The notes: generated by a model from the letters alone, not told the origin. Positions 1 to 59,668 are shown, numbered from the stretch's first letter. The stretch: DNA of 59,668 nucleotides from a virus (IMGVR_UViG_3300009163_000037:1-59668), one strand, 5' to 3'. A program made the numbers and translations.

Positions 1-77
1 GAACCCGCAAATACCTGACCTCCGATCAAGTTGATCGGCTTTAGCCCGTAAGGGGCGCTAATAACCGGATAAGCCAT
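1..77 (-). CDS. 5' fragment (MAYPVISAPYGLKPINLIGGQVFAGS...) of capsid decoration/minor head protein; continues at the other end of the window
   Basis: ATG at 77 with upstream AGGAG; manual translation; lies before the major capsid gene if the genome is circularised. Confidence 0.75.
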   Translation of the reverse strand, partial: MAYPVISAPYGLKPINLIGGQVFAG

Positions 78-93
78 AAAGGACTCCTAAAAA

Positions 94-543
94 TTAAATA
101 CCTTTTCCAAAGCTACTCGAAGACTTGCTCTCTTTAAAGAGCGGCATCCGCGCATCGCTTTGACGCATAAGGGTATTGTCTACAGCTTCCATCTGAGCTA
201 CTGTATGTCGATTAAAGTAAGCATTACGTTGTTCAACAAACTCTTCAGGAGTCTTGCAAAGCAATAACCCGCCAATCTCAATATTCTCTTTAAAGCGACT
301 ATTGGGGTCGGCTAACAGTCGGAATTTGGGTTGTTCATCAACTGTAACTGGCTCCCAATGCTCACGGAGTTTGGCCGAGAGATTACGGGGGTCAGCTGTA
401 TTCAAAGTTGAAACACGCACCCAACGATATTTGTACCCGGGCTGCTTGTCTGGTTCAGGAAGTAATTCTGCCGGAGCCCACTGCTTAGGGCGCTCAGCCA
501 TCAAACGATCCTCAAGCTCACGCGGTTTTCTGTTTTCAGCCAT
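94..543 (-). CDS. conserved phage head-module hypothetical protein
   Basis: 149-aa ORF between scaffold and decoration genes, tightly packed. Confidence 0.75.
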   Translation of the reverse strand: MAENRKPRELEDRLMAERPKQWAPAELLPEPDKQPGYKYRWVRVSTLNTADPRNLSAKLREHWEPVTVDEQPKFRLLADPNSRFKENIEIGGLLLCKTPEEFVEQRNAYFNRHTVAQMEAVDNTLMRQSDARMPLFKESKSSSSFGKGI

Positions 544-545
544 TT

Positions 546-1442
546 TTAGGCCTCCAATTTGATTTTCTCCACAGCAAATTGCTCTGGAGTTAGGTTAAAT
601 TTCTTTGCCAGATTGAGTTCACCAGTGGTTAACTTAACCCGTTTTGAGGACGTAGTCCTTGTAGCCGGTGCTACCACCGAGCTTCTCCGGCTAGGCCGGT
701 CATCTTGTTCCTCTGCTTCTCCAAATTTCTCTGGGAACCGCTGTCGGATTGTTCTATTGATCCTATCATAGTACTCTTGTGATGAAACTCTAACACCCTC
801 GCGCTGGAGCTTAGTGTGAAGCCCTAAAGCCAGACTTGTCATCTCTTCATCATCCCCAAACCAGGGATTATCCTGTTGCCAGGCTACCGCTGATGGATCC
901 TCACGAGGTCTTTCGATCCGTGGTTGAGGCGTTTGTACCACATTTTGTTCACGTTCGGCAGGGGCTGGACGGAAGTTTTTGACCTTATCAGCCTTAAGTG
1001 TTGCGGCTGTAAGACGTTCCTGGGCCTCCATTACCTTGTCGGTATCGCCTGAATCATAGGCTTCCCGATAGGCTTTTTTGGCCGCTTCCATCTCCATTTC
1101 CACTGCTCTGGTGACTGAAGTAAGGACGTTTTTCTCGCTATTTGACAGGGTGGATTTGAGCTTTTTGTTCTCTTCCATCAGTCGTTTAGCAAACTCAACA
1201 GTCTCGTTTTGCTCACGCAAAGCCGCTTCTTTCTCACGGCGCTCATCGTGCGCCAGCTTCTTCATTTGAACAAGCTTCTTCTTTACCTTTGTAGAGTAAT
1301 CTTCAAGCTCGTCGCTATAAAGCTCTTCTCTGATTTTCTCAGGCAAAGGGGGTTTATTGCGATCTTGTTCAGGCGTACTATCCTCTACCTCAACAATAAT
1401 CTTTTCTTCTTCCTGTTCATCAGGAAATTTAAATTCATCCAT
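546..1442 (-). CDS. putative capsid scaffolding protein
   Basis: Acidic N-terminus, long coiled coil, W...NPWF motif, basic C-terminal tail; position in head module. Confidence 0.7.
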   Translation of the reverse strand: MDEFKFPDEQEEEKIIVEVEDSTPEQDRNKPPLPEKIREELYSDELEDYSTKVKKKLVQMKKLAHDERREKEAALREQNETVEFAKRLMEENKKLKSTLSNSEKNVLTSVTRAVEMEMEAAKKAYREAYDSGDTDKVMEAQERLTAATLKADKVKNFRPAPAEREQNVVQTPQPRIERPREDPSAVAWQQDNPWFGDDEEMTSLALGLHTKLQREGVRVSSQEYYDRINRTIRQRFPEKFGEAEEQDDRPSRRSSVVAPATRTTSSKRVKLTTGELNLAKKFNLTPEQFAVEKIKLEA

Positions 1443-1451
1443 ATTCGCTCC

Positions 1452-1859
1452 TTATTTGCGGCGGATACCGCGTGGATCTTCAACTACACCCTCAACGGAG
1501 TCATCGTTAATTACACGAAACTCTTTGCCGTGGATTACTAGTCGGGTTCCTGCATGGGGTCTAACTAAAATAAAGTCACCAATCTTGCAGTAAGGGCCAG
1601 ATGGGAACCTGGTTTCATCCTTATAGCAATCCGGGCCTAAGTCCACTACGAACAAGACCGTTGTCAGTAACTCCTCGTTACGAATAGTTTCATCAGACTT
1701 AATAAGTCCAAGGTCACTGTCGTATTCTTTTTCCACTTCTGGAATTGCGCACAATATGCGGTAACCAGACGGCTTTGGTAGCAGTTTGGCTTTTTGTTCC
1801 GCAGACTTATCAAGTATGTTAGATAAATCCACAGCGTTTACGATATCCAAGTTAGTCAT
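1452..1859 (-). CDS. groES: GroES/Cpn10-like co-chaperonin
   Basis: LPKPSGYRIL, VVDLGPD, KIGDFIL, GKEFRVINDDSVEGVVE match Cpn10 pattern; start at 1859 or 1865. Confidence 0.8.
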   Translation of the reverse strand: MTNLDIVNAVDLSNILDKSAEQKAKLLPKPSGYRILCAIPEVEKEYDSDLGLIKSDETIRNEELLTTVLFVVDLGPDCYKDETRFPSGPYCKIGDFILVRPHAGTRLVIHGKEFRVINDDSVEGVVEDPRGIRRK

Positions 1860-2049
1860 CGTCATTAGTTTTGAGTCTTTCCTGTAGGTCTGAGATAAAT
1901 AGACGCGCAGTGAGCAGACCTTTAACCTCACCACACATCTTCTTGTACTCCGAATAATCGTTGGCGTTGCCATCCGCCAGGGCTACTTGGAGTTGGGATA
2001 CTTTGTCTTCTATCTTTGACATTAGAAGTTGTAAATATTTGTCGTTCAT
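1852..2049 (-). CDS. small helical hypothetical protein
   Basis: 65 aa, overlaps portal stop and GroES start. Confidence 0.75.
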   Translation of the reverse strand: MNDKYLQLLMSKIEDKVSQLQVALADGNANDYSEYKKMCGEVKGLLTARLFISDLQERLKTNDDD

Positions 2050-4463
2050 TTAGTGTGTCCAACTAGGTTGGTTAATATGCGCTGGCGCTCTAAATCATTG
2101 TGAGCATCCAGCTCTTCTTTGGATTTAGTTGCATCAGCCTGTAGGCGCAACATATCTATATCCTTTTGGCTCTGGATACGCTCGCGTTCAATCTGTTGCT
2201 GGCTGGCTTTTAGCTGCGCATCCACTTGATCTTTTTGAGCTTTGCGTTGCTGATCTGCACCCTTGATCTGTAACTCTTGCTGTTGCATTTGGATAAGCGG
2301 ATCTTGAGCCAGTTGCTGAGCCTGGGCCTGTTGGGCCTGAGCCATATTGGTTTGCATGACCTGTGCGCTGGCCTGAGCAATAAGCCGAGACAGTTGAACT
2401 TCAACATCGTCTGGCAGCGGCTCATCCGGGGGAGGAAGAGGTACGCCCATCTGTTTCTCAACCAAGGTGCGGTAGTAGAAGCCAAGATGTTCAGCGATAT
2501 GTGCCTGGAGTGCAGCCATGATTGCGTTAGCCTGCGGGTTCTGGCCGATGGTCTTCATGATCATAGGATCTTGCATGAACATCTGGTGGGTCGCAATGTG
2601 AGCTTGCTGATCTTGAGTAATAAACGCTTTCATTGGCTTACCCTTGAGCGCGTTCATGTTCTCGCTTACTGGATCAATTGGCTTTTCATCATCAGGTAGC
2701 GGGACAAGCTTTTCTGCATTCTTAATACCCAGCACATCTAGCATCTGGCGGTGGAGCTGTGGTAGGTCATAAATCTGCGGAGCGCCGTTGGATAATTGAA
2801 TGACGGCCTGATACTGCACAATCTTCTGAGCCATCGTCGCCGCGTTGGGGTCAGAGACCGGAATAACTGTAACAAGGTCATAGTCGGACTGTTTAGCTTT
2901 GGGTGAGCCTTCAACTGGATCATAGTTATAGTCGGGCGGGGTAAAGTCGCGGATGATGTCGCGAAGAAGCCCCAGCTCCTGCTTAAACGAGTAGTGAATG
3001 CGCGCCTGAACGGCAGTCATTACTTTCAGGGTGCGCTCAAGGATAGCCAGGGTTGTACCAACGGGAGAATTGGCGGACATATCGGCTACTTGGATGTCGG
3101 CAGCAGAAGCAAACTTACGTCCTTCTTCTACGATCTTGTCCAGCAACAGTGCCAGCACCTGACTAGGTTCCTTGTAAGGAAGAGCCATGATGTTTTCAGC
3201 AATAGTCCCGCTAGGTACGTCAACATCGCGCCATTCTGCTGGGCCGATGGGTGTATCGTCACCCTTTACACGCAGACCACGGGTTTTAAAACCTCCAGGC
3301 AGGTTAGCAAGGGTTCCGGCGTCCACCAATTGGCGAAGAATGGATGTTCCAGACTTGGCAAACGCGCCAACAAGGTGAATCAGGCCAAAACAGTAGAAAC
3401 CAAAGCCAGGAACGTAGCCATAGTGGACGTAATGCTGGCGTTTTGTGTTCAGATCATCGTCTTTTTCCCAGTTACGGCGGATTGCAAGGCACTTCATGCT
3501 ACCTTTTTCAATCGTAACTATATAAGGGAGCGCAATTCCTGTAGGTTCGCCGTGTTTGTCGGTGTGTTCGTACCCTTCAAGGTCTAAATACACGTTCATT
3601 TCCAAGATTTTGTAGCGATCATCCGTTTGGGCGCGAAATCCCATCTTCTCGGCAATCTTTTTCTCTACTTCATCAAGGGTATTGCTTGGCTCACCCAAGT
3701 CAATGTCAGCATAAAACCCAGCTACTTGTAATTTTCTTAGTTCATTTTCCGTCTTACGCATCACATGGGTAATACGCGGAGAGGTTTGAAGGTCAGAAGC
3801 TCCGTAAGGCACAACCAAATCTTCAGCCGGAACAAAAATAGAGGTCTGGCGGTCAAGGCTGGGGTCAAAGTAGACCTTCTTAAAGGCATTACCGGAAAGA
3901 CCTAGACCCCACAACATACGCTCATGCTCAGGACGGAACTCAGTCATGACATCCGTCAGCTGATAGTTCATGTCATCAGCAACCCGGGTGGCGGCTTGTT
4001 TCTTTTCAGGGGTTTCTTTGCCGATGATCTGGGTCTTCACCGGGCCTGCTGCCGGGAAGGTGCTCATCATGACCTCTGCCTGGAACTTAACAACAGCCTC
4101 AGACAGGAGAGGATGGTAAACCCCGCACGCCCCAATCCAGGGGTCAGCGCGTTCTTCAATCTTCATTCCTAGAAGTTCAAGACCATCAGTGTAGGTCTGC
4201 ATCCAGTCTTTGCGTGAGTTAACGTCATCGTCAAAGTCAGCCATCAGGTCAGAAACAATACCTGTGACTACATCGTCAGGCAGGCTCTCAACCAGGTTGG
4301 CATCAAAGTCATCTTCAACACTACCTATCTTGATCTCAGTGTCGCCTACGTTAATAGTTACTGACTCAGGATCTACAATCTCAATTTCAATCGCGTCCTC
4401 TTGGTCAGGGGCTAAAGATTCAAGACCCATAGGGGCGGCGTATAGTGACTTTTCAATGGACAT
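2046..4463 (-). CDS. portal protein (P22-like, long Gln-rich C-terminal barrel)
   Basis: 805 aa directly after terL; HPLLSEAVVKFQA, GNAFKKVYFD, GFGFYCFGL motifs; coiled-coil C-terminus. Confidence 0.9.
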   Translation of the reverse strand: MSIEKSLYAAPMGLESLAPDQEDAIEIEIVDPESVTINVGDTEIKIGSVEDDFDANLVESLPDDVVTGIVSDLMADFDDDVNSRKDWMQTYTDGLELLGMKIEERADPWIGACGVYHPLLSEAVVKFQAEVMMSTFPAAGPVKTQIIGKETPEKKQAATRVADDMNYQLTDVMTEFRPEHERMLWGLGLSGNAFKKVYFDPSLDRQTSIFVPAEDLVVPYGASDLQTSPRITHVMRKTENELRKLQVAGFYADIDLGEPSNTLDEVEKKIAEKMGFRAQTDDRYKILEMNVYLDLEGYEHTDKHGEPTGIALPYIVTIEKGSMKCLAIRRNWEKDDDLNTKRQHYVHYGYVPGFGFYCFGLIHLVGAFAKSGTSILRQLVDAGTLANLPGGFKTRGLRVKGDDTPIGPAEWRDVDVPSGTIAENIMALPYKEPSQVLALLLDKIVEEGRKFASAADIQVADMSANSPVGTTLAILERTLKVMTAVQARIHYSFKQELGLLRDIIRDFTPPDYNYDPVEGSPKAKQSDYDLVTVIPVSDPNAATMAQKIVQYQAVIQLSNGAPQIYDLPQLHRQMLDVLGIKNAEKLVPLPDDEKPIDPVSENMNALKGKPMKAFITQDQQAHIATHQMFMQDPMIMKTIGQNPQANAIMAALQAHIAEHLGFYYRTLVEKQMGVPLPPPDEPLPDDVEVQLSRLIAQASAQVMQTNMAQAQQAQAQQLAQDPLIQMQQQELQIKGADQQRKAQKDQVDAQLKASQQQIERERIQSQKDIDMLRLQADATKSKEELDAHNDLERQRILTNLVGHTK

Positions 4464-4471
4464 ACTAATCC

Positions 4472-5971
4472 TTAGTAATAAGATACCTTGCGCCTAAACG
4501 AACGAATCTCATCTTGCTCGTCCGTTTGTAGGCGTATAAAGCCGCCTTTTCTGAACCTGATTAATGCTTGGGTGGCGGAGTCAACCAAGTCATCATGGTC
4601 TGAGTTAGGGAAAGCGGCCATCTCTTCCATTAGCTCGTCAGCCCAGCGGGTAGAGGGAGCCCATACTTTTCCACTAGCAAACAGATCAGATACAGAGTTA
4701 ATCCTCACCATCTTATCATTACCCCTGCTCGGCGTAAACTCCTGGACGGGGATCCCCATCGCTCTTAATTCAAAGATCAACGGGGCTCCCGAAGCTTTGG
4801 CCTCGACAATAAAAGCATCTGGCTCCCATTCCTTGTAATGGTTAAAGGCTTTCTCCTTTAGCTCAGGGAACTCCATCCGGCGTTTAAAAGCGTCGAGCAA
4901 AATGATGTGGGCGTCGTTCTCGTTCTCATTTAAATAAAACACCCCCCAGGTCGTGCAGGCAGAATAGTCAGCCCGTTCCGATTTTAAAAATGCGGTATCC
5001 CAGCTTTGGATAATAAATTCACACCGGGGGGGTTTATCCTCTTTCCATTCCTTCCACCACTCCCGTTTAACAATAGCCCCCTCCTCAGAGGTCGGGCTTT
5101 GCTGATACTGGGCGTTCCATTTTGAGGCGGGTAGTTCTGACCTTAAAGCCTCCAGCTCCTCTAGCTTCCAAAACTCAGGCCATAGGGGTTTATCACTAGG
5201 AAGGATCGCAGGGAAGTCGATCACCTCCCAGTCGTCGTTTCCTTCTTTATCAATAGAGGACTGAAGGATTCTTCCGGTCAGGTCTCTTTTGGCCCAGCGG
5301 GTCATAACTACAACAATAGTCCCTCCAGGCTGTAGACGTTGTCGTGGGCCAGATGTGTACCACTCGTAGACTTTGTCAAAGACAGAAGGATCTCCGGCGG
5401 CCAGGGCGGCTTCTTGCTCTGAGTGAGGGTCGTCAATAATCAGTAGATCCGCACCTTTACCGGTTACAGTTCCTCCGACTCCGATAGCGAAATATTCCCC
5501 ATCCTTATTAGTAGACCAACGTCCGGCGGCTTTACTGTCTTGCCTTAAACTTACGTTAGGGAAGATCTTGGAGTACTGCTCACTGCCAACAAGGTTCCTT
5601 ACCTTACGTCCAAACCCCACCGCAAGGTCAGCCGTATTAGATGTCTGGATAATCTTCTTATCAGGGTATTTACCTAGAAACCAGGCCGGTAGCATATAAC
5701 TTGCAAACTCAGACTTGGTATGGCGGGGTGGCATATTGATGATCAGGCGTTTGATTTTCCCGTTCACAACGTCCTCAAACTTGCGCGCCATCACTTTATG
5801 GTGCCGGCCATTAATAAACCCCGGCCACATTGAATGAACAAATTTTAAAAAATCTACCTGGGCTTCCTCTCGTACCAAACTTGACCGGTACTCATCTAGC
5901 TCGTCAAAGAAAGCCTCCTGCTCATTCGAGGGCAGAAGGGCTATCGCTTTACTTATGGCGTCAATATTCAT
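4472..5971 (-). CDS. terL: terminase large subunit
   Basis: Walker A-like NMPPRHTKS, Walker B LLIIDDP, RNase H-like nuclease SWDTA ... HDDLVDS. Confidence 0.95.
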   Translation of the reverse strand: MNIDAISKAIALLPSNEQEAFFDELDEYRSSLVREEAQVDFLKFVHSMWPGFINGRHHKVMARKFEDVVNGKIKRLIINMPPRHTKSEFASYMLPAWFLGKYPDKKIIQTSNTADLAVGFGRKVRNLVGSEQYSKIFPNVSLRQDSKAAGRWSTNKDGEYFAIGVGGTVTGKGADLLIIDDPHSEQEAALAAGDPSVFDKVYEWYTSGPRQRLQPGGTIVVVMTRWAKRDLTGRILQSSIDKEGNDDWEVIDFPAILPSDKPLWPEFWKLEELEALRSELPASKWNAQYQQSPTSEEGAIVKREWWKEWKEDKPPRCEFIIQSWDTAFLKSERADYSACTTWGVFYLNENENDAHIILLDAFKRRMEFPELKEKAFNHYKEWEPDAFIVEAKASGAPLIFELRAMGIPVQEFTPSRGNDKMVRINSVSDLFASGKVWAPSTRWADELMEEMAAFPNSDHDDLVDSATQALIRFRKGGFIRLQTDEQDEIRSFRRKVSYY

Positions 5972-6189
5972 ATGTTGCGCATCGACAAATAACTAGGCCG
6001 GACACTGCGGGCGCTCCTGCTCATCCTTTTACATATCCCAAGATCACACAACTTCTTCACAATCCGATGAACATTCCCGCGCCCCTTATCCCCCGTCTGG
6101 TACATGATATCGTCTATCGACGGCCCATACCCAAAGTTCTTCCAGTACTCATCTATCACTAGGAAGACAGTCCTCTGTTTCTCAGTCAT
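5968..6189 (-). CDS. LexA N-terminal-type winged-HTH DNA-binding protein (no peptidase domain)
   Basis: MTEKQRTVFLVIDEYWKNFGYGPSIDDI...VHRIVKKLCDLG...SARSV follows LexA DBD pattern; SD AAGGA before ATG 6189 (alternative start 6237). Confidence 0.75.
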   Translation of the reverse strand: MTEKQRTVFLVIDEYWKNFGYGPSIDDIMYQTGDKGRGNVHRIVKKLCDLGICKRMSRSARSVRPSYLSMRNI

Positions 6190-6237
6190 TTGATATTCCT
6201 TCTTCTTAACAAGGTAGGGGCTGGTAGGGTGCTTCAT

Positions 6238-6280
6238 AACTGTATCACTGATCTAGTTCAACTGTATCAATGATCAAGTT
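6238..6280. promoter_or_regulatory. tandem pair of 21-bp imperfect palindromes (AACTGTATCA-N-TGATCWAGTT), candidate protein-binding sites
   Basis: 6238-6258 aactgtatcactgatctagtt and 6260-6280 aactgtatcaatgatcaagtt; further copies at 8016, 18703, 55818. Confidence 0.75.
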
Positions 6281-6308
6281 GAAAAAAATATATACCCCCC
6301 ACCCTTTT

Positions 6309-7052
6309 TTACATGGACTCAAAGGGGGGGTCTGATTTTTGATGAGATTGTTTGAGTGGAATAGTATGTAATGACTCCCCTGTGCGCGGCTGGCCCAAAA
6401 GCGGGGCCCCCTCTCCGGTGGGGTCGCTGGGGGCTGGATCGTCGATGGGCTGGGGATCGCTGGCTGCAGCTGGAGCCTGGGCGCCCTTGATCTCTGCCAG
6501 TAGGTCTAAGGCATCATCGGCCACTATGTTGGCGTCAACTGTAACGGCCTGCAGCCTGGACAATAGGCGGGCGCGGATATCGTCGGATCGATTGACTGTG
6601 GTTATCTCTTTGCGCTCTACGAAGGCGCCTACCTCGAAGAGGGAGCCCAGTAGCTTCAAGCATTGGACGCGGGACGCTGGGGGAAAGTCATCATCGAGGG
6701 AGTGCTGCACCAGCTGCTGCACGAGCAGAGCCTTCAGCTGAGCCGGTGTTCGGTGTTTCTCAGCCTCTATCGCCAGCTTGTACGCCTCTATCTCCCGCGA
6801 CACGGCAGGGTTTGCGGCCAGCTCATACGGCGCAGTATGTAGCGTGGCTGGTGTAGCGTCTACCTTGTAGTTATCCCTGTACGCTTGTGCCTTACTGGCC
6901 CCTAGTGCTACTGCATGGGCAAAGCTTTTCTGTTTCGCAGTTAATGCGGGCTTTTTGCCTGTGCCACTACTTAGCAATGATTCAATCGGGATAGTGTCTA
7001 GCCCTTGCTTGATCTGCGCGCGCGTGAGCTTTTGAGTTTGTTGGTTTGCCAT
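6309..7052 (-). CDS. terS: putative terminase small subunit
   Basis: LTAKQKSFA...KAQAYRDNY HTH-like start, SRVQCLKLLG, FVERKEI; upstream of terL; start taken at MANQQ. Confidence 0.7.
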   Translation of the reverse strand: MANQQTQKLTRAQIKQGLDTIPIESLLSSGTGKKPALTAKQKSFAHAVALGASKAQAYRDNYKVDATPATLHTAPYELAANPAVSREIEAYKLAIEAEKHRTPAQLKALLVQQLVQHSLDDDFPPASRVQCLKLLGSLFEVGAFVERKEITTVNRSDDIRARLLSRLQAVTVDANIVADDALDLLAEIKGAQAPAAASDPQPIDDPAPSDPTGEGAPLLGQPRTGESLHTIPLKQSHQKSDPPFESM

Positions 7053-7247
7053 TGTCTGAACCGCCCGTTTACTTTGTGACTGTGCAGTATAAATTAAGAA
7101 CGGCCCGACTGTATCACAACCGCTAAGCCCACACAATAGACCGCACGTTTACAAATTAGACCGCGATGCCTACGCATTAGACCAACCAGGCTAGATTGTG
7201 ACCGCCCGTAGAAGTCAATTCTATAAATTGATACCGTATAAAACCCC

Positions 7248-7276
7248 TTGACAGGGTATATAGCACATGAGAGCAT
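7248..7276 (+). promoter_or_regulatory. candidate sigma70 early promoter
   Basis: Perfect TTGACA at 7248-7253, 17-bp spacer, weak TGn-GAGCAT -10; upstream of first early gene. Confidence 0.4.
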
Positions 7277-7322
7277 AACTACTCGTCTGTTTTATTAACC
7301 CGCTTACTTAGGAGCTCTTACT

Positions 7323-7724
7323 GTGAAACCCCTCTATCTGATTGCCTGTAGTGCTGCGAAGCTTGATCACGCCGCGCCAGCTGCCCAGCTCTACACCGGC
7401 CAAGCTTTCAAGCTTGCAATGGCCGCAGCCGGCCGCGCTGGTGCTGATGTACTGATACTCAGCGGCCTGTATGGCGCCATATCTCCCGATGCCATCATTG
7501 AGCCCTATAACTGCGCACTCTCAAAGCTCGATAAACGCGGGCGCCTTATATGGGAAATCACAACCGCCGCAGAGCTGATGCAGCACCGAGACCGCACTAT
7601 CGTTGTGCTGGCCGGTAAACACTACGCCAAAGCCCTAGCGGGTTTTCCTAACGTTTCCTACCCCTTACGCGGCCAGGGTATCGGCCAGCAACTAGCAACA
7701 CTGAAAGGGCTTTCCAATGCTTAA
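7323..7724 (+). CDS. DUF6884-like protein
   Basis: LIACSAAK...PAAQLYTG..F...ILSGLYG...IEPYN...VLAGKHY...GIGQQL pattern; GTG start with GGAG SD. Confidence 0.65.
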   Translation: MKPLYLIACSAAKLDHAAPAAQLYTGQAFKLAMAAAGRAGADVLILSGLYGAISPDAIIEPYNCALSKLDKRGRLIWEITTAAELMQHRDRTIVVLAGKHYAKALAGFPNVSYPLRGQGIGQQLATLKGLSNA

Positions 7725-7989
7725 GACCATGACCGCGAAATTCTCCGGAACGTGCAGCCGCACCGGCCAGCGCATACAACGCGGGCAAACTATCGTGTAC
7801 GACACTGTCAAACGAACGGCCAGCCTTTTAAATTTCGACGGATTCGAGGGACGCGAGAACGCGGCCGGCGACTATATCCGCGACGATTATGTTAGCCATG
7901 TTATCGATTTTGGCATGGGGCGCCAGTACTACCGGAACAAAGCCGGACGCTGCGAGGATGCCCCTTGCTGCGGATGCTGCACGATATGA
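7717..7989 (+). CDS. early hypothetical protein with Cys-rich C-terminus (GRCEDAPCCGCC)
   Basis: Overlapping start/stop with neighbours; putative metal-binding motif. Confidence 0.75.
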   Translation: MLKTMTAKFSGTCSRTGQRIQRGQTIVYDTVKRTASLLNFDGFEGRENAAGDYIRDDYVSHVIDFGMGRQYYRNKAGRCEDAPCCGCCTI

Positions 7990-8099
7990 GACAGCACTAT
8001 CAGATCCCCCGCCGCAACTGTATCAGTGATCTAGTTGGCGCCGTTATTTGCGCCATTGTCTGGGGCGCCGTTTTTTACTTGTTTTACTTTGGAGCTTAA
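7986..8099 (+). CDS. 37-aa single-pass membrane peptide (MRQHYQIPRRNCISDLVGAVICAIVWGAVFYLFYFGA)
   Basis: Manual translation; ATGA overlap with the previous gene; below ORF-track cutoff. Confidence 0.6.
   Translation: MRQHYQIPRRNCISDLVGAVICAIVWGAVFYLFYFGA
8016..8036. promoter_or_regulatory. copy of 21-bp palindromic motif
   Basis: aactgtatcagtgatctagtt. Confidence 0.7.
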
Positions 8100-8102
8100 A
8101 TT

Positions 8103-8312
8103 ATGACCACACAAAAAGAAATTCGCGCCGCTTTTTGGGCCGCGCATCCCACCCTAATTCGCCGCCGCCACCGCTACGCCTGGAGCGCGAGCGATAAAAC
8201 CGGCGAGCTGATTCACCACATTGACGCCCGCATGAGTTTCGCTGATTACGTCGACCAGCTGGCGCGCGATGGCATTATCTCCAACGCACTAGCCCAAAGG
8301 GTGACGCTATGA
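8103..8312 (+). CDS. early hypothetical protein
   Basis: GGAG SD; coupled to next gene. Confidence 0.75.
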   Translation: MTTQKEIRAAFWAAHPTLIRRRHRYAWSASDKTGELIHHIDARMSFADYVDQLARDGIISNALAQRVTL

Positions 8313-8998
8313 GCTACACATTCATTCGCGCGAGCGCAAACCGCAAAACCGGCCCGATCCCCCAAACCTATAGCCTGCGCGCCACTTGCCCGCCCAGCTG
8401 CGCGCATTATGGCGCCGATTGCTATGGTGAAGACTATTTCACCCGTATGCAGTGGGATAAAGTACCCGCGCGCGGCGTGCCCATCGACCAGCTGGCCGGC
8501 CATATCCGAAGCCTGCCGCCGCGCCAGCTTTGGCGAATGAATGTCGCTGGCGACCTCCCGGGCATTGGGGAAAACGTCGACGCCTACGAGCTGGGGCAAA
8601 TAGTGGCCGCGAATATCGGCCGCCGAGGGTTTACCTATACCCACAAGCACAGCGCCCAGGCTATTAATTGGGCGCGCCACGCGACCGCATGGGGCTTTAC
8701 CATTAACCTAAGCGCCGATGATGCCGGCCACGCCGACCAGCTCAGCGGGCAGGGTTTGCCTGTGGTTTGTATTGTCCCCAGCGATACCCCCAAACTGTCT
8801 TACACGCCCGAGGGGCGCCGCATTGTGGTTTGCGAATCCCAAACCCGCGACGAATCGACGTGCGAGAACTGCGGCAATTGGGACGCATGGTGCGCACGCG
8901 CCGACCGCGATTTTATCGTTGGATTCCGAGCCCACGGAACCCGAGCAAAGCGCACCGACCAGCTGGCGCGCAAAGTAATACCTATTTTGAAAGGCTAA
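8309..8998 (+). CDS. Cys-rich GP88/radical-SAM-like phage protein
   Basis: N.KTG...TCPPSC...CY, R.NVAGD, FTYTH, INLSAD, TCENC...C motifs. Confidence 0.55.
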   Translation: MSYTFIRASANRKTGPIPQTYSLRATCPPSCAHYGADCYGEDYFTRMQWDKVPARGVPIDQLAGHIRSLPPRQLWRMNVAGDLPGIGENVDAYELGQIVAANIGRRGFTYTHKHSAQAINWARHATAWGFTINLSADDAGHADQLSGQGLPVVCIVPSDTPKLSYTPEGRRIVVCESQTRDESTCENCGNWDAWCARADRDFIVGFRAHGTRAKRTDQLARKVIPILKG

Positions 8999-9000
8999 CC

Positions 9001-9192
9001 ATGTTAAACCCCGAAGCAAACTACACCGAAGCCGGACGCAAAGGCGCCGAAGCCCGCAACCAGCGCGACGAGGCACGCGCCCAGCATTGGGCCCGCTACT
9101 TCCAGGGTATGCGCAATCTAGAGCGCGCCGAAGACCGCCAGCGGGCGGAAACCCTCTACAGGAACGCATATTCAGAGGCGCGCCGCACATGA
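9001..9192 (+). CDS. small helical early protein (paralog A)
   Basis: MLNPEANYTEAG...; ATG 9001 after AAAGG. Confidence 0.65.
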   Translation: MLNPEANYTEAGRKGAEARNQRDEARAQHWARYFQGMRNLERAEDRQRAETLYRNAYSEARRT

Positions 9193-9380
9193 TCCACCCC
9201 GAAGCCCACTACATCGAAGAGGGTTACCGCTACGAGCGAATCAGCGTACCCGCAAACCGAATCAAGCGCGCCCAGCAGCTGCAAAACATGATCACCGCCG
9301 AAGCTCCCGAAGACCAGGCGCACGCCCGCCAGCTGATCCAACGAGGCCGGCAAGAATTCCAAACCAACGCAAAAGGCTAA
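9189..9380 (+). CDS. small helical early protein (paralog B)
   Basis: MIHPEAHYIEEG...; ATGA overlap. Confidence 0.65.
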   Translation: MIHPEAHYIEEGYRYERISVPANRIKRAQQLQNMITAEAPEDQAHARQLIQRGRQEFQTNAKG

Positions 9381-9383
9381 AAA

Positions 9384-9539
9384 ATGCAAACATCCACACC
9401 GACCACCGAGCAATTAAGGGACGCCCTCCAAAGGGTGACGTATTGGGCAAGCTTAAACATAAAGCATATACCCGATGACGCCATTGCCGAGCTACTGATT
9501 GACGCCATAAGGGACGCAAAAGCGCTTTTGAGGCAGTGA
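9384..9539 (+). CDS. 51-aa early hypothetical protein
   Basis: Manual translation MQTSTPTTEQLRDALQRV...LLRQ. Confidence 0.6.
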   Translation: MQTSTPTTEQLRDALQRVTYWASLNIKHIPDDAIAELLIDAIRDAKALLRQ

Positions 9540-9540
9540 T

Positions 9541-9583
9541 CCCTTCAAGCCCTGCGCGCAGGGTTTGGGGGGCGCTATTGCCC
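9541..9583 (+). other. intergenic RNA hairpin (14-bp stem) with an overlapping second small hairpin
   Basis: cccttcaagccctg-cgcg-cagggtttgggggg; gggc-gctatt-gccc; no U-tract. Confidence 0.55.
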
Positions 9584-9601
9584 TTAACAAGGAGCTAGAT
9601 T

Positions 9602-10051
9602 ATGGGATTAGATATGTATCTGACCGCGCGCAAGCACGTTAACGCATGGGATGCGGAAGACGCCGACCAAAAGGGACTGTCTGAGGTGCCGATAGCGGGC
9701 GCAAAGGGCCTCAAAGTGTCCGCAATTGAGTATCGCGCCGCTTACTGGCGCAAGGCTAACGCGATTCACAATTGGTTTGTGGAAAACGTGCAAGGGGGCG
9801 CCGATAACTGCGCGCAGTACGAGGTAACCGCCAATCAGCTGGAAGAGCTGCGCGACGAATGCCAGCGGGTTATAGACGATCCGAAGCTGGGCGCCGAGGC
9901 CCTACCTACCGCTAAAGGGTTCTTTTTTGGATCCACCGATTACGACGAGGGCTACATAGAAGACCTACAGTACACAATCGACGCGCTGAACGAGTTACTG
10001 GCTGCGCCGCGTGATTACAACTGGTCATATTTTTATCAATCCAGCTGGTAA
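9602..10051 (+). CDS. widespread phage hypothetical protein (MGLDMY...YWRKANAIHNWF...GFFFG...YQSSW)
   Basis: Strong AAGGAG SD; recognisable conserved phage motif pattern. Confidence 0.85.
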   Translation: MGLDMYLTARKHVNAWDAEDADQKGLSEVPIAGAKGLKVSAIEYRAAYWRKANAIHNWFVENVQGGADNCAQYEVTANQLEELRDECQRVIDDPKLGAEALPTAKGFFFGSTDYDEGYIEDLQYTIDALNELLAAPRDYNWSYFYQSSW

Positions 10052-10058
10052 AACCATC

Positions 10059-10280
10059 ATGATCATTCAAGACGATTACAAACTAATGCGCACCGATGGC
10101 AACCCCGCCAAAATCGGCCACATTTACATCACTAACCGGCTGGAAAGTTTCGAGCTGGTGGGCGGGCGACCGCCCCAGCACCCAGCCAGCACCGGCAGGG
10201 TTTGGGTAAAAGTGGCAAAAGACGCCGTGACGCTGGAATTCTTTCCTTCAGTCATTGGCCTACGCTGGGAGAAATTCTAA
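10059..10280 (+). CDS. early hypothetical protein
   Basis: GGRPP.HP.STGRVWV...FFPSV motif; start at MIIQ. Confidence 0.7.
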   Translation: MIIQDDYKLMRTDGNPAKIGHIYITNRLESFELVGGRPPQHPASTGRVWVKVAKDAVTLEFFPSVIGLRWEKF

Positions 10281-10456
10281 TGCGATGCGACCACACAATA
10301 GCCGATAGCTGGTGGGAAAGCGATGGCAGGGGGATTCCCCTTGCCAGGGTATGCGACAAGTGCTACGACCAAGTAATGGCCCGCTTTGACCCATCCATAT
10401 TCGAGTACTACGACCAATCCGACATAGACGAACCAATTGAGGGGGACGAATGGTAA
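10280..10456 (+). CDS. small Zn-binding-like early protein
   Basis: C...DGRGIPLARVCDKC; TAATG overlap. Confidence 0.7.
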   Translation: MRCDHTIADSWWESDGRGIPLARVCDKCYDQVMARFDPSIFEYYDQSDIDEPIEGDEW

Positions 10457-10647
10457 TCACAGAACCAAACCAAATAGAGCTATACCGGCTCTTGACGTTG
10501 CGCGCTGGGCTCCGGTTGGAGCTACGCGGGCTAAAGATCAGCAAAGGGCGCAGCTGCTACGCAATCATCAAGCAAGAGCTGGGATTCAAGGGCAGCAGGG
10601 CGCAAGTGCTGGAGCAATTTGAAGAATTTTTAGGAACCATCAAATGA
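10450..10647 (+). CDS. early hypothetical protein
   Basis: 65-aa ORF in operon. Confidence 0.7.
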   Translation: MVITEPNQIELYRLLTLRAGLRLELRGLKISKGRSCYAIIKQELGFKGSRAQVLEQFEEFLGTIK

Positions 10648-10820
10648 CACAAGAACAGATACAAATTATCCTTTTCGACCTATACGATTTGCGGTACACG
10701 CTCACGCAGCAAACCAAAGACGAGCATATGGGTTTGGGTATGGGTGAAGGTGTGACCATTGGGGAACATCTCGACAACATAATTGAGTCCGTGGAAGCAT
10801 TAGAAGGGGACGACAAATGA
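10644..10820 (+). CDS. 58-aa hypothetical protein
   Basis: Manual translation MTQEQIQIILFDLYDL...; ATGA overlaps at both ends. Confidence 0.65.
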   Translation: MTQEQIQIILFDLYDLRYTLTQQTKDEHMGLGMGEGVTIGEHLDNIIESVEALEGDDK

Positions 10821-10969
10821 AAGTTACATTCACTCATAGCCAAATGGAAGCATTCGCGATGGGTTACTACCATGCACGCACCGGCCAAGACGAGCAAAAC
10901 GACTACATGACGCCCCTAGAGATATGGACATACCATAGGGGCTACGACACCGGCAAACAGGCCGCTTAG
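10817..10969 (+). CDS. 50-aa Rmf/CrpP-like small protein
   Basis: AFAMGYYHARTG...NDY...YHRGYDTG resembles the Rmf-fold G-Y...Y...W/Y..G.. pattern. Confidence 0.45.
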   Translation: MKVTFTHSQMEAFAMGYYHARTGQDEQNDYMTPLEIWTYHRGYDTGKQAA

Positions 10970-11751
10970 AAGAAAGGGCGCAGGGACTCGGCTGCGGCCT
11001 CTGTCCCTACCCTCTGCTCGAAATCGTTGAAATCCTCTCCAGCCTCGCCTACCCAGTAGCGCGGGGCTATTTTTTTGGCAGCTCCAAGACCTACTGGATC
11101 GTTATCGGCGACAACGAAAGGGGACTGTATCCGGCTCCCGACTTCTATCATGTTCCCAGCTGAAAAGCAAACGTGGATTGTGTACCGCTGGCGCAGCTGC
11201 TTTAGCGCTCGACGCACCGACATACCAGTAGCCAGCCCCTCGACTAGGATATTCGGCCCCTTGTTGTCAATCGTCAGGCTGGCGCCTTTCGTTCGCTGGC
11301 CGGCTAAGAATCTCTTTTGACCATCCTCTTGGATCAGCTGGCAGCCAACAAGATGCCCATCGATGCGCATTGGGACTGCAATTTGCCTGTGCCACACCTT
11401 CACTTTGTCAGAAAATCCCTTGCGGATCATGTAGGGGTGCTGCTCAACTGTAACGCTGTTACAGATGAATGCCGCCCGCTTTGCTGCATCGGCTTGTCGT
11501 TCCAGTCGCTCTTTGTCGGCCAGCTGGCGCCTGATTCCCTCCATCGGATCAGGGATGTAAGGCTCGTCAGACCGGTAGAGAATGTGCTTATCGTGCATGG
11601 CAAAGTTAATCACCGCGCCCTTATGCCCATCAAAGATATACGCGCCATTGCGCTTTGCTGGCCGGTCAACTGTACCAACCCGCATCCACTTACCCAGCGT
11701 CAATCGGTCAATCAATAACCCATTGTCGCGGGCGAATTCTTCAAACGTCAT
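10966..11751 (-). CDS. Toprim-domain primase (no zinc-binding or helicase part)
   Basis: KRNGAY, HPYMIRKG, VPMR...QLI..DGQKRFL, VEGLATG, VADND, DFND. Confidence 0.85.
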   Translation of the reverse strand: MTFEEFARDNGLLIDRLTLGKWMRVGTVDRPAKRNGAYIFDGHKGAVINFAMHDKHILYRSDEPYIPDPMEGIRRQLADKERLERQADAAKRAAFICNSVTVEQHPYMIRKGFSDKVKVWHRQIAVPMRIDGHLVGCQLIQEDGQKRFLAGQRTKGASLTIDNKGPNILVEGLATGMSVRRALKQLRQRYTIHVCFSAGNMIEVGSRIQSPFVVADNDPVGLGAAKKIAPRYWVGEAGEDFNDFEQRVGTEAAAESLRPFF

Positions 11752-13211
11752 GCTTTACCTCTCGCCCATGCAATGTTACGGCTCTTAATCCAATCCAGTG
11801 TCTTGTAGCTGGGCGTCTTGATGACCGTGTCCAGGCCCCTAGGAAATGCGCCAAACTTCTCTTTGTACTTGTGCGCTGCCCATCCATCCTTGTAGCCCCG
11901 CATCCGACTGTAGTAGAGCACCTCGGAGTAAAAGGTTTGGTTGGCATTCACAAATCCCTTTTGGTTTGTGTCCAGCTCAATCATGCGGCCTGGAACGTTC
12001 TGCACTTCTTTTGATGGGCGCGTCCAGCCGCACTCGCCACAGATTCGGTCAGGCCATATCCACAACGCGCCGCACTTGCCGCACTTGGCTTCTTTCTTGA
12101 CCTTCTCGGTGGGCTCTTTCTTGGCCGATTCGCTCTTGTCCTTCAGATCAGTCACGCCCTCGGAGAACAGGTTATCCCAATCCTTTCTGAACCTGAGATA
12201 GTTGCCCGAATGATCCAGCCACACGCCGTGCGTCTTGCCCTCGCAGGGGCGCATGATGCGGCCCATCTGCTGGACATGGCTAGAGAACGACTTGGAAAAC
12301 GGGCGGGCAGATACGCCTATCAAAACGTCAGGCACATCAAACCCTCGCGTCAGGATATCGGTGGCTATCAGGCCGGTGATCTTGGTATCAGGCCGGCTGA
12401 AGTCTTCAATAGTCTCGCGCTTGAAGTCATCCTCTTCTTTGTAGCTGATAGACACAAAGTTATAACCGCGTGAGTTGAACTGGCGAACCAGGTCTCGACC
12501 ATGCTCCACACCGGAGGCAAAGACCACAGTCTTTTTTGGCCCGCCGAATAGCTCATTAGTCTTGTTAATCCACTCGTCAACTATATCGCCGGTAATCTTC
12601 ATGCCCCGCTCGGACACTTCATCCTGAGACCACTCGCCGGCCACTTTCTTGGCGCCGGTCATGTCGATTTCTTTGGCGATAAACACTTTCAGCGGGACTA
12701 GCCACTTCTCTTCAATCAAATCACCGGTAGGTTTGGCGCCTACTACGTGGGTGTAGGTATCACCCAGCCCCGCCGTGAAGGGCGTGGCAGTCAACCCTAT
12801 CACCTTGATATCGGGGTTGTCTTGAATGAATTTGATTACTTGCTTGCGCTGGACATGGCACTCATCAATGATGAGAAGGCCGACATCAGGGAAGTCAGAC
12901 CTACGCTCCAGGGTTTGCGCGCTGCACACTTGTATGCGCTCGTGGGGCCGGTATCGCCAATGCCCCGACTGCATCACGCCGTGACCGATGCCGTACTTAG
13001 ATAGGCGCGTGCTGGTTTGGTTGACCAACACAATCCTATCCAAGACCATCGCTACTTTGATGCCCTTCTTGGCCTCTTCGACCATGATGTGCATCGCTAC
13101 TTCTGTTTTGCCAAACCCTGTAGGTGCGTACAAGAGTTGGCAGCGGTGTTGGGAAAAACCCTGCGCGAGTTTCTCCACCACATCCGCCTGATGTGGCCTT
13201 AGATTTATCAT
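11748..13211 (-). CDS. superfamily-2 DExH helicase with C-terminal Zn ribbon
   Basis: APTGFGKT, IIDECH, GLTATP, LTRGFDVP, QQMGRIMR, CGKC...CGEC. Confidence 0.92.
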   Translation of the reverse strand: MINLRPHQADVVEKLAQGFSQHRCQLLYAPTGFGKTEVAMHIMVEEAKKGIKVAMVLDRIVLVNQTSTRLSKYGIGHGVMQSGHWRYRPHERIQVCSAQTLERRSDFPDVGLLIIDECHVQRKQVIKFIQDNPDIKVIGLTATPFTAGLGDTYTHVVGAKPTGDLIEEKWLVPLKVFIAKEIDMTGAKKVAGEWSQDEVSERGMKITGDIVDEWINKTNELFGGPKKTVVFASGVEHGRDLVRQFNSRGYNFVSISYKEEDDFKRETIEDFSRPDTKITGLIATDILTRGFDVPDVLIGVSARPFSKSFSSHVQQMGRIMRPCEGKTHGVWLDHSGNYLRFRKDWDNLFSEGVTDLKDKSESAKKEPTEKVKKEAKCGKCGALWIWPDRICGECGWTRPSKEVQNVPGRMIELDTNQKGFVNANQTFYSEVLYYSRMRGYKDGWAAHKYKEKFGAFPRGLDTVIKTPSYKTLDWIKSRNIAWARGKA

Positions 13212-13247
13212 GCTTGCTCCTGCTGGGAAACCGCCCAGCTTCGGTGT

Positions 13248-14045
13248 TTACGCAGCTTTATCTGCTCTGCGTTTCCAGTAATTAATCTGCTTGATCATCT
13301 CTGAATTCTTAGACATGAATTCATCACGGCTTTGAGTTACAGAGGCAAGCTGTGCTTCCAGTTCCCGCACTTGCTCACGCAGCGATTCAATGGTCTCTTG
13401 AACCTCGGCCTGGGCCTCCTTGGAAACAGGCAGCGATCTTACTGCAAGAAGATCTTTGAGCTTGGTGTTTTCATCAGAAATTACAGAAAATTCTTTCTTG
13501 ATTTCTTCAAACTTATCTTCTTCTTCAAACTCTTGAACGGGCGCTACTTTACGACCAATGTTTGTTGTGTCCCTGCGTTTGCCATCCTTGCCAACAGTGC
13601 TGGACTTCTCAAGACCCAAAGCTTTGCGAACGCGACCAACTGTAGCTTTGCTCACCTTGCACACATCTCCGATTTGAGAGTCCGACAACTCACCTAGCTC
13701 TATGTCTTCAAGAGCCAGCCGGACTACATTGCGGGCCTCTTCTGCGCTGCGTGGCTTGCCGTGTTCAGCATTAGCTGCAAGGCTTGCGATAAATGCATCA
13801 CGTTTGGTGCCTTGCTGGACTATAGCGTTGACATCTTTGTATCCAGCGCGTTTGTGTGCGTGCCAGCGGTGGAATCCATCGGAGAGCCAGTAGTTCTTGC
13901 CGTCAAAGTGCAGGTCTACTGGTGGAAATTCTTTGCCCTCAAGCATTGCTTCTGTGTAGTGCTGGACTAGGCTATCGTCCAACTCTTTGCGTGGTTGTGT
14001 TCCGCCATCTAGGCGGATCTTTGTCAGCAGGATTTTCTCAGTCAT
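13248..14045 (-). CDS. ParB-like protein (ParB/Srx N-domain, HTH, C-terminal coiled coil)
   Basis: TQPR, FPPV, LSDGFHRW (GxxR), AANAEHG, HTH SDSQIGDVCKVSKATVGRVR. Confidence 0.8.
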   Translation of the reverse strand: MTEKILLTKIRLDGGTQPRKELDDSLVQHYTEAMLEGKEFPPVDLHFDGKNYWLSDGFHRWHAHKRAGYKDVNAIVQQGTKRDAFIASLAANAEHGKPRSAEEARNVVRLALEDIELGELSDSQIGDVCKVSKATVGRVRKALGLEKSSTVGKDGKRRDTTNIGRKVAPVQEFEEEDKFEEIKKEFSVISDENTKLKDLLAVRSLPVSKEAQAEVQETIESLREQVRELEAQLASVTQSRDEFMSKNSEMIKQINYWKRRADKAA

Positions 14046-14208
14046 TTTTTTCCTTAATTAAGCGGCGGATTTCCACCATTGCGTCTTTGAAGTCACCTTG
14101 CAGCTGCATGATGACTTCCTGTTGTGTTTGCATCCGGCTATACGCTTCGCTTGCAAACTTTGCCAAGTTTTCTAAACTCCAGGCTGCGAAATTTGGTTGA
14201 TCCATCAT
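14038..14208 (-). CDS. 56-aa coiled-coil hypothetical protein
   Basis: Manual translation MMDQPNFAAWSLENLAKFA... Confidence 0.65.
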   Translation of the reverse strand: MMDQPNFAAWSLENLAKFASEAYSRMQTQQEVIMQLQGDFKDAMVEIRRLIKEKND

Positions 14209-14216
14209 TTACTCTC

Positions 14217-14456
14217 TTATTCTGGCTTGGGACAGTCCTCTGGTGGGGTAACCACACAATATACCGCGCTCCATTTTCCCGGCCCCTTGCCTACTTTTGG
14301 AGCCCACCTATCAATGTAAGCGTCCGGCATTTTGATGAGGCTGCGCCCCGCATTGGTATAGTTCATGTTTAAGTGCTGGGATATTTCCAACAGCGTTAAG
14401 CCATCAGGATACCTGCGGAGTAAACACCTAATCCTATCTTGTGGAGGTGTGTTCAA
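14217..14456 (-). CDS. winged-HTH-like protein
   Basis: IRCLLRRYPDGLTLLEISQHL...MPDAYIDRW. Confidence 0.6.
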   Translation of the reverse strand: MNTPPQDRIRCLLRRYPDGLTLLEISQHLNMNYTNAGRSLIKMPDAYIDRWAPKVGKGPGKWSAVYCVVTPPEDCPKPE

Positions 14457-14635
14457 GCTTTATCCTTTGCGTGCTTGATAGCTTCGATCATGTTGGCAAT
14501 GTACGTTAGCGCAACAGTGCATTCATAAATTGCATCATCGTAATGATTACTCAGCATACATTGGTGTGCTTCCTTGAGTGCGTGTTCCGCTTGCATACAA
14601 GGCAGGGCGTAGTCTTTTATTACTTCAATTTTCAT
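14453..14635 (-). CDS. hypothetical protein
   Basis: Coupled small ORF in operon. Confidence 0.65.
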   Translation of the reverse strand: MKIEVIKDYALPCMQAEHALKEAHQCMLSNHYDDAIYECTVALTYIANMIEAIKHAKDKA

Positions 14636-14946
14636 TTTGTTTCCTTTGGTTTAAATAATCCCATTGCAAGAAACCCGTCTTGGAACACATCAGCAGGGCG
14701 GCATCCTAGGTATATGCCTCTGCTATCACGCGCCTTGGATATGGCGGCAACTATGTCTTTCCAATCGTCTTGGTTCATGCCGTAGTGCATGTCCGGTTGT
14801 GGCCCAAAATCAATGGGACGCTCAGGCCACTGCGCTACCACATCAGCACGCACCAGCAGGGCAAAGTTATATATCTCGGGCGTCATCTGCTTGATGCCAG
14901 CCTCCGCGCCAAGTCTGTCCAGCTTTGGTATTAGTCGTTCACCCAT
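14632..14946 (-). CDS. hypothetical protein
   Basis: Start taken at MGERL with AAGGAG SD. Confidence 0.65.
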   Translation of the reverse strand: MGERLIPKLDRLGAEAGIKQMTPEIYNFALLVRADVVAQWPERPIDFGPQPDMHYGMNQDDWKDIVAAISKARDSRGIYLGCRPADVFQDGFLAMGLFKPKETK

Positions 14947-15154
14947 TTGCGTTCTCCTTTCGTGCGGCGTCCCACGCCTTGTGTTCTTCCCACCACCTAT
15001 GCAACTCAGGGTCTTTTGCGTGGAACCCAAGCTGCTCCAATGTACCCAGCGTTAGACACAACCAGTTTGCAAGTTGGTCAACGCGCCCCTGCATCTCGGC
15101 CTGCACTTCTTGGCGAACATAGTCGGGACTGCTTCTGTGGTCATAGCATGGCAT
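14939..15154 (-). CDS. hypothetical protein (MPCYD...LC...WW.EH..WD type)
   Basis: AAGGAG SD; coupled. Confidence 0.7.
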   Translation of the reverse strand: MPCYDHRSSPDYVRQEVQAEMQGRVDQLANWLCLTLGTLEQLGFHAKDPELHRWWEEHKAWDAARKENANG

Positions 15155-15542
15155 TGTTCTTCTCCTTTGTTCTGGCTAAAAGGGCATTGGCATATTCGTA
15201 CAAATCCCAGTCACTCATCCACCCATTAATTCCTTGCGGCATTGAGTCAATGACTTCTGTGATGTGGTCATCCGTCAGCCCAACCCAAGGGCGCTGTGCT
15301 GCTTTCTTTCCGTCGTAGAAACCACTTTGGTATGCAATCGTCAGCGTATCGTCGTGGTGTTGCACCGCGACATGCTCCTGCGCTGGATGTGCCAAGGCTT
15401 TTTTAGTTTCTTCCAGTGCGTCTGCTACACCCCTGTCATAGCCTTCCATAAGCAGTTTGGTCAACTCTGTTTGGTATACCTGCGTATCGTCATCTTCCAG
15501 CTTGTCCCGCGCTGCTGCGCGTTTTGATTCGTAGCCTGTCAT
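15141..15542 (-). CDS. hypothetical protein (QRPWVGLTD...EKN motif)
   Basis: GAGGTG SD; modular motif common in proteobacterial phage small ORFs. Confidence 0.7.
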   Translation of the reverse strand: MTGYESKRAAARDKLEDDDTQVYQTELTKLLMEGYDRGVADALEETKKALAHPAQEHVAVQHHDDTLTIAYQSGFYDGKKAAQRPWVGLTDDHITEVIDSMPQGINGWMSDWDLYEYANALLARTKEKNNAML

Positions 15543-15766
15543 GCTTCACCTCTTGCTTTGATTTCGTTTTCCAAAAATTCGATGTGGGACTCAGCCTTGT
15601 CCAGTGTCCGTACAAGATCATCACGTTGCTGGACAACGGTAGTTGCTAACTCTTGCATCACTTGCAACTGGTGTTGCAGATGATTCTGAGGCTTTGTGTT
15701 CACACCACGGACGCGCAAGCGCATGATGGCTAAGCGGTGTTGTGCTAGTTCGTCTTTGAGTTTCAT
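15539..15766 (-). CDS. coiled-coil hypothetical protein
   Basis: ATGA overlaps. Confidence 0.65.
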   Translation of the reverse strand: MKLKDELAQHRLAIMRLRVRGVNTKPQNHLQHQLQVMQELATTVVQQRDDLVRTLDKAESHIEFLENEIKARGEA

Positions 15767-15999
15767 GCTTCACCTCTTGTGTAAACGATCTGCCTAAAAT
15801 TTTCAATCCAAAAAGCAGCGGGTTTATTTTTCAGTAGGGGGTTGTCCTCTACTGGGCGCAGTTCTTCTATTGACTTCATAATGGCATCACGCTCATGCGT
15901 TGCTACCAAGGCGGCAAAGGCTTCAAGTTGATAAGCGGCGTGAACAACTCCAGCAGAGTCTGCAAATCCCGCTTGTTTTGCTAGTTCGATGATGTTCAT
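15763..15999 (-). CDS. hypothetical protein (IIELAKQAG...LEAFAALVA..ER motif)
   Basis: ATGA overlaps. Confidence 0.7.
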   Translation of the reverse strand: MNIIELAKQAGFADSAGVVHAAYQLEAFAALVATHERDAIMKSIEELRPVEDNPLLKNKPAAFWIENFRQIVYTRGEA

Positions 16000-16262
16000 T
16001 CTGTTACTCCTATCATGTCAATAGTTTCTTTCGCCCGATTTTTAGCATAAGCAGCAGCATCAGCAGCAACAGCAGCACCATAAGCAGCATCAGCAGCAGC
16101 ACGACCAGCAGCACGACCAGCAGCAGCAGCAGCAGCATAAGCAGAATAAGCAGCAGCAGTATTTTTTTCTCTGCACATCCTTGCCCACGACTTGCCGTGT
16201 CCATCGGCATCGGCTTGGGGCTGGTAAGCAGCTAGTGCTTCCCACATTTCAATGATGTTCAT
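15996..16262 (-). CDS. Ala-rich low-complexity protein
   Basis: GCT/GCA trinucleotide tract 16050-16160; start at MNIIEMW. Confidence 0.65.
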   Translation of the reverse strand: MNIIEMWEALAAYQPQADADGHGKSWARMCREKNTAAAYSAYAAAAAAGRAAGRAAADAAYGAAVAADAAAYAKNRAKETIDMIGVTE

Positions 16263-16390
16263 AGCCACCCCGCTGATATGCAAATAGAAACAAACAGAAA
16301 AGCAACGCCCGTGAATTGCGCTAACCATTTGGGTACATAAGGGGCAATCCAAATAGTCCCTAGTATTGTCAAAAATTGTGTGTGAGTCAT
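16259..16390 (-). CDS. 43-aa membrane peptide
   Basis: Manual translation MTHTQFLTILGTIWIAPYVPKWLAQFTGVAFLFVSICISAGWL; ATGA overlaps. Confidence 0.6.
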   Translation of the reverse strand: MTHTQFLTILGTIWIAPYVPKWLAQFTGVAFLFVSICISAGWL

Positions 16391-16557
16391 TTGATTTCCT
16401 CCACCTGTGGGTGTTTCAATAGCACTGCGTAGTCTTTTGCACGTTCATAAGCGTTGTCGCCAGAAAACATATTTTCGTACTGCCAATCAAATTCATACCA
16501 GCGTTTGGTCTCAATAACCCAGTATTCTTTTGGGTGTAGTCTTATTCGTACTTTCAT
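16387..16557 (-). CDS. hypothetical protein
   Basis: Start at MKVRIR; ATGA overlaps. Confidence 0.65.
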   Translation of the reverse strand: MKVRIRLHPKEYWVIETKRWYEFDWQYENMFSGDNAYERAKDYAVLLKHPQVEEIK

Positions 16558-16724
16558 TTGAACACCGCCGCTACAAGCATGGACGCACCCACTACAAAGA
16601 TCACCCACACGATCAAGCCTTTAATCTGTTTTACGAACATGGCGTAGTCGCTGGGCTCGGGCTCGTCGTACTCCCAGTCCTTCTGCGTCTTGCGCTCCAT
16701 GTATTTTTTGTCTGCTTCGTTCAT
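16554..16724 (-). CDS. 56-aa protein with C-terminal TM helix
   Basis: Manual translation MNEADKKYME...IVWVIFVVGASMLVAAVFK. Confidence 0.6.
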   Translation of the reverse strand: MNEADKKYMERKTQKDWEYDEPEPSDYAMFVKQIKGLIVWVIFVVGASMLVAAVFK

Positions 16725-16900
16725 TTGGCGTTCTCCTTGAGCATTGCTTCAATATGTGTGTATGTGTCTGCGTACATCTTTGCTAGTTCGGTTGGCGGCA
16801 CACCTGCCTCAACACCTGCATTGACCACATCCATGAGTGCGCGAAAGAATTTAACCCGCTCTTCTTCGGGTAGTGCTTTAACTTGTTCTTGGAATGTCAT
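16721..16900 (-). CDS. hypothetical protein
   Basis: Start at MTFQEQ with AAGGAG SD. Confidence 0.65.
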   Translation of the reverse strand: MTFQEQVKALPEEERVKFFRALMDVVNAGVEAGVPPTELAKMYADTYTHIEAMLKENAK

Positions 16901-17079
16901 TTGGTACGCTCCTTGAGTTGATCTTCCAGTGGGTGCTTGTACCATCCGCTTGTATCGTCTGCGCTCCTGTACTTCACACGCACGTAAACGCCTGTGATTT
17001 GAAAACGCTCTGGCTGGAGGTTGTCCTCTATGTCTCGAATGTCTTGGTTTGTCCACCCGCCTTTTGTTGTCAATATCAT
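16897..17079 (-). CDS. hypothetical protein
   Basis: ATGA overlaps. Confidence 0.6.
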   Translation of the reverse strand: MILTTKGGWTNQDIRDIEDNLQPERFQITGVYVRVKYRSADDTSGWYKHPLEDQLKERTK

Positions 17080-17288
17080 TTGCTGCGCTCCTCAAGCATT
17101 GCGTCTGCTGCTACAAAACTGCATTTCGCAATAGTTGATGCTTCACAGTTTGGGGCCATGCCATCTGCGAGGAATCCCTGCAATGCAAGCCCCGCAAAGT
17201 AATCGCGCAGCGTCATGTCCTTGGCGTAGCCGCCGGTCTTGACCAGCCAATCGGTGTAGTCTTCGGCGATTTCTCGTGTATCTTTCAT
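17076..17288 (-). CDS. hypothetical protein (MTLRDYFAGLALQG...ADAML family)
   Basis: Very common phage small-protein motif. Confidence 0.75.
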   Translation of the reverse strand: MKDTREIAEDYTDWLVKTGGYAKDMTLRDYFAGLALQGFLADGMAPNCEASTIAKCSFVAADAMLEERSK

Positions 17289-17500
17289 TTCAATTCTCCT
17301 GCTTGGTAGCTCATGTGTTGGTCGTATAGTTTCATCATGGTATTGGGGTCAATGTAGTAGTTGCGTACCACCGCTAGTGATGCTAAATCGTTTATCAGAT
17401 TAGTTATTGCTTGCTTGTGGTGCTTATCGTCAATGTCGTACTCCTCTACTAGCTTGGCGCTCCACTTCTCAGGAGTGCCGTGTACGCGCAGGTGTCTCAT
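17285..17500 (-). CDS. hypothetical protein
   Basis: ATGA overlaps. Confidence 0.65.
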   Translation of the reverse strand: MRHLRVHGTPEKWSAKLVEEYDIDDKHHKQAITNLINDLASLAVVRNYYIDPNTMMKLYDQHMSYQAGELK

Positions 17501-17958
17501 TTCTTTATTCCTTTGGTGCGTGCGTAGTAAGCTCTTGCGTATGCGTTTTTCTTTTCACGCTGCGCCTTTATTTTTTGCTCTTCTTCTTTCTTGGCTTTTT
17601 TCCTTGCGTTCCACTCACGTTGATACTGACGTTTCTTTAACAGTTTTTCGTTTGCCTCAGTATTAACCTCAACCTGGGGAAAAACTGGCAAGCGGGGGTC
17701 AGGGGCAGCAATGGCTGGTTTTGGCTGGCGTGATTGCTTGTAAACCTCATGTTCCAGATTTTGTAATCTTTCGGCAAAATTCTCCTGCTTGCGAATCAAG
17801 GCTTGATTTGAATTTACTAAAAGCTGATTTGCGTTTTCCAGCTTATTCAGCCCCTCCTTCAACTGCAAAATCCATTGGCTGTGATCGCGGTTAAAGTCCG
17901 TCAAGTCTTTTAACTGCTGCTCAAGAACTGTAACTCTGCTATAGATGTTCCACTTCAT
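17497..17958 (-). CDS. coiled-coil protein with very basic C-terminus
   Basis: 153 aa; KKRQYQREWNARKK...AYARAYYAR. Confidence 0.7.
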   Translation of the reverse strand: MKWNIYSRVTVLEQQLKDLTDFNRDHSQWILQLKEGLNKLENANQLLVNSNQALIRKQENFAERLQNLEHEVYKQSRQPKPAIAAPDPRLPVFPQVEVNTEANEKLLKKRQYQREWNARKKAKKEEEQKIKAQREKKNAYARAYYARTKGIKK

Positions 17959-18158
17959 TTCTTTTCTCCTGAAAATTTGGCAATATGGTCATTGAGGCGT
18001 TCAATCCTTACCTTGTTGTACATGACTATGCTCTCAGCGTAATCCACTGCGGTTTCAGCCTGGAGCATCTCCAGCTGCGCCTCAGCGAGCTCTCTGCTTA
18101 CCACCTCCAACGGGGTGGGTTCTCTTAGTTTCTCTTGCATCAACTGTAACAATTTCAT
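17955..18158 (-). CDS. hypothetical protein, first gene of the replication operon
   Basis: AGGAG SD before ATG 18158. Confidence 0.65.
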   Translation of the reverse strand: MKLLQLMQEKLREPTPLEVVSRELAEAQLEMLQAETAVDYAESIVMYNKVRIERLNDHIAKFSGEKK

Positions 18159-18176
18159 AGCTTTCTCCTGTTTGTA

Positions 18177-18206
18177 AATGTAACTCATGAATCAGCATCG
18201 TGTCAA
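18177..18206 (-). promoter_or_regulatory. sigma70 promoter of the replication operon
   Basis: TTGACA-N18-TACATT on the minus strand just upstream of the SD. Confidence 0.6.
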
Positions 18207-18224
18207 CTGTTGCATCATCATGCC

Positions 18225-18650
18225 TAAGCCCTCTTACCCGTTGACCCTCCCTCCCCTGGACTTGGGCGCTGGATGGCTAACGACTCTTTATCAAGGTGCC
18301 ATGACTGGTTTTTATGCAGTCTTATCGGCCGGCCAAGCCGCCCTCCCCTGGAATCCCGATAAAGCCAGTTCTCACCGGCTTGTCGATCATCTCCCAGCGG
18401 ACTAGGGTATGTGTCATTACTGACAACCTTGTTTATTCCTTTTTGCTTACGCTACTTCGGAGGTGCGGGTCACACCGAGGTTCTGTCTTTTCTTCCACGC
18501 TGGCGATACAACCACTTGCTAACGGATGGAGTCCGGTCGCGGTCGCCAACGAAAAAAGCCGTTACTACTGCACTGGGTCGCTCCCCCAAAAAAAGGGGCC
18601 AATGCATGAGTAACGGCTTTCAATCTGTTGTGAGCGACTACAACAGTTAC
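18225..18650 (-). ncRNA. candidate structured non-coding RNA or RNA-primed origin
   Basis: No credible ORF; several long stems with G-U pairs favouring the minus strand; loop-loop complementarity; G-tract cluster at the 3' end. Confidence 0.5.
18552..18620 (-). terminator. long branched terminator-like hairpin (possible attenuator)
   Basis: AAAGCCGTTACT/AGTAACGGCTTT 12-bp stem ending in a 6-U run, plus an 8-bp upper stem. Confidence 0.6.
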
Positions 18651-18702
18651 AACTATACACTATTTTTGGGTAGCGCAAGCTTTTTTTAAAAATATTTTTG
18701 GA

Positions 18703-18723
18703 GACTGTATCAGCGATACAGTT
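18703..18723. promoter_or_regulatory. copy of 21-bp palindromic motif
   Basis: gactgtatcagcgatacagtt, upstream of the non-coding element. Confidence 0.65.
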
Positions 18724-18724
18724 G

Positions 18725-18752
18725 AAAAGAACCCCCCAGAAGCCCGGGGGGT
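18725..18752 (-). terminator. intrinsic terminator after nuclease gene
   Basis: acccccc-gggcttct-ggggggt followed by tctttt on the minus strand. Confidence 0.6.
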
Positions 18753-18790
18753 AAAGACTCTGTAAAAGAGTCAAGGAGACAAGCAAGTCT

Positions 18791-19105
18791 TCATTCTACA
18801 TGGATTATTTTGACTTCCCAACGATTATTTTTCTTTTGCCAGCCGTGAACCTCTATCTTTATCCCTGAATCACGCACGATGTCCAGGTTCTCGTGAGCCA
18901 GGATCTTCTTCAGCCGGTCTGATGTGTGGCCCCAGCTGGTCGTTTGGACGCCGATCACCGCCCCCTGGCCCAGGCACAGGATGTCAATGAAGCCGGCAAA
19001 GTCGTTCTTGCGCTTGGTGAACGAGTTGTACCGCTCCACCACCTCTGCGTAGAAGCCGTTGTCCCTCATGTACTTGAGGCTGCGCTGCGTAGTTGTTACC
19101 GCCAT
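18791..19105 (-). CDS. small PD-(D/E)XK-fold nuclease (resolvase/VRR-NUC-like)
   Basis: DFAGFIDILCL...IGVQTTS...IEVHGW pattern; start at MAVT. Confidence 0.6.
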   Translation of the reverse strand: MAVTTTQRSLKYMRDNGFYAEVVERYNSFTKRKNDFAGFIDILCLGQGAVIGVQTTSWGHTSDRLKKILAHENLDIVRDSGIKIEVHGWQKKNNRWEVKIIHVE

Positions 19106-19125
19106 AAATATTTTTCCTAGGGGGG

Positions 19126-19155
19126 TTGCAAGACATGATATACTATGGGTACAAT
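19126..19155 (+). promoter_or_regulatory. sigma70 promoter of the recombination operon
   Basis: TTGCAA-N18-TACAAT in divergent intergenic gap. Confidence 0.6.
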
Positions 19156-19190
19156 GTGTGGCCCAACCACCTAATTCTACAGGATAAAGC

Positions 19191-20066
19191 ATGATCATCA
19201 CCAACAAGTACAACCTCCCGCAGACGTTTGTGAACGTCTTGAAGCGGCCAACTTACTCTAAGGGTAAGTCCAACATCTCTGCTACAGAGCTGATCTCTTC
19301 CCCTCGCATCGTCCAGCTGCGTAAGCTGCACTCTGAAGAGATTGAGCAAGACGTTAGCGAGATGGTCTGGTCTATCTTTGGCACGGCCATTCACGGCGTG
19401 CTGGAGCATGGCAGCGACGAGAACCACCTTGTTGAGGAGCGGCTGCACGCCACAGTCGATGGCTGGTCTATTTCCGGCGCCATTGACCTTCAGATCGTCA
19501 ACGAGGACGGAACTATCACAGTGAACGACTACAAGACTGTGGGTGCCTGGAGCGTAATGAACGAGAAGATCGACTGGGAGCTTCAGCTGAACATCTACGC
19601 ATGGCTGGTGCGCCACGTTAAGAAGAGCGATGTCAGCAAGCTGGAGATCGTAGCCATCATCCGTGATTGGAGCCGCCGTGACGCCGCCATCAAGGCATCC
19701 TACCCTGATGCCCCTGTCAAGGTCATCCCTGTCCAGCTGTGGTCTTTTGAGAAGCAGCAGGAGTTTATTGAGCAGCGCATTGAGATGCACTCTAACGCCC
19801 TGTTCGACTTTGAGACCGGCGACGAATTGCCGCACTGCACCCCTGATGAGATGTGGGAGAAGCAGACCACCTACGCGGTTAAAAAGATTGGTGGAGTCAA
19901 GGCACGCAATGTCTGCGACACCAATGAGGAAGCTCAGGCCAAGATGGCTGAGTATGGGAAAGAGTACGAGATAGAGGTGCGTCTGGGTGAGCGGACGCGC
20001 TGCGCTAACTTTTGCTCTGTGAGTAAATGGTGCAATCAGTACCAAGACTATTTAAAAAAGGAGTAA
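19191..20066 (+). CDS. Cas4-like PD-(D/E)XK exonuclease
   Basis: SATEL, GTAIH, SGAIDL, DYKT, QLNIY, C-terminal RCANFCSVSKWC. Confidence 0.85.
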   Translation: MIITNKYNLPQTFVNVLKRPTYSKGKSNISATELISSPRIVQLRKLHSEEIEQDVSEMVWSIFGTAIHGVLEHGSDENHLVEERLHATVDGWSISGAIDLQIVNEDGTITVNDYKTVGAWSVMNEKIDWELQLNIYAWLVRHVKKSDVSKLEIVAIIRDWSRRDAAIKASYPDAPVKVIPVQLWSFEKQQEFIEQRIEMHSNALFDFETGDELPHCTPDEMWEKQTTYAVKKIGGVKARNVCDTNEEAQAKMAEYGKEYEIEVRLGERTRCANFCSVSKWCNQYQDYLKKE

Positions 20067-20068
20067 GC

Positions 20069-20236
20069 ATGGAAGATTTGTTTGTAATTGCGTTGTTCGG
20101 CTGGATCATAGGATCATGGTTGACGCACGTTGTTGTTTGTCTGACGGCTGGTAAGTGGGGATTCCTCATTGCCGGCGCGATCATTTTCCCAATTGCATGG
20201 ATCCACGGAACCGGCATTTGGCTTGGGTTTTTTTAA
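20069..20236 (+). CDS. small hydrophobic membrane protein
   Basis: AAGGAG SD; two hydrophobic stretches. Confidence 0.7.
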   Translation: MEDLFVIALFGWIIGSWLTHVVVCLTAGKWGFLIAGAIIFPIAWIHGTGIWLGFF

Positions 20237-20245
20237 AGGAAGAGC

Positions 20246-20935
20246 ATGGTACATAAGAAACTGATGGAAGCGCGGGTAAAGCTTCTGCACACAAAGTTAA
20301 AGAAGAGCGGGCAGAACAAATTTGCTGGCTACTATTACTTTGAGCTTGGAGACTTCATCCCCGAGATCCAACTAATCTTTAATGAGCTGGGCCTGTGTGG
20401 TGTTGTGTCGTATGACGCAGCCTACGCAACCCTGACCATTACAGATATAAGCGATGGCACTTGCATCGTGATCACCAGCCCGATGGCCGGTGCTGAGCTG
20501 AAGGGCGCACACCCTATTCAGAACCTTGGTGCAGTTGAGACATACCAGCGCCGTTATCTGTGGATGACAGCGATGGAGATTGTCGAGAATGATGTAATTG
20601 ACGCATCCCCGCAAAAGGAGCCGGCCAAGGAAGTCAAAGCAGAGCCAAAGGTAGAGCCACCCAAGCGCGTTAAAGGCGATGTGCTGCCACCGCAGTACGT
20701 TGACAAAGACCCAGGCTGGACGATTCACATTACTGGTGAAGGCGAGCCCTACAAGAAAGTGCTAACTGAAGCTACAAAACTAAAGCTTTTCTTTGCAAAG
20801 AATGATGAGGACGTTCGCAAGATGTTCCAAATCAACCGCAAACTCTATGACGCAGCCAAAGCAGAAGACCCCGCCTTCTACGAGGAACTATTAGAGTTGT
20901 TTACTGAAACCAAGAAGAAATTTACACAGGACTGA
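20246..20935 (+). CDS. erf: ERF-family ssDNA annealing protein
   Basis: KKSGQNKFAGYYYFELGDF, IQNLGAVETYQRRYL, EIVEND. Confidence 0.85.
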   Translation: MVHKKLMEARVKLLHTKLKKSGQNKFAGYYYFELGDFIPEIQLIFNELGLCGVVSYDAAYATLTITDISDGTCIVITSPMAGAELKGAHPIQNLGAVETYQRRYLWMTAMEIVENDVIDASPQKEPAKEVKAEPKVEPPKRVKGDVLPPQYVDKDPGWTIHITGEGEPYKKVLTEATKLKLFFAKNDEDVRKMFQINRKLYDAAKAEDPAFYEELLELFTETKKKFTQD

Positions 20936-20936
20936 T

Positions 20937-21200
20937 ATGGACGATTACACAAACACTGGGGCGCTGTTCACCTCAATTAACAAGCGCAATGACCGCGCCC
21001 CTGACATGAATGGGAACATCAAGTTTGACAAAGCCTATCTCATGGAAATGATTGACAAGGCCGAAGGTGAAGACACTGTCACCATCAAGCTGGATGGCTG
21101 GGTTAAGCGCGACAAGAACAACAATCGTATGGTTTCGATGAAGGTAAACACCTACGTCAAGCCTGTAGCAACACAACAAAAGGATCCTTGGGATGACTAA
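20937..21200 (+). CDS. putative ssDNA-binding protein (DUF736-like)
   Basis: NTGALF...PDMNGNI...W; ends DPWDD; follows ERF. Confidence 0.6.
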   Translation: MDDYTNTGALFTSINKRNDRAPDMNGNIKFDKAYLMEMIDKAEGEDTVTIKLDGWVKRDKNNNRMVSMKVNTYVKPVATQQKDPWDD

Positions 21201-21408
21201 AAAGAAACCAACCACAGTTAAAGAGTGGGAAAAGACTTGCGTTAATTTGAATAGCGCGCTGCAACTATCAATCAAGAATGAAATAAAGCTTGATAACGAG
21301 GTTCAAAAACTTGAAGCAAAAGCTGAGAAACTTGAGGAGCAGCTGACCATGTCCGTAGGCGTGATCAAGTACTTGGAGATGAAACTTGAGCGAACCAATC
21401 CAGTTTGA
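21193..21408 (+). CDS. coiled-coil hypothetical protein
   Basis: Overlapping ORF in operon. Confidence 0.65.
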   Translation: MTKKKPTTVKEWEKTCVNLNSALQLSIKNEIKLDNEVQKLEAKAEKLEEQLTMSVGVIKYLEMKLERTNPV

Positions 21409-21808
21409 GGGTATAAAGACTGGGCTCAAGCAGTCAAAGGACGGCTACGTTTTAACGATGGCCGTCCATCCTGATGATCTACCAGATAACCTGATGAGAG
21501 ACTTTGTTGGATCGCGTTATGTGGTGGTCATGGTACGGCTGGGTGACGATGAGCAGCCGATGAACCGCGAGAATGAGTTTCCAGGCGACCATGCTGTTAA
21601 GCTGGCTGGAATACTTTGCCGAGACCCTGAGTTTTGGGACTGGCTGCACAAGAAAGAATGGCTCATGGAGGCCAATGAAAAGGCTTGTGCCGCTTGGTTG
21701 ATCTCTTACTTGGACATTGAATCCCGCAAGGAGCTAAAGACCAACGAGGAAGCGCGACACCTATTTAACCAACTACGATCCAGCTTTGATGCATGGAGGA
21801 AACAATGA
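21386..21808 (+). CDS. conserved hypothetical protein
   Basis: TTG start; AGILCRDPEFW...SRKEL motif. Confidence 0.7.
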   Translation: MSEPIQFEGIKTGLKQSKDGYVLTMAVHPDDLPDNLMRDFVGSRYVVVMVRLGDDEQPMNRENEFPGDHAVKLAGILCRDPEFWDWLHKKEWLMEANEKACAAWLISYLDIESRKELKTNEEARHLFNQLRSSFDAWRKQ

Positions 21809-22077
21809 AGAAACTAATCCCCTACAGCGTCTATTTGCCTGTAGAGTATCACGACAAGATCAAGGTCTTGGCGGCGCAGCGCAAGGCATCAGCAATGGTG
21901 CGTGACGCTATCTGCATGATTCTTGATGGTAATGATGCCTACAAGGCCGGCTATAACAAGGCGTTGAAGGATTGCGTCCGGCAGGTTGATGATGTAAAAG
22001 AAATTGAACACATCGCAGTTAAGGGTAAATACCTTAACGACCTACTATCCCAAAAAATTAAAGATATGGAGATGTGA
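21805..22077 (+). CDS. ribbon-helix-helix-like protein
   Basis: YSVYLP...KASAMVRDAI pattern. Confidence 0.55.
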   Translation: MKKLIPYSVYLPVEYHDKIKVLAAQRKASAMVRDAICMILDGNDAYKAGYNKALKDCVRQVDDVKEIEHIAVKGKYLNDLLSQKIKDMEM

Positions 22078-22292
22078 TGGATGATGAATTTGACAATATG
22101 CAAAAAGCCATTTATGTGGCTATAGCCAACACAGAGTGCAAAGAACCTCTTAACGCCATCATGGCGCTTTGTGCAACCATGTGCGACCTCTTAGTCCAAA
22201 CCAAGCTGGATGACGAGCGCTATGTGATTGACTCAGTTATACGAACCTTGCGCGTGACGAAAGAAATGCGTGGAAACATGGAGATTCATTAA
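22074..22292 (+). CDS. hypothetical protein
   Basis: Coupled ORF. Confidence 0.65.
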   Translation: MMDDEFDNMQKAIYVAIANTECKEPLNAIMALCATMCDLLVQTKLDDERYVIDSVIRTLRVTKEMRGNMEIH

Positions 22293-22489
22293 TGACTGAG
22301 CATGAAGAAAACCTACGCGACTTGGCGGCAATGTTTGCTATGGCTGCACTATTGATTCGCAACAAAGGAGATGAGTATCCGCACGAAAAAGCTTTTAGGA
22401 TAGCTGACGCATTCATGGCCCATCGCAGGCCGGAAGAAGGCATTGCGGCAATTAAGAAACCCCGCAAACGTGATGTACAGGAATCGTAA
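22292..22489 (+). CDS. hypothetical protein (LRDLAAMFAM...ADAFM family)
   Basis: Similar motif to 17076-17288. Confidence 0.7.
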   Translation: MTEHEENLRDLAAMFAMAALLIRNKGDEYPHEKAFRIADAFMAHRRPEEGIAAIKKPRKRDVQES

Positions 22490-22760
22490 GTTGTTAGACG
22501 CTGCGCGTGAGCTGCCCTGCCAGCACTGTCAAACCCAAGACGGTACGGTGGTGGCCGCTCACAGCAACCAGCTGCGTGACGGAAAGGGGCGGGGCCTCAA
22601 ATCCCACGACTACAGAATAGCGTCACTCTGTTACAGTTGCCATGCCGATCTTGACCAGGGAGCCCGCATGAGTAAGGCCGAAAGACTTGAGATGTGGGAG
22701 GAAGCACACCGCAAGACAATCGGCCTTATGTTTGAGCGAGGAATTATTGGGTTGCTCTGA
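22473..22760 (+). CDS. YbcO/DUF1364-like Zn-binding nuclease
   Basis: CQHC...TVVAAHSN...GKGRGLK..D...LCYSCH..LD. Confidence 0.75.
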
Positions 22761-25700
22761 CTTTGTCGTTGAACTCTTTCATCCTTTCGGTCTTTCTTTC
22801 GTCAATTTTCTTAATCTCTTCTTTAGAAGCCTTGCGCTCAATTGCAAGACGTTTCTCTTTGTTGAGCTTGCTAACGTCCCTTTGGGCAGCGTTAGCTTCT
22901 TTCCACATAAAGGCGGTTGGATTAGCCTTCATGTATTTATCAGTGGGCTCTTTGTTTGTTTCCCGCTGTTTAATCTCATGCTCAAACGTATTCATTCTCT
23001 CTAGGTTGTCATAGAACCTGGACGAGATAGCGGCAGGAGTTTTTGTTTCGCCAAGGAACTTACCAGCAACTGGAACCCGATACATTGGCTGCTCTTCACC
23101 TGCGACTTTAGCCCTAACTGATTCACCAGCTTTAACCATTTCACGGAATACACCACCAAAGTACTGCTCAGCCAAGTAGTCCAGCTGGTCTGCTGTTGGG
23201 CTAATCTTTCCTTTTGTATGCAATGTTCCAGCCGGAGAGGATGACCAGTTAAGGAAATAAGCAATGCCTTTACTGATGGCGCTTGCGCTTTCCCGTGAAC
23301 GCTCATAGCCAGGGGTCTCCTCGCCTGGGCGGTCTTTCCTTGCAATTGGCCGGCCAAACGCATCTTGATTCATTAAAACGTTTGCAATTGGATCTACAGG
23401 GGTTGGCATAATCTGCTGCCAAGAGGCGCCAATACCCAGTGGGTTTACAGAATCCAGCATCATTGGAAGAATATCAAAGATCTTGTCGGAAGCGGTTTCA
23501 TTGCTCTTCATCATCTTTGTTTTGATCATGAATGCTTCTGTCAGCATACGACCAATTCCAGGCAGCATACTAAAGCCTGGGGGGTATGGCGGATACATAA
23601 CAAAGTACTTACCACCACCGGTTGGAACAACAAACGCTTTTGCTTTAACAAACTCCGGTGGATCATCATCATCAAAGCCAGCAGCCGCCAATACTAAGGC
23701 TTGCATAATGCCAAGCCCAATACCTGAAGCAATGATTGCTTTTCCTTTTGGCCCTGTCAAAACTTTTTTGACTGTTACCGCGCCTTGAATGCCAGGGTTA
23801 ATAAACGAGAACCACGTTTGAAGTTTGGGAACTACTGCTCCCTTTTTATCAAAATTAAGGGTTGCGTTCTTAGACAAGCTTGCGCCCTTGTCATCACTCA
23901 TGCCGTTGTCAATGACTGCAACCTTAAACACGGCTAAGCGCACGGCGCCTTCCATTGAATCGTTATAGTCAGACAAATATTCAAACAAGTAATGGAGGCC
24001 AGCATTAATTTTGCCGCGATCCATTTCTGCAAGTTTTTTATCAAGCAGACTGAGTTCATCAGTAGTTGCTCTAACGCTCAACAGTCCTTTGATTCCCCAG
24101 CCCTTTTCCAATTTCTCAAGCCTGGTTTTTTGCTGAATAAAGTTTGCAGTAATTCCAGTGCCGCCGCCAGCCAGCTTCCAGCGACGATGTAGATCACGCC
24201 ATTCTTGCGGGCTTAACTCACCCTTCTCAAATACTTCATTTCCTTCACTCTTATCCCAGCCACGTTGATTTTTATAGATTGCAGCCATTGCAGGAAGAAT
24301 GCTCTTTCTAACTTTATCTTGTTGACCAGCAAGCTCTGTTGTTGTGAGCTGAAGCATTCCAGTGCCAACGTCACGGCCAAAGTTAAAGAAACCAAAAATT
24401 GGGTTGTATTGCGTATTAATAGCGGATATCCAGCGCGTGATCATCCCAGCAGTGCCAAGAAAAATGCCCAGCTTTTCAACGTCTAGGTTTCTTAACGACT
24501 TGACCATCCGCAGCGCGCGCTCATCACTTGGGTTAAAGATGATGAACCAGTCCTGACCATTAATACGAACAGGGAATACGTTGTCCATGCTACGCATAGC
24601 GGGATTTACAGCATATTTAACAAGGCCGGTTTCTTTATCAATGGTTGGAGTCTTTGGCTCTTGAATCATGTTCTCTGCTTCATCCGCAGATATACCAAGA
24701 GACTGAACTTCTTCTTTAAACTTCTTAATGCTTTTTAATGCATTAGGATTAACTGGCAACCAGAAGTTTGGATTTGGGTTTGTCAGCACCAGCCCCATCA
24801 ATGATTTGCCAATACGGATTTTTTCTGCTCTATCAATAGCGCGTTTACGCTGCAACACAATGTTTTGCAAAATGTTTGCAACGTCTTTGGTTGAACCAAA
24901 AGCGCGTTTAGAGAATGATCCCCTGGTTCCAAACCCTCCACCAGTGCCTACACCATGATGGACAAAGTCCAGGTCTTCACGCTGCAATGGAACATAGTGC
25001 TCGTATGCAGTGTTCCATGAGTTAACAGTATCCTGAATTTCAGCGCCAGACTTAACCAAAATATCCTGAGTTCCATCAACAATGCCATCAAACATCTTGG
25101 CAATTTTGTTATAGATTTTTAGCTTGTCTTGTGGAAGCTCCGTCAAGTACTTGAGCGCGTCTTTTGTCGTGATGCCAGATCCGCCATCGGGTAATGATGG
25201 GTTGATTTTGGCTACTTGTATGTTGCGCTCTTCAGCATGACGGTTATGCATATATGCCTCAAGCTCAAGAATGCTGACTTTGTTGTCATACATTTCTTTA
25301 ACAATCGGCATGATCTCATCATCTATAAAAACTTCTTCACGCGCAGCTTTACGGCTAACATAGCTTTCGTTTTTAAGATAAGGATCAATCTGTTCGTTAA
25401 CCAGCTCGCCACGAACCTTTCGGATTTCCTGCATAACACTCTTAAGGTCATGCTGCTTATCAAGGAAGTTATAAGCAAAGGTATCCATTGCGTTTGGTAT
25501 TGGCGCCTCAAACACCGGCTCTGGAGCTTCGTTGCCCCTAAAGTTCTTGCGTTCAATGGAGAAGTAATCACCCTCACCCAGCATATTGTGGGTAATAAGC
25601 TTGCCGTCAGATTTTGCAAGACTATCCAAGGCGCGGATAATTGACGCATCTGAATTTAAACCAAATATTGACTTGATCTTCTGGCCTAATTCTTTAAGCC

Positions 25701-28700
25701 AGTTTTTTAAGCGCGCAAGTATGCCACCCTGTACAGCGTCATAACGGCCCTTAACAACATCAGAGCCATTTACAGCCCAAAATTCAGATGGGTTGAAGTA
25801 CTCATAATGCTCTTTTGGAACCATACCAAGAACAAGCATTTCTCTTGCAAAATCTGCACTAGATCCACCATTTTGCAAAGCCTCCAATGTGGCCTTTATT
25901 TGTTCGTAGATTTTTTCTGCACCTTTGGGAACCTCTATTGCGCCCATATGGTTATTTCCATAATGGGATTCCATTAGCGCAGCAAAGAAAAGCTTTTCAT
26001 TGGGCGTCTTGGCATTCTTATTAGCCTTTGCCAACTGGGATGCCCAGGCTTTGCGAATGGCCTGTTGAACCTTGGCTGGCATCATGCGCTCAAGGTGATG
26101 CAAGATCTCGTGTACTGTTGTTAAATTAGATCCGCCTTCTTTAATAAGAGTCATTATGCGTCTATAGGCGTTGTATTGCCCACCTACACCAGCCTTACTT
26201 TTACCAACAATACTAATACCCAGCCCCTCAACTAAGCTTTCGTTTTGCACCATAAACCAAGTAGCCAAATCACGAGCTTCACGGGTAATATCGCCAGACA
26301 AAACAGCTTCATTCAATCTCTTTTGAATGTGCAAGAAACCGCGTTTGCGTTCAGCAACATCTTTTTCAGATTGAAGTTCTTCATCCGCAAGAATAGCGGC
26401 ATCCGATCTTTCAACATATTGCTCATCGGTCATGCGACCATCTTTGCGCATTCGGTTGTAAGTCTTTAAAGTACGCTTTAAAGAGGTGGAGCGTTTTTTC
26501 TCTTCTTCTTTAACGTAACCATCAAGGCTATAAAAGTTTCTTTCTTTTGGCTCTTTTGGTTTTCCTGGAGCCTCTTCTTCAGTCTTAACCTCAAGCTTGG
26601 CTACCTCAGTCTCACGGCCAGCCACCTTGCGCTCAACCTTCAGCTGGGGCGCAGCTGGCTTTTCTGCTGGGCCTAGAACCTCAACTTCAGGATCGCGAAC
26701 CATAACCTTGTTAGAGTCTTCAGCAAAGTCAAACCCAAACTTCTTGTACAGGTCTTCCAGCTGCTGGCTATCAAGGCCAAAGTTCTTTTCCTTGACGTTT
26801 ACAAGGGGAACCGGCTCAATGTAGAGAGTAACTCCATACTGGTCAGCGGCATCAACGATGTTTTGGAGCGCCTCGTTGGCCTTCCCCTGGTTGCGCTTGG
26901 CCTGGTCTACCAGCAAAGCATTGATCACCAGGTCGGTGGACTCACCCTGACCTGTCAGGACGGCATTCTTGTTCTGGAATAGGACAAGCTGGGGCGTTAG
27001 CGAGATACGCACGCCGTCTTTCTCAAACGTACGATGGGGCTCGCCACCTTTGTCAACGTAGGTGCGCGGGTTATCAAGAGCCAACACCTCGTAACCGTCA
27101 TTGAACAGCACGGAGGCCATAGGGTAGCGTAGGTTGCGTCCCTCTGGCGTTTCTACGGGCTTAGCCTCCTCTTGTTTGCTTATGTATCCAAACTTTTCAG
27201 CATTTTTTATTGATTTTGCATCCATTGATAAAGGAATATTTTTAACCCCAGAATCACGCAGATATGCATATCTATGTCGCCCATCTCCAAAAACGATAGC
27301 TCCATTTTTATCTACGGAAACATTTGGTGCCTCTATAGATTTTGCATCTTTAATAAATTCTGCAAATTTTTTGTATCGGCCTTCTATCCCACCCTCTCCG
27401 CCTTCGCCAACATATTGCCATGTTGTTTTGGAAAAGGCTTTATCAAAAACATCAGTGTTAACTTCAACTAATTGATTTCCCTTTTCCAGTGGGTGCATTG
27501 TTACTGGAACATCTTTTCCATTAACTTGAATAACATCTTCAGTTTTTGCGGGAGTTTTTTCTTGCTCTTGCTGGAACGCTAAGTCAAACTTTTTCATGGC
27601 GGCATCGTAAACTTTACGGCCTGCCAAGAATTCATCATCACCAATCTCTTGAGCGCGATAAGCTTTTTGTATTTTTTCAAATTCTTTAATGGCTACATTG
27701 GATTCATCCAACGCTTTTTGGTACTCCTTTGATGGAGGCACTTCTTGTATTTCTTGTTTTCCATTAATTATGTAACGGGCGATAGTGGCTGCTTCCTCCA
27801 AGTCACCATCGTAGTACTTGTCTTGGAATTCAGAGCTGTCAATGGCTTTTTCATCAGCCTCTGTAGCGCCATCAAATGCATTGGGATCAACGCCGTAATA
27901 GGTGCGAGTCAAGCGCTCAGCTGGCGTCATGCTCTCAGCATTGTTAGCCATGAAGAATGCATAAGCAAATCCTTCAGGCGTCAACGAACGGGCGTACTTG
28001 TCCTTGCCGCTTAGTTTGACTATCTTTGAACCTTCAGTCGGCTCAACAGGGGCCATAGGCAGATCATTGTCAAAGTTACCCCACAGCAGGGTTTTCTTTG
28101 TGTATGGATCGCCGTAGTAGTTGGGATCAAATGTTAGGTGAGCTGGCGGCAGATTGTTCAGCTTTGCAATACGGCCAACAGGGTTCTCCATTGCCCAGAT
28201 CTTTGGCTGGAGAAACTCAACTGTACGCAGTACTTGTTTTACTAGCTCATTGCTAATCTCTGTCTGTCCTTTGGCATCTTTCTTGGCCCAGAACTGAGCG
28301 CCTGAAGAAGCAAAGTCTGTGCATGGAGGGGCTGCAAGAATGCCCCAGATTTCCATATCGCCAAATCCTTCGTTAAGAAGGTACTCTGCACCAAAGTCGT
28401 TAATGTCTTCGCCTGTTTGGATATCAAAGGTATAGACACTGTAGCCGGCTTCTTGCCAGGGCTTAGCCCACTCACCAGACGCATCAAACAGGCTCATGAT
28501 TGTCCTGTTGAAATTCTTGCTGGTCTTGCCTTGGCGCTTGGCTTCTGCTTTCCATTCTTCTAATTGAGCTTTGGCCTCTTCAGGCGTCAGCATTTCGGTT
28601 GGTTTAGGCTTTGCAGGATTTTCAGCCGCGTGCATCAATGCGTTATAACGAATGTCAAACGGATTTTCTTCATCCCGCGTTTTGCTTAACAGCTCACCAA

Positions 28701-31614
28701 CAGTGGAGGAGTCGGCTTCAAAAGGAACAATTTTAACGCCTTCTTCTTCAGGAGCCTCTTCAGCAAGAAGATCTTTCTGCCCACGCGCAGCCGCAACATC
28801 AGCAGCACGATCACTGCCTGTTAAAGTAAATTCACCAACCTCTTTGTCAGCCTTAGCCCTGTCTTCAGCCTCTTTATTAGCCTTAGCTTCAGCGGCCTCC
28901 GCTGCCTCTGCCTTGTTACGATACTCTTCTTTGGCCCTTAATCCTTCTGGGGTTGGTTTAGTAAGCGTTTCTCCTTCATCTGGCTCAGAAGGTGGAATCT
29001 TGCTTTCGGGCTCAACGCTGCGAGCATTGATTTCACCCTCTCTTTGTTCGTCTGCTGCTTTTTGAAGCTCAAGATTTTGCTCCTCAGTGGTTAGGTAATC
29101 GTTAACAAGTTCTTCTGCGTCTTTAACAGAACCAAATATTGTTTCAATCTCTACTTGTGCGTCATAAGGAATGTAGTCCGCTGAACGCATCTTGTCTTTG
29201 ATGTACTCTTCTGCGGCCTGACCGTCAAAGTTAGGGACATCTGTCCGCATTTTGTACGGCAAAAATTCATTTAGGTCTCCATCTGAAACCATGTCTGCAA
29301 TTGATTTGCCGCCTTGTTTAGCTTTAAGCTTCTTTTGATAAAGCTGTGGCTTTTTACCAAACAGCTCAGCCATATCGGAGTCACCTAGCTTGCCGGTCAA
29401 CGCTGACCACAAACTAAGTTTTGGACTACCTTTAATCTGGCTAATATCTCTTTCACCTTTTGCAACTCGCGTTTCAGCATCAGCAACTTCTTCTGGCTTG
29501 GGAACAGCGCGGCGAATTAATTGCTGGGCTTGTGCAGCAGAGTCGTTGGCACGCTTGATTGCAAGATTGAATTTTTCTGGATTAGCGCGTTTTTGATCGT
29601 TTTCCAGGGCGTAGTGGCCCGACAAAAGCTGCAAACCATCAGACAATAAATTGCTGTATTGGGTCTTTAAATTACCCAACCCTAAAGGAAACTTCTTATC
29701 GTTAACTTGATAGCCAAGATTATTAAGCGCTGTGGTTATATCTTGGATAGATGAGCTTACTTTTTCAAAAGCAGCTTTTGCTTCAGGTGATGCCGTCTTT
29801 TGAAATGTATCGTAATACTTTTGTTCATTAGGCTGCAAAAACTCAGACCATTTAAAGCCTTCTTCTTTAGCCTCAGTCTTGCCTTGCTTTGCCTGAAACT
29901 CTTGTAACTTTTCTTTGTAAAAGGGAAGGGAGTTTTCTTTCACCATTCCTTTTGAAAGGCTTCCGCGCATTGCATCCGCAAAACCCTTTTCACCAGCGGC
30001 CTCTATTTGATCCGCAATACCAGATACCTCTTGCTCAAATGGAGTCAAAGTCTTTTTGGGAGCTTTCTCTTTGTACTCTGCATCAATGCGCGCCTTCTCA
30101 GCTTCAAGCCTATCGTACTGCTCTTGCGTAATACGGCCTTCTCTGACGGCATCTGGGGCTTTAGCATATGCAGAGTCAATTAATTTCTTTTGCTCTTCAA
30201 TTGGGCGCTCACCCAGATTGCTTAGCGTTAGTCTTTCAGCAGGGGCTGCGGGCGCTTGTTGTCCTTGCGCTTCTGCTTCGACGGCTTTAGGGGCTTCAAC
30301 GGCACTTGGGATTCCTTCAATAGAAACAGGGGTTGGGGTAGTTGGAGCTTGCTCCTCCATTTGCTTGCGAACAAATGGGCCAGTCTCTGCAACTGTTGGT
30401 TGAATTTGAGCTTTAGGTTCTTTAACTGTCGCAGCTGATACAGTTGGTTTCTCTCCTAGCGCTTCACGCAGCATAGCCTCCGTATCCATAGACTCGGAAG
30501 GGGCAGCTGCAAGCGGGCCTTTGCTTGGAGCTACAGGCGGCACTCCAGGCGGCGGTGGAACTTCCGCTTCAGGGGCTCCAGGCGGGGCTTTCCTTCTACC
30601 GGCCAGGGCAGTAGCTCCAACACCCATAGCGCCACCAGTCACTATGCCCATACCACCGGCTTCAGCAGTTCCCTCCATTAGCGGTCTGCCTTGGGCGTAG
30701 TTCATCCACATCTGCTCTTGAACAGACTGTGGAAACTCCTCAAACAAACCTTCAGATACGCCCGCAGCGGAGGCTCTTAAGGCAAAGTCTTTAACTGATT
30801 TTGCTCCACCCATAGTGGAGCCACTAGCCAGCAATGTATCTATATCATCAAGTCCAAGCTTGTTAGCCAACTTGCCGCCAGCAATACCAAACGCAGCTGT
30901 ACCTAAGCCGGAACCTACAGCTGATGCAACCTGCTTACCACTTAGTAGTTGGTCTTTTGACTCTTGGCGCATTTGCTCTGCTGCACTACCAGCACCAACT
31001 ACACCCTCGCCCAATGCGCCTGCCAAGTAAGGCGCCAAAGCTGGGGCTGCTTTCATCAAGCCTTTAGCTACTCCTGCGCCGCCAAGCATTGATGCCAATG
31101 ACTCTATTCCTGCTTGAGCAACAACACTTGGGTTTTCAAGTGCGGCGCCTACTGTAGGAAGTAAACCTTTTGTTTCACTTACCCGGCGGCTGGCAGCTTG
31201 TTGGGCCTCGGAGTAATAACTGTCCAAAATTTCCTTAGCGTCTTTAGGCTTAAACCCAGCGTCTTGCAAAAGTTTGCCGGCGTAACCCATTGTTGGCAGG
31301 TCAGCCACACCAACAGCAAATTCAGGAACAGCAATTGCACTTTTAAGAAACGCAATCCCAAGATCTTTAGTTGTACCGGAAAGGGTGCGTTCTGGGATTT
31401 CTTGCTTTCTCTTTTCAACAGCAGCCAAATAAGCATCCCTGCCCATGCCAGTAATCTGGCCCTCAACATTTTTTGTGATGGCGCTGGCCCCTGGAGATGG
31501 CGCAGGGCTCCAGCTACTAGCAGCAATCTGCTGTAACTCTAAATCCGTAGCATCAGCTGGCCCTTCAATATTGAGAATGGAACCGTCAGGAGCTTGGACT
31601 TTAAAGATAGGCAT
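22744..31614 (-). CDS. giant polyvalent virion/ejection protein: C5 DNA methyltransferase-like, ParB-like, GNAT, zincin HExxH and LPD38-like domains
   Basis: [21 protein letters not shown] (MTase), GDGRHR (ParB), KRNQGKA...LYKKFGF (GNAT), HEILH (peptidase); Gly/Ala-rich N-terminus. Confidence 0.8.
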
Positions 31615-33308
31615 TATCGTAATACTTTAAATTGATTAGCGCGGGAAGCTGGCAATTGCGGAGCGGCCGGAGTCTCCGATCCCATAGATGATATGCTATT
31701 TCCTTCGCCGCTAAACCATTTTTCAAGAGCGCTTTTTTCTTCTTTGACGGGTGGCGGAGCAAAGTCCTCATACTTGGGAAGATCGCTTATCGGCGCTGGA
31801 GTTAAATTAAATTCTTTGTAAGCTCTTTCACGAATTTTGTCGCGGGAAGCCCTTAAAAATTTACCTTCTTGCGAGTCTAATTTATCAATAGGAAGGGCGG
31901 CAATACGCTTATTAATTTCAGCGTAATCGGAGTTAGTGCGCAATAAATTGCGTTCAATATTGTTAATTATTTTGTCTTCAGCCGTTAGCTTTGTACCTGC
32001 TAACTGATCCATTTGCTCTTTTCTAAGAGCTAGTTCAGCATTTTTTGTAGCCTCTTGCATCCTAAGCCGCGCTTTTTCAATCTCAGCTTGAGAAGCATTG
32101 TGGCGCACTCTTTCGTCGTAATCCAACTTTGCTTGTTTTTCAAGTGCTTTGTAATGCGCCAGCGTACCTTGCATTTGCTGCTCTTGCGTAGCTTGCGAAA
32201 GAACTTTCTCTCCAGCTTGAAGCTTAGCTGCATCAATCTTGGCTTGGCGTTCTGCAATGGATTTCTTAAGTTCCATAGCGTCATTAACACGGCCTTCAGC
32301 AAATGCGCGTTGCATTGCCTCTGTATCAGCTTGAAGCTTGGTAACCTCAATATCCTGAGCGCGCTCTAGTGCAGACTGGGCTTGCTTGCGCTTGATTTCG
32401 TCGGCTGTAGCTGCGTTATAAGACTTACCAAAGCCACCAAATGCTTCGCCCAAGCCCAATCCTTTTTGACCGCGTGTAGCTTCACCGGCTGAGATCAAAG
32501 CATTAGACAGCGCTGCAAGACCCATCTTTCCTTCGCCTTCTTGAAACTGTGACTTGGATGCTTCATTCTGAGCTTGAAGTTTTGATACCAAAGCCATTAA
32601 CGTATCGCCAGGAATCTTGTTTAAGATTGCTGCCATCTGAGGATTCTTTTTAATCAATTCCTCACGAACAGCTTCTTTGTCTACAGGAGCGGGAATATTA
32701 GATTCCCCCCTCAATGCAGCGCGCAATGCTTGCGTAGCATCGCCTACCAATGATGAAACCCCGCTAGGCTGAGTAACAGGTTTTTCCAAATTACCCATAT
32801 TGGCTCTAGCTTCCGCTTCACCAGCAGTGCCTTCACCCATTTCACCACCGCCACCAGGGACTAGCTCGCCTTCAGCAAACGCAACTATCCCACCAGGGGC
32901 GTATTTAAAGATATCCTTATTCATGGGGATGTTGGTCAACCCGCCAGCGGCCATGCGCGCAGGAGCCATTTGAGGCATTGCCTGCATGGGAGGACGCGGC
33001 ATCTGCTGCGGCATCTGCTGAGGCATAGGCGGACGCTGTGGAGGCATTCCAGCTGGCATTCCTTGAGGAGGCATTCCTTGGCTCACAGGAGGGGGCATAA
33101 CGGACGGAAGGCCGCTCATCTCAGACTCAAGCTGCTCTTTAACAGACTGAGTAGGCGCCTGTGTAGCGCGATTTTCCATTGCTTTACGGCGGTTTAATTC
33201 GCCCAATGCCATGTACGGAGGTACTTCAGGATTCTGCCCGTTGGCATAACCCATGATTGCCTGAATAGGTAGATCCTTCAGGTTTTCTTGAATTTCAATG
33301 AGGTTCAT
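31614..33308 (-). CDS. putative internal virion (ejection) protein
   Basis: Pro/Met-rich segment, MAAGG and YAPGG motifs, coiled coil. Confidence 0.65.
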
Positions 33309-33317
33309 TTTGGTTCC

Positions 33318-34196
33318 TTAAGACCCTACGTCAAGGCCTAAGCCTTTAAGTAATTCGCCAACATCTTTGTAGCCGAAAGCTGATGCTGCTGCGGTGGCGC
33401 CGCCAAGTGAGCTTAACAGTGAGCCAATGCCGGTCAATGAACCAGGTTGGTTTGTTACTGAAGACACAGGCAGGCCAGACATCATGTCGCGCTGGAACTG
33501 TACCTGCTGATATGGGAACTGACGCTGGGTTTCAAATTCAGCTTTGTCAGCTGCAACGCCTTCAGCTGTAATGCCACGCTGCGTATTGCCTGCGGCTCCA
33601 AGCATATTTGAAAGCGTTTGGCCTTGAGTCTGCTCAGTATTGAACTGATTCATAGCCTTATCGTAGGCGTTAGCGTAGCCCTGACCAACAGTCTCGTTCT
33701 GTTTTTGCATCAAGTTACGTTGGTTTTCAGCATTCATAATGGCATTACGGCTACCACCAAACGCGCCTTGCGATGTCATCTTTGCGTTGTTGCCCATCTG
33801 TGTAATTTCAGATTGACGGCGTAATTCGTCAAGCTGAGGCGTTAAAACAGACTGCAAATATGGATTCATGTATTGCGCAGCTAACCCTGGCGTGCCTGTT
33901 TGGTCAGGTGTAACGCCGTTTTGTGGCAGCTGGTATGCACCGGTAGAGCTAAACGATTGGCCTAAGTTACTAGGGAATGTTAAGCTTGCAAGCCCTTGAA
34001 ATTGTTTGTTCTGAAGATCAGAAGGGCCAGCAGTGAGCGGGCCACCATATACCTGATAAGGTTGGTTGGACAGCGCTTGGGCTTGGCCTAGGTAATTGGT
34101 AATGTAAGGGGATGCCCAATCGGATATCCCTTGCATATTAGTTCCGCCAGTTGTCAGATTGTTATCCAATGTCGACGGTGATTGTGGTGTAGCCAT
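33318..34196 (-). CDS. putative DNA-injection/pilot protein
   Basis: YMNPY...GAFGGSR motif, Gln-rich, Gly-rich hydrophobic tail. Confidence 0.65.
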   Translation of the reverse strand: MATPQSPSTLDNNLTTGGTNMQGISDWASPYITNYLGQAQALSNQPYQVYGGPLTAGPSDLQNKQFQGLASLTFPSNLGQSFSSTGAYQLPQNGVTPDQTGTPGLAAQYMNPYLQSVLTPQLDELRRQSEITQMGNNAKMTSQGAFGGSRNAIMNAENQRNLMQKQNETVGQGYANAYDKAMNQFNTEQTQGQTLSNMLGAAGNTQRGITAEGVAADKAEFETQRQFPYQQVQFQRDMMSGLPVSSVTNQPGSLTGIGSLLSSLGGATAAASAFGYKDVGELLKGLGLDVGS

Positions 34197-34205
34197 GATG
34201 GCTCC

Positions 34206-35891
34206 TTATGCAGGTAAATATTTTGCCGCTTTAGTATCAGCGGCAACGTTTTTGGTTTTACGGCGGGCGTGTTGGACGCGATCCATCATTTCGTAGAGGC
34301 GTTGTGCGCCCGAATCTGTAGAGCCATTTCCTAGCTCGGAGACAATTCTTGCTGGTACAACAAACTCACCTGTAGCTAGGCGGGCTGGTTGTTTGCCGCC
34401 TATTGTCGCAGGGATTGAGTCAGAAACGCCATCTCCAGGGCCACGCAAAAGGCGTCCGCCATCAGAATATCCACCTAGATGACCTCCGCCGTTAAGCGAC
34501 ATTAGGCCGCCTCCGGCTGCTTTAGTTGAGTAGGTTGTCGGGCTAAAGTAGTTAATTCCACCTTGGCCTGGACGTCCGCCACCACCGCCATAAGGGAGCT
34601 GCTTACGATCAGCAGATAACGATGGGATAGTTGCGCCACTGCTTCCGCTACCGCCACCTTTATTCATCATAGCCATCAAAGCCATGAGCATCATCATCAT
34701 GCCCATGTTGTTGCCGGATCCAGCTGTTGCGGCGCCCGGCTTTTTAGTGGTGTCAGTTGTTTTTTTGGTTGCGGTATCTACTAATTTCTTAATAACATCA
34801 TCTGTATTTTTTGTAACAGTGTCTTTAATTGTGTCAAGAGTTTTGTTATTAACATCAACTGTTTTGCCGGTATCTGTAATAACTCCATCTTTACTTGTAG
34901 TTAAGACTTTGCCATCAGTAGTAATGACGGTCTTTGTACCATCAGCATTTTCAATAGTTTTACCGCCGCCTGGAACGTATCCTTTACCGCCTGTGGTGTC
35001 AACGTAACCTGACGTTTTTGACTCAAGTAAACCCTTCTTATCCATGTTTGCAACTTGAGCAGCTGTCAAAGAATAAGATTCTCCGGTTTCGGTGTTAATG
35101 GCGTTGGCAGTACCGTCATCACGAACATTAACTAAGTCAGAGCCAACTTTTTGCCATCCGCTAGGCGTAGTATTTTTAGCCCATTGTGCTTGAGCTTCAT
35201 CAATATTGCTTTGAGAAATGCCCAACTCTTGAGGCTTATAAAGGCTTGCAAGTCCTGCATCCCTATCATCTCTGTCAGCGGGATCCATATTCTCAGCATC
35301 TTTTGCCCGCTGCTGCTCTTCAGCAAAACGCTGTGCAACAGTTTTTATCGACCCATCTGCATTGCGGCCAACTTCAAGATTTGGGTTATCGTCACTAGGC
35401 GGATTAAAGATTGATCGCGTGCTTCCAGACTCATCAGCCAAGTCGCCCATGCCAAGGTTTTCAGTTTTTGTAGAACTAGTTCCCATTAACTCTGCAAGTT
35501 GATCTTCTAGTGGAGCATAGTCCCCAGGAGCAATATTAAGATTTTGTCGCGCAACAGGAGCTTCGCTTGATAAAGACCTTGTAAGGCTTTCATCACCACC
35601 ACCAATATCTTTAAGAAAACTCTCAAGATCTAGGTTTTGCCCACCAACACGTTCTGTTTGGAGACCTTCAAGAATGCTATTAAGGTCAATGCCTTGGTCT
35701 CCAAGACTACCAAGATCCATGTTGCCAAGATCAAGATCGCCAACATTAAAATCACCAAGACTGCTAAGATCAAGATCACCAACATTAAAATCAGAAAGGC
35801 TGCCAAGATCAAGGCCGCCCATGTCAAAGTTGGACATATCGGTGTCGCCACCGCCAAACAGACTGCCAAAGTCAAACTCATCTTCACCCAT
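34206..35891 (-). CDS. putative virion protein with acidic N-terminal repeats and conserved GPGDGVSDSIPA...GEFV C-terminal domain
   Basis: Sequence motifs; location in ejection-protein cluster. Confidence 0.65.
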   Translation of the reverse strand: MGEDEFDFGSLFGGGDTDMSNFDMGGLDLGSLSDFNVGDLDLSSLGDFNVGDLDLGNMDLGSLGDQGIDLNSILEGLQTERVGGQNLDLESFLKDIGGGDESLTRSLSSEAPVARQNLNIAPGDYAPLEDQLAELMGTSSTKTENLGMGDLADESGSTRSIFNPPSDDNPNLEVGRNADGSIKTVAQRFAEEQQRAKDAENMDPADRDDRDAGLASLYKPQELGISQSNIDEAQAQWAKNTTPSGWQKVGSDLVNVRDDGTANAINTETGESYSLTAAQVANMDKKGLLESKTSGYVDTTGGKGYVPGGGKTIENADGTKTVITTDGKVLTTSKDGVITDTGKTVDVNNKTLDTIKDTVTKNTDDVIKKLVDTATKKTTDTTKKPGAATAGSGNNMGMMMMLMALMAMMNKGGGSGSSGATIPSLSADRKQLPYGGGGGRPGQGGINYFSPTTYSTKAAGGGLMSLNGGGHLGGYSDGGRLLRGPGDGVSDSIPATIGGKQPARLATGEFVVPARIVSELGNGSTDSGAQRLYEMMDRVQHARRKTKNVAADTKAAKYLPA

Positions 35892-35893
35892 GA

Positions 35894-38041
35894 TTATTCC
35901 TTCTTAGTGGCTGCTTTTAAGGCATCTTTTGCTGTAGTTTTTGCATTTTCAATGATTGTATTCATAATCGCCTTTTGAAAATCTGGCGTTTGACCTTGTA
36001 AAAGGCTGGTCAAAAGCTGTCCACTTACCCCACTAAACGCCTTTTGTAGCTCTGGGGAGAGTGTATCTGGCATTGCCCCCTTGATCAAGGAGTTCGTAGC
36101 CATGCCTGTACCTGTGTTTATCAGGGAAGCCAAGCCAGTTTTACCCAAATCCTGGCCGGTTGCAAGCGCGCTAAGTTCCGCTCCAGATAGGTTTGGTAGC
36201 GCCTTTGTAAGGTACTGATCCAACATTGGAACGCCCGTGTTCATAGTGGGCATATAGTTTTGGGCAAGCTGGGTTCCGGCACTACCTAAAGCACCACCAA
36301 CAAATCCTTTGCCAAAGTCTCCTCCGCCAAGAGAAGACATACCGCCGCTTACCAATCCTGAACCTAGCGCCTGGGACAGTACAGTTCCCATTCCGGCTTG
36401 AGCCAGCGCGCCAGCTGCAAGAGATCCTAGCCCGCCAGTAGCAGCCATTAAAGCCAGTTGACCTATTGGCCCCATTTTTTGTATATCGTGAACCGCGCCG
36501 CCAAGTACGCCGTAATTGTGGGCATCAGTTGGAATTGGGCTGGCTTTACCTGATGCATCCCAGCTTGGGACATACTTAACGTCATTACTTGCCCATAAAT
36601 CCCTACCTGGCAATGAGTACCCAGTAAGTTTGCCATTTAAATCATAACTGGCAGTAACATTCCAATCGCCATTTACATCTCCAGGCATTTTTACTTCTTT
36701 GGTGTAGCCGGTTAATGTTTCTTTTCTTTCTCCAGAATTTCTATCTCTGGACGTTTGATAAGTCGGCGTTGCATCTTTAGGTTGAGCCGGAATTTGCTCT
36801 GTGATTGTTTGTGTCCTTGGCTTGCCATCTCGGCCTGTTCCAACTGTCACCTCCCTTTGCCGGGTAGTAGGTTCGCTAAACTCAAGCTGGGCCGGCGTAT
36901 TGGATACAGTGTTTTTATCCAAGCCCATAAATGTCGCAAACATCCACGGCTGGGTTTTGCCGCCATACGACTCATCAGCAGCGTGTTTGCTTACATCAAT
37001 GACTTTTTGAATGGCTGCAGCCTGGTCGCCGTACTGGGCTTTAAGCGCAGGATCTTCGTTTACAGCGGCCACAAAGTCGGTATAGCCCTTAGCTACATCC
37101 ATGCCTTTAGCGGTTCCGGCCACAGAATCTCGCAACTCCAGCAGCGGTACTTTCTTTTGAATATTGTCTAGCGCAGCGCCATACAGACCAGAAAGGCGGG
37201 GATCTTTCTTGGATTCATCAATAAACGCCTGGATATCAGCAGCAGTTTTATTGGTAACTACATCTGTAAACCCAGTGGAAAAGTTTCTAATAGGGTCAAG
37301 GTAAGCTTTAATTTCATCAGCAGACTTACCCATCGACTTGGCAAGCTGGTCATCTGTAACACCGTACTGGTTCTGCAACTGTAACAGTGATTTAGTTTTA
37401 TCTGTATCACTGACAGTCGGCTCAGATAGCTTTCCAACCAGGCTGGTGATGCCGGTGTTAAACGTGTCAAAGATTTTATTGACAGCGGTAGAATTTAACC
37501 CTGAATATTGGGCTATTTCGGCTGGCGTCATGTTGTTGGTGATCGCCGCCTTATTGATAAGTCCAAGCTTGTCAAAGTCAGACTTGCTTGTATCAGCCAA
37601 TGTAGTGGTAATAATGTTCTTTAAATTACCGCCAATCTCTGGCTTTGCAGCTTGCTGGAATTGGGCTTTTTCAGTGGCATCAATAGTCTCGCCAAACTTT
37701 GGTTGCCAATACGCCAAGTCAGCTGCGGTGGAAGTGCGTCCTAGATTTTGGTGGTAAAGCTCATCCACCCCGGCTTCTTGCCTAAATTGAGCTGCTTGTT
37801 CAGGGGTAAGAGTAGCTCCGCCAAACCGTTGCGTCCAGTAATCAAGCCCAGGCTGGTCAGCAGCACGACCTAGGTTTTGCTGGTATAGGTCTTGAATGGA
37901 TACAGTTTGTGGTTGTACAACAGGAGCAGCCGGAGCAACTGTAACAGGTGGTACAGTTGGTGTAAATGCAGTTACAGGCGCCTGCTGCAAAGACGCCAAT
38001 CCAGCTGGATCATCCGCATATTGGGTTAGTGTATCTATCAT
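35894..38041 (-). CDS. putative virion protein with two DUF4214-like repeats and Gly-rich hydrophobic C-terminus
   Basis: LYQQNLGRAADQPGLDYW and LYHQNLGRTSTAADLAYW; start at MIDT. Confidence 0.6.
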   Translation of the reverse strand: MIDTLTQYADDPAGLASLQQAPVTAFTPTVPPVTVAPAAPVVQPQTVSIQDLYQQNLGRAADQPGLDYWTQRFGGATLTPEQAAQFRQEAGVDELYHQNLGRTSTAADLAYWQPKFGETIDATEKAQFQQAAKPEIGGNLKNIITTTLADTSKSDFDKLGLINKAAITNNMTPAEIAQYSGLNSTAVNKIFDTFNTGITSLVGKLSEPTVSDTDKTKSLLQLQNQYGVTDDQLAKSMGKSADEIKAYLDPIRNFSTGFTDVVTNKTAADIQAFIDESKKDPRLSGLYGAALDNIQKKVPLLELRDSVAGTAKGMDVAKGYTDFVAAVNEDPALKAQYGDQAAAIQKVIDVSKHAADESYGGKTQPWMFATFMGLDKNTVSNTPAQLEFSEPTTRQREVTVGTGRDGKPRTQTITEQIPAQPKDATPTYQTSRDRNSGERKETLTGYTKEVKMPGDVNGDWNVTASYDLNGKLTGYSLPGRDLWASNDVKYVPSWDASGKASPIPTDAHNYGVLGGAVHDIQKMGPIGQLALMAATGGLGSLAAGALAQAGMGTVLSQALGSGLVSGGMSSLGGGDFGKGFVGGALGSAGTQLAQNYMPTMNTGVPMLDQYLTKALPNLSGAELSALATGQDLGKTGLASLINTGTGMATNSLIKGAMPDTLSPELQKAFSGVSGQLLTSLLQGQTPDFQKAIMNTIIENAKTTAKDALKAATKKE

Positions 38042-38042
38042 A

Positions 38043-38714
38043 TTAAGCCAATGCAGAAACAAACGACATTGTGGCTACCACAGACTGGGTAGAAGGTTTG
38101 GTTGGAGTGCCGGACGCGGCGTAATACTCAATAGTTACAGTAGCAATTGTGGGCGACCAGTAAATCTCAATGTAGTCATTTGCCGCCATAGACACAACGT
38201 AGTTCCACCCTTTAATATCATGGGATGGAACACCCGCGCTTTTGCGGGCTGGTATGCCAACTTTACCTGTAGAGCCAGTGATGTCTGTGCCGTTTTGTTT
38301 TAACCAGATAAAAAGGTCTTGCGGAGCGTTATCCAGATTTTGAACCTGCGCGCTGAATTGGAGGTTGTATATACCGGCTTTGGCTACTGTGATTTTAGAA
38401 CTTGCAATAGTGACACCGTTAGAAAAATCCGTGGTGTTTAGCGTCATTAGGGTAGCTGTATTGGCAGCCGTAGACTGGGATTGGTCGCTGGAAAAAGCAC
38501 CGTAAGGGAATCTAATCCCTGAGCCCTCAATTTTAAAAGTCCCGTCTGTCGCTGTTTTCATCTGCCCCAGTATGTTGTCTAACTGGTTGAAGTACAGGCG
38601 TAAGACGTTGTTAAGCTGGTTAATGTAGTTAACATCGTACTCTTGCGTAGCCGCAGGTAGGCGCGGCGCAACAGCCTGGTTTAGAGCAAAATCAGAGGTG
38701 ACGATATACGTCAT
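38043..38714 (-). CDS. tail needle/spike-like protein with C1q/BclA-like C-terminal head
   Basis: APRLP...LRLYFNQL coiled coil then AGIYNLQFS...ANDYIEI. Confidence 0.6.
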   Translation of the reverse strand: MTYIVTSDFALNQAVAPRLPAATQEYDVNYINQLNNVLRLYFNQLDNILGQMKTATDGTFKIEGSGIRFPYGAFSSDQSQSTAANTATLMTLNTTDFSNGVTIASSKITVAKAGIYNLQFSAQVQNLDNAPQDLFIWLKQNGTDITGSTGKVGIPARKSAGVPSHDIKGWNYVVSMAANDYIEIYWSPTIATVTIEYYAASGTPTKPSTQSVVATMSFVSALA

Positions 38715-40843
38715 GTGCCACCCCTGCGACCATCATTGCGCAAATCTATACGCGGGCTGCCAAGCTGCCACTGGGTGCCAATCTTGTTGGAGGTGATCCG
38801 CATGGACATCTGGCGTCCGCGAATCCGGATGTAGATCTGCCCGTTGTAGGTGTCCAAGTCGATTGGGTACGTTTGCGTAGCAGTTACCGTTTGGGATGCG
38901 TCTGTGCTTGTGCCGCCTACCGATTTGGGGTCGTTGTAGCCTGAGCCGGAGTTTTGCAAAGGAAGAAGCTGCATAGTCAGCGCAGGGGTTGTTCCGTCCG
39001 TAGAGCCTCGGAACGTCAGGTCAGGCAACATCCTCCAGACAAAGGCAAAGTTATTGCCATCACCAATATCAAACTGGGCGCTGGTAATTGTTGCTTCAAT
39101 TGCCGCTGGGGTTCCGCTGGTGTTATCGTCCACACCGGATTCGTGGTTTACAAGGTTGTAGGAGTAGGTTGCAGCCACGGGGTAGTTACGCAGGCCGGTA
39201 TCCAGCCATGCTGTGCGGCCCATAGTGCCATAGTACCAAGCATTCTCGATGTAGTTGTAGATGACGTACTTATCAATAACTTGGCTGTTTTCAGAGCAGT
39301 AAAACCACCAAGCCTCGTTAAAGCCTTCATTGGTGCTGCCAAATACCTGTACAGATTCTGTTAAGTTAATGTCACTGTAAATGTACTGGCGTAAGTCGCA
39401 GTTAAGCGTTTGTACCCGTCCGTCGTACTTATAGAACTTATCTACACCCATCCAATAGGTAACGCCAGAAGCTAGTACGGGGGCATTTTGGCTAATGAGG
39501 GATACGTTGTCTGCAAGCAGTTGGTTACCCCAAACAGAAGGCGGCCCAAGGTACTGGAGCGAGTAAAGCGTGGAGTCTGTCCACACCAAAATCTCTTGGC
39601 GACTTTGCAAAACAGATACGATTTTGGAGCCGTGAGATAGCCGCACACTACCCGCTTGGTTGGTCGCCGCCGGATACCATGTGGTCAATGATTCTTGATC
39701 CGACCAGCGAATAAGCATCGGGTCAAGAACGGTGCTGCCGTAGTCATTAGTACCAAACACCAGCACAAAACGGCTTGCGTCGGATACTGTAAACACGTTT
39801 TGGTACAGCGGGGTATAACCATCAGCGCCCGCCAAAGAAGAAAGCAAAACCCCGCGAGGTGAAATGCTCTGCGTTCCCGACTGAGAACCGGATGTATTAA
39901 TTAAAGCGCCGGTAGGGGTTGCCGACAGGTTAAAAGTTGTACCGGTCAAATATCGGACGTAATAAGTAATCCCCGGCAGTAATCCTGTTGGCAAAGCGCC
40001 AGTGGTAGAAAATGTAATCGGTGTGAGATCTACGAGTCCTAAGCTACATGTAACTACACACGGCGTAGCAATTGTCATTGTGATGGTAGTTGCGGAGTAT
40101 CCAATAGTGGCATCCCAGTAGTACAGTGGGCCTCCATTAACGCCGTAAAGCAGGTTCTGCCCCCAATTGTTTTGGTTCCAAATACGCAGGGGCGCTACAG
40201 CAGTAGGGGTGCTATTTCCAATCCCCCAATATCCGCCGCCCCAAGATCCAGCACCCCAACCTACTGATGGCGTGTAAACAGCACCACCGGGATTAAGCTG
40301 GTAAACGGCATAAACAGTGCCGCCGCCAGTCGTGGAGGATGATGCAGTACCAGATACACGGATGGTGTAAGTAGAGGAATCAACAAAAGTAAGGGAGTAT
40401 TCGCCTGATACCGTAACCCCACCCACTGCCGTGCCGCCGTAAAAAGTTACATAAGCGCCATCTGTTGCACCATGAGAAACATCTGTAACTGTAACAGTGG
40501 TGTAGCCGCCGGAGTTAGTGGATGTGCTTGTAGCAAATGGGTTAGTAAGCGTATGTTCCGCGCGGATTGGGGTAATGTCATAGTAAACCCCACCATTTTC
40601 AATATACATTTTGGACGTAGTGCCAACGCCCATTAAGTTTTGACCAGCCAGCGTTACCCAATTCCAAAGGGAGCGGCAAACACCAATAAATGTGTTGGCT
40701 GAAATACGCGCCCAACCGCCTATTTTTTCTGGCGTACCTTGGCGAAACCGAATTTTGTCGGACTCATACCAGCCGTTCTCGTTGGTGTACCGAGTGTTTT
40801 CCCGGTTAACCCCCGGTTTAAGCGTCAGTTTTTGTAACGGCAT
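38711..40843 (-). CDS. tail hub/stabilisation protein (P22 gp10 / nozzle-like)
   Basis: 710 aa; RFRQGTPEKIGGW, IRWSDQE, YWMG, YNY.E..W, IRGRQ. Confidence 0.75.
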   Translation of the reverse strand: MPLQKLTLKPGVNRENTRYTNENGWYESDKIRFRQGTPEKIGGWARISANTFIGVCRSLWNWVTLAGQNLMGVGTTSKMYIENGGVYYDITPIRAEHTLTNPFATSTSTNSGGYTTVTVTDVSHGATDGAYVTFYGGTAVGGVTVSGEYSLTFVDSSTYTIRVSGTASSSTTGGGTVYAVYQLNPGGAVYTPSVGWGAGSWGGGYWGIGNSTPTAVAPLRIWNQNNWGQNLLYGVNGGPLYYWDATIGYSATTITMTIATPCVVTCSLGLVDLTPITFSTTGALPTGLLPGITYYVRYLTGTTFNLSATPTGALINTSGSQSGTQSISPRGVLLSSLAGADGYTPLYQNVFTVSDASRFVLVFGTNDYGSTVLDPMLIRWSDQESLTTWYPAATNQAGSVRLSHGSKIVSVLQSRQEILVWTDSTLYSLQYLGPPSVWGNQLLADNVSLISQNAPVLASGVTYWMGVDKFYKYDGRVQTLNCDLRQYIYSDINLTESVQVFGSTNEGFNEAWWFYCSENSQVIDKYVIYNYIENAWYYGTMGRTAWLDTGLRNYPVAATYSYNLVNHESGVDDNTSGTPAAIEATITSAQFDIGDGNNFAFVWRMLPDLTFRGSTDGTTPALTMQLLPLQNSGSGYNDPKSVGGTSTDASQTVTATQTYPIDLDTYNGQIYIRIRGRQMSMRITSNKIGTQWQLGSPRIDLRNDGRRGGT

Positions 40844-40852
40844 CGCGCGTCC

Positions 40853-41191
40853 TTACACGTTTCTTTCAAAATGCGGGCAATCGACCAACGATTTAAAGTT
40901 ACCGCCCCACCGGTTTTTGGGGTGCAGGCTTTCCCAATACGCGCCTAGGGGAGCCAAGATTCCCTTGTCCCATATTATCTTCCCATCCTTGAAGAAATTC
41001 AAGTCTATGGCGCAGCGTTTCAAGTGGATGGAGTTCATCGTTTTAGACCGCCCGGTCTTAAAGTAAATGGCTTGTTGCTCCGGTGTACGGGCTAGTTCAC
41101 CCCCAGTAACTACAAAACCTTGGTCTGTGGCGTACTGGATCAACTTGCACATATCCAACAGGAAGGCCGCTTGTTCTTGCGATAGGCTCAT
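40853..41191 (-). CDS. endolysin, peptidase M15 family
   Basis: RTPEQQ, SIHLKRCAIDL, WGGNF, DCPHFE zinc-binding motifs. Confidence 0.85.
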   Translation of the reverse strand: MSLSQEQAAFLLDMCKLIQYATDQGFVVTGGELARTPEQQAIYFKTGRSKTMNSIHLKRCAIDLNFFKDGKIIWDKGILAPLGAYWESLHPKNRWGGNFKSLVDCPHFERNV

Positions 41192-41700
41192 TTTCCACCC
41201 CTTATATCTGCCAGTTTTTCAATGGTTCTGCCACCAAAATAAGCGCCCATGATGAGCATACCCCAGTTTCCAAGAAGGGTGACGTAGCTTTGGTTGGCGT
41301 TTAACCCAAAGGCGGACATCATGGCAAACAGGAAATACCCCATAAAGATGGCTACAAGGCTCAAAGGGCGGATGTTTTTGGACAACCAAGAGTCAGACCC
41401 CATGTCTGATTTCCAGCGGTCAGAGACGTTGTTGTCCTCGTTTTGGGCGGCTTGGGCAAACACCTTGAGCGTATCCAGCTCCATTTGGGCCTTCTGGATG
41501 CCAAGTTCTATCAGGCGCTCCTCGTGGTCGTATTGGAGCTGGCGCAGCTTGGCAACGTCCTCTGGGGTAGGAGAGTCAGGGATTTTGATGCCAAAGGTGT
41601 TCTCAACAACTTCTTTACCCTTGGCTTGGAGGGCAGAGGACAGAAGGCTAAGCCCGTTTTCGGCAAGTGTCCCCAGCAGGGAAGCAACTATAGGAATCAT
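41188..41700 (-). CDS. holin (3TM type)
   Basis: DSWLSKNIRP, TM helices, YFGGRT.EK; adjacent to endolysin. Confidence 0.75.
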   Translation of the reverse strand: MIPIVASLLGTLAENGLSLLSSALQAKGKEVVENTFGIKIPDSPTPEDVAKLRQLQYDHEERLIELGIQKAQMELDTLKVFAQAAQNEDNNVSDRWKSDMGSDSWLSKNIRPLSLVAIFMGYFLFAMMSAFGLNANQSYVTLLGNWGMLIMGAYFGGRTIEKLADIRGGK

Positions 41701-42173
41701 CAGTGTTTCTCCAACAACATAGTGAGCCACCAAAAAACAAGGCCCAAAACCAAAATAACAATTGCGCCGCCAAGCAGCCAGTTAATCAACTCGTCTAACT
41801 CTTTCTTCTTAGCCGCTGCGTTCTTCTCATCCAAAATTTCCTGCGCCTTGCGCTTCTGGATAATGTTGTTGCGCTCAATCAGGAGCTGCTGCCACAAGTC
41901 AGCGTGGCCTGACATCACCATCCAATTGTTCAGCTCCTTCTCAGCGTCATTGAGCATCTTGGCCTGCATGACGATCTCAAAAGCCTGCGCCGTGTCCGAC
42001 TTAGCAAACGTACCATTGGGCTGGGACGCAGCTCTCTGGACAACATCCTTGGCCTCGAAAAACTTCATTGCCTCGCCAGTGATGGCGTGGATATCTTTCC
42101 CTAACTTGATCGCTGCCTGAACGCCCTTAACAGCCGCTTGAGCCGTGGCGAAGGCCGTTATGGGATCTATCAT
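41700..42173 (-). CDS. coiled-coil protein with C-terminal TM anchor
   Basis: MIDPITAFATA start; hydrophobic tail; lysis region. Confidence 0.7.
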   Translation of the reverse strand: MIDPITAFATAQAAVKGVQAAIKLGKDIHAITGEAMKFFEAKDVVQRAASQPNGTFAKSDTAQAFEIVMQAKMLNDAEKELNNWMVMSGHADLWQQLLIERNNIIQKRKAQEILDEKNAAAKKKELDELINWLLGGAIVILVLGLVFWWLTMLLEKH

Positions 42174-42175
42174 AA

Positions 42176-42970
42176 TTAGAAAGTAATTGAGCCACTGCTA
42201 GTAAATTTATAGATTCGATATCCGCCTGAAACTGTATATGTATATGTACCTGTTACAGATATTGCTGGCGAATAAACATTTGAATAACGAACTATTACCA
42301 CTCCAGATCCGCCAATGTTTACACCGCCAGATCCGCTATACCGGTTTGCTCCACCACCACCGCCAGTGTTTGGGGTTCCGGGGGATAAACTGCCATCACC
42401 AAATGCCGTGCCGCGACCACCACCTCCGATACCGCCAGCTCCTTCATAGCCTGTAGATGATCCACCGCCTCCGCCTCCGTAATAAACCACAGAGCCTGTA
42501 ATCGACGAAGACGCACCTGCACCGCCTTGACCGCCTTCTCCATCTGCACCTACGGCCCCTGCGCCACCACCGCCGCCGCCGTTACTGCCGCCGTCATTTC
42601 CTTGACCGGATGTGCCAGAACCACCAGATGCGCCCATTGCGCCACCACCACCAGAGCCGCCATTTTTTCCTACTGCCCCACCACCTCCGCCGCCACCGCC
42701 TGTAGAGGTAATTGAAACAGCGCCGCCAATAAGACTTGAATTTCCACCGTTATTACCTGATCCAGTAGCAACCGCAGTTCCACCAGCGCCAATGGTTACA
42801 GTGTAAGTAACGCTAGGAGCGATAGATGTAGAGCCTGATTTAAATCCACCGGCTCCGCCGCCACCACCGTCACCACTACCGCCACCACCGCCACCGGCAA
42901 CTACTAGGTAATCAATGGATGAGGCTGAATTTCTCCCACCGGCAAATAAAAAGTTTGGTGCGGCAAACAT
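42176..42970 (-). CDS. glycine-rich domain tail-fibre protein
   Basis: DYLVVAGGGGG...GGSGVVIVRY. Confidence 0.75.
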   Translation of the reverse strand: MFAAPNFLFAGGRNSASSIDYLVVAGGGGGGSGDGGGGGAGGFKSGSTSIAPSVTYTVTIGAGGTAVATGSGNNGGNSSLIGGAVSITSTGGGGGGGGAVGKNGGSGGGGAMGASGGSGTSGQGNDGGSNGGGGGGAGAVGADGEGGQGGAGASSSITGSVVYYGGGGGGSSTGYEGAGGIGGGGRGTAFGDGSLSPGTPNTGGGGGANRYSGSGGVNIGGSGVVIVRYSNVYSPAISVTGTYTYTVSGGYRIYKFTSSGSITF

Positions 42971-43863
42971 TATGGTGTGTATCCTTGAACGTAAGAACCG
43001 TACCAGTTAGTCCCATCAGACACAAACGTCAAAATATCCATTTTGCCTGCCGTTGCAGTTATGGTTGGCGCTCCTAATGCGCTCCATTTAACGCCTGTAA
43101 ACGTAGCAGTTCCATTGCCCGTAGAAGCCGCTTGTTTAAGTAAAAGAACAAAAGACGTACCCGCTGTAGCGGTTGGCATTGTAAAAGTGCAAGCAGTAGA
43201 AGCCGTTAGAGTAGCTGTTTGTACAGTACCACTTGTTAAAGCTATTGTGTTTGTAGATGTAACTGTACCAATTGCAACTACGCTCTCTACATAACCAGTG
43301 ACTACCGGCGCAGTCAGCGTTTTGTTAGTAAGTGTCTGGGTATCAGATGTAGTGACAATCCCTGCGCCAGTTAAAGATGTACCGCCTGTGCCGCCATTAG
43401 CTTGCGGCAAAACTCCTGATGCTCCTATAGTTGCAACCGTAATAAAGTCAGACCCATTCCATGCAACGATGGCTCTGCTGTTATTGGCTACAGTTACACC
43501 GGTAGTTGACGCGCCTTTGACTGTGACGGTATATCCTGTGGTGTTGATAACAATGTAATGTCGGCTGGAGCTAGGGACAATCAAGTTCCACACAGCAGAG
43601 CGTGTGCCAGTGCAGTTAAGGATAAGGTACTGCGCCGATCCTGTGGATCCCGTCCCGGCTTGAACCAAGTTAGTGGCTGAGCTAGTTCCGTTAGCCAACG
43701 ACAAGGTTACATCGCCGCTGGTAGCTGCAATGGTTTGTGTCCCTGCAATTGCAACATCCAAGAATGCCGTCAGGCCATTGTTTACATCATCGCCCCATGT
43801 CCCGGACTCAGTGCCAGTAACCGGCTGGGCAAGCGCCAAGTTGGTTGTGTAGTTAACGGTCAT
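42970..43863 (-). CDS. tail fibre protein
   Basis: TGTESGTWG, TQTLTNKTLTAP, DILTFVSDGTNWYG. Confidence 0.7.
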   Translation of the reverse strand: MTVNYTTNLALAQPVTGTESGTWGDDVNNGLTAFLDVAIAGTQTIAATSGDVTLSLANGTSSATNLVQAGTGSTGSAQYLILNCTGTRSAVWNLIVPSSSRHYIVINTTGYTVTVKGASTTGVTVANNSRAIVAWNGSDFITVATIGASGVLPQANGGTGGTSLTGAGIVTTSDTQTLTNKTLTAPVVTGYVESVVAIGTVTSTNTIALTSGTVQTATLTASTACTFTMPTATAGTSFVLLLKQAASTGNGTATFTGVKWSALGAPTITATAGKMDILTFVSDGTNWYGSYVQGYTP

Positions 43864-43891
43864 ATTTATGCTCCAGTAGTACCGACTTGGA
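43861..43891. repeat. 31-bp direct repeat copy 1 (gene end + SD + next start)
   Basis: 28/31 identical to 46615-46645. Confidence 0.75.
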
Positions 43892-44144
43892 TTGTGTCAG
43901 TGCTTGTAGTGTCAAATTGAATTGTATCGGTGATGGTGTTTTCTGTATATTCCACCCATTGTTCCGTGGATTGGCTCCAAGACCAATTACCCTCTGGCTT
44001 TACGGGCCGCACCACCCATCCCGGCGGGAACCACCAGACAACCTCTTGCCCTTCACCAGCAATAGGAGGATCAGATACCTCAATCCAGCCGTCAGTGCCG
44101 TCTGTATCCGTTTTAGGAATAGAACCAAGTTTAGAGTAAAGCAT
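43866..44144 (-). CDS. small Trp-rich fibre-assembly-like protein
   Basis: Ends QVGTTGA. Confidence 0.65.
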   Translation of the reverse strand: MLYSKLGSIPKTDTDGTDGWIEVSDPPIAGEGQEVVWWFPPGWVVRPVKPEGNWSWSQSTEQWVEYTENTITDTIQFDTTSTDTIQVGTTGA

Positions 44145-44146
44145 GA

Positions 44147-46162
44147 TTATTGATTTGGGAATGCCGCTGTTGGCGGTGTAAATGTGGATGTATACCTAGC
44201 GTAACCTTTTGTGACACGCAAGTCATCAATATAACCAGTCATATAGTTAGTTGGGGTTGGAGTTGCTCCAACCAAAAAAGTAGTATCAGACCAGTTTGTG
44301 CTATTTGCAACTGTTGCATCTTGAACGCCATTAAGCCAAATTTTTAATGTCCCAGATGCTCTTGTTACGGCAATGTGATACCAAGTATTTGCGCTTAATG
44401 TTGTGGCTCCAATTAAAACTTGAGATGTTGTATATATTTGAACTTTTGCGGTAGACAATCCAAGATTAAATCCAGCCGTACTTGATGACGTTACTCTACT
44501 ATCTGTCAAAGTTGGAAAGTTTGCTACGCTTGTAAAGTAAGCCCAGCATTCCAATGTAAAGTCTCCAGAACCAAAAGACAAATTTACTGAGGCTGGTTGT
44601 TTTAAATAATCACCAGTTCCATCAAACGCCATTGAGCCAGAGCCAAACTTTTTAACACTTGTGCTTACCTGTGCATCTCCAACAGTTTCCAAGTCATTCA
44701 TCATGGCGTTGTCGTAGATGCCAGCGTTAGTGTAGTTGAGTAATAATGATGTGTTGGTAACAGCGGTAACTGGCGCAGTTGGCACAGTAATTGTTGTTTG
44801 AGAAGCATCGTAAGCACCAGTGCCTTGGATAAACCGAACATCTGATAAATATCCAGTTAAATAAGTGCTACCAGAATCTAAACCAAATCTAACAGTAGTT
44901 CTAGTTGTTGGTTTTGTAATGCCAGCAGTTGCAGTTACTACCCTTGTTCCATTTACATATAACGATAAAGTTGTGGCGTTTGTTGCTACAACAATGTGAT
45001 ACCACTGATTTAATGCTCGTCCTGTAGTTGGATCTGCTAGAGTTCCAGAAGTACCAGCTACGTTGTAATACATTAAAAACTGTTGCGAAACTAAAGCAAT
45101 TGTGTATTCAATACCATTTGTAATGCTATAACTAGCAACACCACCATATTTTGTAGCAATAACGCAAGTTGCAGCAGTAGGATATATCCAAGTTTCAAAC
45201 GATGCAGTTGCACCACCCAAATCCATCACATTACTTGTATCAGTGAAGTTTAAATAATCACTACCATCAAAATACCCTGACCCACCAATAACACTTGTAC
45301 TGTATGCAGCAAATGGGCTAAATGGGCTAAAGCGTTGGATGGATACAGTTCCATTGCGAGTAATGGTAAAAGCGTTTGTACTGTTGTCAACAAAACGATT
45401 TGATTGACAGGATAAAAGTGATGTTCCGCTAATAGCAGTAAGCGGTGTTGTGCTTGGCGTAAAAGCAGTCGTATAAACCGCTGTTCCCTTAACTACACGC
45501 AAATTTGAAATATATCCTGCTGTTGAATAACCAGCTAAATTAATGCCACCGATACTAGGTGCAGTTGTTACTGTCCAATTTTTAGAGTCAGTTCCTGTTC
45601 CAACAAGAGTTCCATTTGCATAAAGTTTTGTGCTGCTTGCTGAGGTGCTTGTACGAACAATAGCAAGATGATTCCATGAATTTAAAGCTACAGCACCTGC
45701 TGATGAATTAAATACTGTACCTACACCATATTCACCAAGACCCAAAGCACCTGTGCTAGTAATATATAAATCAAGCGCCCCTGACGCATTACCAGAGTCA
45801 AAAACAGAACCTTGTACGGAAGCATACGCAGTAAGAAAAACCCATGCTTCAATAGTGTAAGCACCTGTGCCAAATGCAAATCCAACATTGCTAGGCAAAC
45901 TCAAACTTGTTGCAGTAGCACCATCAAAGTAATTACTCCAATTAACACCATACGGCGTAAACGTACCCTGCGTTGTATTGCCGTTGCGGGTGATAGTGAA
46001 GTTGTTTGTGCTGCTATCGAGGAACGTATTGTTCTGAGCGCCGTTAGTCCCGTCACCATGCAATAGTAAGGTAACGTACTCAAAAAACGGATCAACAACT
46101 CTGCCTACAAAAAGCCCAAAACCTCTGGCTGCTGCTGATCCAATCCGGCTTAACAATGGCAT
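44147..46162 (-). CDS. tail fibre with three concanavalin A-like/LamG domains
   Basis: Repeated TIEAW/FETW/TLECW...W.H...LY.NG...GYI..LR units. Confidence 0.8.
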   Translation of the reverse strand: MPLLSRIGSAAARGFGLFVGRVVDPFFEYVTLLLHGDGTNGAQNNTFLDSSTNNFTITRNGNTTQGTFTPYGVNWSNYFDGATATSLSLPSNVGFAFGTGAYTIEAWVFLTAYASVQGSVFDSGNASGALDLYITSTGALGLGEYGVGTVFNSSAGAVALNSWNHLAIVRTSTSASSTKLYANGTLVGTGTDSKNWTVTTAPSIGGINLAGYSTAGYISNLRVVKGTAVYTTAFTPSTTPLTAISGTSLLSCQSNRFVDNSTNAFTITRNGTVSIQRFSPFSPFAAYSTSVIGGSGYFDGSDYLNFTDTSNVMDLGGATASFETWIYPTAATCVIATKYGGVASYSITNGIEYTIALVSQQFLMYYNVAGTSGTLADPTTGRALNQWYHIVVATNATTLSLYVNGTRVVTATAGITKPTTRTTVRFGLDSGSTYLTGYLSDVRFIQGTGAYDASQTTITVPTAPVTAVTNTSLLLNYTNAGIYDNAMMNDLETVGDAQVSTSVKKFGSGSMAFDGTGDYLKQPASVNLSFGSGDFTLECWAYFTSVANFPTLTDSRVTSSSTAGFNLGLSTAKVQIYTTSQVLIGATTLSANTWYHIAVTRASGTLKIWLNGVQDATVANSTNWSDTTFLVGATPTPTNYMTGYIDDLRVTKGYARYTSTFTPPTAAFPNQ

Positions 46163-46170
46163 ATCAGTCC

Positions 46171-46617
46171 TTACTTGAATTGGGTTTGCGCTGCAAGCAC
46201 AGTAAACGTAGCTGATGCGGTCTTAATAATTGTATAGGTGTAAGCGTCAATACCAGAGGCATTTCCAGAGGTATAAGCCGTACCGCCCTGATATTTCGGG
46301 GTTACAGAGGTTCCGTCAATCGTCAAGGCATTGTTGTAATACGCCGTTGTACCCTGAGTAACCAAGAACGCAATAGTCAGACTCTGCCCTGTAGTCATTA
46401 CAGAATTCAACGTAGTAGTGCTATTACCCCTGATATTAAGAGTCCAGTTAGCAGATGCGTTGGTTGTGTAATACAGCACTGCTTGGGTGACTGCATCGTA
46501 ATTAACAGTGCCTGTAGCTGCTGTGGCAGATGTTGTGGCAAGTTCTTGGATGCTTAACGTAGCACCTGTACTAGTTAGGTTTTCTGGCAAAAAAGATAGA
46601 TTTCGTGCGAGGCTCAT
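46171..46617 (-). CDS. tail fibre-associated protein
   Basis: Thr-rich beta protein, DAYTYTIIKT. Confidence 0.7.
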   Translation of the reverse strand: MSLARNLSFLPENLTSTGATLSIQELATTSATAATGTVNYDAVTQAVLYYTTNASANWTLNIRGNSTTTLNSVMTTGQSLTIAFLVTQGTTAYYNNALTIDGTSVTPKYQGGTAYTSGNASGIDAYTYTIIKTASATFTVLAAQTQFK

Positions 46618-46645
46618 GTTTAGGCTCCAGTAGTACCAACTTGGA
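46615..46645. repeat. 31-bp direct repeat copy 2
   Basis: See 43861-43891. Confidence 0.75.
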
Positions 46646-46940
46646 CAATATCATTATTTTCCCATTGGCAGGTAGTTTCGTTTAACGTCCAGTTGCCAGC
46701 GGGTTGGGGTGGAATAAACGCATCACGGGCTACATCGTAGGTGTAGCCAACTCCAGCGTAATTTTTACGGATGCGGGCATTGTAGGAAGTTTGCTTCCAA
46801 GTACCGCCTAACAATGATTCGCAAAATGCAGCACCAATGTACTCTTTTTCCGTTCCAAAAGCATCGGAACAGTCTTTGTTGTCCACAACAATAACTTGAG
46901 TAACGATCTGATTTCCATCAATCTGTGCAAAATGTGCCAT
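46620..46940 (-). CDS. conserved fibre-associated small protein (MAHFA...WKQTSYN..RKNYAG)
   Basis: Recognisable aquatic-phage motif; ends QVGTTGA. Confidence 0.75.
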   Translation of the reverse strand: MAHFAQIDGNQIVTQVIVVDNKDCSDAFGTEKEYIGAAFCESLLGGTWKQTSYNARIRKNYAGVGYTYDVARDAFIPPQPAGNWTLNETTCQWENNDIVQVGTTGA

Positions 46941-46941
46941 T

Positions 46942-47196
46942 TCAAACTCCATTTATCGCTGCATCAATTACTTGACGCTCGCCAGTAATTTTTTCAATCT
47001 GCTCATCAGTAAATATGGTGTCGATGGAATCCTCAAACGCTTTGATTTTTTCCATTGTGTCCATGAGTTCTTTCCATGTTGGGCATGGGCGAGCGTCTTC
47101 CCACCGAGTGATTGACGTATTGCTGATCTCCCACTTAGCGCCGGGGCGTAACAAGTGCATCGCTGTGTCAATGCCGTAGAGTTGGTAGATTTTCAT
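46942..47196 (-). CDS. XkdW/YorD-like fibre chaperone
   Basis: LRPGAKW...W.D.RPCPTW.E. Confidence 0.6.
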   Translation of the reverse strand: MKIYQLYGIDTAMHLLRPGAKWEISNTSITRWEDARPCPTWKELMDTMEKIKAFEDSIDTIFTDEQIEKITGERQVIDAAINGV

Positions 47197-47197
47197 G

Positions 47198-48868
47198 TTA
47201 GTTAAGTTTCAAAATAACAATACCAGAGCCGCCTGTACCACCTGTACCACTTCCAGCAGCACCACCGCCAGCACCGCCGCCTGTATTTGCAGTTCCATTT
47301 ACTCCTGCGCCTCCATTACCGCCACCGCCTGCGCCTCCTCCACCAGTACCCCCAGAACCAACTGTGCCTCCAGTATAAGTTCCTCCACCACCGCCTCCTG
47401 CGTAAGTTACAGATGAACCAGAAATAGTTGATGCAGTTCCATTACCGCCATTACCAGCAGCTCCAGATGTTCCATTTCCAGAACCACCTCCAGATGTTGC
47501 ACCGCCACCACCGCCACCACAATTAACAGCAACATATGTTCCACCATTGCCACCAGAATTACCTTGTGATGGTGATGTTGATGGAGTATTTCCAGCGGCT
47601 CCAGCAGAATAATTTGTATTTGGTGATTGATAACTAGAACCACCACCTCCAGAACCACCAGAAGCTGCAGCAGCAGTGTTAAATGATGACCCTTTTCCAC
47701 CAGCTGTTGATGTAATTGTGCTAAATACAGAATTATTACCATTAGTAGCAACTGAACCACCACTACCAACAGTAATAGTGTATGTTGTGCCTGAAGTTAC
47801 AGAAAATGCGGTTCCAGTTCTAAACCCACCAGCACCACCTCCACCAGCGGCATTTGAACCGCCGCCACCGCCACCAGCAACAACAAGATAATCAACAGAA
47901 CTAACATTTGCTGGGCATACCCAACTTGCTGTTCCTTTGAAAGTAATAATTGATTGTGCTGGAGCAGAATAAGAAATAATTACAATACCAGAACCGCCAG
48001 AACCGCCGTTTACAAAACCAGAAGAGTATCCAGAACCTCCCCCGCCGCCGCCAGTATTGACGGTTGCAGCCGTTGGAACCGCAGAAGTTGATGTTCCATT
48101 TGCGCCACCACCAGAACCACCTGTTCCCGCCGAGCCTGAATAAACATTAGTTTGCACACCCCCACCGCCACCGCCAGCGTAAGTTACGCTGCTGCCAGAA
48201 ATACTAGACGCTGTACCACTCCCGCCATTTCCTCCTGCAACATTAGGCGCTCCGACTCCAGAAGAGCCAGCATTGGTTGCACCGCCCCCACCACCACCAT
48301 TGCCCGCATTGGCTCCCGAAACAGAACTGCCCCCATTGTTTCCTTGAGATGGAGATGTGCTTGGTGTATTTCCGTTGCCAACAGCAAACCCTTGAGTACT
48401 ACCACCACCACAACCACCATCTTGACCGGCTTGATTTGAATCGCTTCCCCCTCCACCACCACCAGTAGATGTAATGGTGCTAAATACTGAGTCTGAACCT
48501 TTAGAACCTTTTGAACTTGTTGACGTTGAACCACTACCACCAGCACCAACTGTAATTGTGTAATCCGTTCCGGCAGTTACAGATAAAGAAGTACCAGTTC
48601 TAAATCCACCAGCGCCGCCGCCTCCAGCCAATCTTCCACCACCACCGCCACCACCAACTACAAGATAGTCAACAGCAGTTACACCCGTTGGACAAGTCCA
48701 TACGCTAGTAGCCGTAAATGTTTCAATAATAGTAACATTAGATAAAGGCCATGCAGCAGCTTTTAATGCCTGCATTACTTCATTGGAACGCCAAATACCA
48801 ATAGCACTACTTGACGTATTAACCGCAGCAGTAGATGAAAGGACTGAACCTTTGTAACGATCAGACAT
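47198..48868 (-). CDS. tail fibre with two tandem glycine-rich domains
   Basis: Duplicated WxCP...DYLVV.GGG...TPSTSPSQGN...GGSGIVI units. Confidence 0.8.
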   Translation of the reverse strand: MSDRYKGSVLSSTAAVNTSSSAIGIWRSNEVMQALKAAAWPLSNVTIIETFTATSVWTCPTGVTAVDYLVVGGGGGGGRLAGGGGAGGFRTGTSLSVTAGTDYTITVGAGGSGSTSTSSKGSKGSDSVFSTITSTGGGGGGSDSNQAGQDGGCGGGSTQGFAVGNGNTPSTSPSQGNNGGSSVSGANAGNGGGGGGATNAGSSGVGAPNVAGGNGGSGTASSISGSSVTYAGGGGGGVQTNVYSGSAGTGGSGGGANGTSTSAVPTAATVNTGGGGGGSGYSSGFVNGGSGGSGIVIISYSAPAQSIITFKGTASWVCPANVSSVDYLVVAGGGGGGSNAAGGGGAGGFRTGTAFSVTSGTTYTITVGSGGSVATNGNNSVFSTITSTAGGKGSSFNTAAAASGGSGGGGSSYQSPNTNYSAGAAGNTPSTSPSQGNSGGNGGTYVAVNCGGGGGGATSGGGSGNGTSGAAGNGGNGTASTISGSSVTYAGGGGGGTYTGGTVGSGGTGGGGAGGGGNGGAGVNGTANTGGGAGGGAAGSGTGGTGGSGIVILKLN

Positions 48869-49239
48869 TAGGTTATCGCCTCATACGATGCTGTCAATTC
48901 AATCGCAGAGGCCGTTCCAACAGTTACAACAATGGATTGAGCCTCACCCAAATAAAACGCTGTACTTTTGTCCGCAATAACAATTGAAGCATTGATAGGA
49001 ACTGGCACTTGATAAATCAATCTATAAGCGGTTCCACCGCCGCTTACTGCGCTATTTATTGAAACAGTAACTGTTGCGACTGAGCCTGTCACATTAGACG
49101 CAACAATGTTGTCTATCTTGTTGACAGTACCCGATGCAGGCGTAAGCGCAGTCCAAGTCGTTGCAGCAGTAGTAGACGGAATTAAATAAGATGTATTGCC
49201 GTAAACTGACGTAACGTTAACTATGTTGGGATTTGCCAT
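48868..49239 (-). CDS. conserved virion protein
   Basis: MANPNIVNV...SYEAIT. Confidence 0.75.
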   Translation of the reverse strand: MANPNIVNVTSVYGNTSYLIPSTTAATTWTALTPASGTVNKIDNIVASNVTGSVATVTVSINSAVSGGGTAYRLIYQVPVPINASIVIADKSTAFYLGEAQSIVVTVGTASAIELTASYEAIT

Positions 49240-49248
49240 TTTTATTCC

Positions 49249-50034
49249 TTAATAACCAAAAATCATCGCCATTACGATAGATTTTCCTATTGTGACGCTA
49301 CCAGCAGCGGTGACAGTGACATTGATTGCGTCTACAGTATCACCAACACCAGCAGCAATACCTAACGTAATTGTTGTTCCATCTGTTGCTGTGTAGTCTG
49401 TAGTAGACAAGAACACGCCGTTTATATACATCTGCAAGTAACCGGGTGTATAGGCTGCTGAAAACACTGTTTGTCCAGCAGTCGCCGTAAATGATGTTCT
49501 TGTGTAAGCACCAGAGTTAAACGCAGCGGCCTCAACAATATCACCTACACCCGCTGCAACCGATAATGTAAATCCTGTTCCGCTTGTTGCTGTGTAATCA
49601 GATGTTGCCAACAATACGCCGTTAAGGAAAACCTGCAAAGCATCAACTGTGTAATTTACTGTGAAGGCTGTTTGCCCAGCAGTAGCGGTAAATGTGGTGC
49701 GGACATAAGTAGTATTCCCGCTGCTAAAAGCGGCAACTGCTGCTGGGTAAGTACAAAATACGTCTTTGGTTCCGGCGCTAAATGATACTAAAGAGCCGCT
49801 ATTGGAGGAAGACAATACCGTTGTGCGGGAGAGCGTTGTGCCTGATGCGGTGTAAGTGCCGGTGCCGACTTCCCACTCCGAGCCTGTCTGGCCTGCAATG
49901 GTGTAATAGGTAGAGTTGCCATCCCCAATTGCGGAGAATCCTTGGAATCCTGTACTCGCGCCAGCAAGGGTTACCGTCCCTGTACCAGTCGTTGTGGTAG
50001 TTTCCTTTACCCTGTCTTTTACTACAAGCGCCAT
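49249..50034 (-). CDS. fibre/baseplate-like protein with two internal repeats
   Basis: DRVKETTTTTGTG N-terminus; two FTATAGQT.F...V..NGV.L...DYTAT units. Confidence 0.75.
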   Translation of the reverse strand: MALVVKDRVKETTTTTGTGTVTLAGASTGFQGFSAIGDGNSTYYTIAGQTGSEWEVGTGTYTASGTTLSRTTVLSSSNSGSLVSFSAGTKDVFCTYPAAVAAFSSGNTTYVRTTFTATAGQTAFTVNYTVDALQVFLNGVLLATSDYTATSGTGFTLSVAAGVGDIVEAAAFNSGAYTRTSFTATAGQTVFSAAYTPGYLQMYINGVFLSTTDYTATDGTTITLGIAAGVGDTVDAINVTVTAAGSVTIGKSIVMAMIFGY

Positions 50035-50043
50035 ATTTAGTCC

Positions 50044-50970
50044 TTAAACCGCCGTGTCAATTAGCTGCCAACCCGATGTTTGGTCGTCATCTATAAGCTG
50101 CCACCCAGACGATTGTGAATCATCTATATTTTGCCAGTTTGGAGTCTGGCTGTCATCTATTATCAACCAGTTAACCGGGACAACTGAGCCTACCGCCCCC
50201 ATTGCCTGACAGCCCGTCAGAGCTACCAACCGATCACCAACCGATATATTACCTACTGCCCCGGCGGCTGCAACGCCTGTAATGTTTGCGTTTACAAATC
50301 CGGCTACTTGAATTGTCCCAACATTGGCGGTTGCATTAACTCCTGTCAGGGCCGCGCTGCGTGTATAAACAACCGTACCAGCCTGACCTGCTGCGCTGAC
50401 TCCCGTCAATGCAACTGTAACACCACCGTTTGTAACTGATCCTACCGAGCCGGTCGCCGCATTGCCTGTCAGCGGTATGGTATTTACTGGAGAAACAGTG
50501 CCTACGATGCCTGCTGCCGCTACTCCGGTAATTGCAATGCTGCGCTCTGCAACCGAAACCGTTCCTACTGAACCATCGGCCTGTACACCTGTTAACGCAT
50601 TTGGCGTACTAAATACTACAGTGCCAACATCACCTGCCGCAGATACCCCGGACAGAGCGACTGACGTATTGGGTGTTGCTGTGCCAACCTGTCCCGCCGC
50701 TGATACACCTGTCAGGGCTAATTGATTGCTTGGGGTTACTGTCCCAACAGACCCCGAACTATCTACCCCGGTGATTGCCTGAGTAAGCGCGGGTGTAACT
50801 GCTCCAACTTGTCCGTCCGCCGATACCCCTGTTAACGCTATCGTTATGCTTGGGGTAGGTGTATCCACCGCTCCCGATGCCTGAACACCTGTAAGCGTTA
50901 TGCCCGCAGTCGCCTGCCCCGGAAGAGCGGAGAACGGCGCTTCGGAGAAGGCGGTTATGCCGTACAGCAT
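50044..50970 (-). CDS. repetitive virion appendage protein (LTGVxAxGxVGxV repeats)
   Basis: About twelve ~20-aa repeats; C-terminal WQ.IDD repeats. Confidence 0.75.
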   Translation of the reverse strand: MLYGITAFSEAPFSALPGQATAGITLTGVQASGAVDTPTPSITIALTGVSADGQVGAVTPALTQAITGVDSSGSVGTVTPSNQLALTGVSAAGQVGTATPNTSVALSGVSAAGDVGTVVFSTPNALTGVQADGSVGTVSVAERSIAITGVAAAGIVGTVSPVNTIPLTGNAATGSVGSVTNGGVTVALTGVSAAGQAGTVVYTRSAALTGVNATANVGTIQVAGFVNANITGVAAAGAVGNISVGDRLVALTGCQAMGAVGSVVPVNWLIIDDSQTPNWQNIDDSQSSGWQLIDDDQTSGWQLIDTAV

Positions 50971-51001
50971 GGCTACACCAGCGGTTTACACCGCTTGGCC
51001 C

Positions 51002-51460
51002 TTATGTTGTAGCCAGACGCAGCAGGGCAGTCGTCGTAGTATTTGACGGCATAGTCAGCGTAAACGTACCGGCAGTTACAGTCTGTGAACCAAAGGTGTG
51101 GACGCTAACTGCTTTGTTGGATGCCGAAGAGTTATAAATCAAAACCGTGTCAAAAGCGGTAGACAACGTAACAGTTGTATATACAAGTGACGCCGATGGT
51201 GTCCAGTACCCGACGCCCGCCGTTGTGGACGAGTTAGTGGATGATGGCGATGTGCCATTGGTTACTGTAACGCCGCCTGCCGTGTAGTTTGTTCCTGTCA
51301 CTTCACCAGTTGCCGAATAAGCCGTGGTAGATGCATTGAGCGTTGCCGAAGCCAAATACAAAGCTGCTTTAAATGTATTGCCCGTACTGGTGGTGAAGTT
51401 GTGCGTAGCTGTCAGCAGTTCGCCCATGAACGAAGTGCACATTGCTTGAGTGTTTGCCAT
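51002..51460 (-). CDS. virion structural protein (paralog of 51658-52074)
   Basis: SF..EL....H, ALY.ASA.L.A.TT.YS.T.EV..T.YTAGG. Confidence 0.75.
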   Translation of the reverse strand: MANTQAMCTSFMGELLTATHNFTTSTGNTFKAALYLASATLNASTTAYSATGEVTGTNYTAGGVTVTNGTSPSSTNSSTTAGVGYWTPSASLVYTTVTLSTAFDTVLIYNSSASNKAVSVHTFGSQTVTAGTFTLTMPSNTTTTALLRLATT

Positions 51461-51469
51461 GATATTTCC

Positions 51470-51661
51470 TTATGCGAATTGTGCTGCTTCTGCAAACAGC
51501 GCGGGGGAGGTTTTTAATCGAACGTGCGCTGAGCGATGAACCAATTCACCATCTAACCAGTACTCTGTCCACGTTGTGTATTCAATGTCATTATCTAAGG
51601 AGCCTTCTCGCTTTTCAAGCAAGGAATCGTCCATATCGCCTTTGGTGGTGGTAACGATCAA
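51470..51661 (-). CDS. small conserved protein
   Basis: TTKGDMD...EYWLDGELVHRSAHV. Confidence 0.7.
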   Translation of the reverse strand: MIVTTTKGDMDDSLLEKREGSLDNDIEYTTWTEYWLDGELVHRSAHVRLKTSPALFAEAAQFA

Positions 51662-52074
51662 TTTGAACTCCTTATGAGGGCAGTGGTAGAGGTATTACTG
51701 GGCATTGTGATTGTAAACGTGGTGGTCGATGTTTTGTCAGAGCCAAAGTCCAATACGGCAATAGACTTGTTGCCTTGGGTCACGTTGTAAATCAGAGCGC
51801 ACCGCGCCGTCAAAGCAGAAGTCCAAGACACGTTTGCCCAGTTGACGTAGGCGGTGTAGCCGTCCGTATTGATAGCTACCCCAGTCATAATCTTCCCGCC
51901 AGCCGTGTAACCGGTAGCTACAACTTCATTGGTGCTGGAGTAGATCGTAGTCGCTGCGTTTAAGTTAGCAGAAGCTGTGTACAAGGCAATATAGATTGTG
52001 TCCGTGGACAAATCGTGGACGCCTTGATATAGCTCCTTTTTGAAGCTGGTGGTCTGGGTCTGGACAATAGACAT
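51658..52074 (-). CDS. virion structural protein (paralog of 51002-51460)
   Basis: Same motif set. Confidence 0.75.
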   Translation of the reverse strand: MSIVQTQTTSFKKELYQGVHDLSTDTIYIALYTASANLNAATTIYSSTNEVVATGYTAGGKIMTGVAINTDGYTAYVNWANVSWTSALTARCALIYNVTQGNKSIAVLDFGSDKTSTTTFTITMPSNTSTTALIRSSN

Positions 52075-52742
52075 TAACTGACCTCAACCCTAAGCTGGCC
52101 GCTGCGATAAGCATCCTGGCGCTCCAGGCCATCGCCCAGGCGTTTAGCAAGCGCAATAGCTTGTGTATATTTTTGGTTGTAAAGAGCCATCATGTCGGCT
52201 TCACCTTTCATGTAGGTGTAAGCTTCAACCAAAGATCCATACAACAAAACCGAATCAAAGTTATCGCCTAACCAAGTCTGACCACTGGAAACGGTAGTAA
52301 TGGACTCGGGGTAATAGTAGTAATGCAGCTCAGCTGAATACGTCGTATCTGGCGTGGGGCCAATGATAAATGTCAACTCATTGCTAATAGTGCTACCCGA
52401 AACTGCTGGGCCAAACAATCCGTAGTATTTAGGCGTGCCAGTAGACGTAGGGTTTGGATATGCTTCACGCATGAAGTTCACATCTTTGTTGAGCAAGTAT
52501 GTGTAACTTCCACCACCATAAGGAAAAATTGCCAATGAATATGGCGCAAGAAAATCGGTAGGGCAAGCCAAGTATTTATTGTTTGCCGTAAGATTTCCCG
52601 TCACGTTTTTACGCAACGATGGAAACTGTACCATGTTATAGATGCGCTGCTCTGCCTGTGTAATAAACAGGTTTACATCCACCGTTTGAAAGGTGTTCTC
52701 CGTGTAATCGGAAATCGCAACTACAAGTGCAGCGTAGTTCAT
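52074..52742 (-). CDS. head-tail adaptor protein
   Basis: FITQAEQRI, GTPKYY, GPTPD..Y..EL.Y, LLYGSLVEAY. Confidence 0.75.
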   Translation of the reverse strand: MNYAALVVAISDYTENTFQTVDVNLFITQAEQRIYNMVQFPSLRKNVTGNLTANNKYLACPTDFLAPYSLAIFPYGGGSYTYLLNKDVNFMREAYPNPTSTGTPKYYGLFGPAVSGSTISNELTFIIGPTPDTTYSAELHYYYYPESITTVSSGQTWLGDNFDSVLLYGSLVEAYTYMKGEADMMALYNQKYTQAIALAKRLGDGLERQDAYRSGQLRVEVS

Positions 52743-53002
52743 GCCATCGGGCCTCTCGACATCACGCCTTTAGTGGCTGCACCAGCACCACGCATTTTGA
52801 TGCCGGTAGTTTTTGCAGGAGCAGCACGCTTATTGCTAAAGCTATTTACACTCATGTTTAAAGTGTCTGGGTTGCTCATGTTTGGGCCTTCACCAGGGTT
52901 ATCTTTAACCGTGACTGCTTTGCCTGACATAGTGTGGGGCTTGGCATAAGTTGACGCACTGCCAACTTCTTTGCCCATCATTTTTTTGCTAAACGTAGCC
53001 AT
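52739..53002 (-). CDS. small basic protein (RGAGAATKG motif)
   Basis: K/M/G-rich. Confidence 0.7.
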   Translation of the reverse strand: MATFSKKMMGKEVGSASTYAKPHTMSGKAVTVKDNPGEGPNMSNPDTLNMSVNSFSNKRAAPAKTTGIKMRGAGAATKGVMSRGPMA

Positions 53003-53003
53003 A

Positions 53004-53201
53004 TTAACCTCGCGAAGATTTACGTTGGTTCATAACCTTAGCCATGCCGCGCCCAAGGGTGCGCATTTGCATATTAGTTTTGCCGCCTTTAGCCAACTTT
53101 AAAGCCGTTCCTTTGCCGCCTTTATGCTCTTGAGCATCGTGCTGCTTAAACGCTTTTTTGATCATAGCTTTGTCTTGGGCCAAATCAGATTTTTCCATCA
53201 T
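53004..53201 (-). CDS. small basic protein with LAKGG motif
   Basis: K/M/G-rich. Confidence 0.7.
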   Translation of the reverse strand: MMEKSDLAQDKAMIKKAFKQHDAQEHKGGKGTALKLAKGGKTNMQMRTLGRGMAKVMNQRKSSRG

Positions 53202-53207
53202 TTACTC

Positions 53208-53615
53208 CTAAGTAACCGTAACTGTACCAACATTTGTCGTTGCCACCAAGTAATTTGGCGTTAAAGACGCATCAAAACTACTAGCTCCACCCACTGGGGC
53301 CCAGCCCCACTGAATATCTCGCGAACCACCCGTAGGATTGCCGCCATTTCCTGTAGCCGTCAACTGAAGCCCATTCAAACCAGCGGCCACATAAGTTGTG
53401 TCTGGCCGGGGCTGGTAAACAGCCTGGGGGTCATTCACAGGATACATACCCAACTGTAACTGGGGCTGGTCAGGATCCCAGCACGCTTCACAAACTTTTA
53501 GCTGATAGAGTTTAGTCTTGATGACCTCAATCTTCAGCTGCTTTAACTTAAAACGCTGTCCGCACCGGTCACATTCGGCAATTGAATATTTGCCTGATGC
53601 ATAGGGTGAAGTCAT
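53208..53615 (-). CDS. Zn-finger virion-module protein
   Basis: CDRCG...VCEACWD..QPQL...DPQA...PRPD. Confidence 0.75.
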   Translation of the reverse strand: MTSPYASGKYSIAECDRCGQRFKLKQLKIEVIKTKLYQLKVCEACWDPDQPQLQLGMYPVNDPQAVYQPRPDTTYVAAGLNGLQLTATGNGGNPTGGSRDIQWGWAPVGGASSFDASLTPNYLVATTNVGTVTVT

Positions 53616-54547
53616 TACATACCACCTCCGCCAATAAACGACTGGCGCGGAACCAGACGCAAAGTGGCTTTCTCATGGTCTTCACCAGCGGCTAACTTAT
53701 ATTGCTCCTCATACACTGCTTTGAGCATATCCAGGCGCCCTTGCAGCTCTGGAACTTTCATGGCAATGTAGTAGGCTAAGCCAGCTGTAACGGCGGGCAA
53801 AAACCGGAAATTCATGTCGGCGGTCTCAACGCCAGAGCCGGCATTTTGAATACGGCGCAAACGGTAGTACACAAACTGGTAAGTCTGTGAGCCGTCAGGT
53901 GTAGGCCAAACTGTAACAGCGGGCAGCTGCGGCACATAAACAGCAACTCCGGATGTATGAGCTGCTGCTGTTGTATTGTTTTGACCCCTAAACACTCCAC
54001 CAAGGGTATTCCCTGATATGTAGGTGTAATAGATGTCTTCAGTATCCAAGCGAATAAATCCAGACCCGGCTAACCCAACCACCGTGTTAAGCGTGATCGT
54101 GTCGGACGTTGATGTAATTGTGGATGCAAGAGTGGAACTGGTAGGATTAGTTTCCCCTGAAAGCCTTTGTATCCAAACTTGAATAGGACGGCCCTGGGTA
54201 AGTTTATTGGGAATAGTCGCATAGGTAGAAACACTAATGCGAGTAATACTAAGATCAGACTGGGTAGAAGCAACATTGGGCTGAGTGCGAATAACGTGAT
54301 CAAGTAGGTCAATGGTGTCTGTAGGAAGTGCATAGGTGTTCAATCCTTGAGTCAAGGTGATAGTACCTGTCTCAATTGTCCACATATTGAGACCACGATT
54401 AGCCCACTCAATTGTCATTAGGTTAAGAGAGCGGCGGGCAGTGCGCAAATCGTAACCCGACCGCATCTCGCGGCCAGCCCTCTCCCACGCCTCTTCAGCG
54501 AGTTCCGTAAACTCAAGATTAAAAGACGTAGACCCAGTTGTTGTCAT
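53615..54547 (-). CDS. head-tail adaptor/tail tubular protein with an inserted beta domain
   Basis: TARRSLNL..EWANRGLN.W, GRP.Q, VWPTPD, GLAYY. Confidence 0.75.
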   Translation of the reverse strand: MTTTGSTSFNLEFTELAEEAWERAGREMRSGYDLRTARRSLNLMTIEWANRGLNMWTIETGTITLTQGLNTYALPTDTIDLLDHVIRTQPNVASTQSDLSITRISVSTYATIPNKLTQGRPIQVWIQRLSGETNPTSSTLASTITSTSDTITLNTVVGLAGSGFIRLDTEDIYYTYISGNTLGGVFRGQNNTTAAAHTSGVAVYVPQLPAVTVWPTPDGSQTYQFVYYRLRRIQNAGSGVETADMNFRFLPAVTAGLAYYIAMKVPELQGRLDMLKAVYEEQYKLAAGEDHEKATLRLVPRQSFIGGGGM

Positions 54548-55779
54548 GGCCGATTCCGTTGTTGAAGCATACTAATCAATGCATCTAATGAATTGGAATT
54601 TTGCGCATTACTTGGCGATGCTTTTGGAGAGCCTGGTAAACCTCCTGTAAGGCCGCCACCAAGACTTCCTCCAAAGCCTCCTGCACCCAATGAGCCACCA
54701 GTTGCTGCGGGGGCTTGTCCAAGACCGCCTAAAAGACTCATTAAATTAGAAGGCGTGCTATATCCTGCGTTATAGCCTTGATCGTAAGCCGGTTGTGGCA
54801 TTACTGAATATGGCTGTTGAGTTGCAGCAATAGGAACTGGTTCTGGATATTGCGGGGCAAGTGGATAAGGCGCATCCAAATCAGGAGTATTAAAATCACG
54901 CAAAGTGAATGCGGACTCAATGGTTGGTGGCGTTGGTAGCGGACGTACATCTGAATCCATAGGCTTACTTGGGCCTGTTTTTGCTCCAAGCACATTCCCA
55001 GATTTATCAACCATAGCGCCATCTTTAGCGCGCTGGTAAACGCCTGGCATCCCTGGAATTGGAGTTGCTATCAATACTTTTTTATATCCTTCACCGTTTC
55101 CTTGGAAAACGTAATCATATATAGGTTGATTAATGCCATAAGTTGCATCATTTATAGCTTTTTGTTCTGGCGTATAACTATCAATTGGTTCCCCGTTGTA
55201 ACCTATTTTTGTAATAGTGCCATCTGGATTAACGCGATTTGTATACCCCAAAGGCTCTGGGCGTTGGTCTACTTGAGGGGTTGGGCCATAATCAAAAGGG
55301 CCACGATCAAAATCTTCTTTATAGCGATAATCTTGAGGAACTGGAGGAACTGGGCGTGGATCTTCTTTATAGCGCATATCTTGAGGCTGCACTACCTGAG
55401 GGGTTGGGCGTGGTTCATTAGTTCCAGTAGGAACACCAGGCTGTCCTACTTGAGGAGTATCCATAGGCGTATATGTTCCATAAGGATCAGGTATTGCATA
55501 CCCCATGCCACTTGCCATTTGCGGAGGTGGTGGCGTTGTACCTTGAGGCTGGCTTTGTGCTTGAACCATACGCAAAATTTGTTCAATAGCACTTGGATCA
55601 ATACCTTGATTTTGCGACGCATCTTCCTGCGGATTGTATTGGTCGCTAATATTGCCGCCTTTTGCGTATTTTTTTACAGCATCACGCAAGCTCATAGGCT
55701 TTCGCGTCATTGGCGTCATGTTGGGATTAGGGCCGGCAACGGGAGCGTCGCGTTGGGTCAGGCGGTTGTAGATACTCAT
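54544..55779 (-). CDS. Pro/Gln-rich, likely disordered protein with YAKGG motif
   Basis: 411 aa; internal TPQV and RYKED repeats. Confidence 0.65.
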   Translation of the reverse strand: MSIYNRLTQRDAPVAGPNPNMTPMTRKPMSLRDAVKKYAKGGNISDQYNPQEDASQNQGIDPSAIEQILRMVQAQSQPQGTTPPPPQMASGMGYAIPDPYGTYTPMDTPQVGQPGVPTGTNEPRPTPQVVQPQDMRYKEDPRPVPPVPQDYRYKEDFDRGPFDYGPTPQVDQRPEPLGYTNRVNPDGTITKIGYNGEPIDSYTPEQKAINDATYGINQPIYDYVFQGNGEGYKKVLIATPIPGMPGVYQRAKDGAMVDKSGNVLGAKTGPSKPMDSDVRPLPTPPTIESAFTLRDFNTPDLDAPYPLAPQYPEPVPIAATQQPYSVMPQPAYDQGYNAGYSTPSNLMSLLGGLGQAPAATGGSLGAGGFGGSLGGGLTGGLPGSPKASPSNAQNSNSLDALISMLQQRNRP

Positions 55780-55781
55780 GA

Positions 55782-55952
55782 TTAATCCTTAAATTTAGAT
55801 TTTTTACGCTTGCGTTTAACTGTATCAGTGATCAAGTTGACTTCTCCACCGCCAGCGTATTGAGTAAAGTCAGTGTTGTCCCTACGCTTTTTCCTGACGC
55901 CTTTGGGCATCTTATCAGGACTAATAGCTCCCATGCCGCGACTTGCAATCAT
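55782..55952 (-). CDS. 56-aa basic protein (MIASRGMGAI...YAGGG...)
   Basis: Manual translation; ATGA overlap. Confidence 0.65.
   Translation of the reverse strand: MIASRGMGAISPDKMPKGVRKKRRDNTDFTQYAGGGEVNLITDTVKRKRKKSKFKD
55818..55838. promoter_or_regulatory. copy of 21-bp palindromic motif
   Basis: aactgtatcagtgatcaagtt. Confidence 0.7.
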
Positions 55953-56107
55953 TTTGCAGCTCTCATGTTGTCAACCAGGTTTGGGTACGGACGGCCGGCC
56001 GCTTTAGCCGCAGCTTTGGCTTTGGCTTTTTTAGCGGGAGTCAAAGCTTTAGGTTTACCAAGACTTTTTGGCCTTGGCTTGTCCCATACTTGCTTAGCCG
56101 CAGCCAT
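55949..56107 (-). CDS. 52-aa Lys/Ala-rich protein
   Basis: Manual translation MAAAKQVWDKPRPK...AGRPYPNLVDNMRAAK. Confidence 0.7.
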   Translation of the reverse strand: MAAAKQVWDKPRPKSLGKPKALTPAKKAKAKAAAKAAGRPYPNLVDNMRAAK

Positions 56108-56108
56108 G

Positions 56109-56303
56109 TCACACCATCTTTCCGCGAGTCAAGCCGCGAGTAGCGCAACCATCAGCCTTGCGAACATAACCACCCTTAGCAAATGCTTCAGTAGACTCAT
56201 CCATCATGGAATCATCCATAGCTTTTGGTTTAGGTTGCTTTTTAGGCTTCTTAACCGGCTCATCCACAGGGGTGTAGTCGGGGTATTTTGGATCTTTAGC
56301 CAT
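56109..56303 (-). CDS. small basic protein (FAKGG...ADG.A.RG.T.G motif)
   Basis: AAGGA SD; motif shared with next gene. Confidence 0.7.
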   Translation of the reverse strand: MAKDPKYPDYTPVDEPVKKPKKQPKPKAMDDSMMDESTEAFAKGGYVRKADGCATRGLTRGKMV

Positions 56304-56312
56304 GACAATTCC

Positions 56313-56699
56313 TTAGCAGGACATTCCGCCCTTGTTCATCTTAACAATGGTTCCCTTGGTTTTGCCACGGGATGCAATGCCATCAGCACGCTTAGAGGCA
56401 GAGCCGCCGCCGGCCATTTTTGTCATGCCGCCTTTTTTCATGCCCATCATTTGCATACGATCCATAGCCATATCCTTTTTGGAGCCTTCTTTCATGCCGC
56501 GTTTTTCAACGTCTTTGCCCATTTTTTCAAATTTGCCCATTTTTGTAGCCATATCACCACCTTTAGAGAATTTGCGGCCCTTGTCCGCGTTGGAAAAATC
56601 TTTGCCCACGGATTGCGGGACTCCAGCCTTCTTGGCAAACGATGGCGAGTGTGCTATCGCTTCCATGAAATTGTGTTGTTTTTTGCTAACCGATGGCAC
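56313..56699 (-). CDS. basic Met/Lys/Gly-rich protein with four xxxGG motifs
   Basis: FSKGG, MKKGG, MAGGG, MNKGG; GTG start. Confidence 0.7.
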   Translation of the reverse strand: MPSVSKKQHNFMEAIAHSPSFAKKAGVPQSVGKDFSNADKGRKFSKGGDMATKMGKFEKMGKDVEKRGMKEGSKKDMAMDRMQMMGMKKGGMTKMAGGGSASKRADGIASRGKTKGTIVKMNKGGMSC

Positions 56700-56934
56700 T
56701 GCGTTGCTCCTTCATAAAAGCATCCAGCTTCTCATCCAGGCGGTCAAGCCTGGCTAAAACGCGGTTAATGTCAGCGTGCATATCATTCTTGTTGACAAAC
56801 TTTTCCGCGTGTTCTTCACGGGTTTTGCTAAGAAGAATGCTAATGCGTTTCACTTCATCGTGAGAAACTTTTACCCACAACAACAAAGCTGCTGATATAA
56901 AAGAAAGAATGGCATTCCAAACAGGCAAGTCCAT
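56686..56934 (-). CDS. N-terminal TM plus coiled-coil protein
   Basis: WNAILSFISAALLLW; TREE...DRLDEKLD. Confidence 0.7.
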   Translation of the reverse strand: MDLPVWNAILSFISAALLLWVKVSHDEVKRISILLSKTREEHAEKFVNKNDMHADINRVLARLDRLDEKLDAFMKEQRSAIG

Positions 56935-56935
56935 A

Positions 56936-57181
56936 TCAGCACTTCCAAGCTTTTAACGCCAAATTAATTCGGGACTTTGGATCTTTTGCAGTTTTCTCGC
57001 TCGTCAACTTCTTTTTGGCTCCAGTCATCCTTGCACAGAAAGAGTCGCGCCGTTTGCCGCCTTCCGGCTGGGGAGGTTTCAAATTCATGCCTTGCGCTTT
57101 GGCCGAGGCGCGTCCCTTGGCGTTCAGGCCACCATTGGGGTTCTTGCCTTCTTTGCGAGTCCATGCTGCTGACTTAGCCAT
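56936..57181 (-). CDS. DUF6321-like small basic protein
   Basis: AWTRKEGKNPNGGLNAKGR...RRDSFCARM...W.C. Confidence 0.7.
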   Translation of the reverse strand: MAKSAAWTRKEGKNPNGGLNAKGRASAKAQGMNLKPPQPEGGKRRDSFCARMTGAKKKLTSEKTAKDPKSRINLALKAWKC

Positions 57182-57458
57182 AAAACACCGTGATAGAGGC
57201 GCTTGCTGGTAACACTACATAGAACCCATTTTGAAACAATACACCTTCACCGGGTATCAATGTCGCAATAACGGCTGTGTTAGTTGTAACGTGTAGAGTT
57301 AGCGAATTGTTGCCAGCATTGGTTGTGGCGTTATCATAAAATTGGATTTCCCCGGCAGTTCCACCCGGAGCAACTTGATAACCACGAACTCTGGTACGGC
57401 CTGCAAAACCCACACCACTTGCATCCAAATGGACGGCTTTAACGTCTGTTTGCATCAT
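57174..57458 (-). CDS. small virion protein
   Basis: MQTDVKA...IPGEGVLF...TVFYG; AGGAG SD. Confidence 0.7.
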   Translation of the reverse strand: MMQTDVKAVHLDASGVGFAGRTRVRGYQVAPGGTAGEIQFYDNATTNAGNNSLTLHVTTNTAVIATLIPGEGVLFQNGFYVVLPASASITVFYG

Positions 57459-57501
57459 AATCAATCTCCTATGAATCAGGGGCCGAAACCCCCGAGATTA
57501 A

Positions 57502-57999
57502 TTAAGCAGACGTTGGGTTAGCCGAACCGTCAGAGTCACGAACGATGTACTCAACAGTAACAGTAATCGTACCAGCAGTAGCGTCAGCAGTAGCTGCGGT
57601 AAACGTACCAAAGATAATCGCATCAGTTGTGCCAATGCTGTCATAAACACCTGAAGTAGCCGCTGCAATCGTGGCTGGAGAAGTCTGAACCGCTGAAGTG
57701 CCAGTGTTGACCGTAGCCATGTACAAGTTGGCAGTGCCGCTGCTACCGATGGTAACGCCGCAGTTAGACGCGCCAGTCAGGGCAACATTAACTTCTAGGC
57801 CAAAGCGAAGAATCTTAGCGCCAGCAGGTAGCACAAACATCTGTTGTGCTGTAGGGCTTGCCAAAATAACAGAAGCAGGGGCCGTATAAGTTTGAGCAAC
57901 AGTAGTTGCGCCCATATTGCGGATAGTGCCAGCAGTGGTGCCGGTTGTATTTTTAACAGTGCCAAGCAGCCAAGGGCCTAGGTGAGTTGCGAATCCCAT
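57502..57999 (-). CDS. virion (head fibre/decoration-like) protein
   Basis: Start at MGFATHLGPW with TAAGGA SD; LPAGAKI...VTVEY. Confidence 0.7.
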   Translation of the reverse strand: MGFATHLGPWLLGTVKNTTGTTAGTIRNMGATTVAQTYTAPASVILASPTAQQMFVLPAGAKILRFGLEVNVALTGASNCGVTIGSSGTANLYMATVNTGTSAVQTSPATIAAATSGVYDSIGTTDAIIFGTFTAATADATAGTITVTVEYIVRDSDGSANPTSA

Positions 58000-58011
58000 G
58001 ATATGTGTCCT

Positions 58012-58082
58012 TACATACAAGTAAAGTGCATCAATCTGTATGTCGTCAGCCGGGACTGTTTGATGCACCGGAAACCCCGGAT
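58012..58082 (-). ncRNA. double-pseudoknot RNA downstream of the major capsid gene (Mu-gpT-DE-like)
   Basis: Interleaved helices ccgggg/tcccgg, gtgcatcaa/ttgatgcac, catacag/ttgtatg; location matches that described for the Mu-gpT-DE motif. Confidence 0.6.
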
Positions 58083-58089
58083 TAGCTGC

Positions 58090-58118
58090 AATATATCATG
58101 GTTTTAGTTGGTTAGCAA
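58090..58118 (-). promoter_or_regulatory. sigma70 promoter
   Basis: TTGCTA-N17-TATATT with TGn extension. Confidence 0.65.
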
Positions 58119-58120
58119 CA

Positions 58121-58147
58121 AATAAAAAGGGCTCCCGAAGGAGCCCT
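58121..58147 (-). terminator. intrinsic terminator after the major capsid gene
   Basis: agggctcc-ttcg-ggagccct then ttttattt. Confidence 0.85.
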
Positions 58148-58178
58148 AGTGGGAGGATAGTTAACCCTCTCTTACTGA

Positions 58179-59087
58179 TTACGCTCCAGCGGAACCGTAC
58201 ATACCCAGGGGGTCAGACCAGCCGAACGAATAACGTTCGCGGGCCTTGTAACGGACGTTTCCGGTGTCAAAGTCACCGTCCATGCCAGTCGATAGCGGGC
58301 TACGCACAAAGTGCTTCATGCCGTTAGGAACGTCGGTGGTCAAATACCAGCCGTTGCTGTCGGTCAAGAAGTGGTTAATTGTGTAACCGCCAGGGATAGA
58401 ACCATTGTTCTTCAACGCATTGATATCGTTATCAGTGGTGCCGACGCGGAGTTCGGTTTCCAGCAAACGAGTAGCAACGAATTGCAGAGCAGGAGGAACA
58501 ATCAGCTTCTTGGGCTTAGCGGCAATCAACAGGCCACGCTCATCCGTCCACAGGGAGATCTGAATAACTGCGTTTTCCAACGAAGTCTCATTCAAGTCAG
58601 CTGCGGTCGCAGGAATGTTGCTGTTAGTACCACCAGACACCAGGGGGTGAGCGCTGTTGAACAGAGAAACGCCGTCACCGCCGACATAAGCCGAGGAGAA
58701 ACCGTTATTTAGAACAGCAGCAGCTTTAACCTGCTTGGTGTACGCCATAGCGCGAGCCAGACCTTTGGTATAGCGAGCCGACAAAGAGTCATAGAGGTTG
58801 TCCTCAATAGCCTCTTCAGTCAAGCTGAAGCCCAAAGCAATGGTTTCGTGGTTGTAGCGTGCAGTCCATGCCTCTTGAGCATTGTCATAAGCAAGAGCGG
58901 AGCCCTCGTTTTTGACAGGTGCAGCAGAGAAGCCAGACAGTTTAGTTTCCTCTTCAAAAGAACGCTCAGAGGTCTCTGTTTCGTAGATCTCGTCGTGTTC
59001 TTGATCGTAGGTCTTATATTGCAGACCGAACAAGGCGTTAAGCCCTGGAAGCAACTCTTTAAGTAGTTGTGCGCGTGAAATAGCCAT
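58179..59087 (-). CDS. major capsid protein (HK97 fold, Mu gpT-like family)
   Basis: MAISRAQLLKELLPGLNALFG, KLIVPPAL, DFDTGNVRYKARERYSFGWSD; strong codon bias; own terminator. Confidence 0.9.
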   Translation of the reverse strand: MAISRAQLLKELLPGLNALFGLQYKTYDQEHDEIYETETSERSFEEETKLSGFSAAPVKNEGSALAYDNAQEAWTARYNHETIALGFSLTEEAIEDNLYDSLSARYTKGLARAMAYTKQVKAAAVLNNGFSSAYVGGDGVSLFNSAHPLVSGGTNSNIPATAADLNETSLENAVIQISLWTDERGLLIAAKPKKLIVPPALQFVATRLLETELRVGTTDNDINALKNNGSIPGGYTINHFLTDSNGWYLTTDVPNGMKHFVRSPLSTGMDGDFDTGNVRYKARERYSFGWSDPLGMYGSAGA

Positions 59088-59100
59088 TTTGAGTTACTCC

Positions 59101-59668
59101 TTAGGCAATGCTGGTGCCAGCGTAATACTGATGCTGACCAAAGTTGATCTTGACCAGAATCTCAGGATACTGCATCAACACAATAGTTGTGTTCAACGTA
59201 GCAACAGGAGCTTGATTCATGATAAACGATGTAGCACCGGCAGCAGCAGCGGTGTCAACAAACGAACCGGACGAAACGTATTGACCGTTTGAATCCAGCG
59301 AACCAACGTCAGTACCAACAGGCAACGCGAACGGCAGAGCCGAGCAAGTTACAGTAGCGGTAGAGATGCTGGTGTAGGTTACGGTTCCCAAACTAACAGC
59401 CGTATCATTCACCAAGCCAAGCACGCGAACGGGCAAGGACGAAGTGGTGGCGGGCGTATCGCTAGGGGCCAAGATTGCGTTCTTGGAGTTACCAGTTGCA
59501 GTGCTACCTGTGTTATTGATCATAGCCAAGTTTTGGCCGATCATTGCACGGGCGCCAGAAGCAACAGCGGTAGTAGCAGAACAAACAACACCCTTGAACA
59601 CTTGGTCAGGATCGTCAGCAACAATAGCTACTGCATCACCAGCCGCAGTAGATGCGGGCCAGTATTGC
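59101..59668 (-). CDS. 3' part of capsid decoration/minor head protein (5' end at 1-77)
   Basis: Frame open to the window edge (QYWPASTAAGDAVAIVADDPDQVFKG...). Confidence 0.75.
   Translation of the reverse strand, partial: QYWPASTAAGDAVAIVADDPDQVFKGVVCSATTAVASGARAMIGQNLAMINNTGSTATGNSKNAILAPSDTPATTSSLPVRVLGLVNDTAVSLGTVTYTSISTATVTCSALPFALPVGTDVGSLDSNGQYVSSGSFVDTAAAAGATSFIMNQAPVATLNTTIVLMQYPEILVKINFGQHQYYAGTSIA

Follow-up and report, generated by a model that had tools for sequence, protein, structure and literature searches.

The genome of a tailed dsDNA phage, present in IMG/VR as a virus record of 59,668 bases with an estimated completeness of 94% and analysed over its whole length (hereafter, the window), contains a gap of about 600 nt between the gene of a 140-aa protein (18791-19213, minus strand) and a series of small genes on the same strand. 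The question raised by this locus is what the gap encodes. In a preliminary description, the stretch 18225-18551 was regarded as an ORF-free structured element ending in a canonical G-quadruplex, and two readings of it were offered, namely, an RNA-primed origin of replication and an independent large phage non-coding RNA. Alignments and covariation showed that positions 18226-18537 of the minus strand, lying inside this stretch, are a conserved, non-coding, structured RNA, which was named RNA-A.

Genes of the portal protein (2046-4463), terminase (4472-5971), primase (10966-11751), helicase (11748-13211), a ParB-like protein (13248-14045), Erf (20246-20935) and the major head protein (58179-59087) were found in the window. 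The nearest cultured phages by terminase are the Pelagibacter phages HTVC027P (55% identity) and HTVC023P (54%). In agreement with the preliminary description, the genes of the window include no recognised polymerase or initiator; helicase, primase, ParB-like and Erf proteins are all that was recognised in this respect. None of the small ORFs downstream of the gap in the window belongs to a function-annotated family. A single ORF of 2956 aa (22744-31614, minus strand) is located at the start of the structural module. Below, L-numbers (L003, L004 and so on) are labels of the loci of relatives; P1 and P2 denote both helices of RNA-A and the promoters flanking it, which are kept apart by the words ‘helix’ and ‘promoter’.

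RNA-A is non-coding. No open frame is kept among 106 trimmed homologues, the minimum longest open stretch being 17-29 aa per frame; indels of 1 nt (696) and 2 nt (65) were found along with only 9 of 3 nt, and a 3-base periodicity of variability is absent. The ORF-free character claimed earlier thus extends to the homologues, and coding-type conservation, which the preliminary description had set beforehand as evidence against its own proposal, was not found in these 106 copies. In comparison with nine relatives, the DNA identity is 86-93% for RNA-A versus 80-90% for the neighbouring protein gene and is higher for the RNA in all nine.

In total, 115 distinct copies of RNA-A were found on viral and freshwater metagenome contigs. 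Of 24 viral loci found via the neighbouring 140-aa protein, 14 align over the element, three over the leader only and seven nowhere. A search with the G-tract pattern gave 46 viral contigs, and 66 real ones were among the 68 obtained with an independent pattern of the 5' core. A looser 3' pattern gave 68 loci; the 5' motif is also present in 64 of these, while two of the remaining four are cut by contig ends and two are chance matches. A metagenome scan gave 95 stretches with RNA-A, and the public DNA runs carrying the element belong to 16 studies, with lake, river, freshwater and salt-marsh samples. One genome per species of 185,579 prokaryote species gave three matches, all by chance. RNA-A is present in a single copy per contig and in a single genomic context.

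Covariance models of Rfam 15 gave no matches in the window at the gathering score; at E <= 10, only hairpin-type chance matches were found in the region 17900-19000, outside 18225-18548. The loci of 20 relatives yielded a single tRNA and nothing else at the gathering score, and L050 1-760 gave no real match. No paper containing the motif strings of RNA-A was found, and 701 nt around the element had no match in the phage genome collection. RNA-A is a new family of structured non-coding RNA, about 270-330 nt in length, in a mostly freshwater lineage of uncultured tailed phages. Its conserved, covarying, non-coding minus-strand structure, belonging to no Rfam family, supports the second of the two readings offered earlier, an independent large phage RNA.

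The fold of RNA-A is represented by a model of 64 pairs, hand-curated from the alignments and counted on a MAFFT-only alignment of 69 representatives with less than 96.5% identity. The proportion of paired cells is 93.4% versus 85.1 +/- 0.3 in shuffles, and the covariation score is 0.256 versus 0.122. Changes on both sides were found in 20 of the 64 pairs and in 311 cells (94 +/- 8 in shuffles), counts which overstate independent events because the sequences are related; several helices (helix P1, P4 and P9) have three to five pair types despite this kinship. The paired fraction, the number of double-changed cells and the covariation score were each reached by none of 500 shuffles, and in a control with the 3' partners slid by 1-3 columns, the covariation score was only 0.023-0.064. 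The single-sequence fold of the minus strand is modest (z = -1.68, 4 of 100 shuffles equally good), and that of the plus strand is no better than shuffles (z = +0.40). G-U pairs are frequent on the minus strand, where the other strand would have A-C (for example, 247:261 UG35/CG33), and together with the poor fold of the plus strand they identify the minus strand as the RNA strand. The structure that RNA-A adopts on the gene strand comprises several helices.

The 5' domain (18495-18529, minus strand) consists of helix P1, CCAU(C)/(G)GUGG, around the hairpin P1a, UGGU[UGUAUC]GCCA. Its pairs (helices 1 and 2 of the model) include 25:60 GC47/CG22, 26:59 AU43/CG22, 27:58 GC49/AU16/CG4 and 42:53 GC57/AU8, and in 4 of the 69 rows (L027, L079, L182 and L195) the domain is swapped for another sequence. 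The hairpin of helix P2, GGUG[UGACCCG]CACC (18462-18476, minus strand), is recognised by covariation and by an invariant 7-nt loop; pair 82:92 is UA43/CG26 with no exception, and the loop is unchanged in 69 of 69 rows. P3 (UCC/GGA; 18437-18461, minus strand), delineated by covariation and alignment reading, has the pair 97:117 CG54/UA14/UG1 and encloses P3a, capped by a GNRA tetraloop. Read from the alignments, P3a is GC[GUAA]GC in the window versus GA[GCAA/GAAA/GUAA]UC in relatives; no double change appears there in the pair count, because MAFFT misplaces a gap. P5 also has a GNRA cap in many copies.

The domain closed by P4 (18292-18431, minus strand), a 6-bp long-range helix of 18426-18431 with 18292-18297, holds P5, a variable peripheral arm, P7 and P9. 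Four of the six pairs of P4 (helix 7) change on both sides, namely, 127:273 AU50/GC19, 128:272 GC50/CG19, 129:271 GC61/AU7 and 130:270 AU43/UA18/CG3. P5, P7 and P9 covary as well, with five pair types at the P9 pair 246:262, and the long peripheral arm, in which a UNCG-type loop is present, has three architectures. The junction GAUAA(A/U)GAG (18284-18292, minus strand) is invariant except for the A/U position. A putative P0 (helix 3) may form between the GAG of this junction and CUC at 18477-18479; it is 100% paired and never varies. Invariant bases are the only basis of P0, of P6 and of a candidate pseudoknot, in which the invariant loop of helix P2 (ACCC) would probably dock on the invariant 3' GGGU.

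Two smaller motifs were also named in the preliminary description. The 12-mer TCCAGGGGAGGG occurs exactly twice on the minus strand, at 18249-18260 and 18341-18352, as the claimed direct repeat requires (0 expected from 100 shuffles); the exact repeat is peculiar to near relatives of the window, and GGGGAGGG is all that other relatives share. The 9-bp stem CGTTGGCGA/TCGCCAGCG is present in the window and partly used by the single-sequence fold, but it is not conserved across relatives: its 5' arm is mostly unalignable in the 69 relatives, 55% of cells pair, and its TCGCCA arm belongs instead to the covarying 4-bp hairpin P1a. The preliminary description had made its proposal depend on conservation of both stems and G-tracts; while the stem failed in this respect, at least four G3 tracts are present in 115 of 115 copies, with exactly four in 15 of them.

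The G-tract itself, GGGG-A-GGG-A-GGG-UCAAC-GGG-UAAGA-GGG, was found as described earlier at 18229-18256 of the minus strand. Its tracts 1-4 lie within the long terminal hairpin P8 (18239-18282, minus strand), where they face a pyrimidine-rich 5' strand (18271-18282) and a second pyrimidine run. The strand right after GAUAAAGAG pairs with GGGUCAACG, and GGGAGG pairs with the second pyrimidine run, located directly ahead of the G-run; the G-tract is the 3' strand of P8. In this helix (helix 15 of the model), 85.2% of cells are paired; two pairs change on both sides, and 7 of 12 vary on one side, with C or U opposite an invariant G. In per-sequence folds, on average 78% of the G-tract bases pair with the upstream strand, and compared with a shuffled partner the P8 domain has z < -2 in 63 of 106 sequences. 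Changes of the tract are rare and are compensated in the partner: UCAAC is replaced by UCUAC and GUUGG by GUAGG in L133 and L210, UCAAC by UGCAC and the partner by GUGUG in L135, and GGGAGG by GGGUGG together with CCUCCC by CCACCC in L135 and L210 or by CCGCCC in L133.

The stretch 18237-18256 is the only canonical motif of four runs (G3+N1-7 x4) on either strand of the window. In a first-order Markov simulation, a window contained 0.65 such motifs on average and four at most, so the single motif is not beyond chance, and it is conservation that makes it real. The fifth GGG of the tract is not conserved; GGGUAAG is present in every copy found, but every search or extraction contained or required part of this stretch. 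The loops of a quadruplex would vary freely, with no competing strand, whereas here both the A-to-U and the UCAAC variants are compensated in the pyrimidine strand. A quadruplex-aware energy model placed a G-quadruplex in the minimum-energy fold of 53 of 69 representatives (mean dG -105.3 versus -102.0 kcal/mol), and on such modelling a quadruplex, or a switch of the tract between duplex and quadruplex, is possible. The locus is a cautionary case, in which a perfect, fully conserved quadruplex motif proves to be one strand of a covarying helix.

Two other partners of the G-tract were rejected. A long-range pairing of the invariant C-rich 5' core with the G-tract (CUCG..UGACCC..CCUCC), predicted by RNAalifold, was not accepted as the main fold, since it clashes with the covarying helix P2 and P3; its CCUCC:GGAGG part has no both-side change and is uncompensated in three GGUGG variants. 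Some clades hint at a pseudoknot between the pyrimidines ahead of the G-run and the tail AGAGGG; it was left out, because such low-complexity strands pair in several registers.

RNA-A is flanked by two promoter-like sites. Behind the intrinsic terminator of the upstream 140-aa gene (18731-18752, minus strand), detected by a terminator scan and conserved in aligned relatives, lies a conserved site, TTGCGC, with a 15-nt spacer, TATAGT and TG just upstream of the latter (18652-18678, minus strand). It was not reported by the consensus scan of the window, being weak there and clear in relatives, most of which have TTGCCG-N17-TATAGT; by its conservation this site, promoter P1, is probably a promoter. 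It is followed by leader hairpin 1 (18625-18646, minus strand), folded with a 7-bp stem and an 8-nt loop, the stem of which, judged by eye, differs in sequence yet is complementary in relatives, and by a long leader hairpin with U6 (18550-18621, minus strand), similar to an intrinsic terminator. The long hairpin has a folding energy of -46.8 kcal/mol (z = -5.86, 0 of 200 shuffles equally good), a conserved basal stem and a variable tip, and a run of at least five T precedes RNA-A in 103 of 107 copies. This conserved leader of about 110 nt (18550-18678, minus strand) is the ‘attenuator’ of the preliminary description and is also present in L004 and L016, which lack RNA-A. On the other side of RNA-A, promoter P2 of the downstream operon, TTGACA-N18-TACATT (18177-18206, minus strand), reported earlier, was found again by the consensus scan. 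A sigma-70-type promoter-like site is located no more than 110 nt (about 11-68 nt) after the element in 87 of 99 copies with flank, by a loose pattern, and a same-strand Shine-Dalgarno site with an ORF follows RNA-A in 98 of the 99. The first downstream genes have 11 different five-residue starts among these 99 copies and differ between clades.

In the late leader of phage lambda, PR'-qut-6S RNA-tR', a promoter directs a short, strongly terminated transcript, and the genes lie beyond the terminator. By analogy, the leader of the phage could be a small RNA gene itself, or an antitermination-controlled start of this type. The likeness applies to the leader and not to RNA-A, and no Q-like or N-like gene was identified in the window.

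The slot between the leader and promoter P2 does not always contain RNA-A. In L004 and L016, where both are kept, RNA-A is replaced by an unrelated conserved non-coding stretch of about 370-390 nt, named RNA-B, and an HNH ORF of 112 aa (L004 3810-4200 and 4201-4539; L016 about 4110-4505). The left junction of RNA-B is exactly at the 5' edge of RNA-A, and RNA-B had no match in Rfam. The flanks of L004 are 88-95% identical (BLAST) to those of L003, which carries RNA-A, and the BLAST rows of L005 are the same as those of L004. RNA-A is a discrete cassette between the leader and promoter P2, and the occupation of its slot by RNA-B and the HNH ORF in close relatives makes an essential origin less plausible and favours a self-contained RNA gene cassette. 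Like RNA-A, RNA-B may be a new structured RNA, in this case linked to a free-standing homing endonuclease. Differences between the RNA-B sequences of L004 and L016 look compensatory by eye. In L116, a natural deletion has removed the 3' third of RNA-A together with promoter P2, and what is left of the RNA runs directly into the Shine-Dalgarno site of the first gene, which suggests that RNA-A may be dispensable.

These data bear directly on the origin proposed earlier. In ColE1 RNA II primer and in mitochondrial CSB II, a structured transcript contains a G-rich stretch, and the G-rich strand is the non-template one. A transcription-primed origin of this kind would imply that the G-rich transcript from promoter P1 engages the C-rich template in a persistent R-loop or a hybrid quadruplex, that its 3' end primes replication and that the leader hairpins act as a gate. 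RNA-A is similar to these systems in the G-rich stretch of a structured RNA behind an upstream promoter-like site and in the non-template position of the G-rich strand; the terminator-like gate, the G3 tracts kept in every copy, the energetically competitive quadruplex (53/69 folds) and the lack of a recognised polymerase or initiator gene also agree with an origin. Unlike ColE1 RNA II and CSB II, however, RNA-A contains within the same RNA a conserved, compensating partner strand for its G-tract, which neither a quadruplex nor an RNA-DNA hybrid would require, and its covarying helices, GNRA loops and invariant junctions show that the fold of an RNA is under selection. Near relatives do without RNA-A: it is missing from L004 and L016, and L004 has replaced it without swapping any replication gene. 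The promoter search, a consensus scan covering 17800-19000 on the opposite strand, found no plus-strand promoter-like site, hence no sign of an antisense regulator RNA as in ColE1. No iterons were seen. The element is about 4 kb from the replication genes, and GC skew, suggested earlier as a check, was calculated and follows gene orientation only, being uninformative as an origin signal. The data do not support an R-loop origin with a G-quadruplex at its end, since the tract is base-paired with compensation and the element is replaced in close relatives, and a transcription-primed origin is considered highly unlikely.

The alternation of RNA-A with RNA-B and the HNH ORF, with sharp junctions, also raises the possibility of a mobile or homing cassette, in which RNA-A would be the RNA component of a selfish element, the remains of one, or a target displaced by the HNH element, and would have no role in infection. 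Next to RNA-A, a tRNA and other non-coding elements bounded by hairpins are present in some relatives and absent from others, and RNA-A was found in only 14 of the 24 relatives obtained via the neighbouring protein, as would be expected of such a cassette. However, RNA-A itself comes with no nuclease, transposase or reverse transcriptase, its single copy per contig and single context do not resemble those of a mobile element, and strong purifying selection has kept its unpaired bases invariant across clades. This explanation is regarded as very improbable.

The constant position of RNA-A ahead of genes suggests a third possibility, a cis-acting leader. RNA-A would then be a structured 5' untranslated part of transcripts from promoter P1, either sensing a signal or terminating, insulating or stabilising read-through before the early operon; for example, P8 and a later U-rich run could stop polymerases short of promoter P2. 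Strand and position upstream of the operon are constant in 98 of 99 copies with flank, the element comes after a promoter-like site and a hairpin resembling an attenuator, a U-run follows soon after the tail in many copies (GGGCUUUU), and the invariant junction bases resemble a ligand pocket. The direct fusion of a gene to the RNA remnant in L116, with the 3' part and promoter P2 deleted, likewise fits a cis-acting leader and implies that upstream transcription reaches the genes. Nevertheless, a riboswitch or another cis-acting leader is expected to have no promoter between itself and its genes, whereas an intervening promoter-like site is present in 87 of 99 copies, including the window (18206-18177); the genes behind a riboswitch are functionally related, whereas the first gene behind RNA-A varies, with its 11 different N-terminal 5-mers, unlike in riboswitch regulons. 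Moreover, the spacing from hairpin to U-run is about 10 nt and the window has only UU, the same first gene lies behind a quite different cassette in relatives, and a multi-domain fold of 300 nt far exceeds the needs of an insulator. A cis-acting leader is accordingly a tentative alternative, deserving attention yet rather unlikely.

The cassette swap and the rich fold favour a different reading, to which about an even chance is given: RNA-A would be a self-contained structured RNA gene cassette, transcribed by read-through from promoter P1 and acting as RNA early in infection. Host RNA polymerase would start at promoter P1 and pass the leader terminator by leak or antitermination, with the result that RNA-A is transcribed; its compact fold would be cut free and persist. 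Early in infection, RNA-A would then function by itself, as a binding partner or mimic of some component of the host or the phage, and would be neither a primer nor a switch for the gene behind it. Transcription of RNA-A would depend on read-through, because no promoter was found for the element itself, which lies behind a strong hairpin resembling a terminator. Contigs over RNA-A were found in four RNA libraries of four studies, from which ends, strand and level cannot be read and in which DNA carry-over is possible; one contig of 270 nt spans exactly 18226-18495, and another continues into the downstream genes, while uncovered parts and relative depths of these contigs were given no weight. 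Like the lack of its own promoter and the deletion in L116, two further facts speak against the self-contained cassette. Promoter P2 is constantly adjacent (87/99), a constancy that a trans-acting RNA leaves unexplained, and quadruplex potential is present in all 115 copies and in most minimum-energy folds (53/69).

A bolder extension, which is speculative and judged quite unlikely, would make RNA-A and RNA-B swappable ‘RNA-only early genes’, exchanged in the manner of protein genes for anti-defence or host takeover, with an invariant G-tract kept because it serves two states. If true, phages of this lineage would carry, right behind the first early terminator, self-contained folded RNAs of ribozyme-like or protein-mimicking complexity. 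The tract would form P8 in the mature RNA and a quadruplex or R-loop during synthesis, 60-90 bp upstream of promoter P2, and would thus couple read-through from promoter P1 to the firing of the early operon.

To our knowledge, few large structured phage RNAs have been described, and almost none with a function. RNA-A is small enough for probing and structure solution, and its comparative support is unusually strong; its replacement by an unrelated RNA in one slot is a natural experiment on the purpose of such RNAs. Of the RNAs described so far, the ornate phage RNAs GOLLD and ROOL come closest to RNA-A, which is alike in kind but a member of neither family. According to parts of their published description (PMC12286853), ROOL env-120 has 659 nt and many GOLLD members exceed 800 nt, GOLLD combines a conserved 3' core with a replaceable 5' domain, and GOLLD env-38 is located downstream of a Met-tRNA. 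Similar to both RNAs, as far as these parts of PMC12286853 describe them, RNA-A is phage-encoded, has an elaborate multi-helix fold with candidate pseudoknots and lies in a zone of other non-coding RNAs; similar to GOLLD, its 3' core is conserved and its 5' domain can be replaced. A tRNA-Met about 270 nt upstream of RNA-A in L012 recalls the Met-tRNA near GOLLD env-38 in the same parts of that paper (PMC12286853), with a tRNA found in one of the 20 loci scanned. In contrast to GOLLD and ROOL, RNA-A matches neither Rfam model, has about 300 nt and occupies a fixed position between two promoters. A comparative screen of IMG/VR yielded, according to the sections of the article considered, 8,495 candidate structured RNAs (PMC10690425). 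RNA-A is similar to those described in these sections as a covarying motif in contigs of uncultured phages, many of the candidates being upstream of genes; six sample numbers gave no match in part of the supplements of the screen (PMC10690425), and RNA-A might still be among its candidates.

The surroundings of the RNA-A slot are variable. Among 127 distinct regions upstream of RNA-A, 70 have, directly ahead of RNA-A, an element of about 90 nt, designated element X, which is bounded by a hairpin, contains the conserved cores GGGTTAGCGCC and CACTGCTTCATGTG and is sometimes present twice; it is missing from the window. Examples are L050 (about 330-430) and L034 (about 350-460); element X had no match in Rfam. 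In L032 and L056, its place between the leader terminator and RNA-A is taken by about 200 nt of inserted sequence, the ends of which form a long inverted repeat, GTGTTATCCGTTCTGGATA ... TATCCAGAACAGATAACAC. Farther upstream, between the terminator of the upstream gene and promoter P1, one to three hairpin elements of the form CATGGGGATTG ... CAGTCCCCAGCCGTGTTGG with a variable interior are inserted at about window position 18698 in L003, L007, L013, L015, L016, L017 and L018, and none is present in the window itself. The tRNA-Met gene of L012 (1689-1763) lies in this variable zone just upstream of promoter P1. In L071, the gene ending just ahead of promoter P1 resembles, by eye, a helix-turn-helix regulator of the XRE type; if it is of this type, it would fit a repressor-controlled early promoter.
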